From the NCBI GenBank assembly GCA_964510655.1, contig CAZEAY010000003.1, positions 18,924 to 82,923 of the forward strand: a stretch of 64,000 bases of DNA, read 5' to 3'. The position numbers and the translations under genes are program-made. The notes under the pieces are model-generated. The model ran no database searches and was not told the origin of the DNA. It was given only the letters and a program-made list of their open reading frames with translations. The DNA is from an uncultured Candidatus Saccharibacteria bacterium (lineage in GTDB: Bacteria > Patescibacteriota > Minisyncoccia > Phycocordibacterales > XYD1-FULL-46-19). This document shows positions 1-64,000 of this stretch, piece after piece (the stretch's first letter is position 1; the number at the start of each line of letters is the position of its first letter).

Positions 1-332
1 TACCTCCACTAAAAATACTCTTAGGTCTTATCCTGACCCTAACGATTCTTATTTACGGACTCTATGAAGTCCATAATCTAATTTTTGGACCAACTTTAGT
101 CGTGAGCTCACCAACAGACGGACAAACTCTAAAAGATCCCTTAGTGGAAATTAAGGGCTCAACAAAACGAATTGCTAAGATTTTTATTAACGGCCGACAA
201 GTTTTTACCCGCAACGATGGCACATTTGATGAACCATTGCTCCTGGGGTATGGCTATAATATAATTGAAATTAAAGTGCAGGATCAATTTGGACGACAAA
301 TTACCAAAACACTCCATTTAGTGCTTAATTAA
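1..332 (+). CDS. hypothetical membrane-anchored protein, 5'-truncated at window edge
   Basis: Frame is open from nt 3 to the stop at 330-332. The N-terminal part is hydrophobic ([16 protein letters not shown]). No family recognised. Confidence 0.35.
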
Positions 333-349
333 CAGTTAGAATATATTTT

Positions 350-1372
350 ATGTTAAAGAAACCCAAAAAGGAAAAGGAGGAAAAAGCCACAGGTAGTGGC
401 ATAGAAGATACTATCAAAGCTCTCCAGAGCCGTTTTGGGGATGAGGCAATAATGAAATTGGGAGATAAACCTAAGGTTGGAGTAAACGCCATTCCAACCA
501 GCTCTCTTGGTTTAGACATGGCCTTAGGAGTAGGTGGACTCCCCCGCGGACGAATAATTGAAATTTATGGACCAGAATCGTCCGGCAAAACAACTTTAGC
601 CTTACATGTTATTGCTGAGGCTCAGAAAAAAGGCGGGATCTGTGCTTTTATTGACGCTGAACATGCCTTGGATCCTGAATATTCCAAGAGACTGGGAGTA
701 AAAGTAGATGAATTATTAATTTCCCAGCCAGACTACGGAGAACAGGCTTTGGAAATTTCTGAAAGTTTGGTTCGTTCAGGCAAGGTAGATGTTGTAGTCA
801 TCGACTCGGTAGCTGCCCTTACTCCAAAAGATGAAATTGAGGGCGACGTTGGCGACTATCACGTTGGCAAACAAGCTCGCCTAATGTCTCAAGCCTTAAG
901 AAAAATGACTGGAATTGTTGATAAATCCAAAACTCTGGTAATCTTTATTAACCAACTTCGGATGCAAATTGGGGTAATGTTTGGTAATCCCGAGACCACC
1001 CCAGGAGGAAAAGCTCTTAAGTTTTACGCCTCGGTCCGATTAGACGTTCGCCGTATCGCCCAGATTAAAAAAGGCGAAGAAGTGGTTGGAGGACGGGTTC
1101 GGGTAAAGATCGCTAAAAATAAAGTAGCAGCCCCTTTTAAAACAGCTGAGTTTGATATTCTTTATAACGAAGGTATCTCCCCTGAAGGTGAAATAGTGGC
1201 TCTGGGTGAGAAATACAATATTATCCAAAAATCTGGTTCAAGCTATGCCTACGGTGATACAAAACTGGGACGTGGCTATGATGCCACCAGGACTTATCTA
1301 AAAGAAAACCCTAAGGTTCAAGCGGAGATCGTTAAGCAAGTCAAAGCCAAAATGGCCGAAGAGCAAGTCTAA
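350..1372 (+). CDS. recA: recombinase RecA
   Basis: 340 aa with Walker [13 protein letters not shown] and the RecA core blocks ([40 protein letters not shown]). No SD upstream. Confidence 0.95.
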
Positions 1373-1388
1373 ATTTTTAACAAAAAAA

Positions 1389-1413
1389 GGGCCGACGTCT
1401 GGCGTCAGGCCCC
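1389..1413. terminator. bidirectional rho-independent terminator between recA and the GC-rich small gene
   Basis: GGGCCGACG..CGTCAGGCCC stem, preceded by AAAAAAA on plus, which is a T7 run on the minus strand. Confidence 0.6.
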
Positions 1414-1430
1414 AAATTCACCGTGATGGT

Positions 1431-1661
1431 TTATTGAAAGTGGCAATTGCCACGAAGAGCTACCATGGGGCCACCACCCAAGATGGGCACCCCATCAGGC
1501 TGATGATTCAGCCTTTCGAGACTCTCCTCTCCCCGAGTGTCAAGACATTGAGGCAAAGAGAGTTCGATCTGGCGGGATAAAGACGGCGTACCATAGCCGT
1601 CTGTCATGCGGGACCCAATAGCTCTTACCACTGGAGTCCTTTTGAAAGCGTCCGGCTGCAT
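1431..1661 (-). CDS. GC-rich small protein P1 (76 aa), hypothetical; paralog of 16394..16579
   Basis: ATG at 1659-1661 is preceded by GGAGG (1670-1674) with an 8-nt spacer. The ORF runs to just before the terminator hairpin. This ~320-nt stretch is visibly GC-rich against AT-rich flanks. Its protein tail (LSLPQ...PDGVPILGGGPMVAL) resembles the tail of the 16394..16579 product. Confidence 0.5.
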   Translation of the reverse strand: MQPDAFKRTPVVRAIGSRMTDGYGTPSLSRQIELSLPQCLDTRGEESLERLNHQPDGVPILGGGPMVALRGNCHFQ

Positions 1662-1858
1662 AACAACATCCTCCATCTCCAACGTGAATATGAGAGTTTG
1701 AGGATAACTCTCATAAGACAATACCACACAATAAAATTGTACACAAATAAAAAACTTGAAATTCCAGTCCGATTGGGTTAGACTTGTGGGGTCCTTTAGA
1801 AATAATAAAAATGGAGTTTGTATCGACACGATACAAATCACCGCGATTTAAATATATC

Positions 1859-2425
1859 ATGCTTGAATACAACGAGATAAAACCAAGAAAATGTATCATT
1901 ATGGAGGGTCAACCCTATGAAGTAGTAACCTCTCATGTCTTTCGCAAACAACAGCGTAAACCCGTTAATGCTACTAAGTTAAAAAATTTGATCACTGGCA
2001 AAGTGATGGAATATTCTTTCCACCAAAGTGAGAAAGCGGAAGAAGCAGAATTAGACAGTCGAAAAATAAAATATTTATATGAAAATCGTGGCGAACTATG
2101 GTTTTCAGAAGAAAAAGACCCTAGCAAACGGTTCAAAATGACCCACGAAGAAGTCGGCGAAGATATTAAATTCGTCAAACAAAACAGTTTAGTGGAATTG
2201 GTCTCATTCCGAGATAAAATTATGGGTATCCGCGTCCCCATTAAGGTTGAGCTAAAGGTAACAGAGGCCGCCGCCGCCGTAAAAGGAAACACTATTCAAG
2301 GTGGGACAAAACAAGTAACCTTGGAAACTGGAACCACCCTGAATGTTCCGATGTTTGTTAATGAAGGAGATGTTATTTCGGTCAACACCGAAACCGGAGA
2401 ATACGTAGAGCGGGTAAATAAATAG
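1859..2425 (+). CDS. efp: translation elongation factor P
   Basis: MLEYNEIKPRKCIIMEGQPYEVV...LITGKV... aligns to the EF-P N-terminus (..DGEPYEVV..) and has the three-domain length. I chose the internal ATG at 1859 by alignment to EF-P. Confidence 0.85.
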   Translation: MLEYNEIKPRKCIIMEGQPYEVVTSHVFRKQQRKPVNATKLKNLITGKVMEYSFHQSEKAEEAELDSRKIKYLYENRGELWFSEEKDPSKRFKMTHEEVGEDIKFVKQNSLVELVSFRDKIMGIRVPIKVELKVTEAAAAVKGNTIQGGTKQVTLETGTTLNVPMFVNEGDVISVNTETGEYVERVNK

Positions 2426-2443
2426 AAAATTTATTAATAAAAT

Positions 2444-2468
2444 ACCGGGTCATCCCGGTTTTTTATTT
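2444..2468 (+). terminator. efp terminator
   Basis: ACCGGG-tcat-CCCGGT hairpin followed by TTTTTTATTTT. Confidence 0.55.
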
Positions 2469-2666
2469 TCTAAAAAATAAAAAAAGACTAACAATTAGAA
2501 AAATGACTCCAACTAATATTATTGGCTGCAATTGAGAAAAACTGGAGACATTGCTAGAGTCAAGGTGAAAATTTCTTAAAACATAGACACTCAAAAAAAG
2601 AAGCATCGATAACAAGAAAAAAACGATGGAGATAATCTTAATAAGCATGGGATTATTATATACCAA
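2463..2666 (-). CDS. possible small membrane protein (67 aa); doubtful
   Basis: Hydrophobic ORF with a TTG start directly abutting the rpsR terminator. No SD. It could be an artefact of AT-rich sequence. Confidence 0.2.
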   Translation of the reverse strand: MVYNNPMLIKIISIVFFLLSMLLFLSVYVLRNFHLDSSNVSSFSQLQPIILVGVIFLIVSLFLFFRK

Positions 2667-2669
2667 AAG

Positions 2670-2698
2670 AAAAACCGCAACTAGTTGCGGTTTTTCAT
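2670..2698. terminator. bidirectional terminator downstream of rpsR
   Basis: AACCGCAACTAGTTGCGGTT palindrome flanked by A-run and T-run. Confidence 0.55.
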
Positions 2699-2699
2699 T

Positions 2700-2912
2700 C
2701 TAGCTAATGATGAAAGGCATCAGGGCCATAAAGCGAGAACGCTTGATGGCAGTAGCCAGCTTACGTTGGTGCTTAGCACACACAGAACTTCGGCGATGAT
2801 TGACGATGCGGCCGTGAGAGTCGATGAATTGTTTTAAGACATCTACTTCCTTGTAGTCAATTTCCTTAATTCCATTGGTACAGAAATGGCATTGTTTTTT
2901 TGGTGAATTCAT
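2700..2912 (-). CDS. rpsR: 30S ribosomal protein S18
   Basis: CHFCTNGIKEIDYKEV...AKHQRKLATAIKRSRFMALMP matches the S18 signature. Confidence 0.9.
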   Translation of the reverse strand: MNSPKKQCHFCTNGIKEIDYKEVDVLKQFIDSHGRIVNHRRSSVCAKHQRKLATAIKRSRFMALMPFIIS

Positions 2913-3005
2913 ATAATAAACTTAGTGGTTAAATAATTATTTCGTTAAAAAACCATTGGCTCTTTTGTCTTGTAAAAGATTTAACGAAACTTTCCAGATG
3001 ATAAT

Positions 3006-3473
3006 CTAAAAAGGAATATCGTCTGGATTAATATCCTCTTCTGGGTACTGGATAGTATCCAGAGGTGGAGCCGGTTGCTCATCACGTTCCGAGGCCTTAG
3101 CGTTGCCCGCTGGAGTAAATGGGGTATTACCTCCCCCCTCACCATCGCGCTTAGGACCGAACTGGACAGTATCAGCGACAACCTCAGTCCGATACTTCTT
3201 TTGGCCATCGGCTGTATCCCAACTGCGGGTCTGCATCCGACCTTCAACGAAGGCGCTGGACCCCTTTTTCAAATACTGGGCAACATTGCGGGCCATTGGA
3301 CCGAAGACAACAATATTGTGATATTGAGTATCTTCCTGCCTTTGACCATCTTTGTTTTTCCAGATATTAGTCGTCGCAAGACTAAAGCTAGTAACAGGCA
3401 CCCCCGACGGTAAGGATTTAAGCTCAGGATCCCGAGTGAGGTTCCCATAGATGAATGCCTTGTTTAAGTACAT
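3006..3473 (-). CDS. ssb: single-stranded DNA-binding protein
   Basis: OB-fold N-terminus (IYGNLTRDPEL), Gly-rich linker and acidic C-terminal DDIPF tail. Confidence 0.9.
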   Translation of the reverse strand: MYLNKAFIYGNLTRDPELKSLPSGVPVTSFSLATTNIWKNKDGQRQEDTQYHNIVVFGPMARNVAQYLKKGSSAFVEGRMQTRSWDTADGQKKYRTEVVADTVQFGPKRDGEGGGNTPFTPAGNAKASERDEQPAPPLDTIQYPEEDINPDDIPF

Positions 3474-3515
3474 ATATTTAGTTCTTAAAAACCTAGTTAC
3501 TAATTTATCCTCCTA

Positions 3516-4010
3516 CTAGCCTTGAGTTTCGAGAAGACCTTCAATCTCTTTATCGATTTCCTCGTTAGTCATCTCCTCCCCTTTTTCTACCACCTCCTCT
3601 TTCGACACCTCAGAATTAGCTCGCTTAGAAACTACTCCGCGAGGAATAATTACTCGCTCTGAATTCTTAGGAATCGCAACAATCAAAAACCTAACGACAT
3701 TGTTGTCTTTTTCTAAAACCTCCTTAATGGTCCGGATTTTCTCCGGGGAGATTTGAAATTTGACGGCACCGAAGTAAGCTTCTCTTACGGTGCTTTTTTT
3801 ATTACTAATAAATTTTGAAACAGGATAAGCCAAAGATCGCATTTTAGGGGCGGTTTTGACAATTATCAAACCACCTAAATCGTCGATCAAGGTCTTATAC
3901 ATAGCCTCTACCGTCTCTTCAACCTTTTCAGCTTGAAGAAATGGGGTCAGAAGGTAACCTATCTCGTAGGTCTTGGCTTCCTTCACTTCAGTTTCTGTTA
4001 CATTTTCCAC
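3516..4010 (-). CDS. rpsF: 30S ribosomal protein S6 with acidic C-terminal extension
   Basis: S6-like N-terminus (YEIGYLL..) in the conserved rpsF-ssb-rpsR order. GTG start. Confidence 0.8.
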   Translation of the reverse strand: MENVTETEVKEAKTYEIGYLLTPFLQAEKVEETVEAMYKTLIDDLGGLIIVKTAPKMRSLAYPVSKFISNKKSTVREAYFGAVKFQISPEKIRTIKEVLEKDNNVVRFLIVAIPKNSERVIIPRGVVSKRANSEVSKEEVVEKGEEMTNEEIDKEIEGLLETQG

Positions 4011-4026
4011 GTGGTTATCTTAACAG

Positions 4027-4061
4027 GACTAACGCCAAAAGTCAAAACCATAAATTTTGAC
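4027..4061. promoter_or_regulatory. 14-bp perfect stem-loop between tatD stop and rpsF start
   Basis: GCCAAAAGTCAAAA-ccataaa-TTTTGACTTTTGGC. It could be a tatD terminator and/or an rpsF leader structure. Confidence 0.4.
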
Positions 4062-4091
4062 TTTTGGCAATTGCTAATTGGAGACCAAAAA

Positions 4092-4904
4092 TTAGACAGA
4101 AAACAGCCTTCGGGCATTTTTAATGATTATTTCCCCTATCTCTAACTCAGGAACATTTCGGAGTTCAGCCATCTTTTTAACCACTAGAGAAACATACAGG
4201 GGTTCACAACGCTTACCTCGATAAGGGACGGGGGCGACATAAGGAGCATCGGTTTCGGCTAAAAGACGGTTTAGGGGCATCTTTTGGATAACCTCATCGT
4301 AATCACGAGCAAAAGTAATAACTCCAGTAAATGAAAGATAAAAACCAAGTTCCAGACATTTTTGAGCGATAATCCAATCGCCAGCAAAAAAATGAAAATC
4401 TCCTCGAAGTTTGTCGCCCCACTCTTTTTTATATTCACCCAAAATTAAAGTAGCATCTTCATAAGCGTCCTGACTTCCCTTGCTTGGACGACAGTGGATC
4501 ATCAATGGTTTATTAAGGGCGAGGGCCAGATCAATATGTTTACGGAAAATTATTTTTTGTTGCTCTCTGACATCCTCCGAAATTTCTTCATCTCCATGAG
4601 AATAGTATTCCAATCCACATTCACCAATCGCTATCACCTTAAGATCTTCTGCCAAAGAACACATTTCTTCCCAATCAGTATCAGAAACAGACCCTGAATC
4701 AGTGGGATGGCATCCGACCGTCGCCCACGCACCAACCTCTCTTTGTTGGGCAATTTTGACAGCCACCCTAGACGTAACCAAATCAACTCCAACATTAGTT
4801 AGCCAGCATCCACCAGTCAACGTTCGAGATAAAACTTCTTCTTTATCTAAATCAAACTCTGGGACATTTAAATGACAATGAATATCAAAAAATTTTGGCT
4901 CCAT
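4092..4904 (-). CDS. tatD: TatD-family metal-dependent DNase/hydrolase
   Basis: FDIHCHL, IGECGLEY, HCR, LETDAPY motifs of the TatD/YcfH family. Confidence 0.85.
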   Translation of the reverse strand: MEPKFFDIHCHLNVPEFDLDKEEVLSRTLTGGCWLTNVGVDLVTSRVAVKIAQQREVGAWATVGCHPTDSGSVSDTDWEEMCSLAEDLKVIAIGECGLEYYSHGDEEISEDVREQQKIIFRKHIDLALALNKPLMIHCRPSKGSQDAYEDATLILGEYKKEWGDKLRGDFHFFAGDWIIAQKCLELGFYLSFTGVITFARDYDEVIQKMPLNRLLAETDAPYVAPVPYRGKRCEPLYVSLVVKKMAELRNVPELEIGEIIIKNARRLFSV

Positions 4905-4908
4905 GACT

Positions 4909-6363
4909 TTAGTCTTTGCGCATAAAAAGAGGAGCTGACAACTCTTTCATTTTAATTGCCTCCTGAATCTTTTTAGCCGTAACTGGCATAATGGGTTCCA
5001 AAGCCACAGCAATTCTCCAAAGAGACCCCACTAAATAAGCAACATGTATGCGTGCCTCTTCGGGTTTGTCTTTGTAAAGTTTAAACGGTTGAGTATTTTG
5101 GATGTATAAATCAGCTTCCCCGATTTGTTTCCAAATAAAATCAGCGGCTTTACTTATTTCATAATTATTTAAATTTTCACAATATTCTTGATAAAAATCA
5201 TCAGCCAGCCACTCACGAGACGATTTTAACTCACTGGTAGGTTCTGCAACTTCATAACTCTGATACATTTTTATAATCCGACTAGTCAAATTCCCTAACC
5301 CATTTGCCAGATTAGCATTATAAGATTCCTTAAATTTATCCTCAGTAAAATCACCGTCTTCAAAAGGAGTGATTTCGCGAGCCAAATAATAGCGCAAAGC
5401 TTCCGCCCCATAGTCCTTGACGACCGCGAGCGGATCCACAACATTACCAAGGCTTTTAGACATCTTCTGCCCACCAGAAGTAATAAAACCATGGATAATA
5501 ATTTGTTTAGAGGGTTCTAAGCCAGCTGACAATAACATGGCCTGCCACATCGCTGACTGCTGCCTCAGATTATCTTTACCAGCAAACTGAATTCCCGGCC
5601 ACCACTTACTAAAATTAGACTCATTTTCTGGCCAACCAAGAGCCGAGATATAATTTACCAAAGCATCAAACCAGACGTACATCACCTGCTCACTATCGCC
5701 AGGAACCTCTATCCCCCAAGGCATCTTACTCTTCAAACGAGAAATGCTAAAATCTTGTAGACCGCCAGCTACGAAATTTTTAATTTCATTCAGACGACCA
5801 GCCGGTAAAACAAAAGCTGGGGTTTCATACAAATTCAAAAGGGCTTGTTGGTATTTAGAGAAACGAAAAAAATAATTTTCTTCATCAATCATTTCAATCT
5901 CCATATTAGGATGAAGTGGACATCTGCCATCAGCTAATTCTGAATCGGTTTTTTCGAGTTCACAACCAGCACAATATTTTACCTTATAAGCCTTTTTGTA
6001 GATATCGCCAGACGCTAAACAGCGTGCCCAAAATTCCTGGGCCGCCTTTTTATGATGCTCATCGGTTGTCCGAATAAAATTAAAATTCGGATTGTCGACA
6101 TCAACAGCCAAAACACCAGCCAGCTCTTTGAATTTAGCCGAGTACTCATCAACATAAGTTTGAACTTCTATCCCCCGGCTTTCGGCAATACGTAAAATCT
6201 TAACCCCATGTTCATCAGTACCGGTGTTAAAAAAAACTTCTTGTCCCAAGAGTCTTCGATATCGAGCGATAATATCGGCCTGAATGATCTCTAAAGCAAA
6301 ACCGATATGAGGATCGGCATTTACGTAAGGTAACGTCGTCGTGAAGTAAAATTGATCAGCCAT
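4909..6363 (-). CDS. metG: methionyl-tRNA synthetase
   Basis: PYVNADPHIGFA (HIGH) and KMSKSLGN motifs. Start taken at MADQF (ATG 6361-6363), just after the stop of the upstream gene. Confidence 0.9.
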   Translation of the reverse strand: MADQFYFTTTLPYVNADPHIGFALEIIQADIIARYRRLLGQEVFFNTGTDEHGVKILRIAESRGIEVQTYVDEYSAKFKELAGVLAVDVDNPNFNFIRTTDEHHKKAAQEFWARCLASGDIYKKAYKVKYCAGCELEKTDSELADGRCPLHPNMEIEMIDEENYFFRFSKYQQALLNLYETPAFVLPAGRLNEIKNFVAGGLQDFSISRLKSKMPWGIEVPGDSEQVMYVWFDALVNYISALGWPENESNFSKWWPGIQFAGKDNLRQQSAMWQAMLLSAGLEPSKQIIIHGFITSGGQKMSKSLGNVVDPLAVVKDYGAEALRYYLAREITPFEDGDFTEDKFKESYNANLANGLGNLTSRIIKMYQSYEVAEPTSELKSSREWLADDFYQEYCENLNNYEISKAADFIWKQIGEADLYIQNTQPFKLYKDKPEEARIHVAYLVGSLWRIAVALEPIMPVTAKKIQEAIKMKELSAPLFMRKD

Positions 6364-6364
6364 A

Positions 6365-7423
6365 TTATTTACTTTTAGCGCGAATAGAAATTTTATGTTT
6401 CTCCATATCATCAGCCAATTCCATAATAACCGTCGCTAGTGGCACCGCCACCACCATTCCCAAAAAACCATAAAGTTCGGCCCCGGCCAAAAAAGACAGG
6501 ATAACAATCAATGGCGGAACTCCAATTACTTTTTTGGATACAAGTGGATAAATAACATGACTCTCCAGCTGTTGGATAACAATATAAAAAGCTAGGACAA
6601 TTAGACCCAGACCAGTACTTGTCGAAAAACCCAACAATACTCCCGGTACAGCAAAAAGGATTGGACCGAAGAATGGAATAATTTCAAAGACAGCTGACAT
6701 CAAACCTAAAGTGAGCGCAAATTTGACTCCTAGAATAGATAGGCCAAGCCAAACAGTCAGACCAACCAGTACCCCCAAAAGAACCTGCCCCTGAAACCAC
6801 AGACCAATTTTATTCTCAGTTCGATTCCATAAATTTAATAAATAGTCTTCATATTTCAAAGGGGTAACAATTCTTAAGAAATTCTCAATACCCTTCTCTT
6901 GGACAGCTAAATAGAAAGAAATGACTAAAATTAAAACGAAACTAAAAACGCCTCCAAAAATCACACTAGCGGTACTAAAAAGACTATCCGATAGTTGTAA
7001 AATAAATTTCTGGGCTTGAACAATGAGATCGCTAAGGGAAAAACTAGTCGCTAATCCGCCAGTAATAGAGGACAGTGGGTCAACCGTAGTACTAACCTGA
7101 GTAATGGCATTTAAACGCGCCGGCAAACCATTGGCTAGATCAGTAAGGTCGTTAAAAAGCGGGGGGAGAAGAAAAGAGAAACCAACAAAGATAACAGCAA
7201 AAAAACCAACATACAAAAGGAGAACAGCCCAAATTCGAGAGATCCGATATTTAGCCAAGAATTTCACCCCCTGTCCAACCGCCGTAGCAATAATTACTGC
7301 CACTAAAACAATCAGGATTAAACTTTGAAGTTTGTAGGCGGCCACCAAAACCAAGCCAATAATAATGGCTTTAATAATTGTGCCGGTGGTAATATTTACC
7401 GCTAAAGTCTTAGTGTTATCCAT
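6365..7423 (-). CDS. AI-2E family transporter (PerM/UPF0118)
   Basis: Eight-TM topology with the conserved LNL..R and VLLG... blocks typical of AI-2E/YhhT. Confidence 0.75.
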   Translation of the reverse strand: MDNTKTLAVNITTGTIIKAIIIGLVLVAAYKLQSLILIVLVAVIIATAVGQGVKFLAKYRISRIWAVLLLYVGFFAVIFVGFSFLLPPLFNDLTDLANGLPARLNAITQVSTTVDPLSSITGGLATSFSLSDLIVQAQKFILQLSDSLFSTASVIFGGVFSFVLILVISFYLAVQEKGIENFLRIVTPLKYEDYLLNLWNRTENKIGLWFQGQVLLGVLVGLTVWLGLSILGVKFALTLGLMSAVFEIIPFFGPILFAVPGVLLGFSTSTGLGLIVLAFYIVIQQLESHVIYPLVSKKVIGVPPLIVILSFLAGAELYGFLGMVVAVPLATVIMELADDMEKHKISIRAKSK

Positions 7424-7455
7424 AAAATAGATTAATTTTCCTTATCTAAATACTA

Positions 7456-8721
7456 CTACAGAGTCAAAATATCCACAAACTCTTGTTGATTATCATGAGG
7501 ACCTAAAATAACCAAGTTTATCCCTTTGGTCACAAATATTTTTTGCGCTAAAGTCTTAACATCTTGAGCTGTCACGGCTTTTATTTTTTTGCCAAGATCT
7601 TCAGGAGATAAGATTGTCTCTCCCCTAATTTCTTGAATACCATAAAAGGCAGCTAAATCTGATGGAGTTTCTAGGTTTAAATAAGTTGTCCCAATAAGAC
7701 TGTCTTTAACTCTAGCCAGCTCTTTTTCTGGAACCAATTCCCGCGTTAGTAAAATTATCTCATTAAGAATTGCCTTAAGGACTTCTTTCAATCTCAAACT
7801 TTGAACACCTCCAGAAATACTTAAATAACCATAGTCAGCAAAACTGGTTTGATAGGCGTTAATTGAGTAGGCCGCCCCCATCTCTTCTCGAACCTTTTGA
7901 AACAGACGAGAACTCATTGTTCCACCCAAAATTCCAGCTAATACTTCCGCGGTATAGTAATCGGGGTGACAAGAGCCAAAAGTTTTAAATCCTAAGACAA
8001 TGTTCGTCTGGGCTCCAAGTCGTTTTTTCAAAGAAAGCCTTGGGCCATTAGAAAGATTTTCTGTTTTTTCTACAGAAATGACCTCACCTTTTGCCACTGA
8101 GGAAAAATATTTTTCAATAATGTTCGGCAAATAATCTTGATCAAAATTACCCGCCACAACCACTAAAGTATTTTTTGCGTGATGGAACCTTTTTTGATAG
8201 TCTAAAAAAGCAGAACGATTTATTTTTTTTAAAGTAGACTCTGTTCCTAGAGTATTCCAACCATAAGGAGTATCTCCATACAGAAGCTCCACAAATAAGT
8301 CTTGGGCAACTCGACTAGGGTTATCAGCCGAACGATTTATTTCTTCTTCAATAACTCCACGCTCCTTTTCTATTTCGGACTCACTAAAAGAGGGGTTCAA
8401 ATACATGTCCGCCAAGATATCAAGAGCAGGCTCCAATTTGTCTGGCAAACAACTAACGTAATAGCCAGTATATTCCCGCCCAGTAAAAGCATTGTACTCC
8501 GCCCCCAAAGCATCCAACTCTGCCGACAAATCAATGGCCCGAGGACGTTTTGTCGTCCCCTTAAAACACATGTGCTCCATAAAATGAGAGATGCCATTAA
8601 GCTCTTTTGTTTCGTAATTTGAGCCAACCCCCACCAAGACTAACAAATTTACCGATAAACTATCGGGTCGAGGAACCATTATGAGCCGTAGATCATTATC
8701 TAAAGTAATTTTTTTGTACAT
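7456..8721 (-). CDS. M16 family zinc peptidase (insulinase-like)
   Basis: Inverted zinc motif HFMEHMCFKGT (HxxEH) near the N-terminus. Confidence 0.8.
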   Translation of the reverse strand: MYKKITLDNDLRLIMVPRPDSLSVNLLVLVGVGSNYETKELNGISHFMEHMCFKGTTKRPRAIDLSAELDALGAEYNAFTGREYTGYYVSCLPDKLEPALDILADMYLNPSFSESEIEKERGVIEEEINRSADNPSRVAQDLFVELLYGDTPYGWNTLGTESTLKKINRSAFLDYQKRFHHAKNTLVVVAGNFDQDYLPNIIEKYFSSVAKGEVISVEKTENLSNGPRLSLKKRLGAQTNIVLGFKTFGSCHPDYYTAEVLAGILGGTMSSRLFQKVREEMGAAYSINAYQTSFADYGYLSISGGVQSLRLKEVLKAILNEIILLTRELVPEKELARVKDSLIGTTYLNLETPSDLAAFYGIQEIRGETILSPEDLGKKIKAVTAQDVKTLAQKIFVTKGINLVILGPHDNQQEFVDILTL

Positions 8722-8751
8722 CAGTCAAAAACTAAAAAACGGAAATAAATT

Positions 8752-10056
8752 TTATTTACTTTTTAGCTCAGTCTCTAGTTCAGTTATTTTTACTCTTTTT
8801 TGTTCACCAGTATCTCGGTCGCGCAAAGTAACAGTGTCGTCAGCTAAACTGTCAAAATCAATTGTCACACAATAAGGAGTACCAATTTCATCCTGTCGAC
8901 GATAACGTTTACCAATGTTTCCATTATCATCAAAAGTTACCTGAGGAATTATTTTTTTTATTTGATCATAAACCTCTCGAGCTTTGATCACCAATTCTGG
9001 TTTATTTTTTAACAGTGGAAAGACGGCAACCTTAACAGGAGCAACATCATAGTTAAACTTCAAATAGGAACGCACTTCCCCGTTCATCTCATCTTCGGTA
9101 TAAGCACTAGTGAGAAGAGCTAAGACTAATCGGTCAACACCAAATGATGGTTCAATCACATGGGGAATAAATTTTTCCTTAGTTTCTTCATCCAAATAGA
9201 ACAATTCCGTTCCACTAAATTTAGAATGTTGACTTAAGTCATAGTTTGTCCTGTATGCCATTCCTAAAAGTTCTTTTTTCCCAAAAGGAAATTCAAATTC
9301 GAAATCAATAGTTTTCTTGGAATAATGGGCCAATTCGTCTTCCGGAACATGAAGTTCGCTAACATTTTCTCGAGAAAAGCCCATAGACTCCAAAAATTTC
9401 CAAACAGCTAGTCGCCAGTCTTCAAAATATTTTTCCCATTCTTCCCCACGAATAAAATATTCAATTTCCATTTGTTCAAACTCCCGAGTTCGGAAAATAA
9501 AATCGCGTGGAGTAATTTCATTACGAAAAGCTTTACCGATTTGCCCCACCCCGAAAGGCAACTTGGGATGAAACGAATCCATGATATTTTTAAAGTTAGC
9601 AAAAATTCCCTGAGCCGTTTCAGGTCGCAAATAAGCAACTGAAGATGAGTCCTCCATCGCTCCTAACTCTGTCTTTAGCATCATATTAAACTGTCGCTCC
9701 TGTCCCATTTTACCGCCACATTCTGGACATTTAAGACGATCTTCCAGCTGATCGGAACGGAAGCGTCTTTTGCACTTTTCACATTCAGACAGTGGGTCAA
9801 CAAAAGTATCAACGTGACCAGACGCCTTCCAAACATTTGGATTCATGATAATCGCCGCATCCAAACCATACATATCATCCCGCCCATCCACAAACATCTT
9901 CCACCAAAGACTTTTTATATTATTCTTTAGAGAAACACCTAGTGGGCCGTAGTCCCAAGTTCCAGCCAGTCCCCCATACAGTTCAGAACCTTGATAAATA
10001 AAGCCTCGCCGTTTAGCCAGGGAAGTAATCTTTTCCATTAAATCTTTCTGTTCCAT
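8752..10056 (-). CDS. glyQS: glycyl-tRNA synthetase (class II, alpha2 type)
   Basis: RGFIYQGSELYGGLAGTWDYGPLG N-terminus, class-II motifs and a C-terminal anticodon-binding domain. Start at MEQKDL (ATG 10054-10056). Confidence 0.9.
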   Translation of the reverse strand: MEQKDLMEKITSLAKRRGFIYQGSELYGGLAGTWDYGPLGVSLKNNIKSLWWKMFVDGRDDMYGLDAAIIMNPNVWKASGHVDTFVDPLSECEKCKRRFRSDQLEDRLKCPECGGKMGQERQFNMMLKTELGAMEDSSSVAYLRPETAQGIFANFKNIMDSFHPKLPFGVGQIGKAFRNEITPRDFIFRTREFEQMEIEYFIRGEEWEKYFEDWRLAVWKFLESMGFSRENVSELHVPEDELAHYSKKTIDFEFEFPFGKKELLGMAYRTNYDLSQHSKFSGTELFYLDEETKEKFIPHVIEPSFGVDRLVLALLTSAYTEDEMNGEVRSYLKFNYDVAPVKVAVFPLLKNKPELVIKAREVYDQIKKIIPQVTFDDNGNIGKRYRRQDEIGTPYCVTIDFDSLADDTVTLRDRDTGEQKRVKITELETELKSK

Positions 10057-10133
10057 CTTGATAGGACTATGTGCATAATAATACCAACCACTATACCTCA
10101 AAAAGCGGTTTATTGTCTACAAACAAATTAACC

Positions 10134-12056
10134 CTAATTAACAATCAAATCATCACGATCCCCTCGTTCACGGTCACTTAAACCGGTGGTCATCGAATTA
10201 TCTTCAACAACCAAACTGGAACCGCTAAAAGTATCAACGCCGCGGAAAACCACATTTCTTGTCAACTTAGCCATCGCACCAACTTGATTTATTGAGGGAG
10301 TAAATGATACCTGGAAATTAACCGTCCGAGGATCAGTAGCCACACCCGTTCCAGCCTTGAGATAACCTAAGTCCCACACAACCTTACGCTGTTGCTTATC
10401 ATAACTAATGTTCTCATCGGGAGGAGAAGTCACTCCAACCCACTCTACCCCTAATGGTAAAGTTGTCTCGACAATTCCATTATTGACATCGTTTGATGAA
10501 TTTAGAAGAGACCACTTTAGAGTGTAGGTGGTTTTATTATCTACTTTTGGAGGCAGAGGCCCAGTATTGGACAACGGACCATCGCGGTAAAAAGTTTGAG
10601 TATTTATCTTAACAACAGAATCTATCTTTATAACACGAGACAAATCAGTCTGAACTTTTTCATTAGAAAATCCCTCCGACACTCGGAAACCGGTAATAGT
10701 AATGTCAGTATAAATTCTTGGCCCTCTCAAATTTTTAGCTTCTCCTAAAAGTGGTAACGAAGAAAAACTAAAACCCAGACGACCTGTCGCTCCCGGTTCG
10801 ACAAAAGCTAACTCAGTTTTAGTATGCTTATCCCAGGTAATAGTATTATCAACTGATGAATAATACCCACCTTGAACTCGAACACTCCTTTTGTCGAGAG
10901 CCTCTCCCGTTAGGTGAACAATTACCTGGACATCTCTGAGTTTAATTGGTAAATTATTTACCCATTCAAGATTATACTGGCCATCTTTTTCATTTTTTAA
11001 AGTTAGCGACGCTGATCCTGTCGAAAGATTACCTTCGACAAAAGTAATGCCCAGAAAAGGTTTTTTAATCGTTAAGGTCTTAAAAAAATCGTTGTACAAA
11101 AGAGCAATATTTTTTTCTTGATCAGGATCCTTTATGCCTGCTCGAACCTGAAAAGATTTTAGTTCTTCTGTCTGACCCTCAATCACACCAGTAATATTAA
11201 TAACCCTCTCCACCCCAGGAAGTAAATCACCTAACAACCACTTGCGGGAATCGTAAGTAGGAGGAACATTAGAATTTTTAAACTGAAAACCGGGTGGATA
11301 AATCACTTCAACTAAAACATTATTCAGGGGTTTATCAGAATTAGAAGTAACTTTCAAATTAAGGTTTAATTCTTGATTAGAATTTATCTCTGAGGGAATA
11401 ACCACACTAAGATCAACCGGCGAAGCATTTATTTTAAGACGATAAATAGCCTCTTTTTCAAATAAAGTATTAGAATCTGTCAGATGATAACCTAAATTAA
11501 GCTTTACCTCTAATTCGTCGTTTTCTTTCCCAAAAACAATCGCTCGAGCAACCACATTAACGGTTTCACCAGATTTTATTACTCCAATTTTTTGATTAGT
11601 ATAAGTAAATTGCTTAGCCGTATTATCGGGATCACGCGAACCGTCGGGCCACACCACAGACAACTCGGCTTGATCAATTGCCACCGGATTTTTATTAGTT
11701 AAGGCAATTTGTAAATCAAGTTCATCCCCCGCCTTAAGAGAAACAGGGCCCTTAACCGCGATCTCAATGTTTTTATCCGATACTACATTTTTCCCTTGAG
11801 AAAAAACGTACCAAGCCGCCCCTAGGGCTAGTAAAAAAAACACAAAAGAAATACCAAGAATCTTAAGCCAAATATTACCAGCTCTTTTAGTCCCAGAGAC
11901 ATTAGGTTGAGTGGTCCAAGTTTTATTGACGGACTTATAATAAGGATTTAAATTACTCCGCCTAACCTGAAAATTGCCTCCATCACGTTCGTATAGTTTC
12001 TTTTTTAATTCTTCAATCCCCCGATTGTTAGGTGTCGGATTATTAGTTGATTCCAT
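10134..12056 (-). CDS. large N-terminally membrane-anchored extracellular protein, hypothetical
   Basis: 640 aa with a single TM (ILGISFVFFLLALGAAWYVF) followed by ~540 aa rich in beta-strand (T/S/N/V) residues. No family recognised. Confidence 0.5.
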   Translation of the reverse strand: MESTNNPTPNNRGIEELKKKLYERDGGNFQVRRSNLNPYYKSVNKTWTTQPNVSGTKRAGNIWLKILGISFVFFLLALGAAWYVFSQGKNVVSDKNIEIAVKGPVSLKAGDELDLQIALTNKNPVAIDQAELSVVWPDGSRDPDNTAKQFTYTNQKIGVIKSGETVNVVARAIVFGKENDELEVKLNLGYHLTDSNTLFEKEAIYRLKINASPVDLSVVIPSEINSNQELNLNLKVTSNSDKPLNNVLVEVIYPPGFQFKNSNVPPTYDSRKWLLGDLLPGVERVINITGVIEGQTEELKSFQVRAGIKDPDQEKNIALLYNDFFKTLTIKKPFLGITFVEGNLSTGSASLTLKNEKDGQYNLEWVNNLPIKLRDVQVIVHLTGEALDKRSVRVQGGYYSSVDNTITWDKHTKTELAFVEPGATGRLGFSFSSLPLLGEAKNLRGPRIYTDITITGFRVSEGFSNEKVQTDLSRVIKIDSVVKINTQTFYRDGPLSNTGPLPPKVDNKTTYTLKWSLLNSSNDVNNGIVETTLPLGVEWVGVTSPPDENISYDKQQRKVVWDLGYLKAGTGVATDPRTVNFQVSFTPSINQVGAMAKLTRNVVFRGVDTFSGSSLVVEDNSMTTGLSDRERGDRDDLIVN

Positions 12057-12109
12057 TAGCCATAATTATACCACAGCTAAAAAAAGAGGAAATAAATAAT
12101 TAAAACCTA

Positions 12110-12709
12110 CTAAATATGACTAATCTCTATCGCTTCATTGATCACTGTTATTAAGAAACTTTGGTTAATATTAGCTTCCGAGAGTAGTCCCAAATTCCAA
12201 TCAGAAAAAGAGAGAAATGGAGTTAGTTTGGGGTTCTCTTTGATATAGCCTAGAAAGGCAAGCAACCTTAAGACGGTCACCTGTTCCCAGCCAGATAAAT
12301 ATTTCTGGTCACCCGGTGGTAAGATTAGCCCAGACAAAAAGTTTAAGGACTTTTTTAAATCTTCAAATAATACCTTTTGAGCAATTTCACCCTGAATAAA
12401 TCGACGTAAAAGAGAAAAAATCTTTGCCGCAAATTTAAGTTTAGAAGAGTTTTGATACACACTTTCAAATTCTCCTGTCTTCTCAGCTCCAATTAGACGC
12501 CAAGTTTCTTTTCCGCGAACCAAGACTACTCGTACGTGACTGTAATTACTTAAGTTGAAACGCAATTTTGATTTAAGTAAACGCACCCCTTGAGCCGTGG
12601 CAGTAACCAATCCAAGATCGGGCGTTAATAGAGAATAAACCTTATTAGCTTCACCAAAAACCCGTTCGTCTAAAACGAACGCTTCAGTTTGATAAAGATG
12701 ATAAGCCAT
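12110..12709 (-). CDS. recO: DNA repair protein RecO (probable)
   Basis: N-terminal pattern YQTEAFVLDERVFGEANKVYSLLT..GLVTATAQGVRLLKS resembles the RecO OB-fold region. Start at MAYHLY (ATG 12707-12709). Confidence 0.55.
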   Translation of the reverse strand: MAYHLYQTEAFVLDERVFGEANKVYSLLTPDLGLVTATAQGVRLLKSKLRFNLSNYSHVRVVLVRGKETWRLIGAEKTGEFESVYQNSSKLKFAAKIFSLLRRFIQGEIAQKVLFEDLKKSLNFLSGLILPPGDQKYLSGWEQVTVLRLLAFLGYIKENPKLTPFLSFSDWNLGLLSEANINQSFLITVINEAIEISHI

Positions 12710-12716
12710 AAAACAA

Positions 12717-15700
12717 TTACAAATTATGAATTGAGATCCCAAAGAAAAGATCCCCGATCTTGGTCTCGCCCACACCGGTTTCTAATTCAATTTCAGCCGT
12801 ACCAGTCCCCCGTTTGATTTCCTCAATAAATTTCTTAACCAAGGTTTGTCCTGTTTCGTCGGTTATTATCTTTAAATTAATGATATCTCCCGGATTTAAA
12901 CCTGTTTTTTTACGCAGTTCCTGAATATTACGCATCAATTCGCGCATATCGCCTTCTTCTTTTAATTCTTGAGTAATACTCGTATCTAACCTAACTCCCG
13001 GAAGATCAGGGTCGGCATTTTTTTCAAAAATAACATTTTTAACATTGACTTCGTCTTTAATCAGCTCTTTCAAATGATTCCAATAATTTGGTTCATTCCC
13101 GTCATGTTTTATAATCAAGGCTGACAGTGGTTGTCGAACTTTTATACCATCCACATCTCTCGCCATAAGTCCCATTGAGGCAAATGATCGGGCAAAGCTC
13201 ATTCCAACAATAATATCTTGATCAAATTTCTCGGTGATTGGCCAGCTTTCCAAGTGTACGCTTTCCTTAACTCCCTCAGTTTTACGATAGATATCCTCGG
13301 CAATAAACGGAGTAAATGGCGCCATCATCTTAGCCAAACTATTTAAAATAGTTTTCATTGTAAAAATCGCCCAATTTTTGTCATCAATATCACCTGATTT
13401 AAAACGATCACGTGATCGACGTAAGTACCAATTAGATAAGTCATCGATAAATTCATCAATCGGACGTACAGCACGATCAATTTCATATTTATCCATTGCC
13501 TCCGTTACTTTAGTTACAAGCTCGCCGAATCTGGCATTAATCCAAATATCTAAAACGTTTTCAGATTGACCTTGAACGTCGGCTAATGTTTTTGGGGCAT
13601 ACATCTCATAAAAAGAGTACACATTATTGAGACGCATAATAATTTTACGATAAATTTCTCCTACCCCTTTTTCGGAAAAATTCAAATCCTCTGCTCTCAT
13701 AACTGGAGAGGCCAATAAATAAAAACGTAAGGCATCGGCTCCAAATTTTTCCACCACACTCATTGGATCAGGGTAATTTTTGAGACTCTTAGACATCTTC
13801 TGGCCATCCTCAGCCAAAACCAGTCCATTGACGACTACATTCTTATAACTAGTTTTACCGAACAGAGCGGTGGACAAAACCAACATAGAATAAAACCAAC
13901 CCCGAGTTTGATCGAGACCCTCGGCAATAAAATCGGCTGGAAACCCATTCCCATCACTAGGATCAAAATCTTTCAAATCACTAAAGGGATAATGAGCCTG
14001 ACCATAAGGCATGGAGCCAGATTCAAACCAACAATCAAAAACATCGGGTACTCTAGTCATTTCCCCACCACAACCACAAGCAAACTTTATTTGATCAATA
14101 TACGGACGATGTAGATCAAGATCATAGAGAGTATTGTGTGGTAAAAAAGAAAAATCTAATGACTGAATTTCTGCATTCTTGAAACGTGACCCCCAATGAG
14201 ACATTTTTTCAATCTCTCGACTATTATTACCCGCAGCAGCTGTCATCATAAAAAACAAAGGCAAGCTGTGGCTAACAATCAAAATGTTTTTACCAGTATA
14301 TTTTTCATTCAACTCATACAAGACTTCCCCCATTCGTTTCTTAACCTCTAAACAAGATTCTCCGTTGGTTTGAGATTTAAACAATTTTTCATGTTTAGAG
14401 TTAAAATGCTTATCATACTCTACCCAATTTCCCTCATCAGCATCACCAACATTATATTCTCCCAGGCGGGCATCAAAAATAATTTTATCTTGAGACAAAC
14501 CAATTGTTTGAGCGACGAGCTCAGCCGTTTCTTTGGTTCGAACAAAAGGCGAAGAAATGATTACTTCAATGTTAGATCCCTTTAGACTTTCGGCAGAAGA
14601 AATAACCTGTTCTTTGCCCTCAGTCGTAAGATGATAGTTTTTGCCTAACTTACAATCAATTGTATCGGTCAAATTATTCTCAGACTGACCGTGACGCATT
14701 AAGAAGTAACGATTATTTTTTGTCTGCAAATTATCCTTCAATTCTTGAATGCTCCCAACCACCTTAATTTGTTTACAATCTTCACAGCGCCAAACTGGAA
14801 TTGGAGCGCCCCAAAAACGAGTCCGAGAAATCGCCCAATCACGAGCTCCTTCTAGCCATTTACCAAAACGACCCTCTTTAATATGTTCTGGGACCCAAGA
14901 AATAGTTTTATTGTTCGCCACCAAATCATCACGAAATTTAGTCACCTCAACAAACCACGAAGAAGCGGCGTAATTTAACAATGGAGTACCACAACGCCAA
15001 CAGTGCGGGTAAGAATGAGAAATTTTTTCTTTCGCAAATAAAATTCCTTTAGCCGCCAGGTATTTAATAATTTTTACATCCATCGCTTGGTTTTCCACCG
15101 TAGATGGTCCATCATCTTCTAATCCCGGAGCACTTTTAGGTTTTACTAATTCCCCCACCCAATCGATAACTTCCGGTTTAAACCGGCCATCCATTCCGAC
15201 ATGCTGAATAAATGGTAGTTTTTCTTTTTGACCCAACTTCATATCATCTTCTCCAAAAGCGGGAGCAATGTGTACTACCCCCGTACCATCTTCAGTCGTC
15301 ACAAAATCAGCACCATAAATTTTCCAACCATTTTCCCGATTTTTTATTGTCTCATCAGTAAGGTAATAATCAAAAGCAGGTTGATATTTTTTACCCACTA
15401 AAGTACTACCCTTAAAAGTATCCTCAATAGTATAATCAGAGGCATTACTAAAATTTTTCTCCAAAAGATCTTTAGCGAGAATATAAGAAAGATGATCGTC
15501 GCTATTATTCATTCCAATTTTGACGTAATCAATCTCAGGGTTAACAGCCAAAGCCACATTACCCGGCAAAGTCCAAGGAGTAGTTGTCCAAGCTAAAATC
15601 GAAGTTCCCGGCTCATCAACTAGACCAAACTTAACCACCACCGAGAGATCGGTGATATCTTTATACCCCTGATTCACTTCAAAATTAGATAGAGTAGTCT

Positions 15701-16256
15701 CACAGCGCGGACAAATCTGCATTGATTTATAGCCTTCATAAATCAGACCTTTGTTGTGGAGGTTTTTAAAGATATTCATTACCGACTCGGAATAAGAAGC
15801 ATCCATCGTCCGATAATCGTTTTCCATATCAATGAAACGACCCAATCGTGGCACAATTTGTTTCCAGTCCTCTACATACTCTTGGACCATCTCACGAGCC
15901 TTTTCGTTAAACTTTTCAATACCGTAATCTTCAATATCTTTTTTGGATTTCAAACCGAGTTCTTTTTCCACTAGGTTTTCGGCTGGCAAACCATGACAAT
16001 CCCAGCCCCAACGTCGGCGGACAAAATTACCCTTCATCGTCCAATAGCGAGGAATCACATCTTTCATTGTTCCCCCAACAATATGTCCATAGTGAGGAGT
16101 GCCAGTCGCAAAAGGTGGTCCATCATAAAAGACGTATTCTTTTGCCCCTTTAGTCGTCTCCAGAGTTTTTTCAAAAATTTTATTATCTTGCCAAAACTTT
16201 AAAATTTCTTCCTCTTTCCGAGAGACATCACTTTTATTATTTTTCTCCTCTGTCAT
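12717..16256 (-). CDS. ileS: isoleucyl-tRNA synthetase (type 2) with an inserted histidine-phosphatase domain
   Basis: PHYGH (HIGH), the editing-domain block TTPWTLPGN and KMSKS are present. An extra ~190 aa block (aa ~515-705) carries the RHG..R..E..H histidine-phosphatase signature. Confidence 0.95.
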   Translation of the reverse strand: MTEEKNNKSDVSRKEEEILKFWQDNKIFEKTLETTKGAKEYVFYDGPPFATGTPHYGHIVGGTMKDVIPRYWTMKGNFVRRRWGWDCHGLPAENLVEKELGLKSKKDIEDYGIEKFNEKAREMVQEYVEDWKQIVPRLGRFIDMENDYRTMDASYSESVMNIFKNLHNKGLIYEGYKSMQICPRCETTLSNFEVNQGYKDITDLSVVVKFGLVDEPGTSILAWTTTPWTLPGNVALAVNPEIDYVKIGMNNSDDHLSYILAKDLLEKNFSNASDYTIEDTFKGSTLVGKKYQPAFDYYLTDETIKNRENGWKIYGADFVTTEDGTGVVHIAPAFGEDDMKLGQKEKLPFIQHVGMDGRFKPEVIDWVGELVKPKSAPGLEDDGPSTVENQAMDVKIIKYLAAKGILFAKEKISHSYPHCWRCGTPLLNYAASSWFVEVTKFRDDLVANNKTISWVPEHIKEGRFGKWLEGARDWAISRTRFWGAPIPVWRCEDCKQIKVVGSIQELKDNLQTKNNRYFLMRHGQSENNLTDTIDCKLGKNYHLTTEGKEQVISSAESLKGSNIEVIISSPFVRTKETAELVAQTIGLSQDKIIFDARLGEYNVGDADEGNWVEYDKHFNSKHEKLFKSQTNGESCLEVKKRMGEVLYELNEKYTGKNILIVSHSLPLFFMMTAAAGNNSREIEKMSHWGSRFKNAEIQSLDFSFLPHNTLYDLDLHRPYIDQIKFACGCGGEMTRVPDVFDCWFESGSMPYGQAHYPFSDLKDFDPSDGNGFPADFIAEGLDQTRGWFYSMLVLSTALFGKTSYKNVVVNGLVLAEDGQKMSKSLKNYPDPMSVVEKFGADALRFYLLASPVMRAEDLNFSEKGVGEIYRKIIMRLNNVYSFYEMYAPKTLADVQGQSENVLDIWINARFGELVTKVTEAMDKYEIDRAVRPIDEFIDDLSNWYLRRSRDRFKSGDIDDKNWAIFTMKTILNSLAKMMAPFTPFIAEDIYRKTEGVKESVHLESWPITEKFDQDIIVGMSFARSFASMGLMARDVDGIKVRQPLSALIIKHDGNEPNYWNHLKELIKDEVNVKNVIFEKNADPDLPGVRLDTSITQELKEEGDMRELMRNIQELRKKTGLNPGDIINLKIITDETGQTLVKKFIEEIKRGTGTAEIELETGVGETKIGDLFFGISIHNL

Positions 16257-16309
16257 TTAAGTACTTTATCGTAAATTAGGTCTTTCCGCAATAAAAATGA
16301 TTATTTTCA

Positions 16310-16338
16310 TTGACAGATAAAATAAAAGAGGCTAAAGT
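16310..16338 (+). promoter_or_regulatory. sigma70-like promoter for the GC-rich small gene P2
   Basis: TTGACA (16310-16315), 17-nt spacer, TAAAGT (16333-16338). Confidence 0.4.
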
Positions 16339-16393
16339 TATAAAGGATTAATTACATCCAAACTATTGTAGGTAGTAGCAGGAGGCTCTTTCC

Positions 16394-16579
16394 ATGTTGC
16401 GCAACGCTCAAGCAGGACAGAAGAAGGCGGCGATAAAACCACTCGAATTCAAACCACGCAGACCAGACCCCTTTGGTTGGGGTGATCCGAGACCAGCCAT
16501 CAAATTGGGGCTCCCCAATGAAGACGGCATCCCCGTAAATTCTGGCCGGCAAATGCAGGCCATTGAAATCGATTACTAA
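16394..16579 (+). CDS. GC-rich small protein P2 (61 aa), hypothetical; paralog of 1431..1661
   Basis: AGGAGG (16380-16385) + 8 nt + ATG. The ORF stops 20 nt before a GC-rich hairpin and T-run. Composition is foreign to the surrounding sequence. Shares the I-[EK]-L-x-L-P and DG[IV]P[IV]..G..M.A[LI] motifs with P1. Confidence 0.5.
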   Translation: MLRNAQAGQKKAAIKPLEFKPRRPDPFGWGDPRPAIKLGLPNEDGIPVNSGRQMQAIEIDY

Positions 16580-16599
16580 AACAACAACGCAACACAAAA

Positions 16600-16639
16600 G
16601 CCCCGTGATCCTGTAAGGATCCCGGGGCCTTACTTTTTT
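16600..16639. terminator. bidirectional terminator (P2 and argS)
   Basis: GCCCCGTGATCC-tgta-GGATCCCGGGGC hairpin followed by CTTACTTTTTT on plus. A U-rich tract also follows on the minus strand. Confidence 0.6.
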
Positions 16640-16641
16640 AG

Positions 16642-18330
16642 CTACATCTTTGACAGCGGTTTAAGACCCAACAATACTAGTCCATTTCTTAAAACTTGAC
16701 CAACAGCCCGAGTTAATCCAACTCGATAAGGAGAGCTAGCCTCCAGACTTACAACTTGATGTTCAATATAATAAAAACTGAAAGCACTCGCTAACTCATA
16801 TAAATAAGTAGCAATATGATGGGGAGCATATTCCAAACAGGCATATTCCACGACCTCGGGGAAACGATAAAGAAGTTTTTCGACTGTAGTCATTTCATCT
16901 TCTGGTCGAGACAAATTGGATTTTATCCCCTCTTTTTCCGCTTTAGCTAAAATAGATTGAGTGCGTGCAAAAGCATACTGTAGATATGGACCAGAGTTAC
17001 CAGATAAATTTAATGTCTCATCCCAATCAAAAACAATATTAGCCCGACTATCACGTTTTAAATCGTTATATTTAAGTGCCCCAATACCAATATCGGAAGC
17101 TGTTTCAAGATTAAACTTTCCAGCTCGCGTCACCGCTTCAGCAATAACATCTTCCAACCAAATGACATTACCTTTGCGGGTACTCATTTTCCCATCGAGA
17201 AAGCGATATAAACCATGTGAGACATGAACTCGTTGTCCATCTTTAAACCAACCGAGCATTTTCTCAGTCTCATAAAGTTGCCTCATGTAAGTTTCTTGTT
17301 CAGAACCAACCTCATTAACAATAATCAAATTGTCACCATATTTTTCTTTCCGCTCAAGATCGGCCCCCAGATCACGAGTAGCATAAATCGAAGTTCCGTC
17401 ACCCTTACGAACAATCATTGGTGGCAATTTTTTTTCATCAGCAAAAAAGACCACTTCTGCCCCCTCACTCTCCTTCATCAAACCCTTATCAGTTAATTCC
17501 TGATAAACTCGAGAAACTTTGGGAATATAGGTACTCTCCCCTAAAGTGGTGTCAAAAGTTATTCCCAGCTGTTGATAAATTTTATTGAATTCAAACAATG
17601 ATAAATTGACGCAGCTTTGCCAAAGTTCTTTAGCGGAAGAATCACCTTTCTCTAATTTTAAAAACTCTGCCCGTGCCTCTTCTTCAAGTTCTGGATTCTT
17701 TTCCGCCTCGTCATGGAATTTCACATACAAAGAAACAAGTTCTTTCACTGGGTTCTCGCTTTTTCCAATCTGATTGATGTCCCCCCACTTTTTAATGGCC
17801 ACCATTTGTTTACCAAACTGTGTCCCCCAATCCCCGAGATGGTTATCGCGAATAACCTCAAACCCTGAAAAAGATAAAATATTGGCCACCGCATCACCAA
17901 TAATCGTTGATCTTAAGTGTCCAATTGAAAAAGGTTTAGCAATATTAGGAGAAGAATATTCGACTAATACTTTTTGATCTTTTTTATCTCCGCGACCAAA
18001 GTTATCACCCTGATCAAGAATAAAACCAATTTGTTTAACAAAAAACTCTCTACTTAAATAAAAATTTAAAAAACCTGGTCCAGCCACTTCCACCCGATCA
18101 ATTTTTTCATTTTTCAATTTCAAAAGCTCCTCTTTCATCTTTAGAGCAAGGTCCTTAGCTGACAAACCATTAGCTGGTCCAAACTTTAGCGCAAAGTTAC
18201 TGGAATAATCCCCAAAATTTAAATCAGTAGGATGTTCTAAAGAAATATTTTCCACCAAAAAACTAAGGTTTAAAGCCTTAGCCGCCTGTCCAAGCAGACT
18301 CCGTAATTCGTTCCTAATATCATTAGCCAT
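16642..18330 (-). CDS. argS: arginyl-tRNA synthetase
   Basis: N-terminal Arg_tRNA_synt_N-like region, class-I catalytic core and C-terminal DALR-type anticodon-binding region. Confidence 0.9.
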   Translation of the reverse strand: MANDIRNELRSLLGQAAKALNLSFLVENISLEHPTDLNFGDYSSNFALKFGPANGLSAKDLALKMKEELLKLKNEKIDRVEVAGPGFLNFYLSREFFVKQIGFILDQGDNFGRGDKKDQKVLVEYSSPNIAKPFSIGHLRSTIIGDAVANILSFSGFEVIRDNHLGDWGTQFGKQMVAIKKWGDINQIGKSENPVKELVSLYVKFHDEAEKNPELEEEARAEFLKLEKGDSSAKELWQSCVNLSLFEFNKIYQQLGITFDTTLGESTYIPKVSRVYQELTDKGLMKESEGAEVVFFADEKKLPPMIVRKGDGTSIYATRDLGADLERKEKYGDNLIIVNEVGSEQETYMRQLYETEKMLGWFKDGQRVHVSHGLYRFLDGKMSTRKGNVIWLEDVIAEAVTRAGKFNLETASDIGIGALKYNDLKRDSRANIVFDWDETLNLSGNSGPYLQYAFARTQSILAKAEKEGIKSNLSRPEDEMTTVEKLLYRFPEVVEYACLEYAPHHIATYLYELASAFSFYYIEHQVVSLEASSPYRVGLTRAVGQVLRNGLVLLGLKPLSKM

Positions 18331-18373
18331 TATGGTTATCTTACCACATTTAAGAGAAAATTCACCTGGAAAA

Positions 18374-19360
18374 TTACTTAGTTAAAAAATCTAAAATAGA
18401 GTCTACGGCAGTCTTATTAGTAACAAGCTCAACTCCATGACTATCCCCCGGAACAATCATCAATGCCGATAGCGGCTCCCCAACCATCTCCTGTATTTTT
18501 TTACTCGATTGATAACTATAATCATCATCTTTGGCGGTCAAAAGAAGAAGAAAGGGAGCGGAAGCAAAACGATAAATTTCTTCTCCATCCTGTTTTTGGT
18601 AATATTCAGACTTAATATTGTTGGCTGACAATTCAGTTCCAATGCCCTTAAAATTTAAACCTGGACTAAGAGCAACAACCTTGTCTGGTTTGCCTGAGGG
18701 ATCAATTTTTAGAGGATTAAAATTTGAGGAGCCAGTGGGATTATTTGGGTTATAACCTTTTAGACTGGCCGGATCAGCAGGTTCGGTATGCATGGCTAAA
18801 TCAATAATAGCCAAATTGGCTCCAGTACTAGCCCCAACAATAGACTGCTTGGTTTTACCTTTCTCGGTTAAAAACTTTCTCGCCGCGACCACATCAAAGG
18901 TCATAGCAGGAAAATAATCTTGGTCAGAAAACTCTTTATAATCATAGATTTTTGTTTGACCAGTCGTAATTTCTATCCCAGTTGTACTTTCACCATGACC
19001 ACGTAGATCAACAGCTAAAACCGCAAAACCTCGAGACTGGAGAATTTTAGGAAGTTCACCCCAGGCATCCTTATTCATCCCATTTTGGTGAATCAATAAT
19101 ACCGCCTCGGAACCAGAAGAACCATAATAATCACCAAAAATTTTGACTCCGTCTGTAGTAGAGAAAGAAACCTTTTGTTTTTCTACTAAAAAGTCATTAG
19201 TCTTTTTTCCAATATCCATATTTTTCTGATTAATCGCTTGATTAAAAGAAACTTTTTCGGAAACGTTTTTATTAAAACGAGAAATTGGGTTAAATTTAAA
19301 AAATGACAATAAAACCAAAACAATCACTCCTAAAAATAGCAGAAAAAATATTTTTTTCAT
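18374..19360 (-). CDS. membrane-anchored alpha/beta-hydrolase
   Basis: N-terminal TM, nucleophile elbow GASTGAN, and HGxE/D...H pattern. Start at MKKIFF (ATG 19358-19360). Confidence 0.55.
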   Translation of the reverse strand: MKKIFFLLFLGVIVLVLLSFFKFNPISRFNKNVSEKVSFNQAINQKNMDIGKKTNDFLVEKQKVSFSTTDGVKIFGDYYGSSGSEAVLLIHQNGMNKDAWGELPKILQSRGFAVLAVDLRGHGESTTGIEITTGQTKIYDYKEFSDQDYFPAMTFDVVAARKFLTEKGKTKQSIVGASTGANLAIIDLAMHTEPADPASLKGYNPNNPTGSSNFNPLKIDPSGKPDKVVALSPGLNFKGIGTELSANNIKSEYYQKQDGEEIYRFASAPFLLLLTAKDDDYSYQSSKKIQEMVGEPLSALMIVPGDSHGVELVTNKTAVDSILDFLTK

Positions 19361-19390
19361 TGTAAACATCATACCACAATTCGGTGACAA

Positions 19391-19813
19391 CTAATGTCCA
19401 CTACTTCCAAAACCGCGCTCCCCCCGATGAGTTTCTTCCAATGATTCGCTCTCCTCAATGTCTACCGATAAAAATGGCTGGATTACTATTTGAGCAATTT
19501 TGTCTCCCTTTTTTATTTCTTGGTCTTCCCTGTCTAAGTTAACCAAACAAACCATTATTTCCCCCCGATAGCCAGAGTCCACTACTCCCCCCATAGACTT
19601 AAGCCCTCGTTTAAAAGCAATTCCACTCTTATCCCAAACCAAACCCACACAACCCTCGGGGATAGCCATTTTGATCCCTGTCGGAATAGACACTCGTTCG
19701 CCCGGTCTAAGGACAAAATCACCATAAGAATAGAGATCCAAACCAGCATCACCCTGATAGGCATTTACTGGAAGCTTAGCGTCGGGATGAATTTTTTGAA
19801 TTTTAATTTTCAT
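19391..19813 (-). CDS. dut: dUTP diphosphatase
   Basis: GDAGLDLY, RSGIAFK-like and VVDSGYRGEI dUTPase motifs. Confidence 0.9.
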   Translation of the reverse strand: MKIKIQKIHPDAKLPVNAYQGDAGLDLYSYGDFVLRPGERVSIPTGIKMAIPEGCVGLVWDKSGIAFKRGLKSMGGVVDSGYRGEIMVCLVNLDREDQEIKKGDKIAQIVIQPFLSVDIEESESLEETHRGERGFGSSGH

Positions 19814-20066
19814 TTTCTACCGAATGCAATCCTTTCTGAATAAATTCTACTGCCGCGGCAATGTTTCCCTTGCCAATCAGCGAACGACAGGTACTATCTA
19901 AACTCAGTAAACGTAAATCGGCTGAGTTTTCATCATACCAGGAATCAAAATCCTGAGACAAAGAACTAGTTATTTTTTCTTTTTCGAAAGTTTGTTTTAA
20001 AACCTCCTGATAATTGCGGCTCCACTCTACCAAGGCGGGGTCAACTGATTCTGGTCCTGTTTCCAT
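19803..20066 (-). CDS. hypothetical protein (87 aa)
   Basis: ORF with native composition, 11-nt overlap with the dut start, inside the nucleotide-metabolism operon. Confidence 0.35.
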   Translation of the reverse strand: METGPESVDPALVEWSRNYQEVLKQTFEKEKITSSLSQDFDSWYDENSADLRLLSLDSTCRSLIGKGNIAAAVEFIQKGLHSVENEN

Positions 20067-20121
20067 ATTGTTTTAAGATATTAAATTAATACTAATATTT
20101 TTATTGCCATCCAAAAAATAT

Positions 20122-20403
20122 CTAGACGTCTTCGTGGATTTCTGAATTAGAATTTTTATTTAATTGTTTAAAAATAAGCTCTGCTGATTCTTGATATTGA
20201 CCGTTTAAGGCCAGTTCCCTAATTTCAGAATTGTCTTCTTCAAAAATTATTTTTCTAACCTGTTCGCTATATTCGTCTATCCACTTTAGTTTTTCATTTT
20301 GTGAAGCATCTTTTCCAATCATCTTATTCATAAGTTCCACTTCTAAAGCCAGGCGGTGTTTAAGGTCAATTGATTGATTTACTTCAGGTGATTCAATAGG
20401 CAT
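20122..20403 (-). CDS. hypothetical protein (93 aa)
   Basis: ORF with native composition, ending 2 nt after the glyA stop. No family recognised. Confidence 0.35.
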   Translation of the reverse strand: MPIESPEVNQSIDLKHRLALEVELMNKMIGKDASQNEKLKWIDEYSEQVRKIIFEEDNSEIRELALNGQYQESAELIFKQLNKNSNSEIHEDV

Positions 20404-20404
20404 G

Positions 20405-21577
20405 TTATTTTCTTAATACTCCATCTATCAATTGAGCTAATTTTATCATATCTTTTTCCTTTTTCCCTCGAGTGGTTTCCCCGGCCGTGCCAATACGCAA
20501 ACCAGATGGGTCAAACGGACTACGAGTATCAAAAGGAATAGTGTTCATATTTACAATAATTCCCGCTTTCTCTAACTTACCACTCGCTTCCTTACCACTG
20601 ATCCCCTTCCCCTCCATCCAAGTATCCATTAGAAACAAATGAGAATCTGTTCCTCCAGAAATTATTCTCCAGCCAATTTTTTTTAGTTCAGCCGCTAAGG
20701 TTTTTGTATTAACGATAATTTGTTTGGCGTATTTTTTAAACTCTGGCTTAGTGGCTTCATTTAGAGCGACGGCCACTGCCGCAATTTGATTCATATGGGG
20801 TCCACCCTGCAACCCCGGGAAAATTGCTTTATCAATCTTCTTACCCAATTCCCGTTGATCTATTTTTGAAAAAATTAGAGCCGACCGTGGTCCACGAAGT
20901 GTTTTATGAGTGGTAGTGGTCACAATATCGGCATAAGGAAAGGGCGATGGATAAACACCCCCAGCAATTAGCCCAGCCAGATGAGACATATCTACCATCA
21001 GATACGCCCCTACTGCATCAGCAATCGCCCGAAACTTTTTCCAATCAATCTTTCGGGGATAAGCGGTAAAACCCGCCACAATTATATTTGGTTTTTCCTT
21101 TTTTGCTTGAGTCATTAGAGCGTCATAGTCTAACATTTCGGTTTTTTTATCTACCTCATATAAAACAGATTCCCAAAATTTGCCAGTCGCCGAAACTTTT
21201 TGACCATGAGTCAGATGCCCGCCATGAGGCAAACTCATGCCCATAATTTTCCCACCCAACGGGACCAAGCCCAGATAAACGGCCAAATTGGCTGGTGATC
21301 CAGACAAGGCTTGAACATTCACCTGCCATTTAGCAGGAGATAATTTAAAAGCCTTAAGAGCGCGCTTCTGGCACAATAATTCAACTTTGTCAGTCACTTC
21401 ATTACCGCCATAATAGCGCTTGGCTGGGTACCCTTCAGAATATTTATTGACGAGTTTCGTTCCCAGGGCTTTTAAAACGTCATCGGAAACATAGTTTTCT
21501 GAAGCAATAAGATTTATCACCTTTTTTTGTCGAGCATCCTCAAGTTTAATCAATTTTTCAATTTCTTTGTCTTTCAT
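20405..21577 (-). CDS. glyA: serine hydroxymethyltransferase
   Basis: PLP-lysine block VTTTTHKTLRGPR and the SHMT N-terminal region. Confidence 0.95.
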   Translation of the reverse strand: MKDKEIEKLIKLEDARQKKVINLIASENYVSDDVLKALGTKLVNKYSEGYPAKRYYGGNEVTDKVELLCQKRALKAFKLSPAKWQVNVQALSGSPANLAVYLGLVPLGGKIMGMSLPHGGHLTHGQKVSATGKFWESVLYEVDKKTEMLDYDALMTQAKKEKPNIIVAGFTAYPRKIDWKKFRAIADAVGAYLMVDMSHLAGLIAGGVYPSPFPYADIVTTTTHKTLRGPRSALIFSKIDQRELGKKIDKAIFPGLQGGPHMNQIAAVAVALNEATKPEFKKYAKQIIVNTKTLAAELKKIGWRIISGGTDSHLFLMDTWMEGKGISGKEASGKLEKAGIIVNMNTIPFDTRSPFDPSGLRIGTAGETTRGKKEKDMIKLAQLIDGVLRK

Positions 21578-21581
21578 GTTT

Positions 21582-22271
21582 TTACCTAATTACCTTTTTA
21601 ATTACCTGGTAGACCAACTCATGAATTTTTTCTTTCGGTAAAATATTGCCAGACAAAGAACAATCGATTTTCTTCCAACGATTCCCTTTTTGCACAATCT
21701 CAATAGCGTTGGCCCGAGATTTTTCCAAATGGAGACGATCATTTTCCGCCTGATCTTTTTTTCCTTTTAAATATTTTTTCTTTTTAGCTTGATCTTTTAA
21801 TATTAATAGCTTCTGAGTAATTTCAATGGGGACGTCTAAAAACACAATCAAATTTGGCCTAGGAATATCAAACACTCCATATTCCATTTTATCCAACCAC
21901 CGTAAAAACTCTTTTCTCTTAATAAGATTAGAGATCTTACTCCCCTGATGAATTTGATTAGAACTTACGTAACGATCAGCCAGAACGATATAGCCTTCCG
22001 TAAGCCACTTTTTTATTTCTTTAGACGATTCAAAGCGATCAGCGGCATATAAAACAGAAGCGATATGTGGATCCAGGGCGATAAAATCACCATAATCCCC
22101 CACTAAACACTCTCCGATTAATTTCCCAAAAAAGTTTTTATCATAACGGGGAAAATCGATCTTTTTGACTTTATACCCATCTTTTTTTAAACGCTTCTCA
22201 AGTAATGACGTTTGAGTTGCCTTTCCAGAACCATCAGTACCATCTATTACAATAAATTTTCCCTTAATCAT
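21582..22271 (-). CDS. tmk: thymidylate kinase
   Basis: FIVIDGTDGSGKATQ P-loop and LADRY motif. Confidence 0.85.
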   Translation of the reverse strand: MIKGKFIVIDGTDGSGKATQTSLLEKRLKKDGYKVKKIDFPRYDKNFFGKLIGECLVGDYGDFIALDPHIASVLYAADRFESSKEIKKWLTEGYIVLADRYVSSNQIHQGSKISNLIKRKEFLRWLDKMEYGVFDIPRPNLIVFLDVPIEITQKLLILKDQAKKKKYLKGKKDQAENDRLHLEKSRANAIEIVQKGNRWKKIDCSLSGNILPKEKIHELVYQVIKKVIR

Positions 22272-22277
22272 GTTTAT

Positions 22278-23570
22278 TTATTTCTTCTCTAAAAGAGTTT
22301 GCATACCTCTTCGGACGTCCCAGTCATCTAGAGAACGATCAACATGAACAACTATATCAGGTAATAATTTTTTTAGTTTGTCGGCCATCTTATGCGCAAT
22401 TTTCCGTAGTGTCGGATGAACCATTTTACCAGACCGAAGTTCTATCACATAAACAGCGGCAGGTAGACCATAAGAAACTTTGCAGGTAACATTAAAGCCC
22501 ATCGCAATATAATATTGCAATTCTTCTTTTGTTGCCTTAAGCTTTTTTATCGCCGAAATTTGTTCTCTAATAAGTTTCTCGGCCTCCCCCCTCACCTTAG
22601 CAGGCAACTGTTCCAAATACCATTCATTAAAGCCATATTTGGTGGTAAGTAATGGCATCCGACAAACTCCATTTCGGTGTCTTTGAACATCACGAAAAGA
22701 ACCGAAATCAAGCAAAAACTCAAAAGAAACATTACCTAATTCCGACAAAAAATGCGGCAAACCAATTTTTTGTGGACGTTTTTTAATAACAGTCAGATAT
22801 TTTTTTAATTCTTCTTTTTTAATATTAGTCTTACCAAAAAAATCTCCGGCATAGTTTTTATCCAAAAAGTAATTATATTTTTCCAATAAAAATTTCCGAT
22901 AATTTTCCTGTTCGGGAACAGAAACATGACTAAAGCTTTGTGGATATTTTGTCCTGAGTTCAGCTAAAATTTTCTCTGCCTCCATCCTAATTTCTTTTAA
23001 TGGATGATGTTTTAATAAGACCAATTTATCATGAGCCTGTCTGAGGTTAGTATGCCAACTGTGTTGAGTGGTAATACCAGCCGGGAGAAACCCGCGCAAA
23101 GAATCAAATACTCGTGCCTTGATTGCTCGCCCATACATCCCCTCATCTTCATCAGGTTTCTTGGGGTATTTAGCCATCAAATGTTCCTCCATGGCCGATT
23201 GACTACCGATATAAAACTTCATCCATTTATCCAAAATCCCTTTAGATTCTTTTGTTTTGACCGGATCAATCACGGGCTGTTTAGAATAATCTATATAACG
23301 AGAGCTCGTCTCCTGACCAGAAAAAAGCGGCCAATCTTCAACCGCTTTAGCCGCCAGCATCGAGACACCCTCTAAAAAAATGGTGGTACTTCCACAGTCG
23401 GCAATACTCGCATGACCATAACCAACATAAAATTTTTCCATAAATTTACCGGACCCCGAAGCTCGAACCTTTTGAGCGTGTTCCTCGACACTGGCTCCAC
23501 TACGTGAATACAAGGCTTGCATCATAGCGGTATCTTGAGGACTAAATTCGTCGTAAATAAATACTTTCAT
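22278..23570 (-). CDS. thyX: FAD-dependent thymidylate synthase ThyX, tandem two-domain form
   Basis: The second half has the RHR motif (VQRHRNG). Both halves end with the ThyX C-terminal pattern (R.FLP...T..W.TN.R....L..L...P.KEI..EA..I...L...P and ELRSGKMVHPTLRKIAHKMADKLKKLLP). Confidence 0.7.
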   Translation of the reverse strand: MKVFIYDEFSPQDTAMMQALYSRSGASVEEHAQKVRASGSGKFMEKFYVGYGHASIADCGSTTIFLEGVSMLAAKAVEDWPLFSGQETSSRYIDYSKQPVIDPVKTKESKGILDKWMKFYIGSQSAMEEHLMAKYPKKPDEDEGMYGRAIKARVFDSLRGFLPAGITTQHSWHTNLRQAHDKLVLLKHHPLKEIRMEAEKILAELRTKYPQSFSHVSVPEQENYRKFLLEKYNYFLDKNYAGDFFGKTNIKKEELKKYLTVIKKRPQKIGLPHFLSELGNVSFEFLLDFGSFRDVQRHRNGVCRMPLLTTKYGFNEWYLEQLPAKVRGEAEKLIREQISAIKKLKATKEELQYYIAMGFNVTCKVSYGLPAAVYVIELRSGKMVHPTLRKIAHKMADKLKKLLPDIVVHVDRSLDDWDVRRGMQTLLEKK

Positions 23571-23576
23571 AGAAAA

Positions 23577-24134
23577 CTATTTAGCTAATAAGGAATTAAC
23601 AACTTTATCAACTTGAGAATAAAGAGAATCCAAACCAAAACTATTGTCTATTGTCAAATTGGTTTCTTTCATAACAATCGGAACTTCTCGATCGGCTTCA
23701 GCTTCATGATCAGCTAAAAACTGTTCATAACTCTTATCTTCATCTCCCTCATTTTCCCGACGAGAAACAAGGCGTTCGTAGCGGATTTTTGGGAGAGCAT
23801 CAATTGCGACCAAATAAAAATTTGACATGTCCTTTAAATATTTAATGTCCGCCAAACGTCGAACCCCATCAATGACAACAATCTCGGCTTCCAAATTTTT
23901 TGCATCCCCAACAATTACTCGAGCCAATAAATCTTCCCCAAAAGTCTGACGCAAGACAGTAGAAACCTTTTGCAGGTTTTCTCGATTAATAGGAGTCTCA
24001 ATTCTGGTCAAAACATCGCGCAAAATGGTTGAAAAACGACAATCTTTAGCCTGATATTGGTCTTCAATATATTTCTTCACTGTCCCCTTTCCACTAGCGA
24101 TTGGTCCTACGAGACCAAGAATAATTTTGGCCAT
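23577..24134 (-). CDS. P-loop nucleoside/nucleotide kinase, possibly (d)NMP kinase
   Basis: GLVGPIASGKGT Walker A, ~185 aa, sitting between thyX and dCMP deaminase. Confidence 0.5.
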   Translation of the reverse strand: MAKIILGLVGPIASGKGTVKKYIEDQYQAKDCRFSTILRDVLTRIETPINRENLQKVSTVLRQTFGEDLLARVIVGDAKNLEAEIVVIDGVRRLADIKYLKDMSNFYLVAIDALPKIRYERLVSRRENEGDEDKSYEQFLADHEAEADREVPIVMKETNLTIDNSFGLDSLYSQVDKVVNSLLAK

Positions 24135-24136
24135 TG

Positions 24137-24625
24137 TTATTTTTCTCGAACAAAAGAAGCTGATAAATACTGCCTCATTTTAACTCCCGCTAGTTTTAAT
24201 AGTCGCCGTCCAGACCGAAAGGCTGGCAAGTCAGCATACTTATCACTTTCATAAATCACTTCTTTAATCCCCGTCTGAATAATTGTTTTAGCACACTCAT
24301 TACATGGGAAAAGAGTGCAGTATAGCTTATCACCCTTTGTCTCTCGATTAGAATTATAAATGGCATTTTCTTCCGCATGACAAACATAAGCATACTTTGT
24401 TTTGTCAAAGTCACCCTCTCTTTCCCAAGGAAGTTCATCAGCATTGATTCCTCGCGGCCAACCATTGTAACCCAAACCAACTACCACATTATCAGGAGTA
24501 GCCACCACCGCTCCATTTTGAGTCGAGGGATCCTTAGAGCGCAGAGCGATGACGTGAGCCATCCGCATAAAACATTCATCCCAAGAAATAACATCTGATC
24601 GGGGTTTTATTCTTGTATTTTTCAT
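24137..24625 (-). CDS. dCMP deaminase (ComEB-like)
   Basis: Zinc-binding HAEENAI and PCNECAK motifs. Confidence 0.85.
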   Translation of the reverse strand: MKNTRIKPRSDVISWDECFMRMAHVIALRSKDPSTQNGAVVATPDNVVVGLGYNGWPRGINADELPWEREGDFDKTKYAYVCHAEENAIYNSNRETKGDKLYCTLFPCNECAKTIIQTGIKEVIYESDKYADLPAFRSGRRLLKLAGVKMRQYLSASFVREK

Positions 24626-24715
24626 ATAATTAGTAAAATTATATCTTAACTACCATTAAACAAAAAGTAGCGACAAAAACGATCTTTCGTGTCAAAATTT
24701 AGATTTTTTACACAA

Positions 24716-24745
24716 AAAAACCGCCTTCTTGGCGGTTTTTTGTTG
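24716..24745. terminator. bidirectional terminator downstream of rplK
   Basis: AACCGCCTTCTTGGCGGTT hairpin with T-runs on both strands. Confidence 0.6.
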
Positions 24746-24756
24746 TCTTAGGTTTC

Positions 24757-25179
24757 TTATTTCACCTCTACCCCCATCGATCGAGCAGTGCCTTCAACGG
24801 TCTTCATCGCGGCCTCAACCGAAGCTGCATTTAAATCAGGCATTTTGCGCTCGGCAATTTCTTTCACTTGAGCCTTAGTAATTTTACCAACCTTAGAGGT
24901 TAAGTTTTTACCGGAACCCTTCTCAATTCCCACCGCCTTCATAATCAAGTTAGCCACTGGTGGAGTCTTTAGAATAAAATCAAAGGTGCGATCGGCATAA
25001 ACAGAAATTTCGACAGGAATAATATCCCCCATCATCGAGGCGGTAGCGGCATTGAATTTCTGAACGAAATCACCAATGTTCACTCCAGCCTGACCCAAAG
25101 CAGGACCAATAGGAGGAGCTGGATTAGCCTTACCTCCGGGAATTTGTAATTTAATTTTCTTTTCTACTTTTTTTGCCAT
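24757..25179 (-). CDS. rplK: 50S ribosomal protein L11
   Basis: [26 protein letters not shown] signature. Confidence 0.95.
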
Positions 25180-25238
25180 ATTGTTTATTTATTGAATTGC
25201 GGTCCTTAAGAAGCTTCGTCCCGCCCTGATATCCTACC

Positions 25239-25784
25239 TTAGATCTTCTTTACCTGCAAGAAATCTAGCTCTACCGGTGTCTCGCGACCAAACATTGAAA
25301 CCAATACTTTAACCTTGCCTCGCTCATCATCAATTTCATTAACCTTACCCTCAAAATCCTTAAATGGTCCATCGACGATAGTAACAGATTCTCCGGAAGC
25401 CAAATCAATCTTGTGCTTAACGGTATCCTCACCCATTCGTTTGAATAATTCGCGAATTTCCGATTCATCGAGAGGAACTGGGATTACTCCCGCCCCAATA
25501 AATCCCGTTACACGTGGTGTGTTACGGACAACATACCAAGAATCATCGGTAACAATCATATCAACCAACACATAACCGGGATAAATTTTTTCTTCAGTCA
25601 TTACCCGTTTACCGGCTTTAATTTTTACCTTCTTCTCAATCGGAACGATTACATTAAAAATCTTATCCTCCATTCCTAAGGACTCAATACGCTGTTTTAG
25701 GTTTCTAGCTACTGCATTTTCATAGCCCGAATAAGTATGAATTGCATACCAATTTCGGCCCTGATCTAGTTCTTGTCTTGCCAT
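25239..25784 (-). CDS. nusG: transcription termination/antitermination factor NusG
   Basis: WYAIHTYSGYEN NGN domain and a C-terminal KOW (GESVTIVDGPFKDFEGKV). Confidence 0.9.
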   Translation of the reverse strand: MARQELDQGRNWYAIHTYSGYENAVARNLKQRIESLGMEDKIFNVIVPIEKKVKIKAGKRVMTEEKIYPGYVLVDMIVTDDSWYVVRNTPRVTGFIGAGVIPVPLDESEIRELFKRMGEDTVKHKIDLASGESVTIVDGPFKDFEGKVNEIDDERGKVKVLVSMFGRETPVELDFLQVKKI

Positions 25785-25803
25785 AATGTTTTATAACGAG
25801 GAA

Positions 25804-25983
25804 TTAAATGACAAACATTTTTAATAGTGAAGTGAAGATAAAGTCAAAAAAGCCCAACATCACACCCACAAAGACAGCCAGACAAACAACGACAATAGTG
25901 AAATTTATCGTCTGCTGCTTACTTGGCCAAGTAACATGTTTCAACTCTCCTTTAGTGTCTTTAATGTATGTTTCCAAACTCAT
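25804..25983 (-). CDS. secE: preprotein translocase subunit SecE
   Basis: ELKHVTWPSKQQT followed by a single TM, in the conserved secE-nusG-rplK order. ATG at 25981-25983 chosen because the upstream GTG lies inside a hairpin. Confidence 0.7.
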   Translation of the reverse strand: MSLETYIKDTKGELKHVTWPSKQQTINFTIVVVCLAVFVGVMLGFFDFIFTSLLKMFVI

Positions 25984-26098
25984 ATGATTAGTTTTAATTT
26001 TATCTCCTCTAAAAAAAGCCCCGAGGGGCACTTGTTATAATCATAGGCTAAAAGACCTATTTTGTCAATGTGAAAATTATGAATTTATTTAAACCCTT
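25984..26098 (-). promoter_or_regulatory. secE upstream region: sigma70-like promoter followed by a GC hairpin and U-run
   Basis: On the minus strand: TTGACA, 17-nt spacer, TATGAT, then GCCCCTCGGGGC TTTTTTT, about 35 nt before the secE ATG. Confidence 0.35.
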
Positions 26099-27250
26099 TT
26101 ATTTAATAACCTCGGCGATCTTAGACACGATATTTTTATCAAAAGGGTTAGGGAGAACATGTTCAGGACTAAGTTCTTCGACACAGGCCGCCAAACTCTC
26201 GGCCGCCCGCAAAAACATCTCATCAGTAAACTGCTTAATATGATTATCCAGCGCTCCTCGAAAAATGCCGGGAAAAGCTAAGACATTGTTTATTTGGTTA
26301 GGAAAATCTGACCGCCCCGTCGCCACTACAAAGGCCCCGGCCTTTTTTGCTAAGTCAGGCATAATTTCCGGAATAGGGTTAGCTAAAGCAAAAACAATCG
26401 GTCGCTCATTCATCGACCGAACCATATCTTCATCCACCAAATTACCTTTAGAGACTCCGATAAAAATATCTTTCCCCACCATCGCCTCTCTTAGAGTACC
26501 GGCTTCGGCTTGATAATCACCAACTTTCGATTCTAAATATGAAATTAATTTCAATTTTTCCTCATTCAAATCTCCCCTACTTTTACTAATGACTCCACCA
26601 CTATCACACAAGGTAAAAAACTTAAAACCATAGTCTGCCAAAATTTTTACAATCGCTGTCCCGGCAGCTCCCGCCCCATTTATGACAATTTTTGCTTCTT
26701 CTTTCTTTAAACCCCGCAACTTCAGTGAATTGATCAGACCGGCTAAAACAACAGTGGCCGTACCATGTTGATCATCATGCATGACAGGAATATTTAGTTC
26801 AGCCCGCAAACGGTCTTCTATTTCAAAGCAACGAGGCGCCGCAAAATCCTCCAAATTAATTCCTCCAAAAACTGGGGCAATATTTTTTATTGTCTGGATA
26901 ATCTCTTCATTGTTTTGAGTATCTAAACAAAGCGGAAAAGCATCAAGATCAGCAAACTCTTTAAAAAGAATCGCTTTACCCTCCATCACTGGAATCGCCC
27001 CCAAAGGACCAAGATTTCCTAAGCCTAAAACCGCTGAGCCATCAGAAATCACGGCAACCGTATTACTCTTCAAAGTCAGATTATAGGCCTCCTTAGGCTC
27101 GCGAGCGACTAGCTCGCTAGCCGCTCCAACCCCTGGTGTATAAGCCAGAGATAAATCATGCCGGTCTTTAACCAATACTTTGCTTTTTATTTCTAATTTT
27201 CCACGCCTCTCTCGATGTAAATCAATTGATTCTTGTTTAATGTCAGACAT
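26099..27250 (-). CDS. NAD(P)-dependent malic enzyme (short form)
   Basis: Malic-enzyme blocks GNLGPLGAIPVMEGK, FGGINLEDFAAPRCF and NGAGAAGTA. Confidence 0.85.
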   Translation of the reverse strand: MSDIKQESIDLHRERRGKLEIKSKVLVKDRHDLSLAYTPGVGAASELVAREPKEAYNLTLKSNTVAVISDGSAVLGLGNLGPLGAIPVMEGKAILFKEFADLDAFPLCLDTQNNEEIIQTIKNIAPVFGGINLEDFAAPRCFEIEDRLRAELNIPVMHDDQHGTATVVLAGLINSLKLRGLKKEEAKIVINGAGAAGTAIVKILADYGFKFFTLCDSGGVISKSRGDLNEEKLKLISYLESKVGDYQAEAGTLREAMVGKDIFIGVSKGNLVDEDMVRSMNERPIVFALANPIPEIMPDLAKKAGAFVVATGRSDFPNQINNVLAFPGIFRGALDNHIKQFTDEMFLRAAESLAACVEELSPEHVLPNPFDKNIVSKIAEVIK

Positions 27251-27418
27251 AAAAGCTATTTTATCACAAAACTCCTAAGAAACATTGAATAAAGACCATC
27301 AATAACCCGCTCTTTTTGGTGTGGATATCTTCAATGCTTTTAATTAGTGATGATAATATAATTAAATAGGACTGGAGGTTTTACCCTCCACTCCGATCTT
27401 TGACAAGGAGAGAGGACA

Positions 27419-27808
27419 ATGAAAAAGACCAAGGCCGTGGTTGTTGGTGTTTCGGCCCTAAATAAACACCTCCAAGCCCTGCAGGACTCGAGAAACCACG
27501 ATTACGAAAAAAATCGTCAGCGTGGTGAAGTTATCATCCGAGCCGCCACGGGCAATCCCCTCGTCTGGCGAGAACTCAAGGTGAACCAAGAGGCTCTCAC
27601 ACGACTAATCAGGGAGACCGCCAAAAGACGAGTCATCGGACTTTTGAGCTATTTGGAAACGAACAATAACATTCCAGCTGAATACCGCCAAGCGGACAGC
27701 CGTGAGATTTTACATATTATGGAAATGGAGAAACTAACCTATGGTGATGTCGGAAAAACCGAAGCAAGTTTCCTGGCTGTGGTTCGACACAAGATCCACC
27801 ACCAATAA
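27419..27808 (+). CDS. GC-richer hypothetical protein (129 aa) with strong SD
   Basis: AAGGAGAGAGGA just upstream of the ATG, and an ORF visibly more GC-rich than its neighbours. Followed by a 7-bp stem hairpin and T-run (27826-27870). Confidence 0.45.
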   Translation: MKKTKAVVVGVSALNKHLQALQDSRNHDYEKNRQRGEVIIRAATGNPLVWRELKVNQEALTRLIRETAKRRVIGLLSYLETNNNIPAEYRQADSREILHIMEMEKLTYGDVGKTEASFLAVVRHKIHHQ

Positions 27809-27939
27809 CAACCAAACTCCTCTCACCAAATTGCTGGCCCTAATATCCAAAAAGGCCAGCATTTTTTATTTTTATAATTTTATAACTAAGCCTCAATATT
27901 TAGCCACATAAAAACCGGCATTTGCCGGTTTTTATTTTC

Positions 27940-28014
27940 TGGGTGTCCAGAGAGAATCGAACTCTCGTTATCGCTTCCACAAAGCGATGTCCTAACCGCT
28001 GGACGATGGACACC
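27940..28014 (-). tRNA. tRNA-His (anticodon GTG)
   Basis: Cloverleaf with anticodon loop CTTGTGGA and an extra 5' G(-1) opposite the discriminator C. T-loop TTCGATT. Confidence 0.85.
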
Positions 28015-28020
28015 ATATTT

Positions 28021-28527
28021 TTAAACAGAACCAACTGTAACCCGAAACCTCTCACTTTCCACCTTATCATGATGAACAAGATGATGACAATTATGGCACA
28101 GCCAAGCTAAATTATCAATTTTGTTATTTTTGTGATCCTTATCGATATGGTGGACCGCCAAGACCCTTTTATCTTTAAGACCACAAAGTTTGCAGACGGC
28201 AGGTATTTTATTCCTCAGTAATATACTCTTATATACATAGCCACCATTCTTCCAATTACCATGTTTTTCTCCAACAAATTCGGTATTTCTCCACTTTGTT
28301 TGACAACTCTTACTACAAAAAAATTTTCCACTTTTCGACCGTCCAAGCTGTTTAACTGTCTTATATGATATCTTGCCACAAACAAAACAGGGTTTTTCTT
28401 GTCCTGTCCGACTAGAAATATGCTGACATTTAGCTGAACAATACTTCCCTTTTCCGATTTTTACCCAATAAGGCTTGGTGTGAAATTCTTTAGAACAAAC
28501 ACTGCATAAAACACTGAGCATAAACAA
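28021..28527 (-). CDS. HNH endonuclease with zinc-ribbon repeats
   Basis: HHIDKDHKNNKIDNLAWLCHNCHHLVH HNH motif plus several CxxC pairs. Starts 7 nt from tRNA-His. Confidence 0.7.
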   Translation of the reverse strand: MFMLSVLCSVCSKEFHTKPYWVKIGKGKYCSAKCQHISSRTGQEKPCFVCGKISYKTVKQLGRSKSGKFFCSKSCQTKWRNTEFVGEKHGNWKNGGYVYKSILLRNKIPAVCKLCGLKDKRVLAVHHIDKDHKNNKIDNLAWLCHNCHHLVHHDKVESERFRVTVGSV

Positions 28528-28556
28528 ATCATACCAAAAATCAACTCAAGGTAAAA

Positions 28557-28592
28557 CCCAGCGACTGTGGATATATATCCACAGTCGCTGGG
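28557..28592. repeat. 36-nt perfect palindrome containing inverted DnaA-box-like half-sites
   Basis: CCCAGCGACTGTGGATAT/ATATCCACAGTCGCTGGG. TGTGGATAT matches 8 of 9 positions of the reverse-complemented TTATCCACA. Confidence 0.5.
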
Positions 28593-28604
28593 TAGATGTA
28601 ATGT

Positions 28605-29162
28605 TTAATAATGGGGATTCTCTTCTTTTACTCCCTTCTTGGTATTGGCAATTCGAGCCAAGGCATACAAGACTGATGACAAACGATTAAGATAAGACAG
28701 GGCCTCAGGTGAAACTACCAAATTCTCAGTCTGAGCTCTTACTACCGCCCGCTCGGTTCGTCTCGCAATTGTTCGAACGACATCAAAAAGAGAAGAGAGT
28801 TCAGTCCCACCGGGGATAATAAAACTCTTAATTGGTGGAATTTGCTTTTCAACACTATCAGTGACTAGCTCCAAAAAAGTTACCCGGGAAGCGGAAATTT
28901 TTTTATCAGCTCCCGCCAATTCAGCCTGGATAATAAAAAGATCCTGCTGAATTTCTGCCACTAAATCAGAAACAAGATTATCTTTATCGCCGACGAGAAA
29001 GGAAACTTCGTCAGTCCGACTTTTAGCTTTGCACAAACCCAAAAAAGAGTTGACTTCATCCATCGAACCAAGAGCTTCGGTCACCAAGGAGCTTTTAACA
29101 ATCCGGTTAGCACAACCAAAGGTCTTAGTTGTTCCGTCATCCCCTTTTCTCGTATAAAGCAT
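28605..29162 (-). CDS. ATP:cob(I)alamin adenosyltransferase, PduO/MMAB type
   Basis: YTRKGDDGTT N-terminus and a helical-bundle length of ~185 aa. Start at MLYTRKG (ATG 29160-29162). Confidence 0.7.
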   Translation of the reverse strand: MLYTRKGDDGTTKTFGCANRIVKSSLVTEALGSMDEVNSFLGLCKAKSRTDEVSFLVGDKDNLVSDLVAEIQQDLFIIQAELAGADKKISASRVTFLELVTDSVEKQIPPIKSFIIPGGTELSSLFDVVRTIARRTERAVVRAQTENLVVSPEALSYLNRLSSVLYALARIANTKKGVKEENPHY

Positions 29163-29224
29163 AGGGGTAATATACCATAGTCCAAAAAAAATTCCACCCA
29201 AAGTATGGATGGAGATTAGTGGGC

Positions 29225-29536
29225 TCACCGATGACGATGTTTGCCAAAGAAATCTTGTGAATAAAGATCAGGTGCAGGCACCAATCCTCGCAAGAAATCC
29301 GGCTGAGAAGTCTCGATGCGGTGGTGGGGCTGAGGAGCCACAAGAATGGCAGTCCCTTTAGGTAAAGCAGCAGCCTTGGAAGAGGCACGGAATGTTCCGA
29401 GACTGTCTGCTGGCCGGGTTCCCCAATGCCGAAAACGTACCATGTTACAGGCCTGGGCCTCAGACACCGCCTGAGCCTGACCAATAAAAACATCATTCAA
29501 GTACACCTCCCAAGTCAAAACCGGGCGCTTGGCCAT
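29225..29536 (-). CDS. GC-rich hypothetical protein (103 aa) with consensus SD and promoter
   Basis: AAGGAGG + 5 nt + ATG (29534-29536). The ORF is visibly GC-rich. No family recognised. Confidence 0.5.
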   Translation of the reverse strand: MAKRPVLTWEVYLNDVFIGQAQAVSEAQACNMVRFRHWGTRPADSLGTFRASSKAAALPKGTAILVAPQPHHRIETSQPDFLRGLVPAPDLYSQDFFGKHRHR

Positions 29537-29575
29537 GGAGACCTCCTTGGGAAAGATGACAGAATCCCTATCTGG

Positions 29576-29604
29576 ATAATAAGATTAATTCTATAGACTG
29601 TCAA
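29576..29604 (-). promoter_or_regulatory. near-consensus sigma70 promoter for the 29225..29536 gene
   Basis: Minus strand TTGACA (29599-29604), 17-nt spacer, TATTAT (29576-29581). Confidence 0.5.
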
Positions 29605-29630
29605 TATCTTATCTGTCTCTATCTATTAAA

Positions 29631-30293
29631 CTAAATCAGACTAGTTTGCCATAGCCAATACAAGACCGGTAGAATGATATAGAAAGAATAATGAATAATA
29701 TAGCTCCAGAGAAAACCATAACGATTCCTGACAATTAAGTAGGAAAAAATTTCTCCAGCAAAGAAAGAGGTAGAAATAAAAACAGCTGACAGCCAAGTGG
29801 TTGAAATATACAAAAGTGGCAAATGAAGGATCAAAACATAGAGACCAAAAAAACCAACATCTTTTCTTTGAGGCAATCCATTTTCAAAAAGATAATCAAT
29901 CGCTACGATAAAAAAAGCTTGTTGAAACATAATTTCGAAAGCTTTAGAGATTAAGAAGGTATTATTAACCTGAAGAGCCCAGTGCAAAGAGGACCGAAAC
30001 TCATTAAATTGAGTCGGAATAATAAAGTGGTCTAAAAAATAATAAATGGCTAGTCCTAAAACAAGAGAAATGGAAGCAATCCCAATTTCTTCAGAGGAAA
30101 AATGGTTGGCATGAGCCTTAATCCTTGTCCCTAAAAAAGTATAGAGAATAGCAATAATTAAGGCGAAATAACCACAAGTCAAGAGGTAGTTATTTACATA
30201 ATCAATTCCGTTTTGTTCCAACAATAAAACAAAAACAGCCCAAGAAGCAAACCAGGCTAAGGAAATAAGAGAAATATTTTTTAGCGTACGCAC
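29631..30293 (-). CDS. polytopic membrane protein, hypothetical (possibly CPBP-like)
   Basis: Six to seven predicted TM segments. The weak FxxxH and HxxxxF patterns are not diagnostic. Confidence 0.45.
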   Translation of the reverse strand: MRTLKNISLISLAWFASWAVFVLLLEQNGIDYVNNYLLTCGYFALIIAILYTFLGTRIKAHANHFSSEEIGIASISLVLGLAIYYFLDHFIIPTQFNEFRSSLHWALQVNNTFLISKAFEIMFQQAFFIVAIDYLFENGLPQRKDVGFFGLYVLILHLPLLYISTTWLSAVFISTSFFAGEIFSYLIVRNRYGFLWSYIIHYSFYIILPVLYWLWQTSLI

Positions 30294-30334
30294 AGACTAA
30301 GAATAACAAAGATTAGAAAAAATAAAAATCCGAT

Positions 30335-30517
30335 TTAAATCGGACTTTTATTTTTTGTGCGCGGGAGAAGAGTTTCACTGCTCGCTTCGCTGCGCTTTAG
30401 AAACCAACGGTTTCTAATTTTTTCCTCCACGATCTTCGTCTTGTGTTTTTTAACAAAAACATCCGCAACGCGAATTAATGCTTTTTTATAAATGAACGTT
30501 TCTCTTGTAAAAAACAT
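30335..30517 (-). CDS. possible 30S ribosomal protein S21-like ORF whose 3' end runs through a tRNA-Leu fragment
   Basis: KKALIRV...VEEKIRNRWFLKRS loosely resembles the S21 blocks ALRRFKR...EARKREFYEKPS. The last ~17 codons are encoded by the duplicated tRNA-Leu 3' segment and a terminator hairpin. No SD, as for native genes. Confidence 0.25.
   Translation of the reverse strand: MFFTRETFIYKKALIRVADVFVKKHKTKIVEEKIRNRWFLKRSEASSETLLPRTKNKSPI
30357..30377 (-). repeat. direct repeat of the tRNA-Leu 3' end (att-like scar)
   Basis: The 15-nt GTGCGCGGGAGAAGA matches 30609-30623 of tRNA-Leu exactly. It is preceded by a hairpin of the same architecture as the one next to the tRNA (AAAAATCCGATTTAAATCGGA vs AAAAATCCAGTTTTAGCTGGA). 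Confidence 0.5.
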
Positions 30518-30605
30518 TAATTCGACCGTTGCCCGACCCCTTCCCAGTTCAAGTTTTACTTTTTTCCCAAATAAAAAAATCCAGTTTTAGCTGGATTTTT
30601 TTATT

Positions 30606-30695
30606 TGGTGCGCGGGAGAAGACTTGAACTTCCATGCCTTGTTAAAGGGCGCTACCACCTCAAGGTAGTGCGTCTACCAATTTCGCCACCCGCGC
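30606..30695 (-). tRNA. tRNA-Leu (anticodon GAG), CCA encoded
   Basis: GCGCGGG acceptor stem, anticodon loop CTTGAGGT, long variable arm, T-loop TTCAAGT, 3' CCCGCGCACCA. Confidence 0.85.
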
Positions 30696-30743
30696 ATTGC
30701 AATTTCCCTATTATACGCAAAATCGTCTAGTTTACAATAAAAA

Positions 30744-30770
30744 AATCCGGACTTAACCGGATTTTTTCTT
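30744..30770. terminator. rplS terminator
   Basis: AAAAATCCGGACTTAACCGGATTTTTT. Confidence 0.55.
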
Positions 30771-30776
30771 TATTAT

Positions 30777-31268
30777 TTATTTTGCTTCTTCAGAGGTTTC
30801 CTCAATAATCTCTTCTCCCTGCATCAGTTCTGGTGAGATATCCCCAGTCTCAATCCCTTCCACCACTTGAGCGACCAATTCATCAACCTCCCTATCAGCC
30901 ACTGGTTTACCAGCAATTTTGCGCATTCGACGACGAATTTCCTTGGCGGCCTTATCACGAATATAGTAAAGCTTAGCCTTAGAAACCTTAGCCCGTCTCA
31001 ATACTTCTACTTTATCAATGTTAGGAGAATAAATTGGAAAAACCTTTTCCATACCAACCCCACTAGCTACCTTACGAACAGTAAAAGTAGCGCCGGCTTC
31101 GGTGCCGTGTTTATGAGCAATAATCAAACCTTCATAAGCCTGAAGACGAACTTTGCCTTTTTCTTGAATTTTTTGCCAAACCTTAACTGTATTACCCGGA
31201 CGAAGATCAAGCTTTTTACGCTTTTCCATGTCGACAGGAGAAATTTTTATTGATGTCTTAGTTGCCAT
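30777..31268 (-). CDS. rplS: 50S ribosomal protein L19 with acidic C-terminal extension
   Basis: PGNTVKVWQKIQEKGKVRLQAYEGLIIA..HGTEAGATFTVRK matches the L19 core. Confidence 0.9.
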   Translation of the reverse strand: MATKTSIKISPVDMEKRKKLDLRPGNTVKVWQKIQEKGKVRLQAYEGLIIAHKHGTEAGATFTVRKVASGVGMEKVFPIYSPNIDKVEVLRRAKVSKAKLYYIRDKAAKEIRRRMRKIAGKPVADREVDELVAQVVEGIETGDISPELMQGEEIIEETSEEAK

Positions 31269-31280
31269 AATGGGAAAAGC

Positions 31281-32012
31281 TTAGCATAAGTTTTCAATAC
31301 TTTCAAGGGCAGACCGAAAATCAGCCGGCAAAGGAGACTCTATTTTAAATAGCTTATCCTGGTAGAAAAACTCAATACTGTGAGCATGGAGAGCTTGACG
31401 AGAAAGGCCCGGCAAACAAGGCAAATTAGGGGCATACAAAGCATCACAAACAATAGGATGGCTAATGGCTTTAAAATGGACACGAATTTGATGCGTCCGG
31501 CCAGTTTTTGGATAAGCTTCTATATAAGTAACATTTTTAAACTTTTTTAAAATTTTATAATCTGTTACAGCTTCTCGCAATTTCCCGGGGGATTTCAGTC
31601 GAGCCACCCTCACTCGAGGATCTTTTTTACTTCGACCAATCGGTAGGTCAATAGTCGCCTCTGTCCCCTCTTCTTGCTTAAATTCGCCACTAACTAAAAG
31701 GCGGTATGTTTTTTTAATTGTATGATTTTGAAACTGCTCTTTTAAAGACAAATAAGTTGTCTGATTTTTTGCTATCAATAAAACCCCACTCGTATCTTTG
31801 TCTAATCGGTGAACTATCCCTGGTTTAAGAATTTTTTCTCCATTTAAACCAAGTATTGGTTCTCCAACGTCGGATAAAGCTAGGTATTTTTCTATCAACC
31901 AACTAGCAATAGTCTCTTCCTCCTTTCTCCCGTCTCCGTGAACAGAAATACCTGCCGGCTTATCTAAAACCAGCAAGTTTTTATCTTCATACAAAATCGG
32001 TATGTCAATCAT
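31281..32012 (-). CDS. RluA-family pseudouridine synthase
   Basis: HRLDKDTSGVLLIAKN catalytic-Asp motif. Confidence 0.85.
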   Translation of the reverse strand: MIDIPILYEDKNLLVLDKPAGISVHGDGRKEEETIASWLIEKYLALSDVGEPILGLNGEKILKPGIVHRLDKDTSGVLLIAKNQTTYLSLKEQFQNHTIKKTYRLLVSGEFKQEEGTEATIDLPIGRSKKDPRVRVARLKSPGKLREAVTDYKILKKFKNVTYIEAYPKTGRTHQIRVHFKAISHPIVCDALYAPNLPCLPGLSRQALHAHSIEFFYQDKLFKIESPLPADFRSALESIENLC

Positions 32013-32048
32013 AAAACCATCTTAACTTAAAATTAGCAAAAAACAATT

Positions 32049-32077
32049 TTTGCAAAGACTCTGGCTTTGTGTTATAA
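32049..32077 (+). promoter_or_regulatory. promoter for the tRNA-Val/tRNA-Arg cluster
   Basis: TTGCAA, 17-nt spacer, TATAAA, 10 nt before the tRNA-Val 5' end. Confidence 0.4.
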
Positions 32078-32087
32078 ATGAAGAACT

Positions 32088-32160
32088 TGCGCGGTTAGCT
32101 CAGTTGGTAGAGCAACCCGTTTACACCGGGAAGGTCGGGGGTTCAAGTCCCTCACCGCGC
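32088..32160 (+). tRNA. tRNA-Val (anticodon TAC)
   Basis: GCGCGGT acceptor, D-loop AGTTGGTA, anticodon loop TTTACAC, T-loop TTCAAGT. Confidence 0.85.
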
Positions 32161-32285
32161 ACAGCGAGCAAAGCGAGATGGCCGGGAAAAAGGCAATTTT
32201 TTGCCTTTTGAGAGGGACTTGAAAAGGTTGAGCTTATCGCACGGAGCAAAGCGAGTACGATACGAAACCTGTACCGAATCTGTAA

Positions 32286-32306
32286 GATTCAAGTCCCACA
32301 CCACCA
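32286..32306 (+). repeat. degenerate direct repeat of the tRNA-Val 3' end
   Basis: GATTCAAGTCCCACACCACCA vs tRNA-Val GGTTCAAGTCCCTCACCGCGCA. Two copies of GAGCAAAGCGAG (32163-32176 and 32254-32266) and an A5GGCAAT6GCC hairpin lie between the tRNA and the repeat. Confidence 0.45.
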
Positions 32307-32315
32307 ACCCCTTCT

Positions 32316-32390
32316 GCCCTTGTAGTTCAATGGATAGAACAGCGGACTTCTAAGCCGTTAATGTTGGTTCGATTCCAACCGGGGGCACCA
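32316..32390 (+). tRNA. tRNA-Arg (anticodon TCT), CCA encoded
   Basis: Anticodon loop CTTCTAA, T-loop TTCGATT, acceptor GCCCTTG/CGGGGGC with two G-U pairs. Confidence 0.8.
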
Positions 32391-32403
32391 ATATTATATT
32401 TTC

Positions 32404-32733
32404 TTAAAGACCGGGATCGGAAACAGCTGGTTTAATATTAGATAGGGTTTCCAACTCAAACTCCCTTTTAGAACGATCTATTAAAATAGATTTCATTTTA
32501 GTCTCATCTAATGTCTCTATGGCCGAAGTAGAGCTTGCAACAATGGAAACCTCCCGCCTGGAAAGCTCCATTTTTAAAAAAAATAAAACACTAAACACAA
32601 CCGCCAACCCGACAAAAAATATCACCACCAAAACAGACCAGATATAGGCTGGCTTAATAGACAGTTTTTCTGTATCGTAATCACGTAGAGCGCTTAGCGA
32701 CCGCAAACATTTTTTAAATTGAATAAAGTGCAT
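32404..32733 (-). CDS. hypothetical single-TM protein at the distal end of the pilMNO operon
   Basis: 109 aa with one TM (IWSVLVVIFFVGLAVVFSVLFFL). Confidence 0.35.
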   Translation of the reverse strand: MHFIQFKKCLRSLSALRDYDTEKLSIKPAYIWSVLVVIFFVGLAVVFSVLFFLKMELSRREVSIVASSTSAIETLDETKMKSILIDRSKREFELETLSNIKPAVSDPGL

Positions 32734-32754
32734 AAGTTCTAATAGTTAGTCTAT

Positions 32755-33282
32755 TTATTCTGTAGTGGGAATACCTACTACCAGACTCCCCGACCAAGCG
32801 CCAGCCGCCTTCAATTCAACACCACGAGACAGTGAAATTTTTTCAAAAGAGACCCAGTAATCACTATTTTCCAAAAGTTTAATAAAATAATAAATATTAC
32901 CATAACTACCCTTAACACTAATATCAAGCATCACCCGTTCCCCGTCCGTAGCATTATTTAAAGTATAATTAATTCCACTCTTGCTCGCTAACTTTTCTAA
33001 AGCATCAAGAGCTAAGACTTTTTCCTCAGAAGAGATAAAATATTTGTTTAAAATTTCCACCGACTCAGCTGACCGATCTGCCGCCACTTTATTAAGAGAT
33101 ACTTTACTTTTTTTAGCGGTCAACTCTTCTAGTTTGCCGAGAATCTGAGCATTTTGGTCAGACAGACTGATTAGTTGGCCTAAACACCAAAACAAAAATA
33201 TCACCAAAATAATATCGGCTAAAATAATCAAAGCAGCAGTATAATATTTTGTCTTAAGGTGTAACATTTTTTTGTAAATCAA
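32755..33282 (-). CDS. pilO: type IV pilus assembly protein PilO-like
   Basis: Single N-terminal TM, a coiled-coil-prone segment and a periplasmic domain. Its position after pilM and pilN supports the call. Confidence 0.5.
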   Translation of the reverse strand: MIYKKMLHLKTKYYTAALIILADIILVIFLFWCLGQLISLSDQNAQILGKLEELTAKKSKVSLNKVAADRSAESVEILNKYFISSEEKVLALDALEKLASKSGINYTLNNATDGERVMLDISVKGSYGNIYYFIKLLENSDYWVSFEKISLSRGVELKAAGAWSGSLVVGIPTTE

Positions 33283-33817
33283 CCAAAGTAATCACAATAG
33301 AAAAATCACTCTCCCCACCCTTAATCAGATTAGCGAAGGGAGAATCAACAGACGCAAATAACGGGTCTTTTTTAAGATTGTTAATGAAATTAAGTAAATC
33401 ATTCCTTTGTCTAGACATCCCAGATAAAGTTAATTTCCAGTCACTGGACTCAACTTTTCCAATATCAATATTTTTTAATTTTATACCGACAGGCTTTGCC
33501 ACCATTATCCGATCAAAAATTTCAGAGGGAATATGAAGTGAGGAACGTTCCATCGTGAGTGTTTTAATCATCTTATTAGCCTTAACCATTTGGGATGAAT
33601 AATAATCAAACTCTTTTATCTCACCCCCCAGATTTTCAATCTTTAGAGCCTCAGTTAATGAATTATTATTAATATTTAACGCCACATAAAAAGAAACCAA
33701 ACCAACTGCCAAAAAAAACAACAACAGGCCGATAGCTATCCCCAAACTAATAATGACCCGAGAACGATATTCGGTGGAGATTATTTTTTTATCTGTTGGC
33801 AAAAGTAAGTTAATCAT
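33254..33817 (-). CDS. pilN: type IV pilus assembly protein PilN-like
   Basis: Short cytoplasmic N-terminus (INLLP), a single TM, and a position directly after pilM. Confidence 0.55.
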   Translation of the reverse strand: MINLLLPTDKKIISTEYRSRVIISLGIAIGLLLFFLAVGLVSFYVALNINNNSLTEALKIENLGGEIKEFDYYSSQMVKANKMIKTLTMERSSLHIPSEIFDRIMVAKPVGIKLKNIDIGKVESSDWKLTLSGMSRQRNDLLNFINNLKKDPLFASVDSPFANLIKGGESDFSIVITLVDLQKNVTP

Positions 33818-34917
33818 AAATGAATAGCTTCCTGGGTAATTCCTCTTAGAGCCAAACCAATCGCCGTCACATAGCGCAAAGAATTATTAAAATCCAAAGG
33901 TGGAATTTCCTGACTAATATCCATAAAGGAAGACCAGGGATTACCGATTTCTACTGGGGCATAAAAGTTTACGGAAAGATATTCTGTCATGCCAGGAAGA
34001 GTCGCTTGGCCACCGTAAAATAATATCTTGCTTATCCCAACACCAACCTCATGACTTTCTCTCATGTTTTGCCAATAAATATAGAGTCGACCCATTTCAT
34101 CCTTAAGGGCGGAAATAGCAGGAATAAGAGCGTCAAATACCGTTTTATTATTAGGGGAATATAATAAACCCTTTTTTATTTTCAATTGCTCAGCTTCTTC
34201 ATAACTTACATTCAAAGATTTTTCGATAGCCCGAGTCAAACTATCACCACTAACACTCTTAATGGTTGAAGCGAACAAAACGGCCCCCTGGCTAACAATA
34301 GAAAAACCGGTCCGAGTTTTCCCGATATCTACCACCATGTAAGTCCCCCCATCATTTGAGGAAACAAGCGCCCTGGAAGCTGATTGAACTTCAACCTCCA
34401 AACCAGCCACCTGAAAACCAGCCATTTGTAAAACGGAGGTGTAATCAGCCGCTAAGTTTTTGGGAGAAATAAAGACACCTAAAATATAATTTTCTTGGGG
34501 GGTTTTTGGTTCGTGATATATTTCATAATCAAAAATTACCTGGTCGACAGGAAGAGGAATATACTCCTCCAATAAAAGTTCAATGCTTCCATGCAACTCA
34601 CTTTTCTTTACCCATGGGACACTCATTCTAACCACAAAAGTCTCTTCTTCTGGCAATGAAGCATAAACATAAGTAAAATTATTATCTTTTCTTATTTTAC
34701 TCAGCGTATCAATAAGAGCTTCTTTATTTACAATTTTACCAGACACAATTATGCCGGCCGCCAGACTCACATCACCACACTTAGACAGACGATAGCCCTT
34801 TACCGAAGGAGACAACTCGGCAAATTTAATTGAAGTATCAGAAATATCAATTCCCACAGTAGATAACTCTAGGTATTTAGGGATAGGAAATAGTTTAAAA
34901 AAACGAGATAGGTGCAT
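33814..34917 (-). CDS. pilM: type IV pilus assembly ATPase-fold protein PilM
   Basis: Actin-like fold blocks (VGIDISDTSIKFAEL, GGTYMVVDIGKTRTGFSIV, ILFYGGQATLPG). Confidence 0.75.
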   Translation of the reverse strand: MHLSRFFKLFPIPKYLELSTVGIDISDTSIKFAELSPSVKGYRLSKCGDVSLAAGIIVSGKIVNKEALIDTLSKIRKDNNFTYVYASLPEEETFVVRMSVPWVKKSELHGSIELLLEEYIPLPVDQVIFDYEIYHEPKTPQENYILGVFISPKNLAADYTSVLQMAGFQVAGLEVEVQSASRALVSSNDGGTYMVVDIGKTRTGFSIVSQGAVLFASTIKSVSGDSLTRAIEKSLNVSYEEAEQLKIKKGLLYSPNNKTVFDALIPAISALKDEMGRLYIYWQNMRESHEVGVGISKILFYGGQATLPGMTEYLSVNFYAPVEIGNPWSSFMDISQEIPPLDFNNSLRYVTAIGLALRGITQEAIHL

Positions 34918-34967
34918 ATCTCATTTATTATACCGTGAAGATCTTTTTAAATGAATAGGAAAAGTGT

Positions 34968-35348
34968 CTATCGGCGAGAAGCTAAATAGCTTTCTAAAAT
35001 AATTGCCGCCGCCCGAGCATCAAGATTATCATCGTCACCAACGATTCTGGCCGCCTCACGACTAGAATAAGTTTCTATTTGAAAATTTACCGGTAGTCCT
35101 GTTTCTTTTTTTAAACTTTGACCAAAAATCTGAGAGGATTCCAAAATAGGATTTGGTTGACCTTTAAAATCTCGCGACTCTCCAATAACTATTTCGGCCA
35201 CTCCCTCCTTAAGACAAATATTCTTAACTAAAGAAACGACATCTTTTCCATTAGAAACCACCGAGTATGGATAAACAAAATTACCCACCTCATCTGAGAG
35301 GGCTAGACCAATATTTTTATGTCCATAATCTATTCCCAGATAACGCAT
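34968..35348 (-). CDS. ruvX: Holliday-junction resolvase-like RNase YqgF/RuvX
   Basis: MRYLGIDYGHKNIGLALSDE N-terminus. The ATG at 35346-35348 directly abuts the tRNA-Ser 3' end. Confidence 0.8.
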   Translation of the reverse strand: MRYLGIDYGHKNIGLALSDEVGNFVYPYSVVSNGKDVVSLVKNICLKEGVAEIVIGESRDFKGQPNPILESSQIFGQSLKKETGLPVNFQIETYSSREAARIVGDDDNLDARAAAIILESYLASRR

Positions 35349-35439
35349 TGGCGGAGGGGGCGAGATTCGAACTCGCGATACCCTTTCGGATATGACGGTT
35401 TTCAAGACCGTTCCTTTAAACCACTCAGGCACCCCTCCT
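35349..35439 (-). tRNA. tRNA-Ser (anticodon TGA), CCA encoded
   Basis: GGAGGGG acceptor, anticodon loop CTTGAAA, long variable arm, T-loop TTCGAAT. Confidence 0.85.
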
Positions 35440-35519
35440 CACCAATACATCCTAACAAATCAAGAGTCAAAATCAAACATCTTATTATTCTCATTTTTAA
35501 CTTATAATTAATTATCTAT

Positions 35520-36062
35520 TTGTCCCCTTTTGCTACACTTGAGGCGATGTTACAATATTTACTAATGGAAGAAGACTTAACACAAGAAGACCAACCAATA
35601 AAAAAAGAAGTGGGTGAAGAAATTTATTGGGAATATTACGAATATGAATTTCAAGAAAAAACAGCCGATTGGTTTTGGATTTTTGGGACAATTGCATTAT
35701 TACTAATAATTATTGCCCTGATCCTAAAAAACTTTCTTTTGGCCTTAATTATTTTACTAAGTGCCTTTATTTTAGGCACTTATGCCAAACGACCACCAAG
35801 TCTTATTACTTATGGACTCGGCCGACACGGAATAAAACACGGATCAGACACTTTCCGTTATGAGACAATAAAATCTTTTTGGATAAACAAACAAAGCAAT
35901 CACTTAATAATAGAATCGACCCGAATGATCAAACCCCATATTTCTATCCCCCTAGGAGAAACTGACCCCGAACTTATTCGCAAAAAACTACTACCCATTA
36001 TTAAAGAACAAGAATACCGCGGTTCAATTTCGGATTTTATCAGTGATTTTTTTGGATTTTAA
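35520..36062 (+). CDS. hypothetical two-TM membrane protein
   Basis: Acidic N-terminus followed by two TM segments. Native composition. Confidence 0.4.
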   Translation: MSPFATLEAMLQYLLMEEDLTQEDQPIKKEVGEEIYWEYYEYEFQEKTADWFWIFGTIALLLIIIALILKNFLLALIILLSAFILGTYAKRPPSLITYGLGRHGIKHGSDTFRYETIKSFWINKQSNHLIIESTRMIKPHISIPLGETDPELIRKKLLPIIKEQEYRGSISDFISDFFGF

Positions 36063-36069
36063 AAAAAGA

Positions 36070-36086
36070 AAACTCGACAGGAATCT
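36070..36086 (-). repeat. direct repeat of the tRNA-Arg 3' end (att-like scar)
   Basis: CTCGACAGGAATC is identical to 36253-36265 inside the tRNA-Arg T-arm/acceptor. A further inverted copy of TTCGATTCCTGT lies at ~36164-36175. A 15-bp perfect hairpin TTAACAAAAGCCACT/AGTGGCTTTTGTTAA sits between the repeat and the tRNA. Confidence 0.5.
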
Positions 36087-36248
36087 TCCATTACATGGAC
36101 GATACAGCTTTCCCATTTGTTCAGATGGGTACATCCTCACAAATAAGGGAGAAGCTCTTCGATTCCTGTACGCAAGGTGCGCAGACACCTTGCTCGAGGT
36201 CACAAAATTAACAAAAGCCACTTTAAACAGTGGCTTTTGTTAATTTTG

Positions 36249-36320
36249 TGACCTCGACAGGAATCGAACCTGTATCGTGGGATCCGCAATCCCATATTCT
36301 ATCCGTTGAACTACGAGGCC
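36249..36320 (-). tRNA. tRNA-Arg (anticodon read as GCG)
   Basis: Acceptor GGCCTCG/CGAGGTC, D-loop AACGGATA, anticodon stem TGGGA/TCCCA with loop TTGCGGA, T-loop TTCGATT. The anticodon assignment depends on my stem choice. Confidence 0.65.
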
Positions 36321-36462
36321 CTAAAACATTTTTTAAAAAAATGTTCGGGCGAACCTCTTTTGCCAAAAAGAGGTTTTAGCCTCTTTATAGACAAAGATAT
36401 CTTAACATAAAATGCCTAAAAATAAAGGGTAAAGAAAAACCCGCTTCTAGCGGGTTTTTCTT

Positions 36463-36726
36463 TTAGCTAACTTTTTTAATTTGAGCCGTCAGTCGAGATT
36501 TTTTTCGAGCCGCCGTGTTTTTCTTAATCACCCCCTTCTTAACTGCCTTGTCAATTGCTTGATAGGCCTTAGATAAAGCTGATTTAGCCTCACTGGCTTT
36601 TTTGTCAACCAGAAGTTTTTTAACCTCCTTAACGGTTGATTTCATGGCCTCTTTGCGTTTCAAATTGAAAACTTGTTTTCTCTTTGAACCGCGTAGAGCT
36701 TTTTTGGCTGATGTGGTAATAGGCAT
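36463..36726 (-). CDS. rpsT: 30S ribosomal protein S20
   Basis: MPITTSAKKALRGSKRKQVFNLKRK... basic helical protein matching S20. Confidence 0.9.
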   Translation of the reverse strand: MPITTSAKKALRGSKRKQVFNLKRKEAMKSTVKEVKKLLVDKKASEAKSALSKAYQAIDKAVKKGVIKKNTAARKKSRLTAQIKKVS

Positions 36727-36810
36727 AGAACCAAATATAACAGGGTTTATTTATAAAATCAAGGGTTGTAAAAACTAGTCGACATTAGGACCTTTTGCTA
36801 TGATGAGAAG

Positions 36811-37386
36811 ATGATTGGACAACTTATTGGTAATATTACCTATAGCGGAGATAAGTTTATAATATTAAATGTTGGCGGAGTAGGATACAAAATATTTACA
36901 ACAGCCGAATCTAAGCTCTTTCTAAGTAAAAACCAAGAGGGTTCTACCCTATGGACACATTTGGTAGTCAAAGAAGACGCCTTGGATTTGTATGGATTTA
37001 CCACCCAAATTGAATTAGACTTCTTTGAGCTCCTGATTACCGTTTCTGGGATAGGTCCTAAAAGCGCCTTAGGAATTCTGTCTTTGGCGGGAATCGAGAC
37101 TCTCCGCAAATCAATCTCATCAAACAATACCGAATATTTGATTAAAATAGCTGGCATCGGCAAGAAAAGTGCCGAAAAAATTGTCCTGGAGCTAAAAGAT
37201 AAAATTGGCAAACTTGGTGAGACACTACCAGGCCAAGATCTCGACAAGGAAGCTGATGTCTTAAACGCTCTCCAGGCATTGGGCTACTCAACCAAAGAAG
37301 CTCACGAGGCGCTCAAAAAGATACCAAGTGAAATAACTGACGTTAGTGAAAAAATCAAACAAGCCCTTAAACAATTAGGAAAATAA
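36811..37386 (+). CDS. ruvA: Holliday junction helicase subunit RuvA
   Basis: MIGQLIGNI..GVGYKI OB-fold domain I, LITVSGIGPKSAL HhH, and a C-terminal domain III. Confidence 0.9.
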   Translation: MIGQLIGNITYSGDKFIILNVGGVGYKIFTTAESKLFLSKNQEGSTLWTHLVVKEDALDLYGFTTQIELDFFELLITVSGIGPKSALGILSLAGIETLRKSISSNNTEYLIKIAGIGKKSAEKIVLELKDKIGKLGETLPGQDLDKEADVLNALQALGYSTKEAHEALKKIPSEITDVSEKIKQALKQLGK

Positions 37387-37390
37387 TTTT

Positions 37391-38668
37391 ATGGTTAAAT
37401 TAATAAAAAAAATTATTCCCGCCCGAATTTATGAAAAACTCTTACCTATTTACCATTTAACGGTAGCCTTCCTAAGTGCCTTCTGGTATCGTTTTCCATC
37501 ACACGACATAAAAGTGATTGCCATAACTGGAACAAAAGGTAAAACTACCACCACCGAACTAGTTAGTGCTCTACTTGAAGCTGGTGGACATAAAACCGCT
37601 CTTATCTCCACCCTCCGATTTAAAATTGGAGACGGGACAAAACGCAACCTATTAAAAATGACCACTCCGGGCAGAGGAATGATTCAAAAAATCCTGCGTG
37701 AAGCAGTGGATACTGGCTGTGATTATGCTGTTCTAGAATTAAGTTCCGAGGGAGCAAAACAATATCGCAATGCTTTTATCTCACTTGATGCGCTAATATT
37801 TACCAACCTATCCCCTGAGCATATAGAATCTCATGGCTCCTACGACAACTATGTGCGAGCCAAACTATCAATCGCTCGAGCCTTAGCTAAATCTCCTAAA
37901 GATGAAAAGATTTTAATCGTAAATGGTGACGATCCAGAATCTAAAAAATTCTTAGCTTTCAATATTGAAAATAAAATTATTTTTTCCCTTAAAGAGGCTG
38001 AGCCTTACCACCTATCAGAAAACGGTTTATCTATCACTTGGAAGGGTCAAAAAATAGAAACAAAGATGGTTGGACTATTTAATATTTACAATATTTTGGC
38101 TGCGGCTACCTACGCCAGCTCTCAAGGGGTAGGAATAGATAAAATCAAAGAAGGTCTAGAGAAATTTGGCGGAGTGCTTGGGCGAATGCAAAAAGTGTAT
38201 TCCCCTACTTATAGAGATAAGCAAACTTTTGATGTGGTTGTGGATTACGCTCACACTGCCGAATCCCTGAAGGCCGCTTACGGAGTTTATGCGGGAAAGA
38301 AAAGAATGATTTGTGTTTTAGGAAGTACTGGTGGTGGCCGAGATAAATGGAAAAGACCCGCCATGGGTAAAGTAGCCAATGACTACTGTGACAAAATTAT
38401 TTTAACCAATGATGACCCCTACGAAGAAGATCCCGATCAAATCGTTTGCGAAATGGCTCGGGGGATAGAAAAAAATTATGATATTATCATTGATCGTCGG
38501 GAGGCCATCAAGGAAGCGATATCTCGAGCCCAACCTGGCGACGTCGTAATGTTGACCGGTAAAGGTACTGATCCTTATTTAATGGAAGCTGGCGGCAAAA
38601 AAACTCCCTGGAGTGATGCTGGGGTAGCCGAAGAAGAATTAGACCTTTTATTCTCCCAACAAAAATAG
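37391..38668 (+). CDS. Mur-ligase family protein (MurT/MurE-like, short N-terminus)
   Basis: ITGTKGKTTTT P-loop and C-terminal DYAHTAESL block. Only ~40 aa precede the P-loop. Confidence 0.6.
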   Translation: MVKLIKKIIPARIYEKLLPIYHLTVAFLSAFWYRFPSHDIKVIAITGTKGKTTTTELVSALLEAGGHKTALISTLRFKIGDGTKRNLLKMTTPGRGMIQKILREAVDTGCDYAVLELSSEGAKQYRNAFISLDALIFTNLSPEHIESHGSYDNYVRAKLSIARALAKSPKDEKILIVNGDDPESKKFLAFNIENKIIFSLKEAEPYHLSENGLSITWKGQKIETKMVGLFNIYNILAAATYASSQGVGIDKIKEGLEKFGGVLGRMQKVYSPTYRDKQTFDVVVDYAHTAESLKAAYGVYAGKKRMICVLGSTGGGRDKWKRPAMGKVANDYCDKIILTNDDPYEEDPDQIVCEMARGIEKNYDIIIDRREAIKEAISRAQPGDVVMLTGKGTDPYLMEAGGKKTPWSDAGVAEEELDLLFSQQK

Positions 38669-38724
38669 CTCTAAATTACCAACAAAAAAATTCGCCAGTG
38701 GCGAATTTTTAGCCTCCTATAATT

Positions 38725-39591
38725 ATGCCAGAATTACCTGAAGTAGAGACCCTTCGTCGAGAATTAAACCTCGCCATAAAAAATAAAAAAATCAAAAAAG
38801 CTCAAGTCTTATGGCCTAAAACGATCGCTCCCTTAAGCGTCAAAGTTTTTGAGAAAGAAGTGGTCAATAAAAAAGTCGAGGAAGTGGGCCGTGAAGCCAA
38901 AATTTTAATTATCAACTTTACTGACACTACTGCTCTCGCCTTTCACTTAAAAATGACCGGACAACTTATCTTCCAACCAACCAAAGGCAGAGCGGTTATC
39001 GGTGGACATCCAGCTCCAAAGGACGAAAGCAATTTACCAAATAATCACACTCGATTAGTCCTAACTTTTTCTGATAACTCTATTCTTTATTTCAACGACT
39101 TGAGAAAATTCGGCTGGGCAAGACTCGTCGACGATTCCCAGTTAAAAAGTTTAACAAAACATCTTGGTGTTGAGCCCCTAACAAAACTTTTTACTGATCA
39201 GTTTCTCATCGATCTTTTTAAAAAATACCCCAACAAAACGGTGAAACAAATTCTAATGGATCAAACTTTGATTGCCGGCATTGGTAACATCTACGCCGAT
39301 GAGAGCGCCTTTTTAACTAAAATTTTACCTGACCGCAGAGTATCTACCCTCAAAGGAGTCCAAATTAAAAAACTTCAACAGGCGATTGTTGGAGTTTTAA
39401 AACTATCAATAAAAAAGAAGGGCACATCTTCCAAAAACTATCGCCGTTCTGACGGCAGTCTCGGAGGCTTTGTTCCTCATCTCTATGTCTATGGTCGAGC
39501 CGGCCAACCCTGCAAAATATGTCAGGCTTCAATCAAAAAGACTCGCCATAATGGTCGAGGAACGGCTTTTTGTCCAAAATGCCAAAAATAA
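38725..39591 (+). CDS. mutM: formamidopyrimidine-DNA glycosylase
   Basis: MPELPEVE N-terminus (catalytic Pro2/Glu3), H2TH region and a C-terminal zinc finger CKIC...CPKC. Confidence 0.9.
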   Translation: MPELPEVETLRRELNLAIKNKKIKKAQVLWPKTIAPLSVKVFEKEVVNKKVEEVGREAKILIINFTDTTALAFHLKMTGQLIFQPTKGRAVIGGHPAPKDESNLPNNHTRLVLTFSDNSILYFNDLRKFGWARLVDDSQLKSLTKHLGVEPLTKLFTDQFLIDLFKKYPNKTVKQILMDQTLIAGIGNIYADESAFLTKILPDRRVSTLKGVQIKKLQQAIVGVLKLSIKKKGTSSKNYRRSDGSLGGFVPHLYVYGRAGQPCKICQASIKKTRHNGRGTAFCPKCQK

Positions 39592-39593
39592 AT

Positions 39594-40067
39594 CTAAACA
39601 TTTAAAATCCTGAACAAAGCGACTCCAGTGGCCACTGAAACATTGAGAGATTCTTTCTCTCCCCTCATTGGTATCTCAGCAATCAAATCACATTTATTTA
39701 AAACAGCCTTTTTCATCCCCCTAACTTCTTCACCTAAAATAATTGCACAAGGAAATTTTGGTTTTATTTTTTTATAATCAACTGAATTTTCTGACTGCTC
39801 TAGAGCAATAATCTGTACTCCGTCTTTTTTTAATCTATTTAGCACAGAAGATATACTTTTAACTTTTTCCCAGGAAACCACCTTCTCCGCCCCCAAAGCT
39901 GTTTTAGTGATCCCCTTATCCACCCGATGAAAATCGTCGACTGGCGCCGGAGTATAACCAGTTAAGTATATTTTACTTACTCCACAAGCATCAGCAGTAC
40001 GAAAAATTGCCCCCACGTTGTAGGTGCTACGGATATTATCAAGGACAAGATAAACCTCTTTGGTCAT
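39594..40067 (-). CDS. SpoU/TrmH-family RNA 2'-O-methyltransferase
   Basis: YNVGAIFRTADACGV, IALEQSENS and LNVSVATGVALF SPOUT motifs. Start at MTKEVY. Confidence 0.75.
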   Translation of the reverse strand: MTKEVYLVLDNIRSTYNVGAIFRTADACGVSKIYLTGYTPAPVDDFHRVDKGITKTALGAEKVVSWEKVKSISSVLNRLKKDGVQIIALEQSENSVDYKKIKPKFPCAIILGEEVRGMKKAVLNKCDLIAEIPMRGEKESLNVSVATGVALFRILNV

Positions 40068-40180
40068 GGGGCAAATATAGCAAAATATGGTTTTGTCCAC
40101 AAATTAGACATTCCCCCCAAAGTTCCTATATACTTAAGCTGTAAGTCGCCATTTATCAATTATTTTAATAAAGAAATAAT

Positions 40181-40369
40181 ATGTCTATGGAGAATTTTGG
40201 ATCGATGGAAAAAACATCCGATCAAATGCTAGAAGAAATTTTAGCCCACTATGAGGGTGACAGTGATATGTCGGCCAACTTTAAGAAGGAGTGGGACGGG
40301 TACTCCCCAGAACAACAGAGGTCTCTCCATGAACAATTTATGAGGGATCACGGAAAAGAAGTTGTGTAG
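40181..40369 (+). CDS. hypothetical small acidic protein (62 aa)
   Basis: Native composition, no SD, no family recognised. Confidence 0.3.
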   Translation: MSMENFGSMEKTSDQMLEEILAHYEGDSDMSANFKKEWDGYSPEQQRSLHEQFMRDHGKEVV

Positions 40370-40405
40370 ATATAATGCCCCTTGTGTGGGTATTTTTTAT
40401 TTATG

Positions 40406-40477
40406 TGCCCTCGACAGGAATCGAACCTGTATCTCCAGCTTCGGAGGCCGGTGTTCTATCCATTAGACTACGAGGAC
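40406..40477 (-). tRNA. tRNA-Arg (anticodon CCG)
   Basis: Acceptor GTCCTCG/CGAGGGC, anticodon loop CTCCGAA, T-arm ACAGGTTCGATTCCTGT identical to the other Arg tRNA. Confidence 0.8.
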
Positions 40478-40579
40478 TTGGGATAGTAACTGCATAATAA
40501 CAGGTTGAAGTGTTTTTTCAATTAAAAAGATAGACAAAGCAAGGTTTTTTTTGTATGATTTCCTTGTCTTATAAGTGTC

Positions 40580-40652
40580 GCCCTGTTAGCTCAGCTGGTA
40601 GAGCAGCTCCCTTTTAAGGAGACGGTCGGGGGTTCGATTCCCTCACAGGGCA
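40580..40652 (+). tRNA. tRNA-Lys (anticodon TTT)
   Basis: GCCCTGT acceptor, D-loop AGCTGGTA, anticodon loop CTTTTAA, T-loop TTCGATT. Confidence 0.85.
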
Positions 40653-40660
40653 CAAAAAAA

Positions 40661-40700
40661 AGAATGGCTCACCTACTCTACTGTTTCCAGTTGTTGGTGA
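40661..40700 (-). terminator. terminator of the GC-rich gene 40713..41096
   Basis: 8-bp stem GGCTCACC/GGTGAGCC with a 22-nt loop, followed on the minus strand by TTCTTTTTTTTT. Confidence 0.45.
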
Positions 40701-40712
40701 GCCCAATTGATT

Positions 40713-41096
40713 TCAGAAAATCAAGATGGGTGGTTCGTGGCGATTTCTGAATTTTCTTAAACGCGCCAATCTTTCCCACCTCTTTTTTTCTCGAAACTTC
40801 TCCTTTGATGTGCGTGGAAATCTGTCTTCCATCACCATAAGTTGTGGCCAAACGGCCCGAGTGGAATAAAGGCGAAACTTTGCCATATTCCACTGACGAC
40901 GGTTAACAATAAAGCACAGGGTAAGAGCAGAGAGCTTTTCTGCTTCAGATTCATCTGGATTGAGACTTCCTCTGATCGGTGGCTTCGGCCTGCCCGCATA
41001 ATAACAGCAACAGGGACAGATTTTTTTGTCGTCAGAGGTTATCTTCTTAAGTTCCCTAAGGACTTCAAAAAAAGAGTCCTTTCTTAACTCTTCCAT
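40713..41096 (-). CDS. GC-richer hypothetical Cys-cluster protein (127 aa) with strong SD
   Basis: AAGGAGG + 5 nt + ATG (41094-41096). Contains CPCCC and a basic C-terminus. Lies immediately downstream of tRNA-Lys. Confidence 0.45.
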   Translation of the reverse strand: MEELRKDSFFEVLRELKKITSDDKKICPCCCYYAGRPKPPIRGSLNPDESEAEKLSALTLCFIVNRRQWNMAKFRLYSTRAVWPQLMVMEDRFPRTSKEKFREKKRWERLARLRKFRNRHEPPILIF

Positions 41097-41174
41097 ACTA
41101 GCCTCCTTAGATTAGTCTCTCCCAAAGATAACGCTAAAAAGTCAGAATAGCAAGAGTGCTAACTATTTTTATAT

Positions 41175-41888
41175 TTAAATAGTAAATATCACCTTCTCCA
41201 ACTCCGTTTCCATCTCGCCTTCACTGCGACGGACAGAATGAAACAAATCTACGAGTTGAGTGGAAAGATTTTCTAGCTCTTCAGTTTGATAATTTCGAGC
41301 ATAACGTTCAATTTTAGATTTCACAAAACCCTTAAGTTCAGACTTGTTTGCCTCAGTTGTTTTTTTAAAAAACAACATATGCTTAACCATCCATTGGAAT
41401 TTCCAAAAAATTTCTTCACCCTCAATACCTGCCCGCAAGGCTTCTTGACACAAGACCCATAATCTTTTTCGATTCCTCTCCCCTAAAGCATCCGTGACAG
41501 CAAAAATATTAAACCTCTTTTCTTCCCCGATTTTTTTATCAAAACTTAAATCTTTTTCCGTATGTTTTTTAACTTGAGTTAAGATCTTTGATTCCAAAGA
41601 ATCTTCTAGAATGATAAAAATGTTAGCCGAATCTTTGATCTCTTTTAGATTATCTAACATAAATTCCTGCGATTTTTTATCTCCAATCAGATGATCACAG
41701 CCCACAATATATTTGTGAGCAAATAAATCTTGGGAGACAATTAACTCTCGCATTTTTTCTTCCGAAAAATTTTCACTATCAATTTTCCAAGCCAAAGAAT
41801 CAAGTTTGCGAGCCAACAAAGACTCAATCAGGGCGTCGTATTTATGCCGAGTCTTAATACTGTCGGAGCCTTGAATGAGATAGATCAT
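41175..41888 (-). CDS. DNA polymerase III delta subunit (HolA)-like
   Basis: MIYLIQGSD... N-terminus and overall pattern resemble the HolA N-terminal and middle domains. 4-nt overlap with the xth stop. Confidence 0.45.
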   Translation of the reverse strand: MIYLIQGSDSIKTRHKYDALIESLLARKLDSLAWKIDSENFSEEKMRELIVSQDLFAHKYIVGCDHLIGDKKSQEFMLDNLKEIKDSANIFIILEDSLESKILTQVKKHTEKDLSFDKKIGEEKRFNIFAVTDALGERNRKRLWVLCQEALRAGIEGEEIFWKFQWMVKHMLFFKKTTEANKSELKGFVKSKIERYARNYQTEELENLSTQLVDLFHSVRRSEGEMETELEKVIFTI

Positions 41889-42652
41889 ATTTTTAAAGTA
41901 ATTCCCACCGGACAATGATCGGAACCAAACACCTCTCCTAAAATAAAAGCTTTTTTTATGTTTTTCTTAAGAGCCTCACTGGCCAAAAAATAATCAATCC
42001 GCCAACCGATATTTTTATCCCGAGCAAAAAAACGATAGCTCCACCAAGAATATTCTATTTTATCTTTATTGATAAAGCGGTAAGTATCAATCAAACCAGA
42101 AGACAAGAAGGTGGTCATATCCCCCCTCTCCTCGTCGGTAAAGCCCGAGTGTCCACGATTATCTCTAGGACGAGCAATATCAATCTCTTCGTGAGCCACA
42201 TTAAAATCACCACAAGCGATAACCGGCTTTTTCTTTTCTAATTTTTTTACATAGGCCAAAAAAACCTTATTGAATTTTTGTTTAAAATCAATCCGAGATA
42301 AGTCATCTTTAGCGTTCGGGAAATAAATATTAAGAAAATAAAAACTTTCAAACTCCATGGTTTGCGTCCGTCCTTCGGAATCAAATTCTGCCACCCCAAT
42401 TCCCTCCCGGTAAGACAGGGGTTCAATTTTGGTTAAGATAGCCGTACCACTATAACCCGGTTTTTGTGCTGGATACCAGTATTCATTGTAGCCAGTCCAG
42501 TCAAAAGTTTCTTTGGCACGGGCCTCATTAGAAATTTTAATTTCTTGCAAGCCAATAATGTCGGGGCGTTCTGTCAGCAAGAAGTTGTCAAAACCATTTT
42601 TAACAGCGGCCCTAATACCATTCACATTCCACGAGATAAGTTTTATTTCCAT
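41885..42652 (-). CDS. xth: exodeoxyribonuclease III
   Basis: ISWNVNGIRA, GLQEIK and C-terminal SDHCPV EEP-nuclease motifs. Confidence 0.9.
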   Translation of the reverse strand: MEIKLISWNVNGIRAAVKNGFDNFLLTERPDIIGLQEIKISNEARAKETFDWTGYNEYWYPAQKPGYSGTAILTKIEPLSYREGIGVAEFDSEGRTQTMEFESFYFLNIYFPNAKDDLSRIDFKQKFNKVFLAYVKKLEKKKPVIACGDFNVAHEEIDIARPRDNRGHSGFTDEERGDMTTFLSSGLIDTYRFINKDKIEYSWWSYRFFARDKNIGWRIDYFLASEALKKNIKKAFILGEVFGSDHCPVGITLKI

Positions 42653-42659
42653 AGAGTTA

Positions 42660-43259
42660 TTATACTTGGTCGAGAGCCCCCTTAAAATCGTTGACTAAAA
42701 CCGGGAACATGTGGGAATTATATACTGCCACCGCCGGATGGTACAAGATCACTAATTTTATTGGACCATAAGAACTTTTTACTGAAAATACCCGGCCATG
42801 CAACTTACTAATCGGGTCACTTTTCTCCTTAACTCCATATTTATTCATTAGATAGGCCATAGAATAACGACCTAAGGTTACCAGGATTTTAGGTTTAATC
42901 GCCCCAATTTGTCTATCCAGAAAGGTGCTGTAAAGAGCAATTTCTTCCGGAGTAGGATCACGATTTTCGGGCGGACGATCTTTAACCAGATTAGTTATAT
43001 AAACATCTTCTCTCCTTAGTCCCGCCGATAAAAGTAGGCGATCAAGAACTTTTCCCGCTGTTCCACAAAAAGGTCGAGCGGTTTTTGCCTCTGTTTTTCC
43101 TGGAGCTTCACCAACAAACATAATTTGAGCCGAATGATTTCCTTCGCCAATCACCGGGAAATAATTATTATCTTGCCGATACTGATAAAGTGGCGAGTTC
43201 TTCAAGCTTAAAATTTCATCTTTTATTTTTCTTAGCTCTTCAGTTTGTTCCAATGACAT
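42660..43259 (-). CDS. uracil-DNA glycosylase, family 4
   Basis: GEGNHSAQIMFVGEAPG and HP..AV family-4 UDG motifs. Confidence 0.85.
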   Translation of the reverse strand: MSLEQTEELRKIKDEILSLKNSPLYQYRQDNNYFPVIGEGNHSAQIMFVGEAPGKTEAKTARPFCGTAGKVLDRLLLSAGLRREDVYITNLVKDRPPENRDPTPEEIALYSTFLDRQIGAIKPKILVTLGRYSMAYLMNKYGVKEKSDPISKLHGRVFSVKSSYGPIKLVILYHPAVAVYNSHMFPVLVNDFKGALDQV

Positions 43260-43300
43260 AATTACCGTATTTAAAACTAAGATGGAAAATTGTTGCGGTG

Positions 43301-43774
43301 CTAGTGACCAGAGTTCTCCGACTCTTCGTCCTTACTATAGTTTTTCAAAACCTTTTCCTCTAGTGTCCAAAAAACAGTAAAGATTAGCAAAGCCAAAAGA
43401 CCGGCAATAAGAGCTTCAACATAAAGACCGAAACCAGCCGACATACCCAACCCCGCAGCTACCCACAAGCCAGCAGCGGTGGTCAAACCCTGAATCTTAG
43501 ACTGTTGAAAAATAACCATACCCGCCCCCAAAAAACCCACTCCAACAACAATTTGTGAGGCCATCATGATTGGGTTAAAACCAGAAAAAGAGGCAAAAGC
43601 TGGAATCATTTCCAAAGAAATAAGAACAAACAAGGCAGAACCCAAACTCACTAAGGAGTAAGTCTTAAGACCGGCGTTCCGACCGACAATCGTCCTCTCT
43701 ATCCCCAAGACCCCACCCAAGATAACAGCAACAAATAATCTAAGAGCAATTTCAATAGTTGTAGATAAATCCAT
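43301..43774 (-). CDS. MgtC/SapB family membrane protein
   Basis: Four TM N-terminal MgtC domain (ALRLFVAVILGGVLGIER). Confidence 0.75.
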   Translation of the reverse strand: MDLSTTIEIALRLFVAVILGGVLGIERTIVGRNAGLKTYSLVSLGSALFVLISLEMIPAFASFSGFNPIMMASQIVVGVGFLGAGMVIFQQSKIQGLTTAAGLWVAAGLGMSAGFGLYVEALIAGLLALLIFTVFWTLEEKVLKNYSKDEESENSGH

Positions 43775-43980
43775 CCCGTTAGAAATAGGAAACCTGGCCT
43801 ATTTGGCAAGATAGCCTATAAAATTAATTTATAATATTTATTGTCAACCTCTTTTAATTATACCAATGTTTCCGTTTCATTTCTAACGGGATCCATAAAA
43901 TTTAAATTTTATCAAAAAAAACAAACCCAGGGCATAACCTGAGTTTGTTTCGTCTCGAGACTAAATAAAAATTTTAAAGT

Positions 43981-44163
43981 CTATTGAGCAACAGTTGTGG
44001 TTCCGGCATCGGTAGAGGTTGATACTGGAGCAACATCAGTAACCACGTCGGTAGTAGTAGCTACATCGGAAGTATCTACAGGAGTAGCATTGTTTCCTTT
44101 GTACCAAACGATTCCGCCAATGATCAAAATGATAACAACAGCGGCAATAACGTAATTCTTCAT
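43981..44163 (-). CDS. small N-terminally anchored Thr/Val-rich protein (60 aa)
   Basis: One TM followed by a low-complexity T/V/D-rich tail. Confidence 0.3.
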   Translation of the reverse strand: MKNYVIAAVVIILIIGGIVWYKGNNATPVDTSDVATTTDVVTDVAPVSTSTDAGTTTVAQ

Positions 44164-44459
44164 AGTAATTTAGGTGAATTTGCTAATTTTTTAGAAATCG
44201 ACCTTTTAAATTCCAATTAATGGTACCCCCATCTTATCGTCAAAGCTCTAAAAAAGCAAGTCCAGGCACCAATTTTAAGCTTTTTGAGCACTGACAAATG
44301 CCCATAGACAGTGACCTTAGCCAAATAATACCCCTAATAACATAAAGTTTTACAAGATTAAGGCCCTTGAAAATAGGGATAAAACTAACAAAAATCGCAA
44401 TCTATATGTGCAAAACCTGTGGATAACATGGTCTATTTTATGTCGGGATTAAAAAAGTC

Positions 44460-46847
44460 TTATTTATCAAGCTCTCCCCAGCGATCTCCCGCTCCCCAAT
44501 TAACAGTTAGAGGAACCTTCATTTGACTGACTTTCTCCATGGCCTTCTTAATAACTGGCGAGACCTCCTCTACCACCCCCTTCTCTATCTCAAAAATAAG
44601 CTCATCATGAATCTGCAACAGGAGGTGAACTCGGTCCAGCATCTTTATTTTTTTAAGTTCGTCATTAACTTTAATAATAGCCAACTTCACAAAATCGGCT
44701 CCACTACCCTGGATAGGAGCATTCATCGCCATTCGTTCGGCACTAGCCCTGATAAAAGGTAGCCGAGATTTTAACTCCGGGAAATATCGACGGCGGCCAA
44801 ACAATGTTTCCGTATAACCAATCTTATACGCTCCGGAAATTACATTGTCAAAATATTCGCGAATTTTCGGAAAAGTAGCAAAATAATTATCATAAAATTT
44901 TTGAGCTTCTTCTCGGGTCGTATTAAGGTTCATCTTAAGAGCATTCACCCCCATCCCATAAACAATCCCAAAATTTAAAACTTTGGCTTGTCTTCGCATG
45001 TCTTTAGTCACCTCACTATCGGAAACATTAAAAACTCGAGCGGCCACGGCCGTATGAATATCTTTTTCTTCTTTAAAAATTTTAATCAAATCTTCATCAC
45101 CAGACATTTCAGCCAAAATACGCATTTCCATTTGCGAGTAATCAAAAGAAACTAACCTATGCCCTTTGTCGGCAATAAAAGCTTTACGAATTCTTTCTCC
45201 ACTTCCCTCGCGTACCGGGATATTCTGCAGATTAGGATTAGAACTAGACATTCGGCCAGTGGTTGTTCCGGCTTGATTTAAGCTGGTATGCAGGCGATCT
45301 TCCTCATCAGTCATCTTGGGGATATTATCAATATAAGTTGAGAGGAGTTTTTGATATTCGCGATATTCCAAGATTGGCGGAATAATAGGGTGTTCATCTT
45401 TCATTTTTAATAATTCCGACTCTTTGGTGCTACGAGCTCCACCGGCCGTTTTCTTTAAACCCTTAACGGAAATTTTTAGCTCATCAAAAAGTATTTCACC
45501 AAGCTGTTTAGGTGAATTGATATTAAATTCTCGACCAGCTTCGGTGTAAATCTTTTTTTCTAGTTTAGAAAGAAGTAAGTGATACTCCTTCGATAAATCA
45601 GCCAAATATTTTCGATCAATCAAGATCCCCCGTTTCTCAGCCTTATCAATAATCGGAATAAGAGGAAGTTCGATGTCGGTATAAATCTTTTCTAAGCCAA
45701 GATCTTTTAGTTGTTTTAAAATAAGTTTTTCGGCCAAAGATAAATCTTTAGTATCGGCGTAATCCAAAATGTCATCGATTGTCGGCGTTGTTTTAGAAGA
45801 ATCAATCAGCCACAAAGCAATGCCTACTCTTTTTACTTGTAAGGGGTCATACTGGGGAACCAAAGGGGTGGGTTCAATTTGATCATCAGCGGAATCCGCA
45901 AAATTAGGTAACAGGTTACGCGCCCGAGGAATCAAACTCCGAAACTCAAAAAGACTAAAAGTTTTTTCGACCTTCTTAAGGTCACAATTTTCAGTCCAAT
46001 GACTACCTGGCAAATCAAAAGTAATCGGCACATCTCGCCTAATCGTAGCCAACATTTTAGAAAATAAAGCCTCATCCTCATTATTTTTTAAAATCTCAAT
46101 CATCCGTTCTTTAATTCCTGCTTTTTTAAAAACGGCTTCATCTTTCTTTAGTTGATTGTAAATTTTTTCAATTGTCCCAAAATTAATAATTAAATCGGTG
46201 GCGGTTTTTTCTCCCACCCCTGGAACCCCAATAATATTATCTGAGGGATCTCCCCGTAAGCCCTTGTAATCTGGTAAAAATTCCGGCCCAAAACCAAAAC
46301 GACTCTCGACTTCAGATTCATTGTACAAAATAGTATCACTAATCCCCTTTTTAAGAGTATAAACCTGGACCCGCTTACCATCGATAAGTTGCATCGTATC
46401 CATATCCCCAGAAGCAATGATAATTTCCACCCCAGGAATTTTTTTTGCCTGTTCAGCAATGGTGCCAATTATGTCGTCAGCCTCAAAACCAGCCTTGTCA
46501 TAAATGGGAATATTGAAAGCGGAAAAAATTTCTCGTGACTTATCCATTTGCGCAATCAAGGCTTCATCAGTTTTTTTTCTTTGACCTTTGTAAGCATCGT
46601 AGGCCTCTTTCCTAAAAGTGGCCTCCGCCCGATCATAACAGGCGGCCATATAATCTGGATTCAGCTCGGCAATAATTTTCATCAACATGGTGGCCAAACC
46701 ATACAAACCACCAGTCGGTTGACCAGTCGAAGAAGTAAAATCTGGCAAAGCATGATAAGCCCTGTGCAAAATAGCGTGAGCATCAAATAAAACTAATTTT
46801 TTATTTTTCACTTTTCCATCTTTTGCTTTAATTGTTTTGGTGACCAT
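44460..46847 (-). CDS. polA: DNA polymerase I
   Basis: N-terminal 5'-3' exonuclease (LVLFDAHAILHRAYHA) and polymerase motifs A/B/C (DYSQMEMRILA, RRQAKVLNFGIVYG, LQIHDELIFE). Confidence 0.95.
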   Translation of the reverse strand: MVTKTIKAKDGKVKNKKLVLFDAHAILHRAYHALPDFTSSTGQPTGGLYGLATMLMKIIAELNPDYMAACYDRAEATFRKEAYDAYKGQRKKTDEALIAQMDKSREIFSAFNIPIYDKAGFEADDIIGTIAEQAKKIPGVEIIIASGDMDTMQLIDGKRVQVYTLKKGISDTILYNESEVESRFGFGPEFLPDYKGLRGDPSDNIIGVPGVGEKTATDLIINFGTIEKIYNQLKKDEAVFKKAGIKERMIEILKNNEDEALFSKMLATIRRDVPITFDLPGSHWTENCDLKKVEKTFSLFEFRSLIPRARNLLPNFADSADDQIEPTPLVPQYDPLQVKRVGIALWLIDSSKTTPTIDDILDYADTKDLSLAEKLILKQLKDLGLEKIYTDIELPLIPIIDKAEKRGILIDRKYLADLSKEYHLLLSKLEKKIYTEAGREFNINSPKQLGEILFDELKISVKGLKKTAGGARSTKESELLKMKDEHPIIPPILEYREYQKLLSTYIDNIPKMTDEEDRLHTSLNQAGTTTGRMSSSNPNLQNIPVREGSGERIRKAFIADKGHRLVSFDYSQMEMRILAEMSGDEDLIKIFKEEKDIHTAVAARVFNVSDSEVTKDMRRQAKVLNFGIVYGMGVNALKMNLNTTREEAQKFYDNYFATFPKIREYFDNVISGAYKIGYTETLFGRRRYFPELKSRLPFIRASAERMAMNAPIQGSGADFVKLAIIKVNDELKKIKMLDRVHLLLQIHDELIFEIEKGVVEEVSPVIKKAMEKVSQMKVPLTVNWGAGDRWGELDK

Positions 46848-46849
46848 GA

Positions 46850-47299
46850 TTATTTTCTTACCTCTATTCTTCTCTGACCCTCATCGACAAATTCAAAATC
46901 AATTATTTTGGTATTGGTTGGTAATATTTCACCTATCCTCTCAGGCCACTCAACAACAATTAAATTTTCCGAATTACCAACAATTTCTTCCCAACCCAAT
47001 CTAAGCATTTCTTCAGTGGAATTTAAGCGATAACAATCGATATGCACTAATTTTTTAAACTTCTGATTGGGGTCGCAAGAATATATTTTTTCGATAACAA
47101 AAGTTGGACTGGTAATCTGTTCTTTAATTCCCAATTCCTGAGCTAAAAATTGGGTAAAGGTGGTTTTACCAGAACCTAAATCCCCCTTCAAAGCCAATAC
47201 TGTAGCAAAGTCAATGTTGGGCGACAAATCCTCTAAAATTTTTTTAGCGAGGAGTGAGACTTCAGACAGATTGTAGACATTTTTAGCAGAACTTTGCAT
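46850..47299 (-). CDS. tsaE: tRNA t6A biosynthesis ATPase TsaE
   Basis: GDLGSGKTTFTQ P-loop, ~150 aa. Confidence 0.85.
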   Translation of the reverse strand: MQSSAKNVYNLSEVSLLAKKILEDLSPNIDFATVLALKGDLGSGKTTFTQFLAQELGIKEQITSPTFVIEKIYSCDPNQKFKKLVHIDCYRLNSTEEMLRLGWEEIVGNSENLIVVEWPERIGEILPTNTKIIDFEFVDEGQRRIEVRK

Positions 47300-47349
47300 T
47301 TATATTCAATCTTAGCACAAAAGAAGGTTGGTAAAATAGATATAAAAAA

Positions 47350-47392
47350 ATACCCCGAAGCCGTAAACGACTTCGGGGTAAAACATCAATAG
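47350..47392 (-). terminator. terminator of the GC-rich lipoprotein gene
   Basis: CCCCGAAG..CTTCGGGG 8-bp stem followed on the minus strand by TATTTTTTTA. Confidence 0.55.
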
Positions 47393-47405
47393 TCAACTTT
47401 CTCAA

Positions 47406-47834
47406 CTAGAACCAGCTGCTATGCCGACGCTTGGACAGGAGGCGGGTCCAACTTTTAGCCTCCCGAGAGATGCTCTGGGCAGTCCTGAGGGCATCGCGCC
47501 CCTCCGACTGAGTCTGGCGACGCAAGGCAATCTCACGGCGAACCTCGCCGTCAAGCTCATGCTGAGTCTGGCGGCGATTCTCCCGATCATCGCGCGACCA
47601 CTCTCTGTCTGCGCGATCCATTTCGATGGCCTGACGATGTGCGTCACGGGACTGTTCCCGATAGCCAGCATACACAGCGGCCGCCTGACCCCGACGCGGA
47701 GTGGTGTTGACTGCCCAGTCAGCACCATTATCGGAAGGGACATAAACTCGGCGGGCGGTAGTCTGGGGGGCTGTAACGCACCCCGTAACCATCAACAAGA
47801 CAAAGAGAAGCAGGCAAACGACAAAATTCTTCAT
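47406..47834 (-). CDS. GC-rich lipoprotein with Arg/Asp/Glu-rich repeats (142 aa)
   Basis: Signal peptide plus lipobox LMVTG|C. The body is rich in RxQ/RDD/RExRR repeats. Very GC-rich relative to its flanks. GAGG ~9 nt before the ATG. Confidence 0.55.
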   Translation of the reverse strand: MKNFVVCLLLFVLLMVTGCVTAPQTTARRVYVPSDNGADWAVNTTPRRGQAAAVYAGYREQSRDAHRQAIEMDRADREWSRDDRENRRQTQHELDGEVRREIALRRQTQSEGRDALRTAQSISREAKSWTRLLSKRRHSSWF

Positions 47835-48153
47835 GGTAAGGTACCTCGGTAGTAAATTTTAGGGGTGATTGGATTAACCAGCCCTATTTGTATTCTTCTT
47901 CTATTATAGCACTATTCATACAAAAAGTCAAGTATCAAGACATTTCCCTAAAATAAACCTTAAAATAAGGATATTTTACTAGTGGGCTAAACCTAGACCA
48001 CTTAGAGAAGGGAGTGCTTACAAAATTATCTCGAAGCAACATTTGCAGTCTTAAATCAGCGGTTTTCCGCTTTAGTGGATGCTTTATTCCAAAGTGTAAG
48101 ATTGAGGGTAATTTTGATTTATTCGTGGTTATTGGTATTATAATATAAAGCAT

Positions 48154-48420
48154 ATGGGAAACATAAAACTAGACAAAAACTATAATTTTATCGAGGATAA
48201 AAGTGTGTATAATGATGATTTTGTCGAGGCAGTTGATTTAATATCAAAAGCACAATCAGATAAGGTTATAACTGAGACCGAAGCAAACCTGCTCTTTAAG
48301 CTTGTCTTGAAAAAGGAATTTAAAAAAGAAACAAAAAAGATTGCACCCCCTACAACACAGACTCCAGAAGTTCATTCATTCTTTATGAATATGAAATCTA
48401 AGCAAATTAAACATGCTTAA
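48154..48420 (+). CDS. hypothetical protein (88 aa)
   Basis: AT-rich ORF; no homology recognised. Confidence 0.3.
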   Translation: MGNIKLDKNYNFIEDKSVYNDDFVEAVDLISKAQSDKVITETEANLLFKLVLKKEFKKETKKIAPPTTQTPEVHSFFMNMKSKQIKHA

Positions 48421-48778
48421 TGAAGAAACAAAAGAGGTGATGGCAACTAAACATCACCCTAAAGAGGAAAATACTCAAGAGATGAGTATTTTGATGCAAA
48501 AAGTGCTTGGGTCAGATAATGGTCCTGATTTTACCAAAGAACAGGTTGACGAAATACTTTCTCAAAAGAGAGAAATTACTGGATATATCCATGACGATAA
48601 AAAAATGGATTCTTGGGATAACAAATTTTATCTAGTAATAGTTCTTGTTTTTGTGCTTCTTTTTTCTTGTTTAGTTTTATGGAAAAAGCCCGAACTATTT
48701 AACGAAGTATTAAGTTTCTTAACGGGGGCATTTGGCGGAGGATTGGGTGGCTATGGCTTAGCATCAAAAAAGAAATAA
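48413..48778 (+). CDS. hypothetical single-TM protein (121 aa)
   Basis: C-terminal TM (LVIVLVFVLLFSCLVLW) followed by a Gly-rich tail. The terminator hairpin CCGCCTTCGGGCGG T6 lies at 48787-48810. Confidence 0.35.
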   Translation: MLNEETKEVMATKHHPKEENTQEMSILMQKVLGSDNGPDFTKEQVDEILSQKREITGYIHDDKKMDSWDNKFYLVIVLVFVLLFSCLVLWKKPELFNEVLSFLTGAFGGGLGGYGLASKKK

Positions 48779-48963
48779 ATGAAATTCCGCCTTCGGGCGG
48801 TTTTTTATTTACCCTCAATTATATCGTTAGGAGAGATATTTAGATATCCACTTCCCTCTTCTTTGTTTCCATGCAAGTAATGTGTTTAGGATATTAAATA
48901 ATTCTAATTTTCTCCCCTTTTTAATTTCTACTTTCCAATTTTTAATTATATAATTGATAGCGT

Positions 48964-50658
48964 ATGCTCACCTTCGACGAAGATAAACAAAATAAACGAG
49001 TCGATGAACTTCATCTTAAAGAAGCGGAAGGGTTGGCGCAAATGTTGTCACAAAAATACCGGCTACCCTACATTGATTTAACTAAATCTTCTATCAATAC
49101 CGATGCTTTGCGCTTGGTCCCCGAAGACGAAGCACGTTCGGCTGGCATTGCCCCCTTTAAACTACTGGGACGAAATGTTGATATTGCTATTATTACTCCC
49201 AACAACCCAATGATTGCTGATATTGTACGCACTCTTCAAGAAAATAAAGGTATCACCGCCCATCTTTATCTCGCCTCTCAAAGTAGTCTCGATCACGCCT
49301 GGGAACGCTACAAAGAAGCAGGAAAAAGTACTCAAACCGACGCGGGAGTCATTCAGATTTCCGACGAAGCCATTGCTAAATACCTATCAGAATTTAAAAC
49401 AATTGAAGATGTAAAAACAACTCTAGATAAAGAGATTGAAGAAAGTTTACAAATTGGTGGTATTTCAAACTTACTAGAAGTAATTCTTTCTGGCGCTCTT
49501 TCCACCAATGCCTCCGACATCCACATCGAACCAGAAGAGACAACCATCCGTCTTCGTTATCGCTTAGATGGCGTGCTTCACGACGTCGCTGATATTGATA
49601 GTCGTCTCTTCCGTCAAATTGCGGCTCGATTGAAATTAGTTTCCGGAATGAAACTAAATATTCAACAAGCAGCCCAAGATGGACGTTTCGCCATTAAAGT
49701 AGAAGGAACAGAAATAGAAATTCGTGCCTCTATTATCCCTGGTTCCTATGGCGAATCAGTAGTTATGCGTGTTCTTAATCCAAAAAGTATCAATGTGACT
49801 TTTGATAATCTTGGAGTAGATGAACAGCTTTATAAAATATTTGCCAAGGAAATTTCCCGACCAAACGGGATGATTCTTCTCACTGGTCCTACTGGATCTG
49901 GTAAAACAACCACCCTTTATTCTTTTCTTCGTAAAGTAAATTCCACCGAGTCAAAGATTATTACTATTGAAGATCCGATTGAATATCACTTGGAGGGAAT
50001 AAACCAGACTCAAGTAAATCGAACCAAGGGCTACACTTTCCTGTCCGGCTTGCGCGCTTCCCTGCGTCAGGACCCTGACATTATCATGGTGGGAGAAATC
50101 CGTGACTCTGAAACAGCTAAAATTGCCGTAAATGCGTCTTTGACTGGGCACTTGGTCTTTTCCACTCTTCACACCAACAACGCGGCTGGAGCAATTCCAC
50201 GCCTAATTGACCTGGGGGTGAATGCAAAAATCTTGACCTCGGCTCTAACCTTACCAATCGCCCAACGTCTAGTTCGTCGCTTATGCCCTGTCTGTAAAAA
50301 AGAAGATGTTCCAACTCCTGAAGAAAAAAGTTTAATTGACAACGTGGTTACCACTATTAAGAAAAAGAAACCGGAATTGGTTCTACCACAAACAGAAAAG
50401 GTTTGGCGACCAGTCGGCTGTGAGAAATGTAATAAAACTGGTTACAAAGGCCGGGTGGGTGTCTACGAAGCAATCGTTATGGATGACGCGGTCGCTAAGG
50501 TAACAATTGAAAATCCGAGTGAAAAAGAAATCAAAATTGCTGCCATTCCTCAAGGAATTTTGGATATGCGCCAAGATGGTATTCTGAAAATTTTGACAGG
50601 AATAACAGATATGTCAGAACTAGGTCGTGTGGTTGATTTAACAGAAGAGTTTATATAA
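48964..50658 (+). CDS. pilB: type IV pilus assembly ATPase PilB (GspE family), native copy
   Basis: GspII_E N-terminal domain, Walker A LTGPTGSGKTTT, Asp and His boxes, tetracysteine CPVC...CEKC. AT-rich, no SD. Confidence 0.9.
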   Translation: MLTFDEDKQNKRVDELHLKEAEGLAQMLSQKYRLPYIDLTKSSINTDALRLVPEDEARSAGIAPFKLLGRNVDIAIITPNNPMIADIVRTLQENKGITAHLYLASQSSLDHAWERYKEAGKSTQTDAGVIQISDEAIAKYLSEFKTIEDVKTTLDKEIEESLQIGGISNLLEVILSGALSTNASDIHIEPEETTIRLRYRLDGVLHDVADIDSRLFRQIAARLKLVSGMKLNIQQAAQDGRFAIKVEGTEIEIRASIIPGSYGESVVMRVLNPKSINVTFDNLGVDEQLYKIFAKEISRPNGMILLTGPTGSGKTTTLYSFLRKVNSTESKIITIEDPIEYHLEGINQTQVNRTKGYTFLSGLRASLRQDPDIIMVGEIRDSETAKIAVNASLTGHLVFSTLHTNNAAGAIPRLIDLGVNAKILTSALTLPIAQRLVRRLCPVCKKEDVPTPEEKSLIDNVVTTIKKKKPELVLPQTEKVWRPVGCEKCNKTGYKGRVGVYEAIVMDDAVAKVTIENPSEKEIKIAAIPQGILDMRQDGILKILTGITDMSELGRVVDLTEEFI

Positions 50659-50781
50659 AGTGAAATAAGAAATAAGTATCGAAAAAATAAGAATAGATTC
50701 CCTTGCTCATTAAAAATTGAATTACCCTTTTCCCAGCCACACCCTCCTTAATTCTCTCATTCAGAAAATTTTTAACCCAAA

Positions 50782-50893
50782 AAGCTCGTTGGCTACTTAA
50801 TTTAGGAAATATCGCGCAGACCGACTGGTCGAGCGTAAGAATTTTCTAGCAAGAAAATATCTGTGTTTCCTAAATTAAGTAGCCAACGAGCTT
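50782..50893. repeat. 28-bp perfect inverted repeat flanking a 56-nt spacer (MITE-like or structured element)
   Basis: AAGCTCGTTGGCTACTTAATTTAGGAAA (50782-50809) and its exact reverse complement (50866-50893). Confidence 0.5.
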
Positions 50894-50936
50894 CGCGAAC
50901 AAAAAAGTTTTTTGAACCGGAGAAATTAAGACCACA

Positions 50937-51080
50937 AACCTCTAAGCAATCCCTCAGGTCCTGCAACTTGAGTTAGAAATTCCCTCTAGGATAGTCCCAG
51001 TAGCGACTCGCAAGCGAGCCAACCAGGGCGTCCTGTTAAAAAAATCCGTAAAGCGTAAACGCTTTAATTGCTTAGAGGTT
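50937..51080. repeat. 14-bp inverted repeat enclosing a 116-nt GC-rich segment
   Basis: AACCTCTAAGCAAT (50937-50950) and ATTGCTTAGAGGTT (51067-51080). The interior is GC-rich with several short hairpins. Confidence 0.4.
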
Positions 51081-51202
51081 TATGTTCTTAATGAATGTTA
51101 AATTCACCTAAAACTTTTTCTGGAAACAAAAAAGTTTGCTTATTTGTTTCCCCAGAAGAAGCTTTTAGCAAACTAAGAGTATCTTAGCATAAAAAGGTTT
51201 CT

Positions 51203-52240
51203 ATGTCAAGTCTAGACCCTATCACCAACAATGACGAGCCAAACAATGGCTTAGATGAACGTTTTTTGGACAAATCACTCCGTCCGACTGTTTGGGATGA
51301 ATATATTGGGCAAGAGAGCATTAAGGATAATCTAAAGATTTTAATTGGAGCAGCCGCTGGGCGCAAACACCCACCAGAACATCTTCTTTTTTATGGTCCA
51401 CCAGGATTAGGCAAGACTACTCTCGCTCATTTGATTGCCAAACAAATGAATGCTCAACTAAAAGTCACCTCTGGACCGGCCGTAGAAAAAGTTGGTGACC
51501 TAGCTTCAATCCTAACCAATCTTTCTGAAGGTGATATTTTATTTATCGATGAAATTCATCGCTTAAACAAAATGATTGAAGAGGTTTTGTATCCCGCCAT
51601 GGAATCTGGGGTTTTAAATATTATTATCGGCAAAGGCCCGGGCGCGCGCGTAATCCAATTAGATTTACCACCATTTACCTTAATCGCCGCCACCACTCGC
51701 GTAGCTCTCCTCTCTTCTCCACTGCGCTCACGATTTTCCGGCGGAACTCATCGTCTAGAATTTTATACCGAAGCCGAGATTAAAAAAATTATTCTGCGTT
51801 CAGCAAAAATATTACAAATTGAAATTAGCGATGAAGCCGCTCTAGAGATTGCTCGTCGTGCTCGTTTTACTCCCCGGATTGCGAATCAACTCCTTAAACG
51901 TTGTCGCGACTACGCTCAACTTAAAAACAGTTCGATTGATTTAAAAATTGTTAAAGAGGCTCTTAATATGCTCGGTATTGATGAGATTGGTCTAACCACC
52001 CAAGATCGAAAAATTCTGGATATAATTATTTCCAAATTTAACGGTGGGCCAGTGGGTTTGGGAACAGTCGCTACCGCCATGAGCGAAGAAGATGCCACCA
52101 TTGAAGAAGTAAATGAACCCTACTTGATCCAACTAGGTTTAATGGAACGAACTCCCCGCGGTCGAGTCGCCACCAAAAAAGCTTATGAACATTTAGGGTA
52201 TGATTTCCCTAAAAACAAACAGGAAAGTTTGAGTATTTAA
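51203..52240 (+). CDS. ruvB: Holliday junction helicase RuvB
   Basis: LLFYGPPGLGKTTLA Walker A, DEIHRL Walker B, sensor and winged-helix C-terminus. Confidence 0.95.
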   Translation: MSSLDPITNNDEPNNGLDERFLDKSLRPTVWDEYIGQESIKDNLKILIGAAAGRKHPPEHLLFYGPPGLGKTTLAHLIAKQMNAQLKVTSGPAVEKVGDLASILTNLSEGDILFIDEIHRLNKMIEEVLYPAMESGVLNIIIGKGPGARVIQLDLPPFTLIAATTRVALLSSPLRSRFSGGTHRLEFYTEAEIKKIILRSAKILQIEISDEAALEIARRARFTPRIANQLLKRCRDYAQLKNSSIDLKIVKEALNMLGIDEIGLTTQDRKILDIIISKFNGGPVGLGTVATAMSEEDATIEEVNEPYLIQLGLMERTPRGRVATKKAYEHLGYDFPKNKQESLSI

Positions 52241-52284
52241 AAAAAAGAAACCCCTGGGCACATTTCTATGCACCAGGGGTTATT

Positions 52285-53916
52285 TCAAGCAATCGTCGCC
52301 CTCAAGACTTCATCCAATGAAGTTGTCCCGGCAAAAGCCTTAAGACAACCGCTCTGTCTCAGGGTTTTCATCCCCTGTTCGCAAGCGAGCTGTTTGATCG
52401 CATCTGTCGAATGACCGGCATGGATGAAAGTTTTGATTTTCTCATCGCAAACCAGGATTTCATGAATCGGGGTCACCCCCTGATATCCGTCATAACACGA
52501 CTGACAGCCCACTGGACCGCGAACTTGTTGCAAATAGTCGCCATCCTCCAAACCGAGATGTTTTACCATTTCAGTATTTGGCCGGCTAACTCTGGAACAA
52601 GCTTCGCAGAGTTTGCGAACTAATCGTTGGGCGATGATAACCTGAAGAGCATCGGCAATCATAAATCTGGGAATTCCCAAATCAACCAGACGAGAAACCG
52701 CCGACGGAGCATCGTTGGTATGCAGAGTTGAAAGGACTAGATGCCCAGTGAGAGCAGCCTGCAAAGCAACTCCAGCGGTTTCTGTATCTCGCATCTCTCC
52801 AATCATAATCACATCAGGGTTCTGCCTCAAGCAGGCCCGTAAGGAATTGGAGAAATTAAGCCCAGTTCTTTCGTTCGTCTGAGTCTGATTGATTCCCTTA
52901 ATTCGATACTCGATGGGATCCTCGATGGTGATGATCTTTTTATCACGCGTGTTCAGCTCATTAAGCAAGGCACACAACAGGGTTGTCTTGCCAGAACCCG
53001 TCGGTCCCGTCGCCAAGATCGCCCCATTAGGCTTTTGAATAAGGAGCCTTAACATTTCCACATCAGAGTCGCTCAATCCCATTTCACCCAATGTCTTTTG
53101 GGCATTCTTGGGATCAAGCAACCGAAGCGTCACCATCTCACCATATTGCGTCAAAAGAGTAGCGATCCGAATATCATAACTCTGATTACGGTATTCTACT
53201 CGAATGCTCCCATCTTGTGGATGACGACATTCTTCGATTTTCATTCCAGCCCGGCTCTTAAGGAAAGAGACCATACCGAGGAGCCAGCCCGATTTACAAG
53301 GAGGCTCAATGTCGCGCAGACACCCATCAATTCGATATCGAACCACCACACCGTCTTCCCATGGTTCGATACTGATATCTGAGGCACGCTCGCGAATTGC
53401 TCCACAAAGAATGGCCCCTACCAAGTGCTCATTCCCAACCACCTTCGGCAGAACACCTCCCTCTGGTAGGATAAGTTCTCCGGGACGCTCCCCAACAGGT
53501 GGAGGATTCTCGTTTGCTTTTACAATGACCTCCATCTGATTTCCCGCTTTGGAGTAAAACCTCTCAAGACAAATGAGAATATCTTTCTCCAAAGCGAGTA
53601 TCGGTTCGATTCCAACATCGCCAATCTCATAAGGAAGTCGATCTGTAAGCTCAAGGTTGCCCGGATCATTGGTGGCGACAGCCAAACGATTTGATTCGGA
53701 ATTGAACCTAATCGCCACGATACAATACTTCCGAGCAATCTCTTCAGGAATCATTTTGACCACAATCGGATCAAGCGATTCTGGTCTCAATTCCATTGGT
53801 TTGGGCAACAAGGATTGTTCAAAGGATGAAGAGATTGAGCCTGGATGAGCCGCATCTCCTATACGTTCCACATTCCTTGCCAATTGACCATCACCTCCAT
53901 TACCCGGTCGAGACAT
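52285..53916 (-). CDS. GspE/PilB-family secretion ATPase, GC-rich foreign-looking copy
   Basis: N-terminal GspII_E_N-like domain, ATGPTGSGKTT Walker A, and His and Asp boxes. Visibly ~50% GC. GAGGAGGG sits 7 nt before the ATG at 53914-53916. Confidence 0.85.
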   Translation of the reverse strand: MSRPGNGGDGQLARNVERIGDAAHPGSISSSFEQSLLPKPMELRPESLDPIVVKMIPEEIARKYCIVAIRFNSESNRLAVATNDPGNLELTDRLPYEIGDVGIEPILALEKDILICLERFYSKAGNQMEVIVKANENPPPVGERPGELILPEGGVLPKVVGNEHLVGAILCGAIRERASDISIEPWEDGVVVRYRIDGCLRDIEPPCKSGWLLGMVSFLKSRAGMKIEECRHPQDGSIRVEYRNQSYDIRIATLLTQYGEMVTLRLLDPKNAQKTLGEMGLSDSDVEMLRLLIQKPNGAILATGPTGSGKTTLLCALLNELNTRDKKIITIEDPIEYRIKGINQTQTNERTGLNFSNSLRACLRQNPDVIMIGEMRDTETAGVALQAALTGHLVLSTLHTNDAPSAVSRLVDLGIPRFMIADALQVIIAQRLVRKLCEACSRVSRPNTEMVKHLGLEDGDYLQQVRGPVGCQSCYDGYQGVTPIHEILVCDEKIKTFIHAGHSTDAIKQLACEQGMKTLRQSGCLKAFAGTTSLDEVLRATIA

Positions 53917-53976
53917 TTACCTGCCCTCCTCACGAATTTAGGATTTTTATCCAAAAGTTATGGGTTTAATTTACTC

Positions 53977-54008
53977 TGTCAAATATCTATATTCATGACT
54001 AGTTTTTA
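53977..54008 (-). promoter_or_regulatory. possible promoter of the GC-rich GspE-like gene
   Basis: Minus strand TTGACA (53977-53982), 16-nt spacer, TAACTT. Confidence 0.3.
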
Positions 54009-54051
54009 AACTAATCTACTGCCTTGATACTGTCATTTGAAAGAAGATAAG

Positions 54052-54576
54052 TCAAACTATTTTTAAAGCAAAAATTATTCTTTCACAAATCTCAGCAGGA
54101 GTTAAGTGTGTGGAATCAATAACTAAATCAAAAGCAGTATCGGGCGCCAATTCGTTTATTCCGTAAAATTCTTGGTAACGCAGTTCACCATCGTGTTCAC
54201 GTCTGAGAGTTTTGGCTTCCGCTTCTGAAAAAGAAAGATTGTCTCGTGTTGCGACTCTAGTTATTCTCACTTGATCAGAGCAAATTATTTTCACTTTAAA
54301 AGAATCGGGAACAAAGTACCAACCAAGACGACTCTCTAAAACAAAATTATCATTTTCCTTCCCAAGTTTTTCTGTCGCCTGGTCTATCGCCTTATCATAT
54401 TCAGAATCGGCATTGCATAGCAATTCAAATTCATACAAAGAAAGGCCCAATTCAGAGGCCTTTTGTCTAAAAATATTTCCTGTTGAGACAAACTGGTAGC
54501 CCAGTTGTTCTGCCAGCAACCTGCCTAAAGTAGTTGTGCCCGTCCCCGCTAACCCAAAAATAGTTACTTTTGCCAT
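54052..54576 (-). CDS. cytidylate-kinase-like P-loop kinase
   Basis: GLAGTGTTTLGRLLAEQLGYQFVSTGNIFRQ matches the Cmk-type N-terminal pattern. 174 aa. Confidence 0.55.
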   Translation of the reverse strand: MAKVTIFGLAGTGTTTLGRLLAEQLGYQFVSTGNIFRQKASELGLSLYEFELLCNADSEYDKAIDQATEKLGKENDNFVLESRLGWYFVPDSFKVKIICSDQVRITRVATRDNLSFSEAEAKTLRREHDGELRYQEFYGINELAPDTAFDLVIDSTHLTPAEICERIIFALKIV

Positions 54577-54682
54577 AATTAATCATAGCAGATTTTTGTT
54601 TCCTGACAATTTTTGACTTTCCCTAGTCTAATTCATATACTGGGGATAATCTTTATCCGCCAAAGTTTTTGCCAATGGCATT

Positions 54683-54952
54683 ATGCAATACGTCTATGTA
54701 ATATACAGCAAAAGTGCTGGAGAGCTTTATACAGACTGTACAAATGATCTAAAGAAAAGACTTGCATTGAATAATGCCAGAAAAGTAAAATCAATAATGG
54801 GGAAAGTTCCATTCGAGCTCGTGTTTTATGAAGCATTTTCTAATAAACATGATGGGTTCGAACGAGAGCAATATTTAAAAACTGGATGGGGAAGAAATTA
54901 TATTAAAAAAGTCGCTCGAAATTATTTTATTGGCAAAAATTTAGGAGGATAA
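54683..54952 (+). CDS. GIY-YIG nuclease-domain protein (YhbQ/UPF0213-like)
   Basis: YVYVIYS...GELYTDCTNDLKKRL...H block of GIY-YIG. Confidence 0.7.
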   Translation: MQYVYVIYSKSAGELYTDCTNDLKKRLALNNARKVKSIMGKVPFELVFYEAFSNKHDGFEREQYLKTGWGRNYIKKVARNYFIGKNLGG

Positions 54953-55489
54953 ATGTCAGGACATAATAAATGGTCACAAATTAAAGTACAAAAAGGAAAG
55001 ACCGATGCTCAAAAAAGCAAAGTTTTTACTATGTATGCCAAAATCATTACGATGGAAGCTAAAAAAGCCAAGGGCGATAAAAATGCTCCAGGACTAAAAG
55101 CGGCTATCGAGCGAGCTAAATCATTTAACGTTCCCAATGATAATATCGACCGTGCGATTAAAAAAGGTGTTGGTTCAGAAAGTAACTCACTAGAGGAGGT
55201 TATTTATGAAGGCTATGGACCAGGTGGAGTAGCTTTCCTCCTGGAAGGAATCACTGACAACAAAAACCGCACGACTCAAGAAATAAAACACATTCTTTCG
55301 CGTAATGGCGGGAATTTAGGTCTCCAGGGTTCGGTGATGTGGGCGTTTCAAAAAACGGCTGACGGCTATGAAGCAATTTCTCCGATGGATATTTCCGAAA
55401 CAGACAAAGAAGCCGTTGAAAGACTTTATGTAGAACTTGAAGACTACGAAGACATCAAAAGCATTTTTACCAATGCTAATTTAGACTAA
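54953..55489 (+). CDS. YebC/PmpR-family DNA-binding regulator (short form)
   Basis: MSGHNKWSQIKVQKGKTDAQKSKVF N-terminus, in the conserved position upstream of ruvC. Confidence 0.8.
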   Translation: MSGHNKWSQIKVQKGKTDAQKSKVFTMYAKIITMEAKKAKGDKNAPGLKAAIERAKSFNVPNDNIDRAIKKGVGSESNSLEEVIYEGYGPGGVAFLLEGITDNKNRTTQEIKHILSRNGGNLGLQGSVMWAFQKTADGYEAISPMDISETDKEAVERLYVELEDYEDIKSIFTNANLD

Positions 55490-55504
55490 TTCTAAAATCA
55501 CACT

Positions 55505-55990
55505 ATGCGAGTTTTAGGTATTGATCCAGGTTACGACCGAATGGGAGTAGCGATAATCGAAAAACAAAACGGTCAAGAAGTAGTCCTCTTCTCTGGCTGT
55601 TTATCAACCAATCCCAAAGATGATTTTTGTGATCGTCTCCTCTCTTTAGGGTTGGATCTGGAAAAAATAATTAAAGACTGGAAACCAGACGCCTTATCAA
55701 CGGAAAAATTATTTATCACAACAAATCAAAAAACGGCGACAAATGTTGCCGAAGTAAGGGGTATGGTTGGTTATATTGCCCGAAAAGCTGGATTAACGGT
55801 CACCGAATACACACCCCTGCAGATAAAAATGGCCGTTAGCGGTTATGGCAAAGCGACTAAAGCTCAAGTAACCGATATGGTCAAAAAATTAGTAAAGTTA
55901 GATAAAAAAAATCGCCTTGATGATGAATATGACGCGATGGGTATTGCCCTCACCCACCTAGCTTGTGCTAAATATAACTCAATAAAATAA
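55505..55990 (+). CDS. ruvC: Holliday junction resolvase RuvC
   Basis: MRVLGIDPGYDRMGVAII catalytic N-terminus and D...E...DA..HL pattern. Confidence 0.9.
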   Translation: MRVLGIDPGYDRMGVAIIEKQNGQEVVLFSGCLSTNPKDDFCDRLLSLGLDLEKIIKDWKPDALSTEKLFITTNQKTATNVAEVRGMVGYIARKAGLTVTEYTPLQIKMAVSGYGKATKAQVTDMVKKLVKLDKKNRLDDEYDAMGIALTHLACAKYNSIK

Positions 55991-56145
55991 GGTGTTTTTG
56001 CCACTATCCCCAATTTGAACTAAATTAGCTTGCAAAAAAATACTGATATGTTACAAATGTTAAATTGCCACAGAAAGCAGGGTTTAATCTCTCAATTCTG
56101 AGCTAAAATTAGTAGTGTATTATTAGCTTTAAATAAAATAATATA

Positions 56146-56280
56146 TGGAAGAAGATGAGATCAAGGGAGGAAGTATCCTTGACGATGACGAGGGTCCAAA
56201 AGAAGACGACCTTGATGAGCTTGATGGCGACGAACTAGATGTCGATCCAGAGCTTTTGGACGGAGAAATAGAAGAGTAAT
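56146..56280 (+). CDS. extremely acidic 44-aa peptide
   Basis: MEEDEIKGGSILDDDEGPKEDDLDELDGDELDVDPELLDGEIEE. Ends 7 nt before a strong terminator. A TTGCAA...TACAAA promoter-like pair lies ~100 nt upstream. Confidence 0.35.
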
Positions 56281-56287
56281 TAATAAA

Positions 56288-56320
56288 AAAAACACCCCAC
56301 TTTGGTGGGGTGTTTTTTTA
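56288..56320. terminator. bidirectional terminator (acidic peptide gene and tyrS)
   Basis: CACCCCAC-tttg-GTGGGGTG followed by TTTTTTTATTT. Confidence 0.6.
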
Positions 56321-56323
56321 TTT

Positions 56324-57517
56324 CTACATAACAATCTTTAAAAATCTCTTTTTACCAACCTTAAGGACTCCACCTTCTTCAAGAATAAAATTCGGATCAG
56401 ATATTTTTTCCTCGTCCATAAAACCAATCGCCCCCTCATCAACAAGACGTCTAAAATCAGTCTTAGACTTCACAATCCCCTGTTCTAACAAAACATCAAC
56501 CAATTTAGAGCCAGCTAAGACTTTAACCTCTTCCACCTCATCAGGAATTTCTTTTTTTTGAAAAGCGGTGACAAAATATTCTTCAGCCTTCTCGGCCGCT
56601 TCCGCACCATGATACATTCGCACAATCTCTTTAGCTAACTGCATTTTAGCGTCACGAGGATTTATTTTCCCAGAAGAAATGCTGTCTTCAATGTCTTTTA
56701 TTTTTTCCATCGAAACATCCGTGCAGAGCAAATAATACTTAGAAATCAATTCATCTCGCATAGACATAATTTTACCTAACATATCATTTGGGGTGTCATT
56801 TAAAGCAATTACATTGCCCCAACTAGAAGACATCTTCCGGCCGTCAGTTCCCTCCAACATTTGAAAAGTCATAATATCTTGCTCTGGTTGACCATAACAT
56901 TTTTGGATAACTCTCCCCGCTTTCATATTAAAGAGTTGGTCAAAACCACCAATCTCGATATCAGCCTTCACCTCCACCGAATCATAACCCTGTAGCAGTG
57001 GGTACAAAAATTCTCGTACTGAAATTTCTTCGCCTTTTTCATAACGGTCCTTAAAATTTCGACGAGTAAGCATCTGTTGGACCGTAAAACTTTCGGCCAG
57101 TTGAGAAATTTCAGCAAAACCTAACTTTTCTAACCATTGGGCATTATGGACAAATTCAACTTTAGACAAATCAACAATCTTACCCAACTGCTCCTTGTAA
57201 CCAGCCATATTTTTTTCAACATCGGCTTTAGTCAACATTGGACGTTTAGCGAGTTTATCAGAAGGGTCACCGATTAAAGCAGTAAAATCACCAATTAGAA
57301 GCACAATCTGATGTCCTAAGTCTTGAAGGGCCTTCAATTTACGTAAAGGTACCGCCCGACCCAAATGGACATTTGGACTTGTAGGATCAACACCAAACTT
57401 AATCCGCAACTGTTGGCCAGATAAAAGTTTAGACTTTAGGGATTGTGCCACAATCACATCCTCCACCCCCCGAGTCATAATTTCTTCAATTTTTTTAGGG
57501 TCAGTATCTATTTTCAT
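56324..57517 (-). CDS. tyrS: tyrosyl-tRNA synthetase
   Basis: Class-I core with VHLGR (HIGH-like) and KMSSS (KMSKS), plus a C-terminal S4 domain. Start at MKIDTD (ATG 57515-57517). Confidence 0.9.
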   Translation of the reverse strand: MKIDTDPKKIEEIMTRGVEDVIVAQSLKSKLLSGQQLRIKFGVDPTSPNVHLGRAVPLRKLKALQDLGHQIVLLIGDFTALIGDPSDKLAKRPMLTKADVEKNMAGYKEQLGKIVDLSKVEFVHNAQWLEKLGFAEISQLAESFTVQQMLTRRNFKDRYEKGEEISVREFLYPLLQGYDSVEVKADIEIGGFDQLFNMKAGRVIQKCYGQPEQDIMTFQMLEGTDGRKMSSSWGNVIALNDTPNDMLGKIMSMRDELISKYYLLCTDVSMEKIKDIEDSISSGKINPRDAKMQLAKEIVRMYHGAEAAEKAEEYFVTAFQKKEIPDEVEEVKVLAGSKLVDVLLEQGIVKSKTDFRRLVDEGAIGFMDEEKISDPNFILEEGGVLKVGKKRFLKIVM

Positions 57518-57615
57518 ATTAATCATAAGTATAGGGCAAACCAAAGAGAAATCAAAATTATAAACAACGACAATAAACTCCACAGCAGGACACAAAATAG
57601 CATTTTACACCAGCT

Positions 57616-60111
57616 GTGCTAAGATTATTTTATATGATTAAAAACAAAAATTACCACCCAATCATCAAGGGTATTTTTATTATTTTAATTGGTTTTTTCA
57701 TCTTTTCTGGCTTTTCTGTTGTTTGGGCAATCTCTTTACCAATTCCTGATTTCAACAACTACTTTATTGACCTTAGTAAGGCTGAGCCAACCAAAATTTA
57801 TGACCGAACTGGCAAAGTAATGCTCTACAATATGAGTGGTTTGGTTCGTCGCACCCAGGTATCCCTGCCTCAAATTTCAAAATATATTAAGGCGGGTACA
57901 GTGGCAATTGAGGACGATACTTTCTACACCCATAAAGGGGTTAAACCAACCTCTATTGCTCGCGCTTTATGGGTAGATATTACTTCCGGTTCCAAAAAGC
58001 AAGGCGCTTCTACCATTACCCAACAGGTAGTCAAAAACACTCTTTTAACCAACGAAAAAACTATCACCCGTAAGATAAAAGAAATTGTTTTAGCGGTAAA
58101 AATGGAGCAAGAGATGACCAAGGACCAGATTTTGGAACTTTATCTAAACCAGATCCCCTATGGTGGAAATATGTATGGGGTAGAAGAAGCATCAAACACT
58201 TTTTTCAAAAAACATGCGAGTGAATTAACCTTAGCCGAATCGGCTTATTTAGCAGCTATTCCTCAGGCCCCAACCACCTATTCCCCCTACGGACAACATC
58301 GCGATCTCTTAGACGCTCGCAAAAATCTAGTATTAGACCGTATGGCCTCCCTTGGCTATGTCAGTAAAGAAGAGGCTGCCCGAGCAAAAAAAGACAAGGT
58401 AGTGTTTGCTCCAGTAGAATTTCACGGTATAAATGCTCCTCATTTTGTCTTCTTTGTTAAAGAATATTTAGAAGAAAAATATGGTGGAGCCACTCAAGTA
58501 GAAAAAATGGGCTTAAAAGTTACCACCACTCTTGATTATCCAACCGAACTAAAAGCTGAGGAAATTGTTAAAAAATACGGCACAGAAAATGAGAAAAACT
58601 TTAATGCTAAAAATGCTGCCTTAGTTGCCATTGACCCAAAAACTGGACAAATTTTAGCCATGGTTGGTTCCCGTGATTATTTTGACATGAAAAATGAGGG
58701 GAATTTCAATGTTGCCCTCGCTCATCGTCAACCAGGTTCCTCCTTCAAACCTTTTGTCTATGCTGCCGCCTTCAATCAAGGATACACCCCAAACACGGTA
58801 TTATTTGACCTGCCAACAGAATTTAACCCAAGTTGTCCACCTACTGACTCTACAAATAAAGCTAAGGAGTGTTATATGCCGGTTAACTATGATGCCAAGT
58901 ACCTTGGACCAATGTCTCTTCGTAATGCTCTAGCTCAATCCCGCAACATTCCTGCCGTTAAACTCCTTTATTTAGTGGGAGTAGATAATGCCCTAACAAT
59001 GGCCAAAAATATGGGTATCACTAGTTTAAAAGATAAAAACACCTACGGATTAACACTTGTTTTAGGAGGTGGAGAAGTTTCTCTTCTAGAAATGACTAGT
59101 GCTTATGGGGTTTTTGCGAATGATGGTGTTAGAGTTCCTTACACTGGAATTTTAAAAGTAGAAGATGCTAAAGGAAATGTTTTAGAGGAATACAAACAAA
59201 CCGGTGAAAGAATTTTACCAGAAAATACCGCTCGTGAAATTTCTAGTATTCTTTCTGACAACGTCGCTCGTACCCCCGCCTATGGTGCCAACTCACCACT
59301 CTACATTCCAGGACGTGATATGGCCGCCAAAACAGGTACAACCAACGATTTCCGTGACACCTGGATTCTTGGTTATACTCCAAACTTAGTCGTTGGTGCT
59401 TGGGCTGGAAACAACGACAATAGCCCAATAGCGAAAAAAGTGGCTGGTATGGTTGTGGCTCCAATGTGGGGAGCCTTCATGCGAGAAACTTTAGCTAATC
59501 TACCAAATGAAAAATTTATTCCACCCGATCCTATTGATCCAAATTTAAAACCAGTTCTACGTGGTATTTGGCAAGGAGGAATTACTAATCAAATTGGTGG
59601 ACTAGAACAAATTACCACAAACGTTCATTCTATTCTTCATTGGGTGAATAAAAACGATCCTTTGGGACCAGTTCCAAGTAACCCAGCCAATGATGGGCAG
59701 TATAAAAACTGGGAATATCCAATTAGAATTTGGGCGGCCAGCAATGGTTATACTGATTCTTCAGTTATTTCTCAACCAATTTCAAACACTGGGACAAGAA
59801 CATCAAATAGTCAGCCTATTGTCTCAATAATTAACCCCCTCCCCCAAGCCTCTTACAAGCCAACAGACAATATTAATGTTCAGTTAAATATTCGCAGTGG
59901 TGATTCACCAATCAAAAAAACTGAATTCTATGTTAATAGAACTCTAATAAACTCATCAAATAATAGTCAAACAAAATTTGATTTTGGTTTAGCTGAACTA
60001 GAAAATGTTAAAGAGACAAACGAATTAACGGTGATTGTTTATGACCAAAAAGGAAACAAGGCAGAGAATACAGTAAACTTCACCGTCGCCACCTCAACTA
60101 ATACCAACTAG
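57616..60111 (+). CDS. penicillin-binding protein 1A (transglycosylase/transpeptidase) with C-terminal extension
   Basis: GT51 motif EDDTFYTHKG, transpeptidase SSFKP...SRN...KTGT motifs, and an N-terminal TM. Confidence 0.9.
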   Translation: MLRLFYMIKNKNYHPIIKGIFIILIGFFIFSGFSVVWAISLPIPDFNNYFIDLSKAEPTKIYDRTGKVMLYNMSGLVRRTQVSLPQISKYIKAGTVAIEDDTFYTHKGVKPTSIARALWVDITSGSKKQGASTITQQVVKNTLLTNEKTITRKIKEIVLAVKMEQEMTKDQILELYLNQIPYGGNMYGVEEASNTFFKKHASELTLAESAYLAAIPQAPTTYSPYGQHRDLLDARKNLVLDRMASLGYVSKEEAARAKKDKVVFAPVEFHGINAPHFVFFVKEYLEEKYGGATQVEKMGLKVTTTLDYPTELKAEEIVKKYGTENEKNFNAKNAALVAIDPKTGQILAMVGSRDYFDMKNEGNFNVALAHRQPGSSFKPFVYAAAFNQGYTPNTVLFDLPTEFNPSCPPTDSTNKAKECYMPVNYDAKYLGPMSLRNALAQSRNIPAVKLLYLVGVDNALTMAKNMGITSLKDKNTYGLTLVLGGGEVSLLEMTSAYGVFANDGVRVPYTGILKVEDAKGNVLEEYKQTGERILPENTAREISSILSDNVARTPAYGANSPLYIPGRDMAAKTGTTNDFRDTWILGYTPNLVVGAWAGNNDNSPIAKKVAGMVVAPMWGAFMRETLANLPNEKFIPPDPIDPNLKPVLRGIWQGGITNQIGGLEQITTNVHSILHWVNKNDPLGPVPSNPANDGQYKNWEYPIRIWAASNGYTDSSVISQPISNTGTRTSNSQPIVSIINPLPQASYKPTDNINVQLNIRSGDSPIKKTEFYVNRTLINSSNNSQTKFDFGLAELENVKETNELTVIVYDQKGNKAENTVNFTVATSTNTN

Positions 60112-60151
60112 CCACATGATAAAAAACAACGACTGAATAAGTCGTTGTTTT

Positions 60152-60409
60152 TTATCTTATATCTTGTGGGGCATTCTGTTTTAAAATCTCTTTTAAATCA
60201 CGAAGTATATCCTTTTTATGAATAAAAACTTCTGATTTTAATTTAGTAGAAGTTTTTAAAAAAATAATATTATTACTTAAAGAAATATCTTTTTTTTCTA
60301 AGTTTATCTTAAAACACTTAGAAATAACTTCAATTACTGCTTCTTTTTTTAAGGAGTCAGTAGGAACAAGATTTTTATACTTAGAAAGTAGTTCCTTAAG
60401 GATAATCAT
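60152..60409 (-). CDS. small protein downstream of dnaN (DUF721/DciA-like?)
   Basis: 85 aa, 1-nt overlap with dnaN. The family assignment rests on position only. Confidence 0.3.
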   Translation of the reverse strand: MIILKELLSKYKNLVPTDSLKKEAVIEVISKCFKINLEKKDISLSNNIIFLKTSTKLKSEVFIHKKDILRDLKEILKQNAPQDIR

Positions 60410-61512
60410 TACCGATTGATTGGCATAATAATATATTGAAAGGTAGTATCTCCAATACCAACAATTAAAAGTGGTCGATTTTTTTCATTAAATTTCATCG
60501 CCACAGTATCGGAAGAAATTGACTGAAAACAATCTAGAATATACCGGGCATTAAAACTCATCTCAATATCCTCACCCTCTAATACCGCTTGTAAAGAAAT
60601 AGTATTTTCACCCACATCTTGGTTTTTAGAATTTAATTCAAAAATTTTACTTTGAGGTGAAATTTTAACATTTATTTGGTTAAATTTATCAGAAAAAATA
60701 TTAGACAATTTTAAAGCATTCATTAATTCATCCCGAGAAATAGTAACTTCTGTCTTAAATTTTTTCGGCATTATTTGTCCGTAATCTGGGAAATTACCAT
60801 CAATCACCCTTGAGGTAAAGTGAATATTGTCTGTATAAAAAGAAATTTGGTTTTTATTAGCCTCAATCTTAACTTCTTGATCAAGATTATCAAAAACCTT
60901 AATTATTTCAGCGACATTTTTAAAAGGAATAATTACCGACTGAAAATCTTTATTCTTTTCTCTAATAACCACCCTTTTTTCCGCTAAACGAAAAGAATCC
61001 GTTGCCACAAAAACTAATTCCTTATCATCTTGATAAATATAAACACTTGATATTTCTGGTTTTATATCAGACAAAGAAGCAGAATATAAAACTGACCGCA
61101 AACCAGTAACAATATCTTTTCCATTAAAAGAAAAAGAATTTCCATCTTCCACCCTTGGAATCACTGGAAAATCTTCTGCTGAATAACTTTTTATTAAAGT
61201 CGAGCTAGAACCAGTAGAAATATGAATATTTTCTTTAATTAATTCTAATTTTACTTTATCTTCTTTATTAAGATTACCTAAAAAACCACTTAAAATATTC
61301 GCACTAACAGCCACACTACCATTTTCCGTAATTTTAGCTGGTAACTCTATTTCTAAACCAACATCGAGATTTGTGGCTTTGATTACTAAAGCATTATCTT
61401 TTGCCTCTAAAAGAATTGAACTTAGAATTGGTAAAGATAGATTTTTTCCAGATACCCGCTCAGCGATACCAACAACTTCTTTTAGCTTATCTTTGATCAA
61501 TTCTAATTTCAT
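60409..61512 (-). CDS. dnaN: DNA polymerase III beta sliding clamp
   Basis: Three-domain ~367 aa protein with MKLELIKDKLKEVVGIAERV... typical of DnaN, adjacent to dnaA. Confidence 0.9.
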   Translation of the reverse strand: MKLELIKDKLKEVVGIAERVSGKNLSLPILSSILLEAKDNALVIKATNLDVGLEIELPAKITENGSVAVSANILSGFLGNLNKEDKVKLELIKENIHISTGSSSTLIKSYSAEDFPVIPRVEDGNSFSFNGKDIVTGLRSVLYSASLSDIKPEISSVYIYQDDKELVFVATDSFRLAEKRVVIREKNKDFQSVIIPFKNVAEIIKVFDNLDQEVKIEANKNQISFYTDNIHFTSRVIDGNFPDYGQIMPKKFKTEVTISRDELMNALKLSNIFSDKFNQINVKISPQSKIFELNSKNQDVGENTISLQAVLEGEDIEMSFNARYILDCFQSISSDTVAMKFNEKNRPLLIVGIGDTTFQYIIMPINR

Positions 61513-61765
61513 AGTATTAAATTTATTTTTTTTAAAAGAAGAAAAGTTATTGTTATAGTTGTTGTTGATAAGTGTACAAGTTAAATTTATCCTTATTTTA
61601 CAACTTTTATTGGGATAAATTTTATTTAATAAACTGGGGATAAGATGGGATAAATGAGTATTTTTTAATTTTTAATTTTAAGAGAGTGTTAATTTATCCT
61701 AAATTAATTAACTCCTTATCCTTAGTTTTTTAACAGATCTATCCACAAGTTATCCAGAACTAATT
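61513..61765. promoter_or_regulatory. DnaA-box cluster between dnaA and dnaN (oriC candidate)
   Basis: TATCCACAAGTTATCCAGA (61739-61760), GGGATAAGATGGGATAAATG, TTATCCTTA and TTATCCTAA in an AT-rich spacer. Confidence 0.5.
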
Positions 61766-63127
61766 TTAATTATTGTAAAGCAAGACTCTAATTTGATCTA
61801 TTTCCTGGCTAAGTAAGTCGTCACTCTTTATATCCCCTTTTATTTTTTCATAAGCGTGGATAACAGTGGTATGGTCTCTTCCTCCCATTTTTTGTCCGAT
61901 ATAAGGATAAGAAGTATTAAAATCTTCCCGTAAAATATACATAATAATTTGCCTTGGTTTAACAACTTCTTTTCTTCGGCTTTTTTCAAATAACATTTTT
62001 TCTTCAATGTTATAGAAATTGGATATTACACTTATCACTTCTTTAGTAGAGACGGTCTTTTGAGGCTTTATACTGTTCTTAATCAAGAGTTTAACCTCGG
62101 GGACTGTTAAGTTCTTGTTTTTGGCCTGTGATTGGCATATAACCGAATTTAAAGCCCCTTCTAGCTCACGAATACTGTCTTGAACAACAGAAGCTAGATA
62201 TTCTATTACTTCATCGGAGATTTGGAGGTTATTGTTTTTTACCTTAGAACGTAAAATAGCCAAACGAGACTCATAATCTGGTCTAGCCACATCAACAATC
62301 ATCCCCCCCTCAAAACGGGAGCGTAATCTTTCCTCTAGATTTTGGATATATTTTGGTGGTTTATCGGATGAAAAGATAATTTGCTTATTGTTTTCATAAA
62401 AACTATTGAATAAGTGGAAAAGTTCCTCTTGGGTTTTATCTTTGTTTGAGAAAAATTGAACATCATCCATAATAATCACATCATATTTTCGATATTTTTC
62501 CTTAAATTGCCCAACCTTATTGTTTATTACGGAATTTATGTAATCTGTAGAGAAAGTTTCAGAGGTTAAGTAGAAAATTTTCTTATTTTCATTTTGACGC
62601 TTGATATGATTGCCAATTGATTGAATTAAGTGGGTTTTACCCAAACCCGTCCCCCCATAGATGTATAGAGGGTTGTAGTTCATTCCTGGGTTCTTAACAA
62701 CCGCTTGAGCAGCGGCATAAGCAACTTCATTGAAAGGGCCAACAATAAATGATTCAAAGGTATATTTAGGATTTAAATTACTGTCCCTATTTACATATAG
62801 TTCGTTGAGGCCTAATTGATCGGTGGTGGCCATCTTAAGACTTTGTTCTTCAGCTGCTTTAGTTTTGTTTCTGTCTTCTATTTTAGAGATGGTGTACTCC
62901 AAAGCTCTTACCTCAGGAGAAGCATCTCTTAAAGCCTTAAGAATAAATTTATGATATTTGTTTAGTAACCAGTCACGAACAAAGGTGTTTGGGACACTAA
63001 GGTAGACCACCCCTTGATCTTGTTTTGAAATGAAAGTGTTTTTAAACCAGGTTCCGAAACTTGCCTTGGAAATTGTTAACTCTATCTCGGCCAGAGCCAT
63101 GTCCCAAAGTTTTTTGTTTTCTAACAT
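61766..63127 (-). CDS. dnaA: chromosomal replication initiator DnaA
   Basis: AAA+ GGTGLGKTHL, sensor motifs and the C-terminal DNA-binding domain (DHTTVIHAYEKI). Confidence 0.95.
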   Translation of the reverse strand: MLENKKLWDMALAEIELTISKASFGTWFKNTFISKQDQGVVYLSVPNTFVRDWLLNKYHKFILKALRDASPEVRALEYTISKIEDRNKTKAAEEQSLKMATTDQLGLNELYVNRDSNLNPKYTFESFIVGPFNEVAYAAAQAVVKNPGMNYNPLYIYGGTGLGKTHLIQSIGNHIKRQNENKKIFYLTSETFSTDYINSVINNKVGQFKEKYRKYDVIIMDDVQFFSNKDKTQEELFHLFNSFYENNKQIIFSSDKPPKYIQNLEERLRSRFEGGMIVDVARPDYESRLAILRSKVKNNNLQISDEVIEYLASVVQDSIRELEGALNSVICQSQAKNKNLTVPEVKLLIKNSIKPQKTVSTKEVISVISNFYNIEEKMLFEKSRRKEVVKPRQIIMYILREDFNTSYPYIGQKMGGRDHTTVIHAYEKIKGDIKSDDLLSQEIDQIRVLLYNN

Positions 63128-63433
63128 GGTATTTAAAAAAAATTATCTCAGAGTGATTAAAAGTTTCTTAATTATACGCTTGGGGATAAGTATATCAATA
63201 TTGCGGGAGTGGTGGATAAGTTGTGGATTACGGTGGATATCTCTCGCCTTATTATTTGTGGAAGACATATATTTCCTTGTTAGGAAATTATTCACTCTCA
63301 GCGCCTTCGCGCTTCCGAGGGCATCCACAAATAATAAGGCTCGTTCTTGCTGTAAAAATCCTTCTTAGGTTGCAGGCGGCTAATTTATTAGATTAACTAT
63401 TGATTTATTGGAAAAACCTGTTATACTATCCAC
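63128..63433. promoter_or_regulatory. DnaA-box cluster upstream of dnaA (oriC/dnaA promoter region)
   Basis: TGGGGATAAG, GGTGGATAAGTTGTGGATTACGGTGGATAT, CATCCACAAAT, CTATCCACATG. Confidence 0.5.
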
Positions 63434-63568
63434 ATGTCATTTACCTATAAACCAAAAAACAGAAAGCGTAATAAAACCCACGGTTTTTTAGTTCGTACTA
63501 AAACTTCTTCTGGTAAAAAAGTAATCGCTCGACGTCGAGCTAAAGGACGAGCCAAGTTGTCTGTCTAA
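63434..63568 (+). CDS. rpmH: 50S ribosomal protein L34
   Basis: [44 protein letters not shown], 44 aa. Confidence 0.85.
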
Positions 63569-63593
63569 GACAGGCTTAATTTTAAACACTATT

Positions 63594-63935
63594 ATGCTTC
63601 CTAAAGAAAGGCGCATTTCTCAGGCCCTTTTTACTCAAATTCTAAAGAATGGACGGAGTTTTTATACCCCCTCACTGTCTTTAAGGATTATTAGTAGAAA
63701 AGACCAGCCGAAAAGCGCTTTTTCTTTTGTCATTTCTGCTAAGGAGGTAAAAAATGCCACTGGACGGAATTTTTTAAAGCGCCGAGGTCGTCATGTAATT
63801 AGTAAAAACTCAACTAGTATAAAAGAGGGTTATTTTTGCGCCTTTTTTTTGAAAAAAGAATTATCTACTCTCCCCTTTTCTCTTTTTGAACAAGAAATTT
63901 TAACTGTATTAAAGAAGGCTAATTTGCTAAGATAA
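63594..63935 (+). CDS. rnpA: RNase P protein component
   Basis: RISQALFTQILKNGRSFYTPSLSLRI... and FLKRRGRH RNR-like block, directly after rpmH. Confidence 0.85.
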   Translation: MLPKERRISQALFTQILKNGRSFYTPSLSLRIISRKDQPKSAFSFVISAKEVKNATGRNFLKRRGRHVISKNSTSIKEGYFCAFFLKKELSTLPFSLFEQEILTVLKKANLLR

Positions 63936-64000
63936 GTTCACTAACTTTAAATTTTAACTAAAACTTTATGTTCCACACTATATTTTATATTCCTCTCTAT

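Follow-up and report, generated by a model that had tools for sequence, protein, structure and literature searches.

A double-length ThyX of Patescibacteria and jumbo phages whose two domains appear to divide one set of active-site residues

A stretch of 64,000 nucleotides from an uncultured Candidatus Saccharibacteria bacterium (assembly GCA_964510655.1, contig CAZEAY010000003.1), referred to as a whole as the window, carries on its minus strand a 430-aa open reading frame with an ATG start and a stop codon at 22278-22280. The product contains two ThyX domains in a single chain. The gene lies in a cluster with the order dCMP deaminase, kinase-like gene, thyX, tmk and glyA, an arrangement that recurs in related loci:

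24137..24625, minus strand: dCMP/cytidine-type deaminase, upstream operon partner (Pfam dCMP_cyt_deam_1, 76.2 bits; present in 45/80 related loci)
23577..24134, minus strand: 185-aa P-loop nucleotide-kinase-like protein, upstream partner (Pfam AAA_17/AAA_18; 48/80 related loci)
22278..23570, minus strand: fused two-domain ThyX gene
21582..22271, minus strand: thymidylate (dTMP) kinase, tmk, downstream partner (Pfam Thymidylate_kin, 74.3 bits; 47/80 related loci)
20405..21577, minus strand: serine hydroxymethyltransferase (SHMT), glyA, downstream partner (Pfam SHMT, 538.5 bits; 23/80 related loci)

The 185-aa kinase-like protein scores 77.6 bits against NCBIfam PRK08356, below the cutoff of that model, and the tmk product likewise stays below the cutoffs of two NCBIfam dTMP kinase models (best 119.5 bits, NF005923, cutoff 193). 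FolA adjoins the fused gene in one related locus (L032). On viral contigs the neighbours of the fused gene include ribonucleotide reductase subunits, one of them adjoining it in L161, and a 5'-deoxynucleotidase. Neither ThyA nor canonical ThyX turned up when the window and the 80 related loci, including flanks, were searched by tblastn with the E. coli ThyA and T. maritima ThyX sequences; these regions are small parts of their genomes, and the T. maritima ThyX probe (E<0.01) missed even the fused gene. SHMT regenerates CH2-H4folate, and the context is consistent with a pathway in which CH2-H4folate from the co-transcribed SHMT would serve the fused enzyme in making dTMP from dUMP; the adjacent deaminase presumably supplies dUMP, and dTMP would pass on to the adjacent thymidylate kinase.

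The whole protein matches the Pfam Thy1 profile (PF02511) in two stretches with 75.6 bits, above the gathering score of 24.8. Its single-chain AF2 model has a pLDDT of 83.4 and a pTM of 0.85, and a structure search with this model against the PDB returned ThyX folds without exception. The thyX equivalog model TIGR02170 aligns with the N-half only and scores 35 bits (E 9.8e-9) against a cutoff of 87.9, so that by the curated NCBI criterion the fused protein is not an orthodox ThyX. The strings by which the two domains had been recognised in the sequence-only reading are all present, namely RGFLPAG...TKYP (aa 159-210) and YGLPAAV...KKLLP (aa 367-404) at the ends of the halves, SSRY (aa 89-92) in the N-half and VQRHRNG (aa 295-301) in the C-half. 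With roles A, B and C as defined below, the gene is divided as follows:

22926..23570, minus strand: N-half (aa 1-215), a ThyX domain with roles B and C kept, RHR and the R174-type Arg lost
22281..22925, minus strand: poorly conserved linker (~aa 216-279) and C-half (~aa 244-405 plus tail), a ThyX fold with only role A kept

The assignment of the N-half (aa 16-211) is straightforward, with 60.8 bits (E 2e-16) against Thy1 over profile positions 16-191 and an hhalign match to T. maritima ThyX at E 1.2e-4 across 199 columns. The C-half alone reaches 18.9 bits against Thy1 (E 1.4e-3, profile positions 61-190), which is below the gathering score; the C-halves of homologues, taken alone, match Thy1 in 18 of 19 cases (E<=0.1, best E 3.7e-5), and hhalign places the C-half on ThyX with E 1.2e-3. 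Modelled by itself, it has a pLDDT of 66.9, a medium confidence. Searching the PDB by sequence and profile for relatives of the C-half yielded chance matches only, to IF-1 and Sm proteins. The two halves show no detectable similarity to each other by BLASTP, and their profiles align marginally in hhalign (E 0.011-0.016); because the internal repeat is undetectable by sequence, the evidence for a second ThyX domain comes from the family profile and from the fold. Profile and fold searches nevertheless recover ThyX in both halves, not in one alone. Among homologues, the mean pairwise identity is 44% in the N core, 37% in the C core and 17% in the linker, and constraint is comparable in the two halves.

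Canonical ThyX is a homotetramer with four active sites, to each of which three identical subunits contribute. The RHR motif and an R199/R174-type arginine come from subunit A and touch the phosphates and ribityl of FAD, the flavin and dUMP; a FAD-binding Ser/Thr and Arg come from subunit B; and the S-x-R-Y loop of subunit C holds dUMP and forms a cap over the flavin. In the Mtb enzyme, every active site is built from three subunits in roles A (R95-H96-R97 and R199), B (S71 and R190, both FAD contacts) and C (R87, the Q103 backbone, S105, R107 and Y108) (PMC6514825), and PBCV-1 ThyX agrees, with Gln75 and Arg182 from monomer A and Ser88 and Gln89 from monomer B (PMC3498832). Residues of the fused protein were mapped by aligning the family profile to Mtb ThyX with HMMER and to T. 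maritima (Tm) ThyX, its sequence matched to 1KQ4/1O26, with hhalign; the N-half was additionally aligned to C. glutamicum ThyX with HMMER. Conservation was followed in three sets: 63 diverse representatives that are 34-53% identical to the query, 60 distinct IMG/VR viral-contig sequences (31-57% identity) as an independent set, and the proteins of two cultured Vibrio jumbo phages, BONAISHI and vB_VmeM-Yong. The mapped positions are:

23406..23417, minus strand: G52-H53-A54-S55; H53 = Tm H53 / Mtb H69, S55 = Tm T55 / Mtb S71 (role-B FAD contact)
23328..23336, minus strand: D79-W80-P81, degenerate RHR position, aligned to Mtb R95-H96-R97 and Tm R78-H79-R80
23295..23318, minus strand: G85-Q-E87-T-S89-S-R91-Y92, dUMP-binding loop and tyrosine lid (Tm E86, S88, R90, Y91; Mtb Q103, S105, R107, Y108)
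23094..23096, minus strand: R159 = Tm R147 / Mtb R172 (HMMER and hhalign alignments; 97% conserved)
23040..23051, minus strand: T174-N175-L176-R177; R177 = Tm R165 / Mtb R190 (role-B FAD contact; HMMER alignment)
22674..22694, minus strand: R293-D294-V-Q-R297-H298-R299, RHR and the preceding R74/Q75-equivalent positions (hhalign places RHR on Tm R78-H79-R80)
22404..22442, minus strand: E377-L-R379-S-G-K-M-V-H385-P-T-L-R389; R379 = Tm R174 / Mtb R199 (hhalign places ELRS on Tm NLRA)
22299..22313, minus strand: C-terminal tail R420-R421-G422-M-Q424, with R421 invariant in 63/63 and 60/60 sequences

Within the N-half, H53 and S55 are invariant (63/63 representatives, 60/60 viral-contig sequences), and among the representatives S89 and R91 are conserved in 100% and E87 and Y92 in 97%. 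R177 is kept in 49/63 (78%) and D58, which is counted in role B, in ~80%, and R159 stands at the position of an arginine (Tm R147 / Mtb R172) that we take to be a dUMP phosphate contact. The roles of the loop equivalents are those described for canonical ThyX (PMC6514825; PMC3498832). At the RHR position the family reads D, a variable residue and P, residue 80 being N, S, W, T or H, and the R199 equivalent is L186, with Leu in 84% of the representatives. Mtb R87 of subunit C has a basic counterpart in neither half; the HMMER alignment places M71 of the N-half there.

The C-half is conserved at the positions of role A. R293, D294, R297 and R299 are present in 100% and H298 in 97% of the 63 representatives, and likewise in the viral-contig set and the cultured phages; R379 and H385 reach 100% and R389 98% in the representatives. 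H385 is probably the counterpart of Tm H178. The B- and C-role positions of the C-half are variable in these 63 proteins, and the GH-x-S and S-x-R-Y motifs are absent. In the AF2 model the pLDDT falls below 50 for aa 421-430, and the C-terminal tail is thus modelled as a segment that is probably flexible.

Conservation is therefore complementary. The contiguous RHRx7S(xR) motif occurs within neither half: in the N-half, S89-x-R91-Y92 comes after D79-W80-P81, in the C-half R297-H298-R299 precedes variable hydrophobic residues, and the motif is complete only with the halves combined. When the halves are pooled, the Mtb-type set is complete and conserved, with R297-R299 and R379 from the C-half and S55, R177, S89, R91 and Y92 from the N-half. 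The split extends beyond RHR and the Ser motif to R174/R199, R147/R172, H53, T55/S71 and R165/R190 (T. maritima / Mtb numbering), and the pattern of retained and lost residues is identical in the 63 representatives, the 60 viral-contig sequences and the BONAISHI and vB_VmeM-Yong proteins. The proposal, made from the window alone, that the two halves contribute different portions of the active site is supported by all three conservation sets in an asymmetric form, the C-half contributing one role and the N-half two. Of the complementary degeneration proposed alongside it, the loss of RHR from the N-half and of the Ser motif from the C-half holds, but not the choice of PLF as the degenerate RHR: D79-W80-P81, two residues off, aligns there in both the HMMER alignment to Mtb and the hhalign alignment to T. 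maritima, and the PLF register is rejected.

We place the probability at roughly three in four that the gene encodes a double-length flavin-dependent thymidylate synthase in which each half keeps the residues that the other has lost. Two diverged ThyX domains in one chain would form a pseudo-heterodimer. A complete site needs two N-halves and one C-half, and therefore a dimer of fused chains. In such a dimer the two chains would make a pseudo-tetramer with the C-halves on one diagonal and the N-halves on the other, and each complete FAD/dUMP site would consist of one C-half and both N-halves. Because of D2 symmetry, the homodimer would hold two complete and two dead sites, the latter without any catalytic residues. 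It is in this sense that we infer the dimer, its two-site stoichiometry and its catalytic activity.

A simple decay model does not predict one further observation, which is that several positions at the presumed dead sites are as conserved as the catalytic residues, at 95-100% despite 31-57% overall identity. They comprise K75 (Tm R74), H189 (H178) and E193 (E182) in the N-half and, likewise conserved in the C-half, R265 near the GH-x-S position, Q352 and Y353 at the R147 position and Y374 at the N169 position. Because these positions and R421 of the flexible C-terminal tail are strongly conserved, it is conceivable, if rather unlikely, that the dead sites have been repurposed as a conserved second pocket (for example for NAD(P)H, a nucleotide or an allosteric ligand) or as a new structural lock. 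The protein would then be a functional hetero-oligomer with divided labour and not a half-active ThyX.

Other readings of the same gene can be weighed against the split-site thymidylate synthase. The composite site could be that of a ThyX-family methylase or hydroxymethylase for another pyrimidine nucleotide, such as UMP, dCMP or a modified phage base, and a precedent is PolB, the UMP/dUMP C5-methylase of polyoxin biosynthesis (PDB 4P5A), which has the ThyX fold, is among the top structural matches to the fused protein and demonstrates that a substrate shift is possible within the ThyX family. PolB is single-domain and serves antibiotic synthesis, whereas the fused protein is two-domain and its context points to dTMP synthesis: dCMP deaminase, thymidylate kinase and SHMT flank the gene in CPR genomes, and the 64-kb window showed no further thymidylate synthase. 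The dUMP-contacting set S89, R91, Y92, R159, R297 and R379 is moreover invariant or nearly so, and BONAISHI, without reported DNA-modification genes, has its fused protein placed in thymidine biosynthesis (PMC6207643). A change of substrate thus seems improbable.

We give somewhat less credence still to the view that the C-half serves as a scaffold or regulatory domain, has no part in catalysis and carries an RHR-like string by chance, the whole being a pseudoenzyme or an N-half working with a separate ThyX partner. The subthreshold Thy1 match of the C-half, its want of a significant PDB sequence match and its missing GH-x-S and S-x-R-Y motifs would fit such a domain, but seven role-A residues are 97-100% conserved in it at only 31-57% overall identity, and they are exactly those that the N-half has lost. 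An N-half without RHR, for its part, cannot bind FAD canonically by itself, and no second thyX-like gene was found in the window and 80 loci with a probe that missed the fused gene too. An erroneous 430-aa frame, produced when a sequencing or assembly mistake or a miscalled stop merged two neighbouring thyX-like genes, is suggested by the unusual length alone; this reading is refuted by the uninterrupted architecture in 3436 proteins, at least 578 loci, hundreds of clusters and complete cultured-phage genomes, and we regard its likelihood as negligible.

The fused family is large. Besides these 3436 database proteins and the loci, which come from species-representative genomes, it comprises at least 507 clusters at 50% identity (E<=1e-30), and 95 IMG/VR contigs encode a fused ThyX. 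Hundreds of the 50%-identity clusters have an uninterrupted architecture of ~430-500 aa that aligns in a single stretch across the whole query, and at least ten longer variants of 493-657 aa occur among the clusters. Fused ThyX is widespread in the ultra-small CPR/Patescibacteria and present also in jumbo phages, and its members are annotated as plain ThyX or 'hypothetical protein'. The open-access literature searched, including work on Chlamydia, CPR/Patescibacteria and BONAISHI, yielded no description of a ThyX that is fused or pseudo-dimeric; we regard the fused form as a genuine variant, and a new one, of a known enzyme.

Canonical ThyX (T. maritima TM0449, PDB 1O26/5CHP; Mtb ThyX, PDB 2AF6/3GWC) has one domain of ~220-250 aa that carries every motif and forms four identical sites per tetramer, whereas the fused form has two diverged domains per chain, a split RHRx7S and two predicted sites per pseudo-tetramer. 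The evolutionary logic resembles that of the monomeric herpesvirus dUTPase, in which a homo-oligomer with inter-subunit sites was duplicated and fused and its motifs were lost complementarily, leaving fewer, complete sites; fold and reaction are unrelated, and there a trimer with three sites became a monomer with one, as compared with the predicted change from a tetramer with four sites to a dimer with two. The long chlamydial ThyX, presumably ~529 aa, is possibly another double-length ThyX. Among the phages, BONAISHI ORF269 (AXH71010.1) and vB_VmeM-Yong QAX97196.1 belong to the fused family, with 32-33% identity across 95-97% of the query and the shared pattern of kept and lost residues. At 461-480 aa they contain additional insertions; they are encoded by genomes of 278-291 kb among ORFans and not in a dTMP operon, and their annotation reads 'thymidilate synthase-like protein' or 'hypothetical protein'. 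The best BLAST match of BONAISHI ORF269 was a Parcubacteria protein, and ORF269 and a thymidylate kinase were given as the thymidine-biosynthesis proteins of the phage; no DNA-modification genes were reported, and the fused architecture was not discussed (PMC6207643).

A family common to CPR bacteria and jumbo phages suggests gene exchange between the two. Metabolic reconstructions of either group that use curated cutoffs could miss thymidylate synthesis, because members of the family score far below the TIGR02170 cutoff. ThyX, a target for antibacterial drugs, is unusual in that three subunits contribute to each active site. The fused enzyme exemplifies duplication, fusion and complementary degeneration inside one protein, and amounts to a natural experiment in which the three active-site roles have been separated onto two domains. 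Such a protein would allow direct tests of half-site stoichiometry, of communication between subunits and of the minimal catalytic unit, and the phages of cultivable Vibrio hosts offer an experimentally tractable entry to the family.

The fused thymidylate synthase gene stands in a tightly packed, co-directional gene row, in the order deaminase, kinase-like protein, fused thyX, thymidylate kinase and serine hydroxymethyltransferase (SHMT):

24137-24625, minus strand: dCMP/cytidine-type deaminase, 162 aa
23577-24134, minus strand: P-loop nucleotide-kinase-like protein, 185 aa
22278..23570, minus strand: fused ThyX ORF, ATG start, 430 aa
21582-22271, minus strand: thymidylate kinase
20405-21577, minus strand: serine hydroxymethyltransferase

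Every string that the sequence-only reading had quoted is present in the 430-aa protein, and its proposal of two ThyX-like halves in one chain is borne out by profile scans, profile alignment and structure prediction. The whole protein matches Pfam Thy1 in two stretches (75.6 bits). Scanned alone, the N-half (aa 16-211) covers nearly the full profile at 60.8 bits; the C-half reaches 18.9 bits (E 1.4e-3, profile positions 61-190), under the gathering score of 24.8, and 18 of 19 homologue C-halves match Thy1 individually (best E 3.7e-5). Compared with each other, the halves display no similarity recognisable by BLASTP and only marginal similarity by profile-profile comparison (E 0.011-0.016). 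Aligned by hhalign to T. maritima ThyX (sequence identical to 1KQ4/1O26), the N-half matches over 199 columns (E 1.2e-4) and the C-half over 163 collinear columns (E 1.2e-3), with RHR on RHR and ELRS on NLRA (R174). The full-length AF2 model has a pLDDT of 83.4 and a pTM of 0.85, and the C-half modelled alone a pLDDT of 66.9. Structure prediction decides that both halves are ThyX, and the alternative of a single ThyX half joined to an unrelated domain therefore falls away. Two segments of the full-length model fall below a pLDDT of 50, aa 44-60 (23391-23441) and aa 421-430 (22281-22310), and these contain the invariant residues H53/S55 and R421, respectively; in the model, this fits ligand-dependent ordering of an FAD/folate-binding loop and a C-terminal tail.

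Each canonical ThyX active site is built from three subunits, as seen in M. tuberculosis and H. pylori structures (review PMC6514825, section 3.1). Subunit A provides R95-H96-R97 and R199, which touch dUMP as well as the phosphates, ribityl and isoalloxazine ring of FAD; subunit B provides FAD contacts through S71 and R190; and subunit C contacts dUMP through R87, the Q103 backbone, S105, R107 and the Y108 lid (PMC6514825). The subunit assignment for the PBCV-1 enzyme agrees with that in M. tuberculosis (PMC3498832). We mapped these three roles, A, B and C, onto the fused protein by aligning the family profile with M. tuberculosis ThyX in HMMER and by hhalign to T. maritima ThyX, and counted conservation in 63 representatives with 34-53% identity to the query:

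N-half, role A lost: RHR replaced by D79 (81%), a variable position 80 and P81 (57%); R199 equivalent replaced by L186 (84% Leu)
N-half, role B kept: H53 100%, S55 100%, D58 83%, R177 78%
N-half, role C kept: Q86 94%, E87 97%, S89 100%, R91 100%, Y92 97%, R159 97%
C-half, role A kept: R293 100%, D294 100%, R297 100%, H298 97%, R299 100%, R379 100%, H385 100%
C-half, roles B and C lost: S-x-R-Y-loop and N163/R165-equivalent positions variable or hydrophobic; GH-x-S motif absent; Gln (Q352) at the R147 position

The idea that the halves contribute different parts of the active site is thus not only supported but sharpened, role by role. Its details hold for the RHR retained in the C-half, the degenerate S-x-R-Y loop there and the SSRY loop of the N-half, with S89 and R91 invariant; only the N-terminal counterpart of RHR has to be revised from PLF to D79-W80-P81, the residues in register. 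The same complementary pattern recurs in 60 distinct IMG/VR-contig sequences (31-57% identity), a set independent of the 63 representatives, and in jumbo Vibrio phages that have been cultured. Pairwise identity averages 44% in the N core, 37% in the C core and 17% in the linker; both halves are under similar constraint.

In a D2 tetramer of subunits A-D, a first site taking its roles (A; B; C) from those subunits would be accompanied by sites built from (B; A; D), (C; D; A) and (D; C; B). With C-halves at A and D and N-halves at B and C, sites 1 and 4 would receive every role from a domain that retains it, and sites 2 and 3 every role from a domain that has lost it; the retention pattern is exactly what would yield two intact sites, two dead ones and none half-built. 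A single fused chain cannot provide both the B-role and the C-role N-half, so the enzyme should work as a homodimer of fused chains, forming a pseudo-tetramer that binds about one FAD for each chain; this prediction derives from published structures and symmetry. Conservation of 95-100% is also seen at several positions of the predicted dead sites (N-half K75, H189 and E193; C-half R265, Q352, Y353 and Y374), at the family-specific S22, R23, D156, D288 and Y318 and, in the low-confidence tail, at R421. These residues may have a structural role, or the second pair of pockets may have acquired a new function.

The survey of relatives that the sequence-only reading had called for reveals a widespread fused form. 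The query matches 3436 database proteins at E<=1e-3, the best 120 of which are 394-449 aa long and 65-100% identical; those with names are assigned to Patescibacteria, Paceibacterota, Parcubacteria or Minisyncoccia and bear the annotation 'FAD-dependent thymidylate synthase'. Matching 50%-identity cluster representatives number 1997 at E<=1e-3 and at least 507 at E<=1e-30; the majority of the top 150 measure about 430-500 aa and match almost the entire query, for the most part in one stretch. Longer representatives (P0152, 657 aa; P0131, 590 aa; P0134, 549 aa; P0239, 547 aa; P0230, 531 aa; P0217, 524 aa) exceed the query by 90-230 residues; P0217 and P0230 give alignments broken into two or three stretches, suggestive of insertions, and others a single stretch with terminal extensions. 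Relatives are encoded at at least 578 loci of species-representative genomes, and nearly all of the best 80 are labelled Patescibacteria, Falkowbacteria, Moranbacteria, Uhrbacteria, Komeilibacteria, Taylorbacteria or unclassified MAGs; some TPA bins carry, as record labels only, Saccharibacteria, Gammaproteobacteria, Bdellovibrionales and, once, Bacillota. IMG/VR viral contigs, the largest 363 kb long, carry 95 relatives; two giant-virus MAG bins are among these contigs. Among cultured phages, the protein is found in Vibrio phages BONAISHI (289 kb) and four vB_VmeM-Yong isolates (278-291 kb), with a more distant relative in Microcystis phage Mvi-JY20:

L162 (BONAISHI), 3899-5341: fused ThyX, ORF269
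L163 (Vibrio phage vB_VmeM-Yong MS32), 2929-4314: fused ThyX

The best BLAST hit recorded for ORF269 is a Parcubacteria protein (PMC6207643), suggesting that genes have passed between CPR bacteria and phages. The sole PHROG match is phrog_36506 'thymidylate synthase', with 491 profile positions, of which only 39-189/210 align, to the N-half of the query and to that of ORF269. The profile may stand for a further family of long ThyX-like phage proteins.

The gene row, read from its sequences, would supply dUMP through the deaminase and the one-carbon donor CH2-H4folate through SHMT, with thymidylate kinase as the consumer. In 80 related loci the neighbours include tmk (47), the kinase-like protein (48), the deaminase (45) and glyA (23). 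The kinase-like protein matches the N-terminal part (positions 2-207) of NCBIfam NF041025 'anti-phage dCTP deaminase' (437 aa) and the deaminase its C-terminal part (best stretch 330-385), at 29.9 and 84.4 bits, far under the 400-bit cutoff; by sequence the pair, kept beside fused thyX in about 45-48 of the 80 loci, looks like a split version of that protein. Window GC content, about 0.38-0.40 in the background, drops to 0.283 at 60001-62000 and rises to 0.466 at 52001-54000. In one related genome (L032), directly downstream of fused thyX, positions 7294-7755 encode a dihydrofolate reductase homologue (40% identity to E. coli FolA in 154 alignment columns), which is unexpected because ThyX is not known to produce dihydrofolate. 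Neighbours on viral contigs include large and small ribonucleotide reductase subunits (L161), an NAD-dependent DNA ligase (L136) and a 5'-deoxynucleotidase (L092). No ThyA or canonical ThyX was found within the 64-kb window, and the BONAISHI authors list ORF269 and a thymidylate kinase as the proteins for thymidine biosynthesis in that phage (PMC6207643). Because of the operon partners, the recurring neighbours, the failure to find another synthase in the window and the BONAISHI listing, dTMP synthesis is rated the likeliest activity; a substrate shift like that of PolB appears improbable.

By Pfam score and fold the protein belongs to the ThyX family. It fails two criteria that define orthodox ThyX, scoring 35 bits against the TIGR02170 equivalog cutoff of 87.9 and lacking a contiguous RHRx7S motif. 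Database names for family members range from plain ThyX to 'thymidilate synthase-like protein' and 'hypothetical protein', the last often for phage or viral members. The BONAISHI paper does not comment on the architecture of ORF269 (PMC6207643), and full-text searches of open-access papers turned up no account of a fused or pseudo-dimeric ThyX. Chlamydial ThyX entries are about 529 aa long and may share the fused architecture. In concept, the closest parallel is the monomeric dUTPase of herpesviruses: there, a trimeric enzyme was duplicated and fused, and motifs were lost in a complementary way. The fused ThyX is a real, widespread and new form within a known enzyme family, and the structural prediction it leads to is specific and can be tested: a dimer that has two composite sites and binds one FAD per chain.

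Follow-up and report, generated by a model that had tools for sequence, protein, structure and literature searches.

The minus strand of the window (the whole 64,000-nucleotide stretch of DNA analyzed here) carries a small gene that almost certainly is genuine, encodes a protein, is expressed independently, and has relatives in phages; its product is a member of a small undescribed family. We infer a role of this protein in DNA metabolism. The reading we favor, with a rough probability of 0.45, is that of a domesticated phage replication accessory protein, i.e., a clamp-tethered DNA-metabolism factor encoded in its own strongly signalled cassette; almost the same likelihood is given to a nucleic-acid binder or protein inhibitor that acts without the motif. 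The genomes of CPR/Patescibacteria are small, stem from uncultivated organisms, and contain many unannotated genes, one of which is shown here to be a true gene subject to selection, with a product that is probably abundant. It can be followed back to phage replication modules. If the clamp link is true, the protein would represent a new small clamp client, in a phylum about whose control of replication next to nothing is known, and, in addition, an example of phage gene domestication.

The gene and its expression signals

All expression signals described in the first-pass annotation were located on the minus strand, comprising TTGACA and TATTAT elements separated by 17 nt and an AAGGAGG placed 5 nt ahead of the ATG (Table 1). 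The distance between TATTAT and AAGGAGG, given there as about 30 nt, was measured as 28 nt, and translation from 29536 to 29225 reproduced the quoted 103-aa ORF. Matching the consensus in 11 of 12 positions, the promoter is the best one in a scan of the 27-32 kb region, and the transcription start is predicted near 29569. The alleged uniqueness of these signals within the window holds for their combination but not for each of them singly: five promoters with at most one mismatch (~2 expected) and four AAGGAGG-N4-8-ATG sites (~0.9 expected) are present in the whole window, whereas a promoter and an SD no more than 90 nt apart coincide at this locus only, and 200 first-order Markov simulations of the window never produced such a pair. 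Downstream of the ORF lies an intrinsic terminator, a feature absent from the first-pass annotation. Positions 29604 to 29184 of the minus strand constitute a self-contained monocistronic cassette of promoter, SD, 103-aa ORF, and intrinsic terminator. The location of the gene between the tRNA-His and tRNA-Leu genes was likewise reproduced. The HNH endonuclease said to share this interval corresponds to an HNH-like ORF (28021-28527) with weak Pfam matches (E ~1e-3, below the cut-off), which is conserved at several related loci.

Table 1. Features of the small gene, its product, and its surroundings (window coordinates).
Feature	Position	Strand	Details
Promoter, sigma-70 type	29576..29604	-	-35 TTGACA 29604-29599, 17-nt spacer, -10 TATTAT 29581-29576
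Shine-Dalgarno AAGGAGG	29541..29547	-	5 nt before ATG 29536-29534
CDS, 103-aa basic protein	29225..29536	-	pI 10.0; stop codon included, TGA 29227-29225
Conserved N-terminal domain, residues 1-55	29372..29536	-	predicted beta 7-13, beta 16-23, alpha 26-38, beta 49-54
Variable tail, residues 56-103	29228..29371	-	pLDDT <50, predicted disordered
QPDFL, residues 78-82	29291..29305	-	degenerate candidate beta-clamp motif; aligns with orthologue motifs
Intrinsic terminator	29184..29213	-	8-bp hairpin 29213-29193, then T8 29191-29184
PduO-type adenosyltransferase gene	28605..29177	-	including -10 element; ATG 29162-29160; PF01923, E = 1e-44
tRNA-Leu(GAG)	30606..30695	-	ancestral 5' boundary of insertion slot
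tRNA-His(GTG)	27941-28013		3' flank of interval
DnaN (beta sliding clamp) gene	60412-61512		

Comparable signals are found in all seven CPR copies of the gene, i.e., the window copy and its six orthologues, a set of sequences that amounts to about three independent lineages only. The near-consensus promoters of the seven copies comprise TTGAC[AT] or TTGATT, a spacer of 16-17 nt, and TATAAT, TATTAT, TATACT, or TATAAA, with the six orthologous ones reading TTGATT-17-TATAAT, TTGACT-17-TATAAT, TTGACT-16-TATAAT, TTGACT-17-TATACT, TTGACT-16-TATAAT, and TTGACA-16-TATAAA. Each copy has an SD of the GAAAGGAGG type, in the orthologues represented by (G/A)AAGGAG(G/T) located 5-8 nt ahead of the start codon, and each is followed by a terminator consisting of a hairpin and a U-run (dG -7.8 to -23.9 kcal/mol). 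The retention of near-consensus transcription and translation signals suggests that the 103-aa protein is probably abundant, in line with the high expression predicted in the first-pass annotation.

The high GC content noted in the first-pass annotation was confirmed (53.4% vs 38.9% for the window), the region of the small gene being the second-highest 300-nt GC peak of the window. In seven out of seven lineages the gene is richer in GC than its locus (gene/locus 53/40, 42/39, 53/43, 56/45, 60/42, 39/37, and 49/38%), with the smallest excess in L082 and L095. For the window copy, the amino-acid composition of the protein (much Ala, Arg, Pro, His, and Gln but little Lys, Ile, Asn, and Glu) alone raises the expected GC to 48.7% and accounts for about two-thirds of the excess. 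The remainder is due to an elevated GC3 (0.485 observed vs 0.355 expected, P ~0.005), most pronounced in the N-terminal domain. GC3 is also raised in several ribosomal-protein and SSB genes of the window, and the excess could result from codon selection in a highly expressed gene or reflect a property of the mRNA. Recent horizontal transfer is an unlikely source of the GC-richness: since the synonymous sites are saturated between orthologues and the excess yet persists in all seven, it is not the signature of a fresh transfer.

Coding evidence, family, and predicted fold

The annotated frame has the best codon log-likelihood of all six frames (z = 3.9 compared with shuffles), and the small ORF follows the pattern of GC1 > GC2 ≈ GC3 seen in the long genes of the window. 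Comparison of the CPR-type members with each other revealed nucleotide identities of 0.55-0.70 at codon positions 1-2, which drop to 0.26-0.46 at position 3. Identical residues share their codon in less than half of the cases (18 out of 44 for the window vs L082). The invariant Ser, a TCT in the window, is written as AGT in two other members, Arg alternates between CGN and AGA codons, and dS has reached saturation. Based on the position-3 divergence, the codon switches, and the saturated dS, we therefore conclude that selection acts on the amino-acid sequence. This protein-coding substitution pattern, together with the promoter, strong SD, and terminator conserved in all seven copies, substantiates the gene proposed in the first-pass annotation.

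A non-protein reading, in which the ORF would have arisen by chance in GC-rich non-coding DNA or the strong promoter would drive a structured ncRNA, is very improbable and effectively refuted already. It could draw on the position of the gene in a GC-rich island within an AT-rich genome, on ORFs overlapping in other frames (including one of 119 aa on the same strand), on an initial database search that returned the ORF itself alone, and on the pLDDT of 39 in the single-sequence AlphaFold prediction. A scan against Rfam 15 (gathering thresholds as well as E = 10), however, found no family save a chance SNORD20 match, the single-sequence RNA fold was unremarkable (z = -1.68), and RNAalifold detected no conserved structure among six orthologous transcripts, with a consensus of -3 kcal/mol and no shared helices. 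The substitutions, moreover, are codon-periodic and include switches between six-fold codons, the protein profile retrieves phage proteins, and a confident fold is predicted once an alignment is supplied.

A word-indexed search of 5.8 billion proteins with the ORF as query recovered the ORF itself only. Metagenome and viral scans with the single protein as query returned nothing, as did tblastn, blastn, and nhmmer searches of the ORF and its DNA against 80 adenosyltransferase loci of GTDB representatives, and BLAST on both DNA and protein level detected no copy in deposited phage and plasmid records. The apparent singleton status in the word-indexed search is misleading, because a 47%-identical orthologue exists: when 1.84 billion cluster representatives were searched exhaustively with HMMER, two relatives emerged, P0002 (107 aa, E = 8e-13, full-length identity 47%) and P0005 (70 aa). 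The family was enlarged further by iterating the profile and by scanning metagenome contigs with a degenerate pattern, so that the homology search suggested in the first-pass annotation led to 24 clusters of 65-113 aa, none carrying an informative name. An apparent singleton among 5.8 billion proteins thus gained relatives only by exhaustive HMMER and profile iteration. Seven of these clusters are of the window (CPR) type (P0001, P0002, P0005, P0007, P0008, P0010, and P0011).

The first-pass annotation had recognized no family for the ORF, and this was borne out for all 24 members, which gave no hit above threshold in Pfam-A, PHROGs v4, NCBIfam 20, PADLOC 2.0, or PDB sequences. The best PHROG E-value was 0.004, to families of unknown function, and PADLOC returned no defence-system match. 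Searched against PDB sequences, a profile hit a designed repeat protein only (E = 0.22) and the 24-member profile nothing. A literature search for an earlier description of the family yielded nothing relevant.

The remaining 17 of the 24 clusters are found in phage replication/recombination modules, with AAA_24, DUF669, ERCC4, DUF927, or PriCT primase-helicase genes as neighbors, and have the common core Y-x-V-[YF]...[LIV]-G-x-T-x-AVSExQAxNxxR. They are retrieved, with E-values of 1e-8 to 1e-4 at a database size set to 10^6, by a profile based on nothing but the seven CPR sequences, and no other scoring segment was found among 16,000 six-frame segments. Since these phage relatives exist, the small gene is not a true orphan. 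Its counterparts are embedded in the orders Gp157 - ERF - SSB - ERCC4 - small protein - CHC2 zinc finger - DUF927/HTH_56 primase-helicase (L094), AAA_24 - small protein - DUF669 (L093), and DUF927 - DnaB-like - small protein - ERCC4 (L098, on a contig carrying terminase and portal genes). Two IMG/VR contigs show the order Gp157 - Zn ribbon - small protein - AAA_24 - DUF669 - PriCT_2/AAA_25. In one relative the small protein continues into a C-terminal Zn ribbon as a fusion, and in others there is an overlap with a Zn-ribbon or CHC2 ORF.

When supplied with an alignment, in this case of four sequences only, AlphaFold gave a confident model of residues 1-55 as a beta-beta-alpha-beta domain (pLDDT of 76-89 for residues 1-50); without an alignment the prediction was uninformative. 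The core of the domain has the motif WEVY...F-I-G-x3-AVSExQACNxVRxR. The tail following it cannot be aligned between orthologues save for one short motif. HicB-like, AbrB-like, and ribbon-helix-helix folds, considered on the basis of the sequence pattern, were dropped, given the predicted beta-beta-alpha-beta topology and the lack of profile support.

The chromosomal slot

The window belongs to a Patescibacteria genome of Paceibacteria/Nomurabacteria-like type, and six other CPR lineages keep the small gene at the homologous locus. The first-pass annotation had named non-conservation at every homologous locus as its own refutation test, and this test failed to refute the gene. Each of the seven CPR copies is located immediately upstream of a gene for a PduO-type ATP:cob(I)alamin adenosyltransferase (Cob_adeno_trans, PF01923), usually in the order rluD - L19 - tRNA-Leu(GAG) - small gene - pduO - tRNA-His(GTG), with SelR as upstream neighbor in L095 instead. 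Phage structural or integrase genes were not found among the flanks of the CPR copies (L19, rluD, tRNA-Leu, pduO, tRNA-His). The adenosyltransferase gene is outside the transcript of the small gene and is the conserved 3' boundary of the cassette: at every CPR locus it has a separate -10 element 6-9 nt before its ATG. In the window this element is the extended -10-like TGgTATATT (29177-29169), 6 nt before the ATG; as an SD is absent, the adenosyltransferase mRNA is probably leaderless.

Among 80 adenosyltransferase loci of GTDB representative genomes the small gene is absent from all, and tRNA-Leu(GAG) is located within 1.5 kb upstream of the adenosyltransferase gene in 35, with a gap of 0-65 nt in about 14. 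The adenosyltransferase ATG even abuts or overlaps the 3' end of the tRNA in three genomes, and an ancestral junction in which tRNA-Leu was directly followed by the adenosyltransferase gene is the state these arrangements point to. Other lineages host unrelated cargo in the same gap, namely desaturases, a HicA/HicB-like pair, membrane proteins, or an 80-aa conserved protein. Given both the varied cargo and the empty junctions, the cassette can be regarded as one of several alternative inserts behind tRNA-Leu. The window has gained a further gene between tRNA and cassette, encoding a 220-aa membrane protein without homologue at any related locus. The four best-sampled carriers of the cassette are 68-90% identical in L19 and 49-64% in PduO, and due to this divergence the cassette must have been inherited for a long time. 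In our proposal, the CPR branch derives from a protein family of phage replication/recombination modules and has become chromosomal: one Paceibacteria lineage would have fixed it between tRNA-Leu(GAG) and the PduO-type adenosyltransferase gene, a slot prone to insertions, and since then passed it on under purifying selection.

The constant neighborhood raises the question of whether the small protein serves the neighboring adenosyltransferase as a dedicated partner or regulator, or whether the gene acts as an upstream ORF or attenuator transcript. The adjacency in 7/7 copies, including L095 with its different upstream neighbor, speaks for such a tie. We nevertheless consider it unlikely, as at every locus the small gene ends in a terminator and the adenosyltransferase gene has a -10 element of its own, the adenosyltransferase is encoded in the absence of the small gene in at least 80 related genomes, and no PduO gene was seen near the phage relatives L093, L094, L098, and L100-L102. 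The adjacency itself is accounted for by insertion into the tRNA-Leu/adenosyltransferase slot, which leaves almost no spacer for later rearrangement. A leader peptide or attenuator was rejected on the same grounds, i.e., the strong terminator and separate -10 in 7/7 loci and the existence of homologues without an adenosyltransferase neighbor.

The tail motif and candidate functions

Although variable in length and sequence, all seven CPR tails keep a Qxx[LMF][FLPS] motif. The QPDFL of the window protein has its counterparts in QENFL, QLRLP, QLRLS, QQTLF, QISLF, and QMSMF. Five of the seven tails terminate in a strict clamp-like peptide (QISLF, QQTLF, QMSMF, QLRLPT, or QLRLSV), so that the motif forms their last 5-6 residues. 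The other two, QPDFL of the window and QENFL of L082, fit the loose pattern only and are each followed by about 25 residues. Peptides of the CPR tails that span the motif include KREDEQISLF, PVGRQQTLF, YQARQLRLPT, and IETSQPDFLRGLVP. In the window protein the motif begins 26 residues from the end, inside the disordered tail, and with its internal position and a Pro at position 2 it is a poor consensus match. Short linear motifs easily arise by chance. The shuffle probability of a strict match is 0.007-0.03 per tail, and among 634 control proteins (long ORFs of the same genomes) the strict C-terminal motif was found in none, vs 3.5% with a loose motif within the last 35 residues. Motifs binding the beta sliding clamp follow the consensus Q-phi-x-L-F (QL[S/D]LF) or Q-phi-x-L-x-L, with positions 1, 4, and 5 being critical, and are typically sited in an unstructured C-terminus; examples are QLSLPL in Hda, QLVLGL in Pol IV, and the natural variant QLSFF in MutS (PMC4549789; bioRxiv 10.64898/2026.05.27.728225).

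All members are basic (pI ~10), and the window itself encodes DnaN. The strict C-terminal motifs, their absence from the controls, and the disordered tail lead us to propose, tentatively and somewhat short of even odds, that the CPR family is tethered to the clamp via its tail motif. For the window protein itself, tethering through the degenerate QPDFL is doubtful. By means of its disordered tail the protein would offer the Qxx[LMF][FLPS] element to the hydrophobic clamp pocket of DnaN, and thereby either place the basic N-terminal domain on clamp-loaded DNA or compete with other clamp clients. As the motif is missing from 16 of the 17 phage-type members, clamp binding, if real, would characterize the CPR branch rather than the family at large. 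An extension of this proposal, which on the available sequences we consider rather unlikely, is an abundant DnaN-binding factor domesticated from phage, with both the clamp peptide and the consensus signals gained in the Paceibacteria (CPR) lineage. Its role, to be proposed with equal reserve, might be that of a lineage-specific regulator of clamp traffic or replication in bacteria without Hda- or YabA-type regulators, or that of an anti-phage clamp decoy.

The strongest competitor to the clamp-tethered accessory factor, with a likelihood of about one in three, also is a phage-derived gene, in which the tail motif is incidental and the folded basic domain acts alone. The product could then be a small nucleic-acid-binding or nucleoid-associated protein, or a protein inhibitor kept as a factor of the moron, phage-exclusion, or host-takeover type. 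The high pI of ~10 is consistent with this, and so are the phage relatives, which reside in replication modules mostly without the motif. Their Zn-ribbon fusion and Zn-ribbon/CHC2 overlaps suggest DNA- or primase-associated work, and the own promoter, terminator, and deviant GC resemble those of phage morons. Left unexplained, however, is why otherwise drifting tails conserve just the Qxx-hydrophobic-hydrophobic element, C-terminal in 5/7; in addition, there was no PADLOC hit, and flanking prophage genes are absent from the CPR loci.

In comparison with known systems, Foldseek returned no significant match for the domain model in the PDB, the best structural matches being uncharacterized phage proteins of 48-60 aa. 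Three of them in BFVD, A0A7H0XG18 (Pseudomonas phage phiK7A1), A0A873WLX2 (Burkholderia phage Mica), and V5Q7E7 (Xylella phage Sano), share the beta-beta-alpha-beta topology with TM-scores of 0.64-0.78 (target-normalised) and Foldseek probabilities of ~1.0, but with E-values of just 0.02-0.05, identities of 14-23%, and none of known function. The fold of PaaB, a phenylacetyl-CoA oxygenase subunit, and of ribosomal protein eL20/LX was counted among the closest known systems as well. With known clamp clients (Hda QLSLPL, Pol IV QLVLGL, Pol II/UmuC QLxLF, and IS transposases) five of the orthologues have in common a short Q-peptide at or near an unstructured C-terminus, whereas the folded domain is unrelated to that of any client and the motif of the window protein is degenerate and internal. 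The cassette further resembles phage morons in that it is transcribed autonomously, from a strong promoter to an intrinsic terminator that both belong to it, in its phage relatives and adjoining tRNA gene, and in its deviant base composition, the GC of the small gene being 4-18 points above that of its genome. Morons, however, are located in phages or prophages, whereas the CPR copies have just distant relatives in phages and are themselves situated outside prophages, vertically inherited in a chromosomal slot.

Cargo of the slot between tRNA-Leu(GAG) and the adenosyltransferase gene

Examination of related loci from other genomes (L numbers; coordinates in the table) showed that, in other Paceibacteria, different cargo fills the gap between tRNA-Leu and the PduO-type adenosyltransferase gene, including a conserved small protein and a HicB/HicA-like pair. 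With such varied cargo, the site stands out as a general hot spot for insertions. Within the window, the gene of a multi-pass membrane protein lies between tRNA-Leu and the cassette of the small gene. No related locus yielded a homologue of its product, and the Pfam and PHROG searches gave no match; the gene therefore seems to be an additional insertion in the same slot, specific to this lineage.

In L082, the closest relative carrying the small gene, the 3' end of tRNA-Leu (gtcctgtctcgggcac) recurs ~140 nt downstream of the tRNA, directly before the small-gene promoter. This repeat looks like an att-like scar, as would be left by an integration regenerating the tRNA end. The same locus hosts a bAvd gene together with a reverse transcriptase gene, a combination that constitutes the signature of a diversity-generating retroelement.

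Coordinates of features in the window and in related loci (L numbers)
Feature	Position	Strand	Remark
129-aa ORF	27419-27808	plus	49% GC; between malic-enzyme gene and tRNA-His
HNH-like 168-aa ORF	28021-28527	minus	downstream of adenosyltransferase gene
-10-like element TGgTATATT, adenosyltransferase start	29160-29177	minus
220-aa multi-pass membrane protein gene	29631-30293	minus	34% GC; between tRNA-Leu and cassette
Terminator hairpin, second cassette	~47345-47380	minus	GC-rich
142-aa ORF, second cassette	47834-47406	minus	lipoprotein-type signal peptide (…LLMVTGC)
Promoter, second cassette	at 47931	minus	TTGACT-17-TATAAT
543-aa ORF	52285-53916	minus	48% GC; phrog_19065, E = 2e-93
76-aa ORF inside 543-aa ORF	53309-53539	plus	opposite strand; perfect AAGGAGG-4-ATG
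dnaN and dnaA	60412-63127	minus	adjacent; near 3' end of window
bAvd gene and reverse transcriptase (RVT_1)	L082 5559-7072		between rluD and L19
tRNA-Leu and repeat of its 3' end	L082 7679-7761 and ~7908-7925
Conserved 80-aa protein	L013 3750-3992, L042 3257-3499, L028 3677-3919		MKK[IV]G[KR]VTHYYDH[LI]GVAIVEL…; three lineages
HicB/HicA-like pair	L064 2025-2546		tRNA-Leu/adenosyltransferase gap

Neighboring genes and other features of the window

The HNH-like ORF scored under the Pfam cut-offs (E ~1e-3). At least seven related loci (L025, L036, L046, L059, L060, L064, and L074) have, in the corresponding place, an ORF with 47-61% identity to it, which makes it a recurrent neighbor rather than a singular occurrence. 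For the 129-aa ORF, a weak PHROG match (E = 0.002) was the only result, with no Pfam family assigned; it is another uncharacterized gene of deviant composition in this neighborhood.

A second self-contained cassette rich in GC (63% vs 39% for the window) was observed on the minus strand at 47345-47931. Its ORF remained without a match in the Pfam search, and the sole PHROG match, to an Rz-like spanin, was weak (E = 0.003) and confined to the signal peptide. Outside its own genome, this cassette was seen on one short Logan contig only.

The family matched by the 543-aa ORF is P-loop ATPase-like and of unknown function. The start of the 76-aa ORF on its opposite strand is among the few consensus SD-ATG sites of the window; this ORF is probably spurious. 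Based on the adjacency of dnaN and dnaA, the window probably takes in the chromosomal origin region.

Start of the adenosyltransferase mRNA

In the loci carrying the small gene, a -10-like element is located 6-9 nt upstream of the adenosyltransferase ATG and an SD is absent. In relatives without the cassette, the ATG adjoins tRNA-Leu(GAG) or has its A in common with the CCA terminus of that tRNA (…gcaCCATGttg). Judging from these start regions, compared in the window, L005 (~3995-4005), L017, and L024, the adenosyltransferase mRNA looks leaderless throughout this clade. Direct contact or overlap between the ATG and the tRNA-Leu 3' end points to release of the leaderless mRNA by tRNA 3' processing, a form of tRNA punctuation.

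Follow-up and report, generated by a model that had tools for sequence, protein, structure and literature searches.

Braun's lipoprotein, Lpp (PF04728), is small and nearly all-helical, and its gene stands alone and has expression signals that look strong; in Escherichia coli, lpp is monocistronic, its promoter is near consensus and its terminator strong. Other described systems share further traits with the locus reported here. LpoB-type lipoproteins combine a lipid anchor, a variable-length disordered linker and a conserved C-terminal module, while ER/K single alpha-helix (SAH) domains are long charged helices that are predicted as a single rod. Generic lipoproteins (Lgt/LspA substrates; PROSITE PS51257-type) carry an N-terminal Lys, a hydrophobic core and a lipobox ending in the Cys to be modified. 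At the DNA level, genomic islands and other horizontally acquired genes show strongly atypical GC content and codon usage.

The gene described here lies in a 64-kb stretch of DNA, which we call the window, and it resembles each of these systems while departing from each. In our reading, to which we give a probability of roughly 70%, the locus holds one monocistronic gene, which encodes a small, lineage-restricted Patescibacteria (Parcubacteria/Paceibacteria-type) lipoprotein, has been inherited vertically between the divergent pilB gene and tsaE-polA, evolves much faster than its neighbors, and has a product that would act by the mechanism proposed below. The features of the locus are collected in Table 1.

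Table 1. Features of the lipoprotein locus, in window coordinates
Feature	Coordinates	Strand	Remarks
Lipoprotein ORF	47406..47834	-	142 aa + stop; GC ~0.594-0.596; GC at codon positions 1/2/3 = 0.64/0.51/0.63
Signal peptide (residues 1-18) + lipobox V-T-G-C	47778..47834	-	Codon of Cys19, predicted to be lipidated, at 47778..47780
Tether, residues 20-49	47688..47777	-	Low-confidence, probably flexible; ends in conserved RRGQ motif
Arg-rich amphipathic helix, residues 63-141	47412..47648	-	Continuous in model; invariant D73, D76, W79, R105, Q107, E111, R117
Internal duplication CTGAGTCTGGCGrCG	47508-47522 and 47562-47576 (span 47508..47576)	-	Encodes two RRQTQ motifs
Shine-Dalgarno GAGG	47844..47847	-	9 nt 5' of Met1 ATG
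Promoter-like site, extended -10, TTGACT-17-TGxTATAAT	47903..47931	-	Consensus match, 11/12 positions
Intrinsic terminator	47351..47380	-	13-pair stem (8 G-C pairs), 4-nt loop, then TTTTTTT; between lipoprotein gene and tsaE
Alternative ORF, 143 aa	47421..47852	+	Overlaps lipoprotein gene
Alternative ORF, 113 aa	47402..47743	-	Overlaps lipoprotein gene
tsaE	46850..47299	-	Conserved downstream neighbor; normal composition, GC 0.35, GC3 0.32
polA	44460..46847		Next after tsaE
pilB-type (T2SSE/MshEN) ATPase gene	48964..50658	+	Conserved divergent upstream neighbor
Two small AT-rich ORFs, 88 and 121 aa	48154..48778	+	Context, outside lipoprotein gene; window-specific insertion

The original prediction had described a 142-aa lipoprotein ORF with its own GAGG Shine-Dalgarno sequence and an 8-bp GC hairpin terminator. 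The ORF list contains this ORF on the minus strand exactly as described, the GAGG was found in place (47847..47844, read with the gene), and the terminator is real and stronger than claimed. To these elements we add a near-consensus promoter-like site, ~70 nt 5' of the ATG in surroundings of 0.32-0.35 GC. Taken by themselves, the consensus signals suggest that the gene may be highly expressed. The NCBI gene call begins at Met15 and so lacks the signal peptide. As a start, Met1 is to be preferred, because it is preceded by a Shine-Dalgarno sequence while no motif comparable to its GAGG lies upstream of Met15, and because M1 is invariant in the family; in the family alignment, Lys or Arg occupies position 2 in five of six members. 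The RRQTQ repeat noted in the protein is borne out at the DNA level by the internal duplication, whose copies begin 54 nt, or 18 codons, apart.

Both alternative ORFs that had been reported over the gene are present. In synonymous-codon shuffles of the lipoprotein gene, the full-length antisense frame stayed open 2000 times out of 2000 and is therefore an automatic by-product of the lipoprotein sequence. A functional antisense ORF was accordingly rejected as a by-product of composition.

Homologs, which the prediction had proposed to look for, were found by an exhaustive phmmer search: among 1.84 billion cluster representatives there are five relatives (E = 1.5e-21 to 6e-4), ~32-50% identical to the lipoprotein (nearest, 50%), all five with a signal peptide and Gly-Cys. 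Invariant across the six members are M1, G18, C19, Y31, R48, G49, Q50, Y55 and the helix residues listed in Table 1. Substitutions relative to the orthologues number 86 at codon position 3, against 52 and 44 at the other positions, and 36 of the 64 residues identical between the lipoprotein and its orthologues are encoded by different codons. This dominance of position 3, together with the recoding of identical residues, shows that selection acts on the reading frame. The invariant Gly-Cys and the coding-type substitutions support a genuine lipoprotein-type gene, as had been predicted, and no larger gene in another frame includes the ORF, which was one of the two outcomes that the prediction itself had named as counting against it.

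The same data bear on whether the GC island might be a structured non-coding RNA whose ORFs are by-products of GC richness, a reading that we find scarcely credible. The island is sharply bounded within an AT-rich genome, three long ORFs overlap in it, and against dinucleotide shuffles its folding z scores are -2.4 (sense) and -3.1 (antisense). Against synonymous shuffles, however, the coding region is ordinary in structure (z = -0.5); no Rfam family was matched at gathering or permissive thresholds besides the terminator hairpin, which is itself the source of the sub-threshold matches to NsiR1 and anti-hemB (E ~0.03); ARAGORN found no tmRNA; and the locus has protein-level conservation, an invariant lipobox and substitutions dominated by position 3. 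An RNA gene at this locus is refuted for practical purposes by the Rfam, ARAGORN, folding and coding evidence.

The signal peptide and lipobox claimed in the original prediction were assessed with a PROSITE-style lipoprotein rule run as a regular expression (positive n-region, uncharged h-region, [LVI][ASTVI][GAS]C, Cys at 15-35). The N-terminus, MKNFVVCLLLFVLLMVTGC, conforms to this rule, with Lys2 and Cys19, and Gly18 and Cys19 are invariant in the alignment of all six family members. Four of the six pass strictly; P0003 departs by its Cys at -3 alone, and P0006 by a missing early Lys or Arg alone. Judged by eye, none of the ORFs listed for the 64-kb window looked like Lgt or LspA, and it is from the motif that we infer lipidation. 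The N-terminal Lys, hydrophobic core, V-T-G-C lipobox and Cys19 are all shared with generic lipoproteins, whereas the mature domain falls outside every described Pfam, NCBIfam and PDB family. For the lipoprotein, nothing significant was returned by Pfam, NCBIfam, a PDB sequence search or Foldseek against the PDB. The sole match in a word-index protein search was the lipoprotein itself, a scan of JGI metagenomes with the single protein did not find relatives, and an unfiltered search with a mature-domain HMM recovered the five core members only. Our literature search found nothing on this lipoprotein family or on lipoprotein processing in Patescibacteria. This lipoprotein and its relatives make up a small Patescibacteria family, without annotation, of lipoproteins that are basic and helical.

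An AlphaFold2 model of the lipoprotein, built from the 6-sequence alignment, had a mean pLDDT of 75.9 and a pTM of 0.39. In this model, the signal peptide forms a helix at residues 2-18, the tether falls below a pLDDT of 50 at residues 20-34 and 36-44, and residues 63-141 form a second helix with block-mean pLDDT of 79-97, mostly above 90. The tether varies in length within the family, with up to ~60 additional residues in P0005. Hydrophobic periodicity of the long helix peaks at 3.5-3.6 residues, and a clean heptad core is absent in every register. The single straight helix of the model could be a hairpin, bundle or oligomer in reality. The mature lipoprotein is 19% Arg and 2% Lys, with a net charge of +7 and a pI of ~10.9, and its orthologues are similar; R/(R+K) is 0.92, whereas across the window it has a median of 0.33 and peaks at 0.61.

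These properties allow a comparison with Lpp at the level of function. An Lpp-like protein would be present in very large amounts and, as a trimeric coiled-coil tether, would hold membrane and wall at a set distance; this we regard as improbable. The lipoprotein is small and, in the model, nearly all one long helix; like E. coli lpp, its gene is a monocistronic unit with a near-consensus promoter-like site and a strong terminator; and it has a short 4-3-4 hydrophobic stripe (I121, A125, W128, L132). That stripe at 121-132 is nevertheless all there is of a heptad a/d core, which is not continuous in any register, and the Pfam LPP profile is unmatched at E <= 1 by all six members. The conserved C-terminal Lys that links Lpp to peptidoglycan is missing as well, with the proteins ending in ...SSWF, ...RRR, ...LKR, ...LGH, ...RRY and ...SKH. 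By the ribosomal-protein standard the gene is poorly codon-adapted, and the lipoprotein differs further from Lpp in being basic and Arg-rich and in having a flexible tether of ~30-80 residues. Patescibacteria are generally held to lack an outer membrane, so the host is probably without one, which also argues against an Lpp-like role.

The likeness to other helical or lipid-anchored proteins is similarly partial. As in ER/K SAH domains, the long helix is highly charged (44% R/K/D/E) and predicted as a single rod, but it has no excess of oppositely charged residues spaced i/i+3 and i/i+4 (13 pairs, versus 14.8 +/- 3.1 in shuffles), and it is nearly without Lys and has a conserved hydrophobic and aromatic stripe. 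The arrangement of lipid anchor, variable linker and conserved C-terminal module recalls LpoB-type lipoproteins, but we detected no sequence or fold relationship, and the module here is a single helix, not a globular domain. The window also contains, at 57616..60111, a gene for a class A PBP, which is not adjacent to the lipoprotein gene. The resemblance to the Spy/CpxP/ZraP chaperones is merely general (small, basic, helical envelope protein), and the LTXXQ families gave no Pfam or NCBIfam match at E <= 1.

The original prediction called the composition of the gene the most deviant in the window, and our measurements agree: the GC-richest 430-bp stretch, 47354-47783, has a GC content of 0.60, ~5 sd from the window mean of 0.389 (sd 0.041), and the next-highest 430-bp stretch reaches 0.51. 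GC content steps from 0.32-0.35 upstream to 0.59 in the ORF and 0.28 in the 3' UTR. About half of the excess follows from amino-acid content (Arg, Ala, Gly; hardly any Lys), as the amino acids of the lipoprotein would give a GC content of 0.498 under window codon usage, compared to the observed ~0.594-0.596. The remainder is a synonymous bias restricted to the ORF, favoring G- and C-ending codons over A-ending ones. Expected GC3 is 0.37 and observed GC3 is 0.63, with 0.33 elsewhere, and the z score of GC3 is 6.9 relative to long genes and 5.3 relative to ribosomal-protein genes. The third-position profile is A 0.06, C 0.31, G 0.31 and T 0.31, while A stands at 0.24-0.31 in the neighbors. Ribosomal-type translational optimization is not sufficient as the cause: the direction of the bias is only weakly correlated with that in ribosomal genes (rho 0.36, p = 0.02), and codon adaptation by the ribosomal-protein standard is 0.635, below the window median of 0.728. 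As for selection on mRNA structure, the synonymous-shuffle test gave a null result for this gene (z = -0.5) and modest values in three orthologues (z = -2.1 to -2.6). This synonymous bias is common to most orthologues, and third-position A is likewise depleted in the counterparts from L083, L087, L004 and L005.

The original prediction called the gene foreign and inserted, and we compared its context in related genomes. The same slot, with pilB on one side and tsaE (and polA) on the other, holds the lipoprotein gene in all four relatives with readable context (L082, L083/84, L086 and L087), which answers the question that the prediction had raised about sister genomes. L004 occupies the same slot in a Vogelbacteria MAG, in which PilB is merely 64% identical, and is a probable divergent orthologue. 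What the window has in addition to its relatives is the AT-rich "gap" with the two small ORFs, not the lipoprotein gene. These ORFs stretch the pilB-lipoprotein spacer to 1129 bp, compared to 317-630 bp in relatives; neither has a counterpart in the relatives (only the identical Logan contig L001 has both) or any family match. The wider surroundings (ruvB, pilB, tsaE, polA, ruvC, yebC) form a conserved housekeeping block. Within it, relative to the genomes that carry core-family members, PilB is 79-92% identical and PolA 65-80%, compared to 32-41% for the lipoprotein; the contrast can be as great as 92% for PilB against 32% for the lipoprotein. The lipoprotein gene thus diverges far faster than its neighbors. 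We also considered a diversity-generating retroelement (DGR); no second copy of any 60-nt segment was found within the 64-kb window, even with A mismatches allowed, and with no template repeat a DGR target gene was rejected within the window.

Recent acquisition from a GC-rich donor, with insertion beside tsaE, is very unlikely in light of this context, even though the gene, like those of genomic islands, is strongly atypical in GC content (0.60 versus 0.39 for the window; GC3, 0.63 versus 0.33) and in codon usage, the latter even against ribosomal-protein genes, and has its own promoter-like site and terminator. The slot is identical in all four informative relatives, L004 adds a probable orthologue, and the known relatives are confined to the same CPR clade. 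By tblastn we found no phage or plasmid relatives and no mobile-element matches. Around the gene, there are no flanking direct or inverted repeats beyond short ones at chance level, no target-site repeats, no mobility gene and no adjacent tRNA (the closest is ~6.7 kb off). The GC shift ends exactly at the ORF limits, and the same excess recurs in orthologues across 20-35% PolA divergence, a distance over which a foreign signature should have decayed. A conserved position, a lack of mobility signatures, an ORF-bounded anomaly and orthologues that are alike all set the gene apart from genomic islands. Synteny largely refutes the foreign-gene reading, and neither "foreign" nor "inserted" is supported for the lipoprotein gene.

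A less radical alternative keeps the slot ancestral but derives the present allele from an unsampled, GC-richer member of the clade, by homologous recombination in the pilB and tsaE flanks. Such a replacement would explain the high GC3. Genomic GC in the clade spans 39-49%, and at 0.63 the GC3 of the window allele is close to the gene-wide value in L082, the relative richest in GC (0.52-0.66). AT-rich hosts show a large GC3 excess, and L082 and L086, the two relatives highest in GC, show one of ~0. Frequent replacement would also be compatible with the slot's contents, since across Parcubacteria it is occupied by at least 14 lipoprotein clusters that are unrelated in sequence. However, the nearest known allele is just 50% identical, and therefore no donor is in evidence; the third-position profile is unlike that of L082's genes; and the non-coding flanks are normally AT-rich. 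The GC3 excess relative to polA is, moreover, positive in 10 of 10 slot lipoproteins, so that replacement would need a donor GC-richer than the recipient every time. We hold this alternative to be doubtful, and vertical inheritance in the slot remains our preferred reading.

The lipoproteins in the slot at other loci can be related to the core family only to a limited degree. Positional analogues at at least 12 other loci also carry [GAS]C. BLASTP clustering keeps the other slot lipoproteins separate from the core family, the hhalign match to L004 is confined to the signal peptide, and that to L005 is confined to a 28-residue charged stretch. The pairwise alignment of L004 is collinear (30% over 132 aa, E = 2e-6) and is the only suggestive link between these proteins and the core family. 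As hhalign, the mature-domain HMM and BLASTP clustering failed to join them, we treat the other slot lipoproteins as positional analogues, not proven homologues. It is conceivable, if unlikely, that the pilB-tsaE slot in Parcubacteria-type CPR bacteria is a dedicated hypervariable surface-lipoprotein locus, whose 14 or more clusters are all under a gene- and strand-specific, ORF-bounded synonymous regime that replaces A-ending with G- or C-ending codons. If true, such a slot-specific regime would represent an undescribed mRNA-level or mutational mechanism tied to the expression or diversification of episymbiont surface proteins.

We next turn to function, for which the model and the charge of the protein are our guides: the lipoprotein is most likely a membrane-anchored, basic, helical envelope protein. 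The precursor would be exported by Sec, then lipidated on Cys19 and then cleaved, leaving the mature protein anchored on the outer face of the cytoplasmic membrane. There, a flexible tether of ~30 residues would bear a short conserved RRGQaa-Y-gY element and a basic amphipathic helix of ~80 residues (~12 nm). To judge by its charge, the helix would most plausibly bind anionic polymers electrostatically, whether cell-wall or teichoic-type polymers, DNA or the surface of a partner cell, and the lipoprotein would work as a spacer or an adhesive in the envelope, with diversifying pressure acting on it. The possible role put forward in the original prediction, as a binder of nucleic acids or surfaces or a participant in host interaction, is compatible with the pI of 10.9 and the 19% Arg of the mature protein.

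A more specific role, as a surface nucleic-acid receptor that takes part in DNA uptake together with the type IV pilus apparatus, appears quite improbable. CPR bacteria rely on uptake of external nucleotides or DNA, the predicted extracytoplasmic mature domain is strongly basic and prefers Arg, and the divergent arrangement with pilB is conserved. Adjacency to pilB nonetheless says little about function, because the whole neighborhood is a conserved housekeeping block; two unrelated ORFs stand between the lipoprotein gene and pilB in the window, and the family searches detected neither HhH/ComEA nor any other known DNA-binding domain. An envelope protein that binds anionic polymers through its charge remains the reading we prefer.

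That a CPR genome contains a sharply bounded GC-rich segment is not, taken alone, evidence that the DNA is foreign, an interpretation that synteny overturns in this case. The avoidance of A-ending codons, bounded by the ORF and found in most slot occupants across differing genomic GC, is a small further observation of biological interest. The public gene call at Met15 drops the signal peptide and thereby hides the envelope location of the lipoprotein. The cell surface of Patescibacteria is almost uncharacterized, and divergence as fast as that seen here would be expected of a surface molecule that hosts or phages encounter, which makes this lipoprotein a reasonable candidate for studies of the envelope and of host contact.

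We scanned 1.84 billion cluster representatives exhaustively with phmmer and obtained five relatives of the lipoprotein (P0002-P0006), with E-values from 1.5e-21 to 6e-4 and identities to the window protein of 50% for P0002 and 38% for P0003. A signal peptide and a Gly-Cys are present in each of the five, and G18 and C19 are among the 15 invariant columns of the family alignment, bearing out the original prediction of a lipoprotein. When we aligned the codons of the window gene with those of three orthologues, differences were concentrated at position 3 (e.g., 86 versus 52 and 44) and 36 of 64 identical residues had different codons, indicating that purifying selection acts on the lipoprotein reading frame. 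A GC island in an AT-rich genome might instead be a structured RNA, but we found no support for this: at gathering thresholds, the only Rfam matches in the window were tRNAs outside the island, and the island alone at permissive thresholds gave sub-threshold matches to the terminator hairpin only; ARAGORN found no tmRNA. The relatives, invariant columns, and position-3 substitutions, by contrast, directly support a protein-coding gene. The full-length antisense ORF (47421..47852) is a by-product, staying open in 2000/2000 synonymous shuffles.

Genomic context was readable for four of the five relatives (P0005 on L082, P0004 on L083/84, P0003 on L086, and P0006 on L087). In all four, the gene occupies the same slot as in the window, lying between a divergent pilB-type ATPase gene and tsaE, and polA follows tsaE wherever the contigs reach that far. 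PolA comparison identified the host as a member of the Patescibacteria of Parcubacteria/Paceibacteria type (best identity among species representatives, 64%). Between these genomes and the window, PilB is 79 to 92% and PolA 65 to 80% identical, while the lipoprotein is only 32 to 41% identical (for L083, 92% for PilB versus 32%). The shared slot, together with PilB and PolA identities far above that of the lipoprotein, indicates that the gene is vertically inherited and evolving much faster than its neighbors. It had been considered foreign and inserted, neither of which is supported: it sits in the same slot in every readable context, phage and plasmid collections hold nothing similar, and we found no insertion-marking repeats flanking the gene. 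The window's surplus lies instead in neighboring AT-rich DNA. The lipoprotein start is 1129 bp from the pilB start in the window versus 317 to 630 bp in relatives, the surplus corresponding to two small AT-rich ORFs without a counterpart in any relative's spacer; this pair is the real window-specific insertion. The product of the larger ORF is hydrophobic in a C-terminal segment and has a tail rich in Gly, and a family search with both gave no match.

The ORF, Shine-Dalgarno sequence, and hairpin terminator were all as originally described, and a promoter-like site had been overlooked. With these signals, the gene bears the marks of a self-contained transcription unit, set apart from tsaE by a terminator of its own. 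The NCBI gene call starts at Met15, which loses the signal peptide; the Shine-Dalgarno sequence lies upstream of Met1, and none lies upstream of Met15. In L082, the lipoprotein gene overlaps the tsaE start by 19 nt (8588..8606), and the two are probably co-transcribed. In the window, by contrast, a strong terminator stands between them, so the way the slot gene is wired for expression is not conserved.

Features of the lipoprotein, its gene, and other parts of the window
Feature	Position	Strand	Details
Lipoprotein ORF	47406..47834	-	142 aa, N-terminus MKNFVVCLLLFVLLMVTGC
Shine-Dalgarno GAGG	9 nt 5' of ATG (Met1)	-	none upstream of Met15
Terminator hairpin	47380..47351	-	13-pair stem, then seven T's; end of unit
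Extended -10 promoter	47931..47903	-	TTGACT-17-TGxTATAAT; near-consensus match
Signal-peptide helix	residues 2-18		AlphaFold2
Low-confidence stretch	residues 20-49		AlphaFold2
Short helix over conserved RRGQaa-Y-gY motif	residues 50-56		AlphaFold2
Single unbroken helix	residues 63-141		AlphaFold2, mostly above pLDDT 90
Two small AT-rich ORFs	48154..48778	+	88 aa; 121 aa
Overlapping ORFs in second GC-rich patch	29225..29536; 29137..29496	-	103 aa; 119 aa
tRNA-Arg, anticodon GCG	36248..36320	-	ARAGORN
pilB	48964..50658	+	GC 0.42, GC3 0.34
Putative second secretion/pilus (GspE/PilB-like) ATPase	52285..53916	-	543 aa; resemblance by eye; GC 0.48, GC3 0.46
Putative dnaN-like ORF	60409..61512		by eye
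Putative dnaA-like ORF	61766..63127		by eye

We surveyed the slot in 80 PolA-anchored loci, clustering mature sequences by BLASTP. Many have a lipobox ORF directly upstream of tsaE, and a small lipobox gene recurs upstream of tsaE-polA across Parcubacteria MAGs (L002-L081). The mature proteins form at least 14 unrelated-looking clusters, one being the six-member window family; some are E/K-rich and coiled-coil-like (L027, L042, L074, and L081) and some beta-rich (L046 and L052). The slot protein of a Vogelbacteria MAG (L004) aligns with the window protein collinearly at 30% identity across 132 aa (pairwise E = 2e-6), and the match extends from the signal peptide up to an ISREA..W motif present in both; as profile methods did not confirm this kinship, we consider it only a probable orthologue. 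The slot gene has either diverged beyond recognition or been repeatedly replaced. In L007, the slot gene is broken by a stretch of N's at about 4930..5040, where the sequence is masked or was not assembled, making its N-terminus unreadable.

The region's composition is indeed, as originally noted, the most deviant in the window: the best 430-bp stretch (47354-47783) reaches 60% GC, against a mean of 38.9% (SD, 4.1%) and 51% in the next-highest stretch. The anomaly is bounded by the ORF (GC of 0.32 to 0.35 upstream, 0.59 inside, and 0.28 in the 3' UTR). Recoded with window codon usage, the protein predicts 49.8% GC, 11 points over background, versus 59.6% observed; amino-acid content and synonymous choice thus contribute additively. 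GC3 is 0.63 (expected, 0.37), which corresponds to z = 6.9 when long genes are the reference and z = 5.3 when ribosomal-protein genes are. A-ending codons are specifically avoided, with T-ending codons still common: third-position A is 0.06 versus 0.24 to 0.31 in tsaE, polA, and pilB, CAA is used in 0/9 cases and CGA plus AGA in 2/23, and TTA, CTA, TCA, GTA, GGA, CCA, and ATA are each absent from the ORF. The usual bacterial tRNA-Arg anticodon is the inosine-forming ACG; the tRNA-Arg with anticodon GCG, found besides CCG and TCT, may be relevant to CGN codon reading in the host genome.

Most orthologues and slot genes show the same anomaly. Most slot genes lie 8 to 19 GC points above their own locus, their GC3 exceeds that of polA in 10/10 cases (mean difference, 0.27), and their GC3 excess is +0.23 (n = 12) versus +0.09 for lipobox ORFs elsewhere in the loci (n = 9). 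Third-position A is also depleted in L083, L087, L004, and L005 (the last two outside the six-member family), and no GC3 excess remains in L082 and L086, the two hosts with the highest GC. Codon optimization of the ribosomal type does not explain the bias (CAI-like score, 0.635 versus a median of 0.728). The synonymous bias may reflect a constraint at the mRNA level, gene conversion that is biased and acts on a recombining locus for surface proteins, or in-place allele replacement from GC-richer relatives. Selection on mRNA structure is not supported for the window gene (z = -0.5) and only modestly so for three orthologues, and the 64-kb window contains no DGR template repeat. We regard this codon composition as a modest curiosity.

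Elsewhere, the window's second GC-rich patch (29121..29550; 0.51 GC) has no Rfam match; it may hold a further small gene rich in GC, or an RNA of a kind not yet described. The putative second ATPase gene is GC-richer than pilB. The AT-richest part (60.0 to 62.0 kb; 0.27 to 0.30 GC) falls in the dnaN/dnaA-like ORF region (60000..63400), which is probably the replication-origin region.

Arg makes up 19% and Lys 2% of the mature lipoprotein, which has a net charge of +7 and a pI of 10.9; its orthologues are similar. Its Arg/(Arg+Lys) ratio is 0.92, whereas the long ORFs of the window have a median of 0.33 and reach at most 0.61. AlphaFold2 on the six-sequence alignment gave a largely helical model (mean pLDDT, 75.9; pTM, 0.39), for which Foldseek against the PDB found nothing meaningful. 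The long helix is amphipathic (periodicity of 3.5 to 3.6 residues), yet unlike Lpp it lacks a continuous heptad core, and unlike ER/K helices it is not enriched in i/i+4 salt bridges; it is therefore neither an Lpp-like textbook coiled coil nor a single helix of the ER/K type. The C-termini are not conserved across the family and lack a terminal Lys. Most likely, the product is a strongly basic, helical protein of the envelope, attached through a lipid anchor and a tether; the anatomy, conservation, and synteny of its gene are shown, and its export, lipidation, and abundance we infer. The family is new and unannotated within a well-known kind of protein; it diverges rapidly, in the manner of exposed surface proteins, and its mature helical part would probably contact anionic polymers, the putative ligands being wall polymers, DNA, or those of a partner cell.
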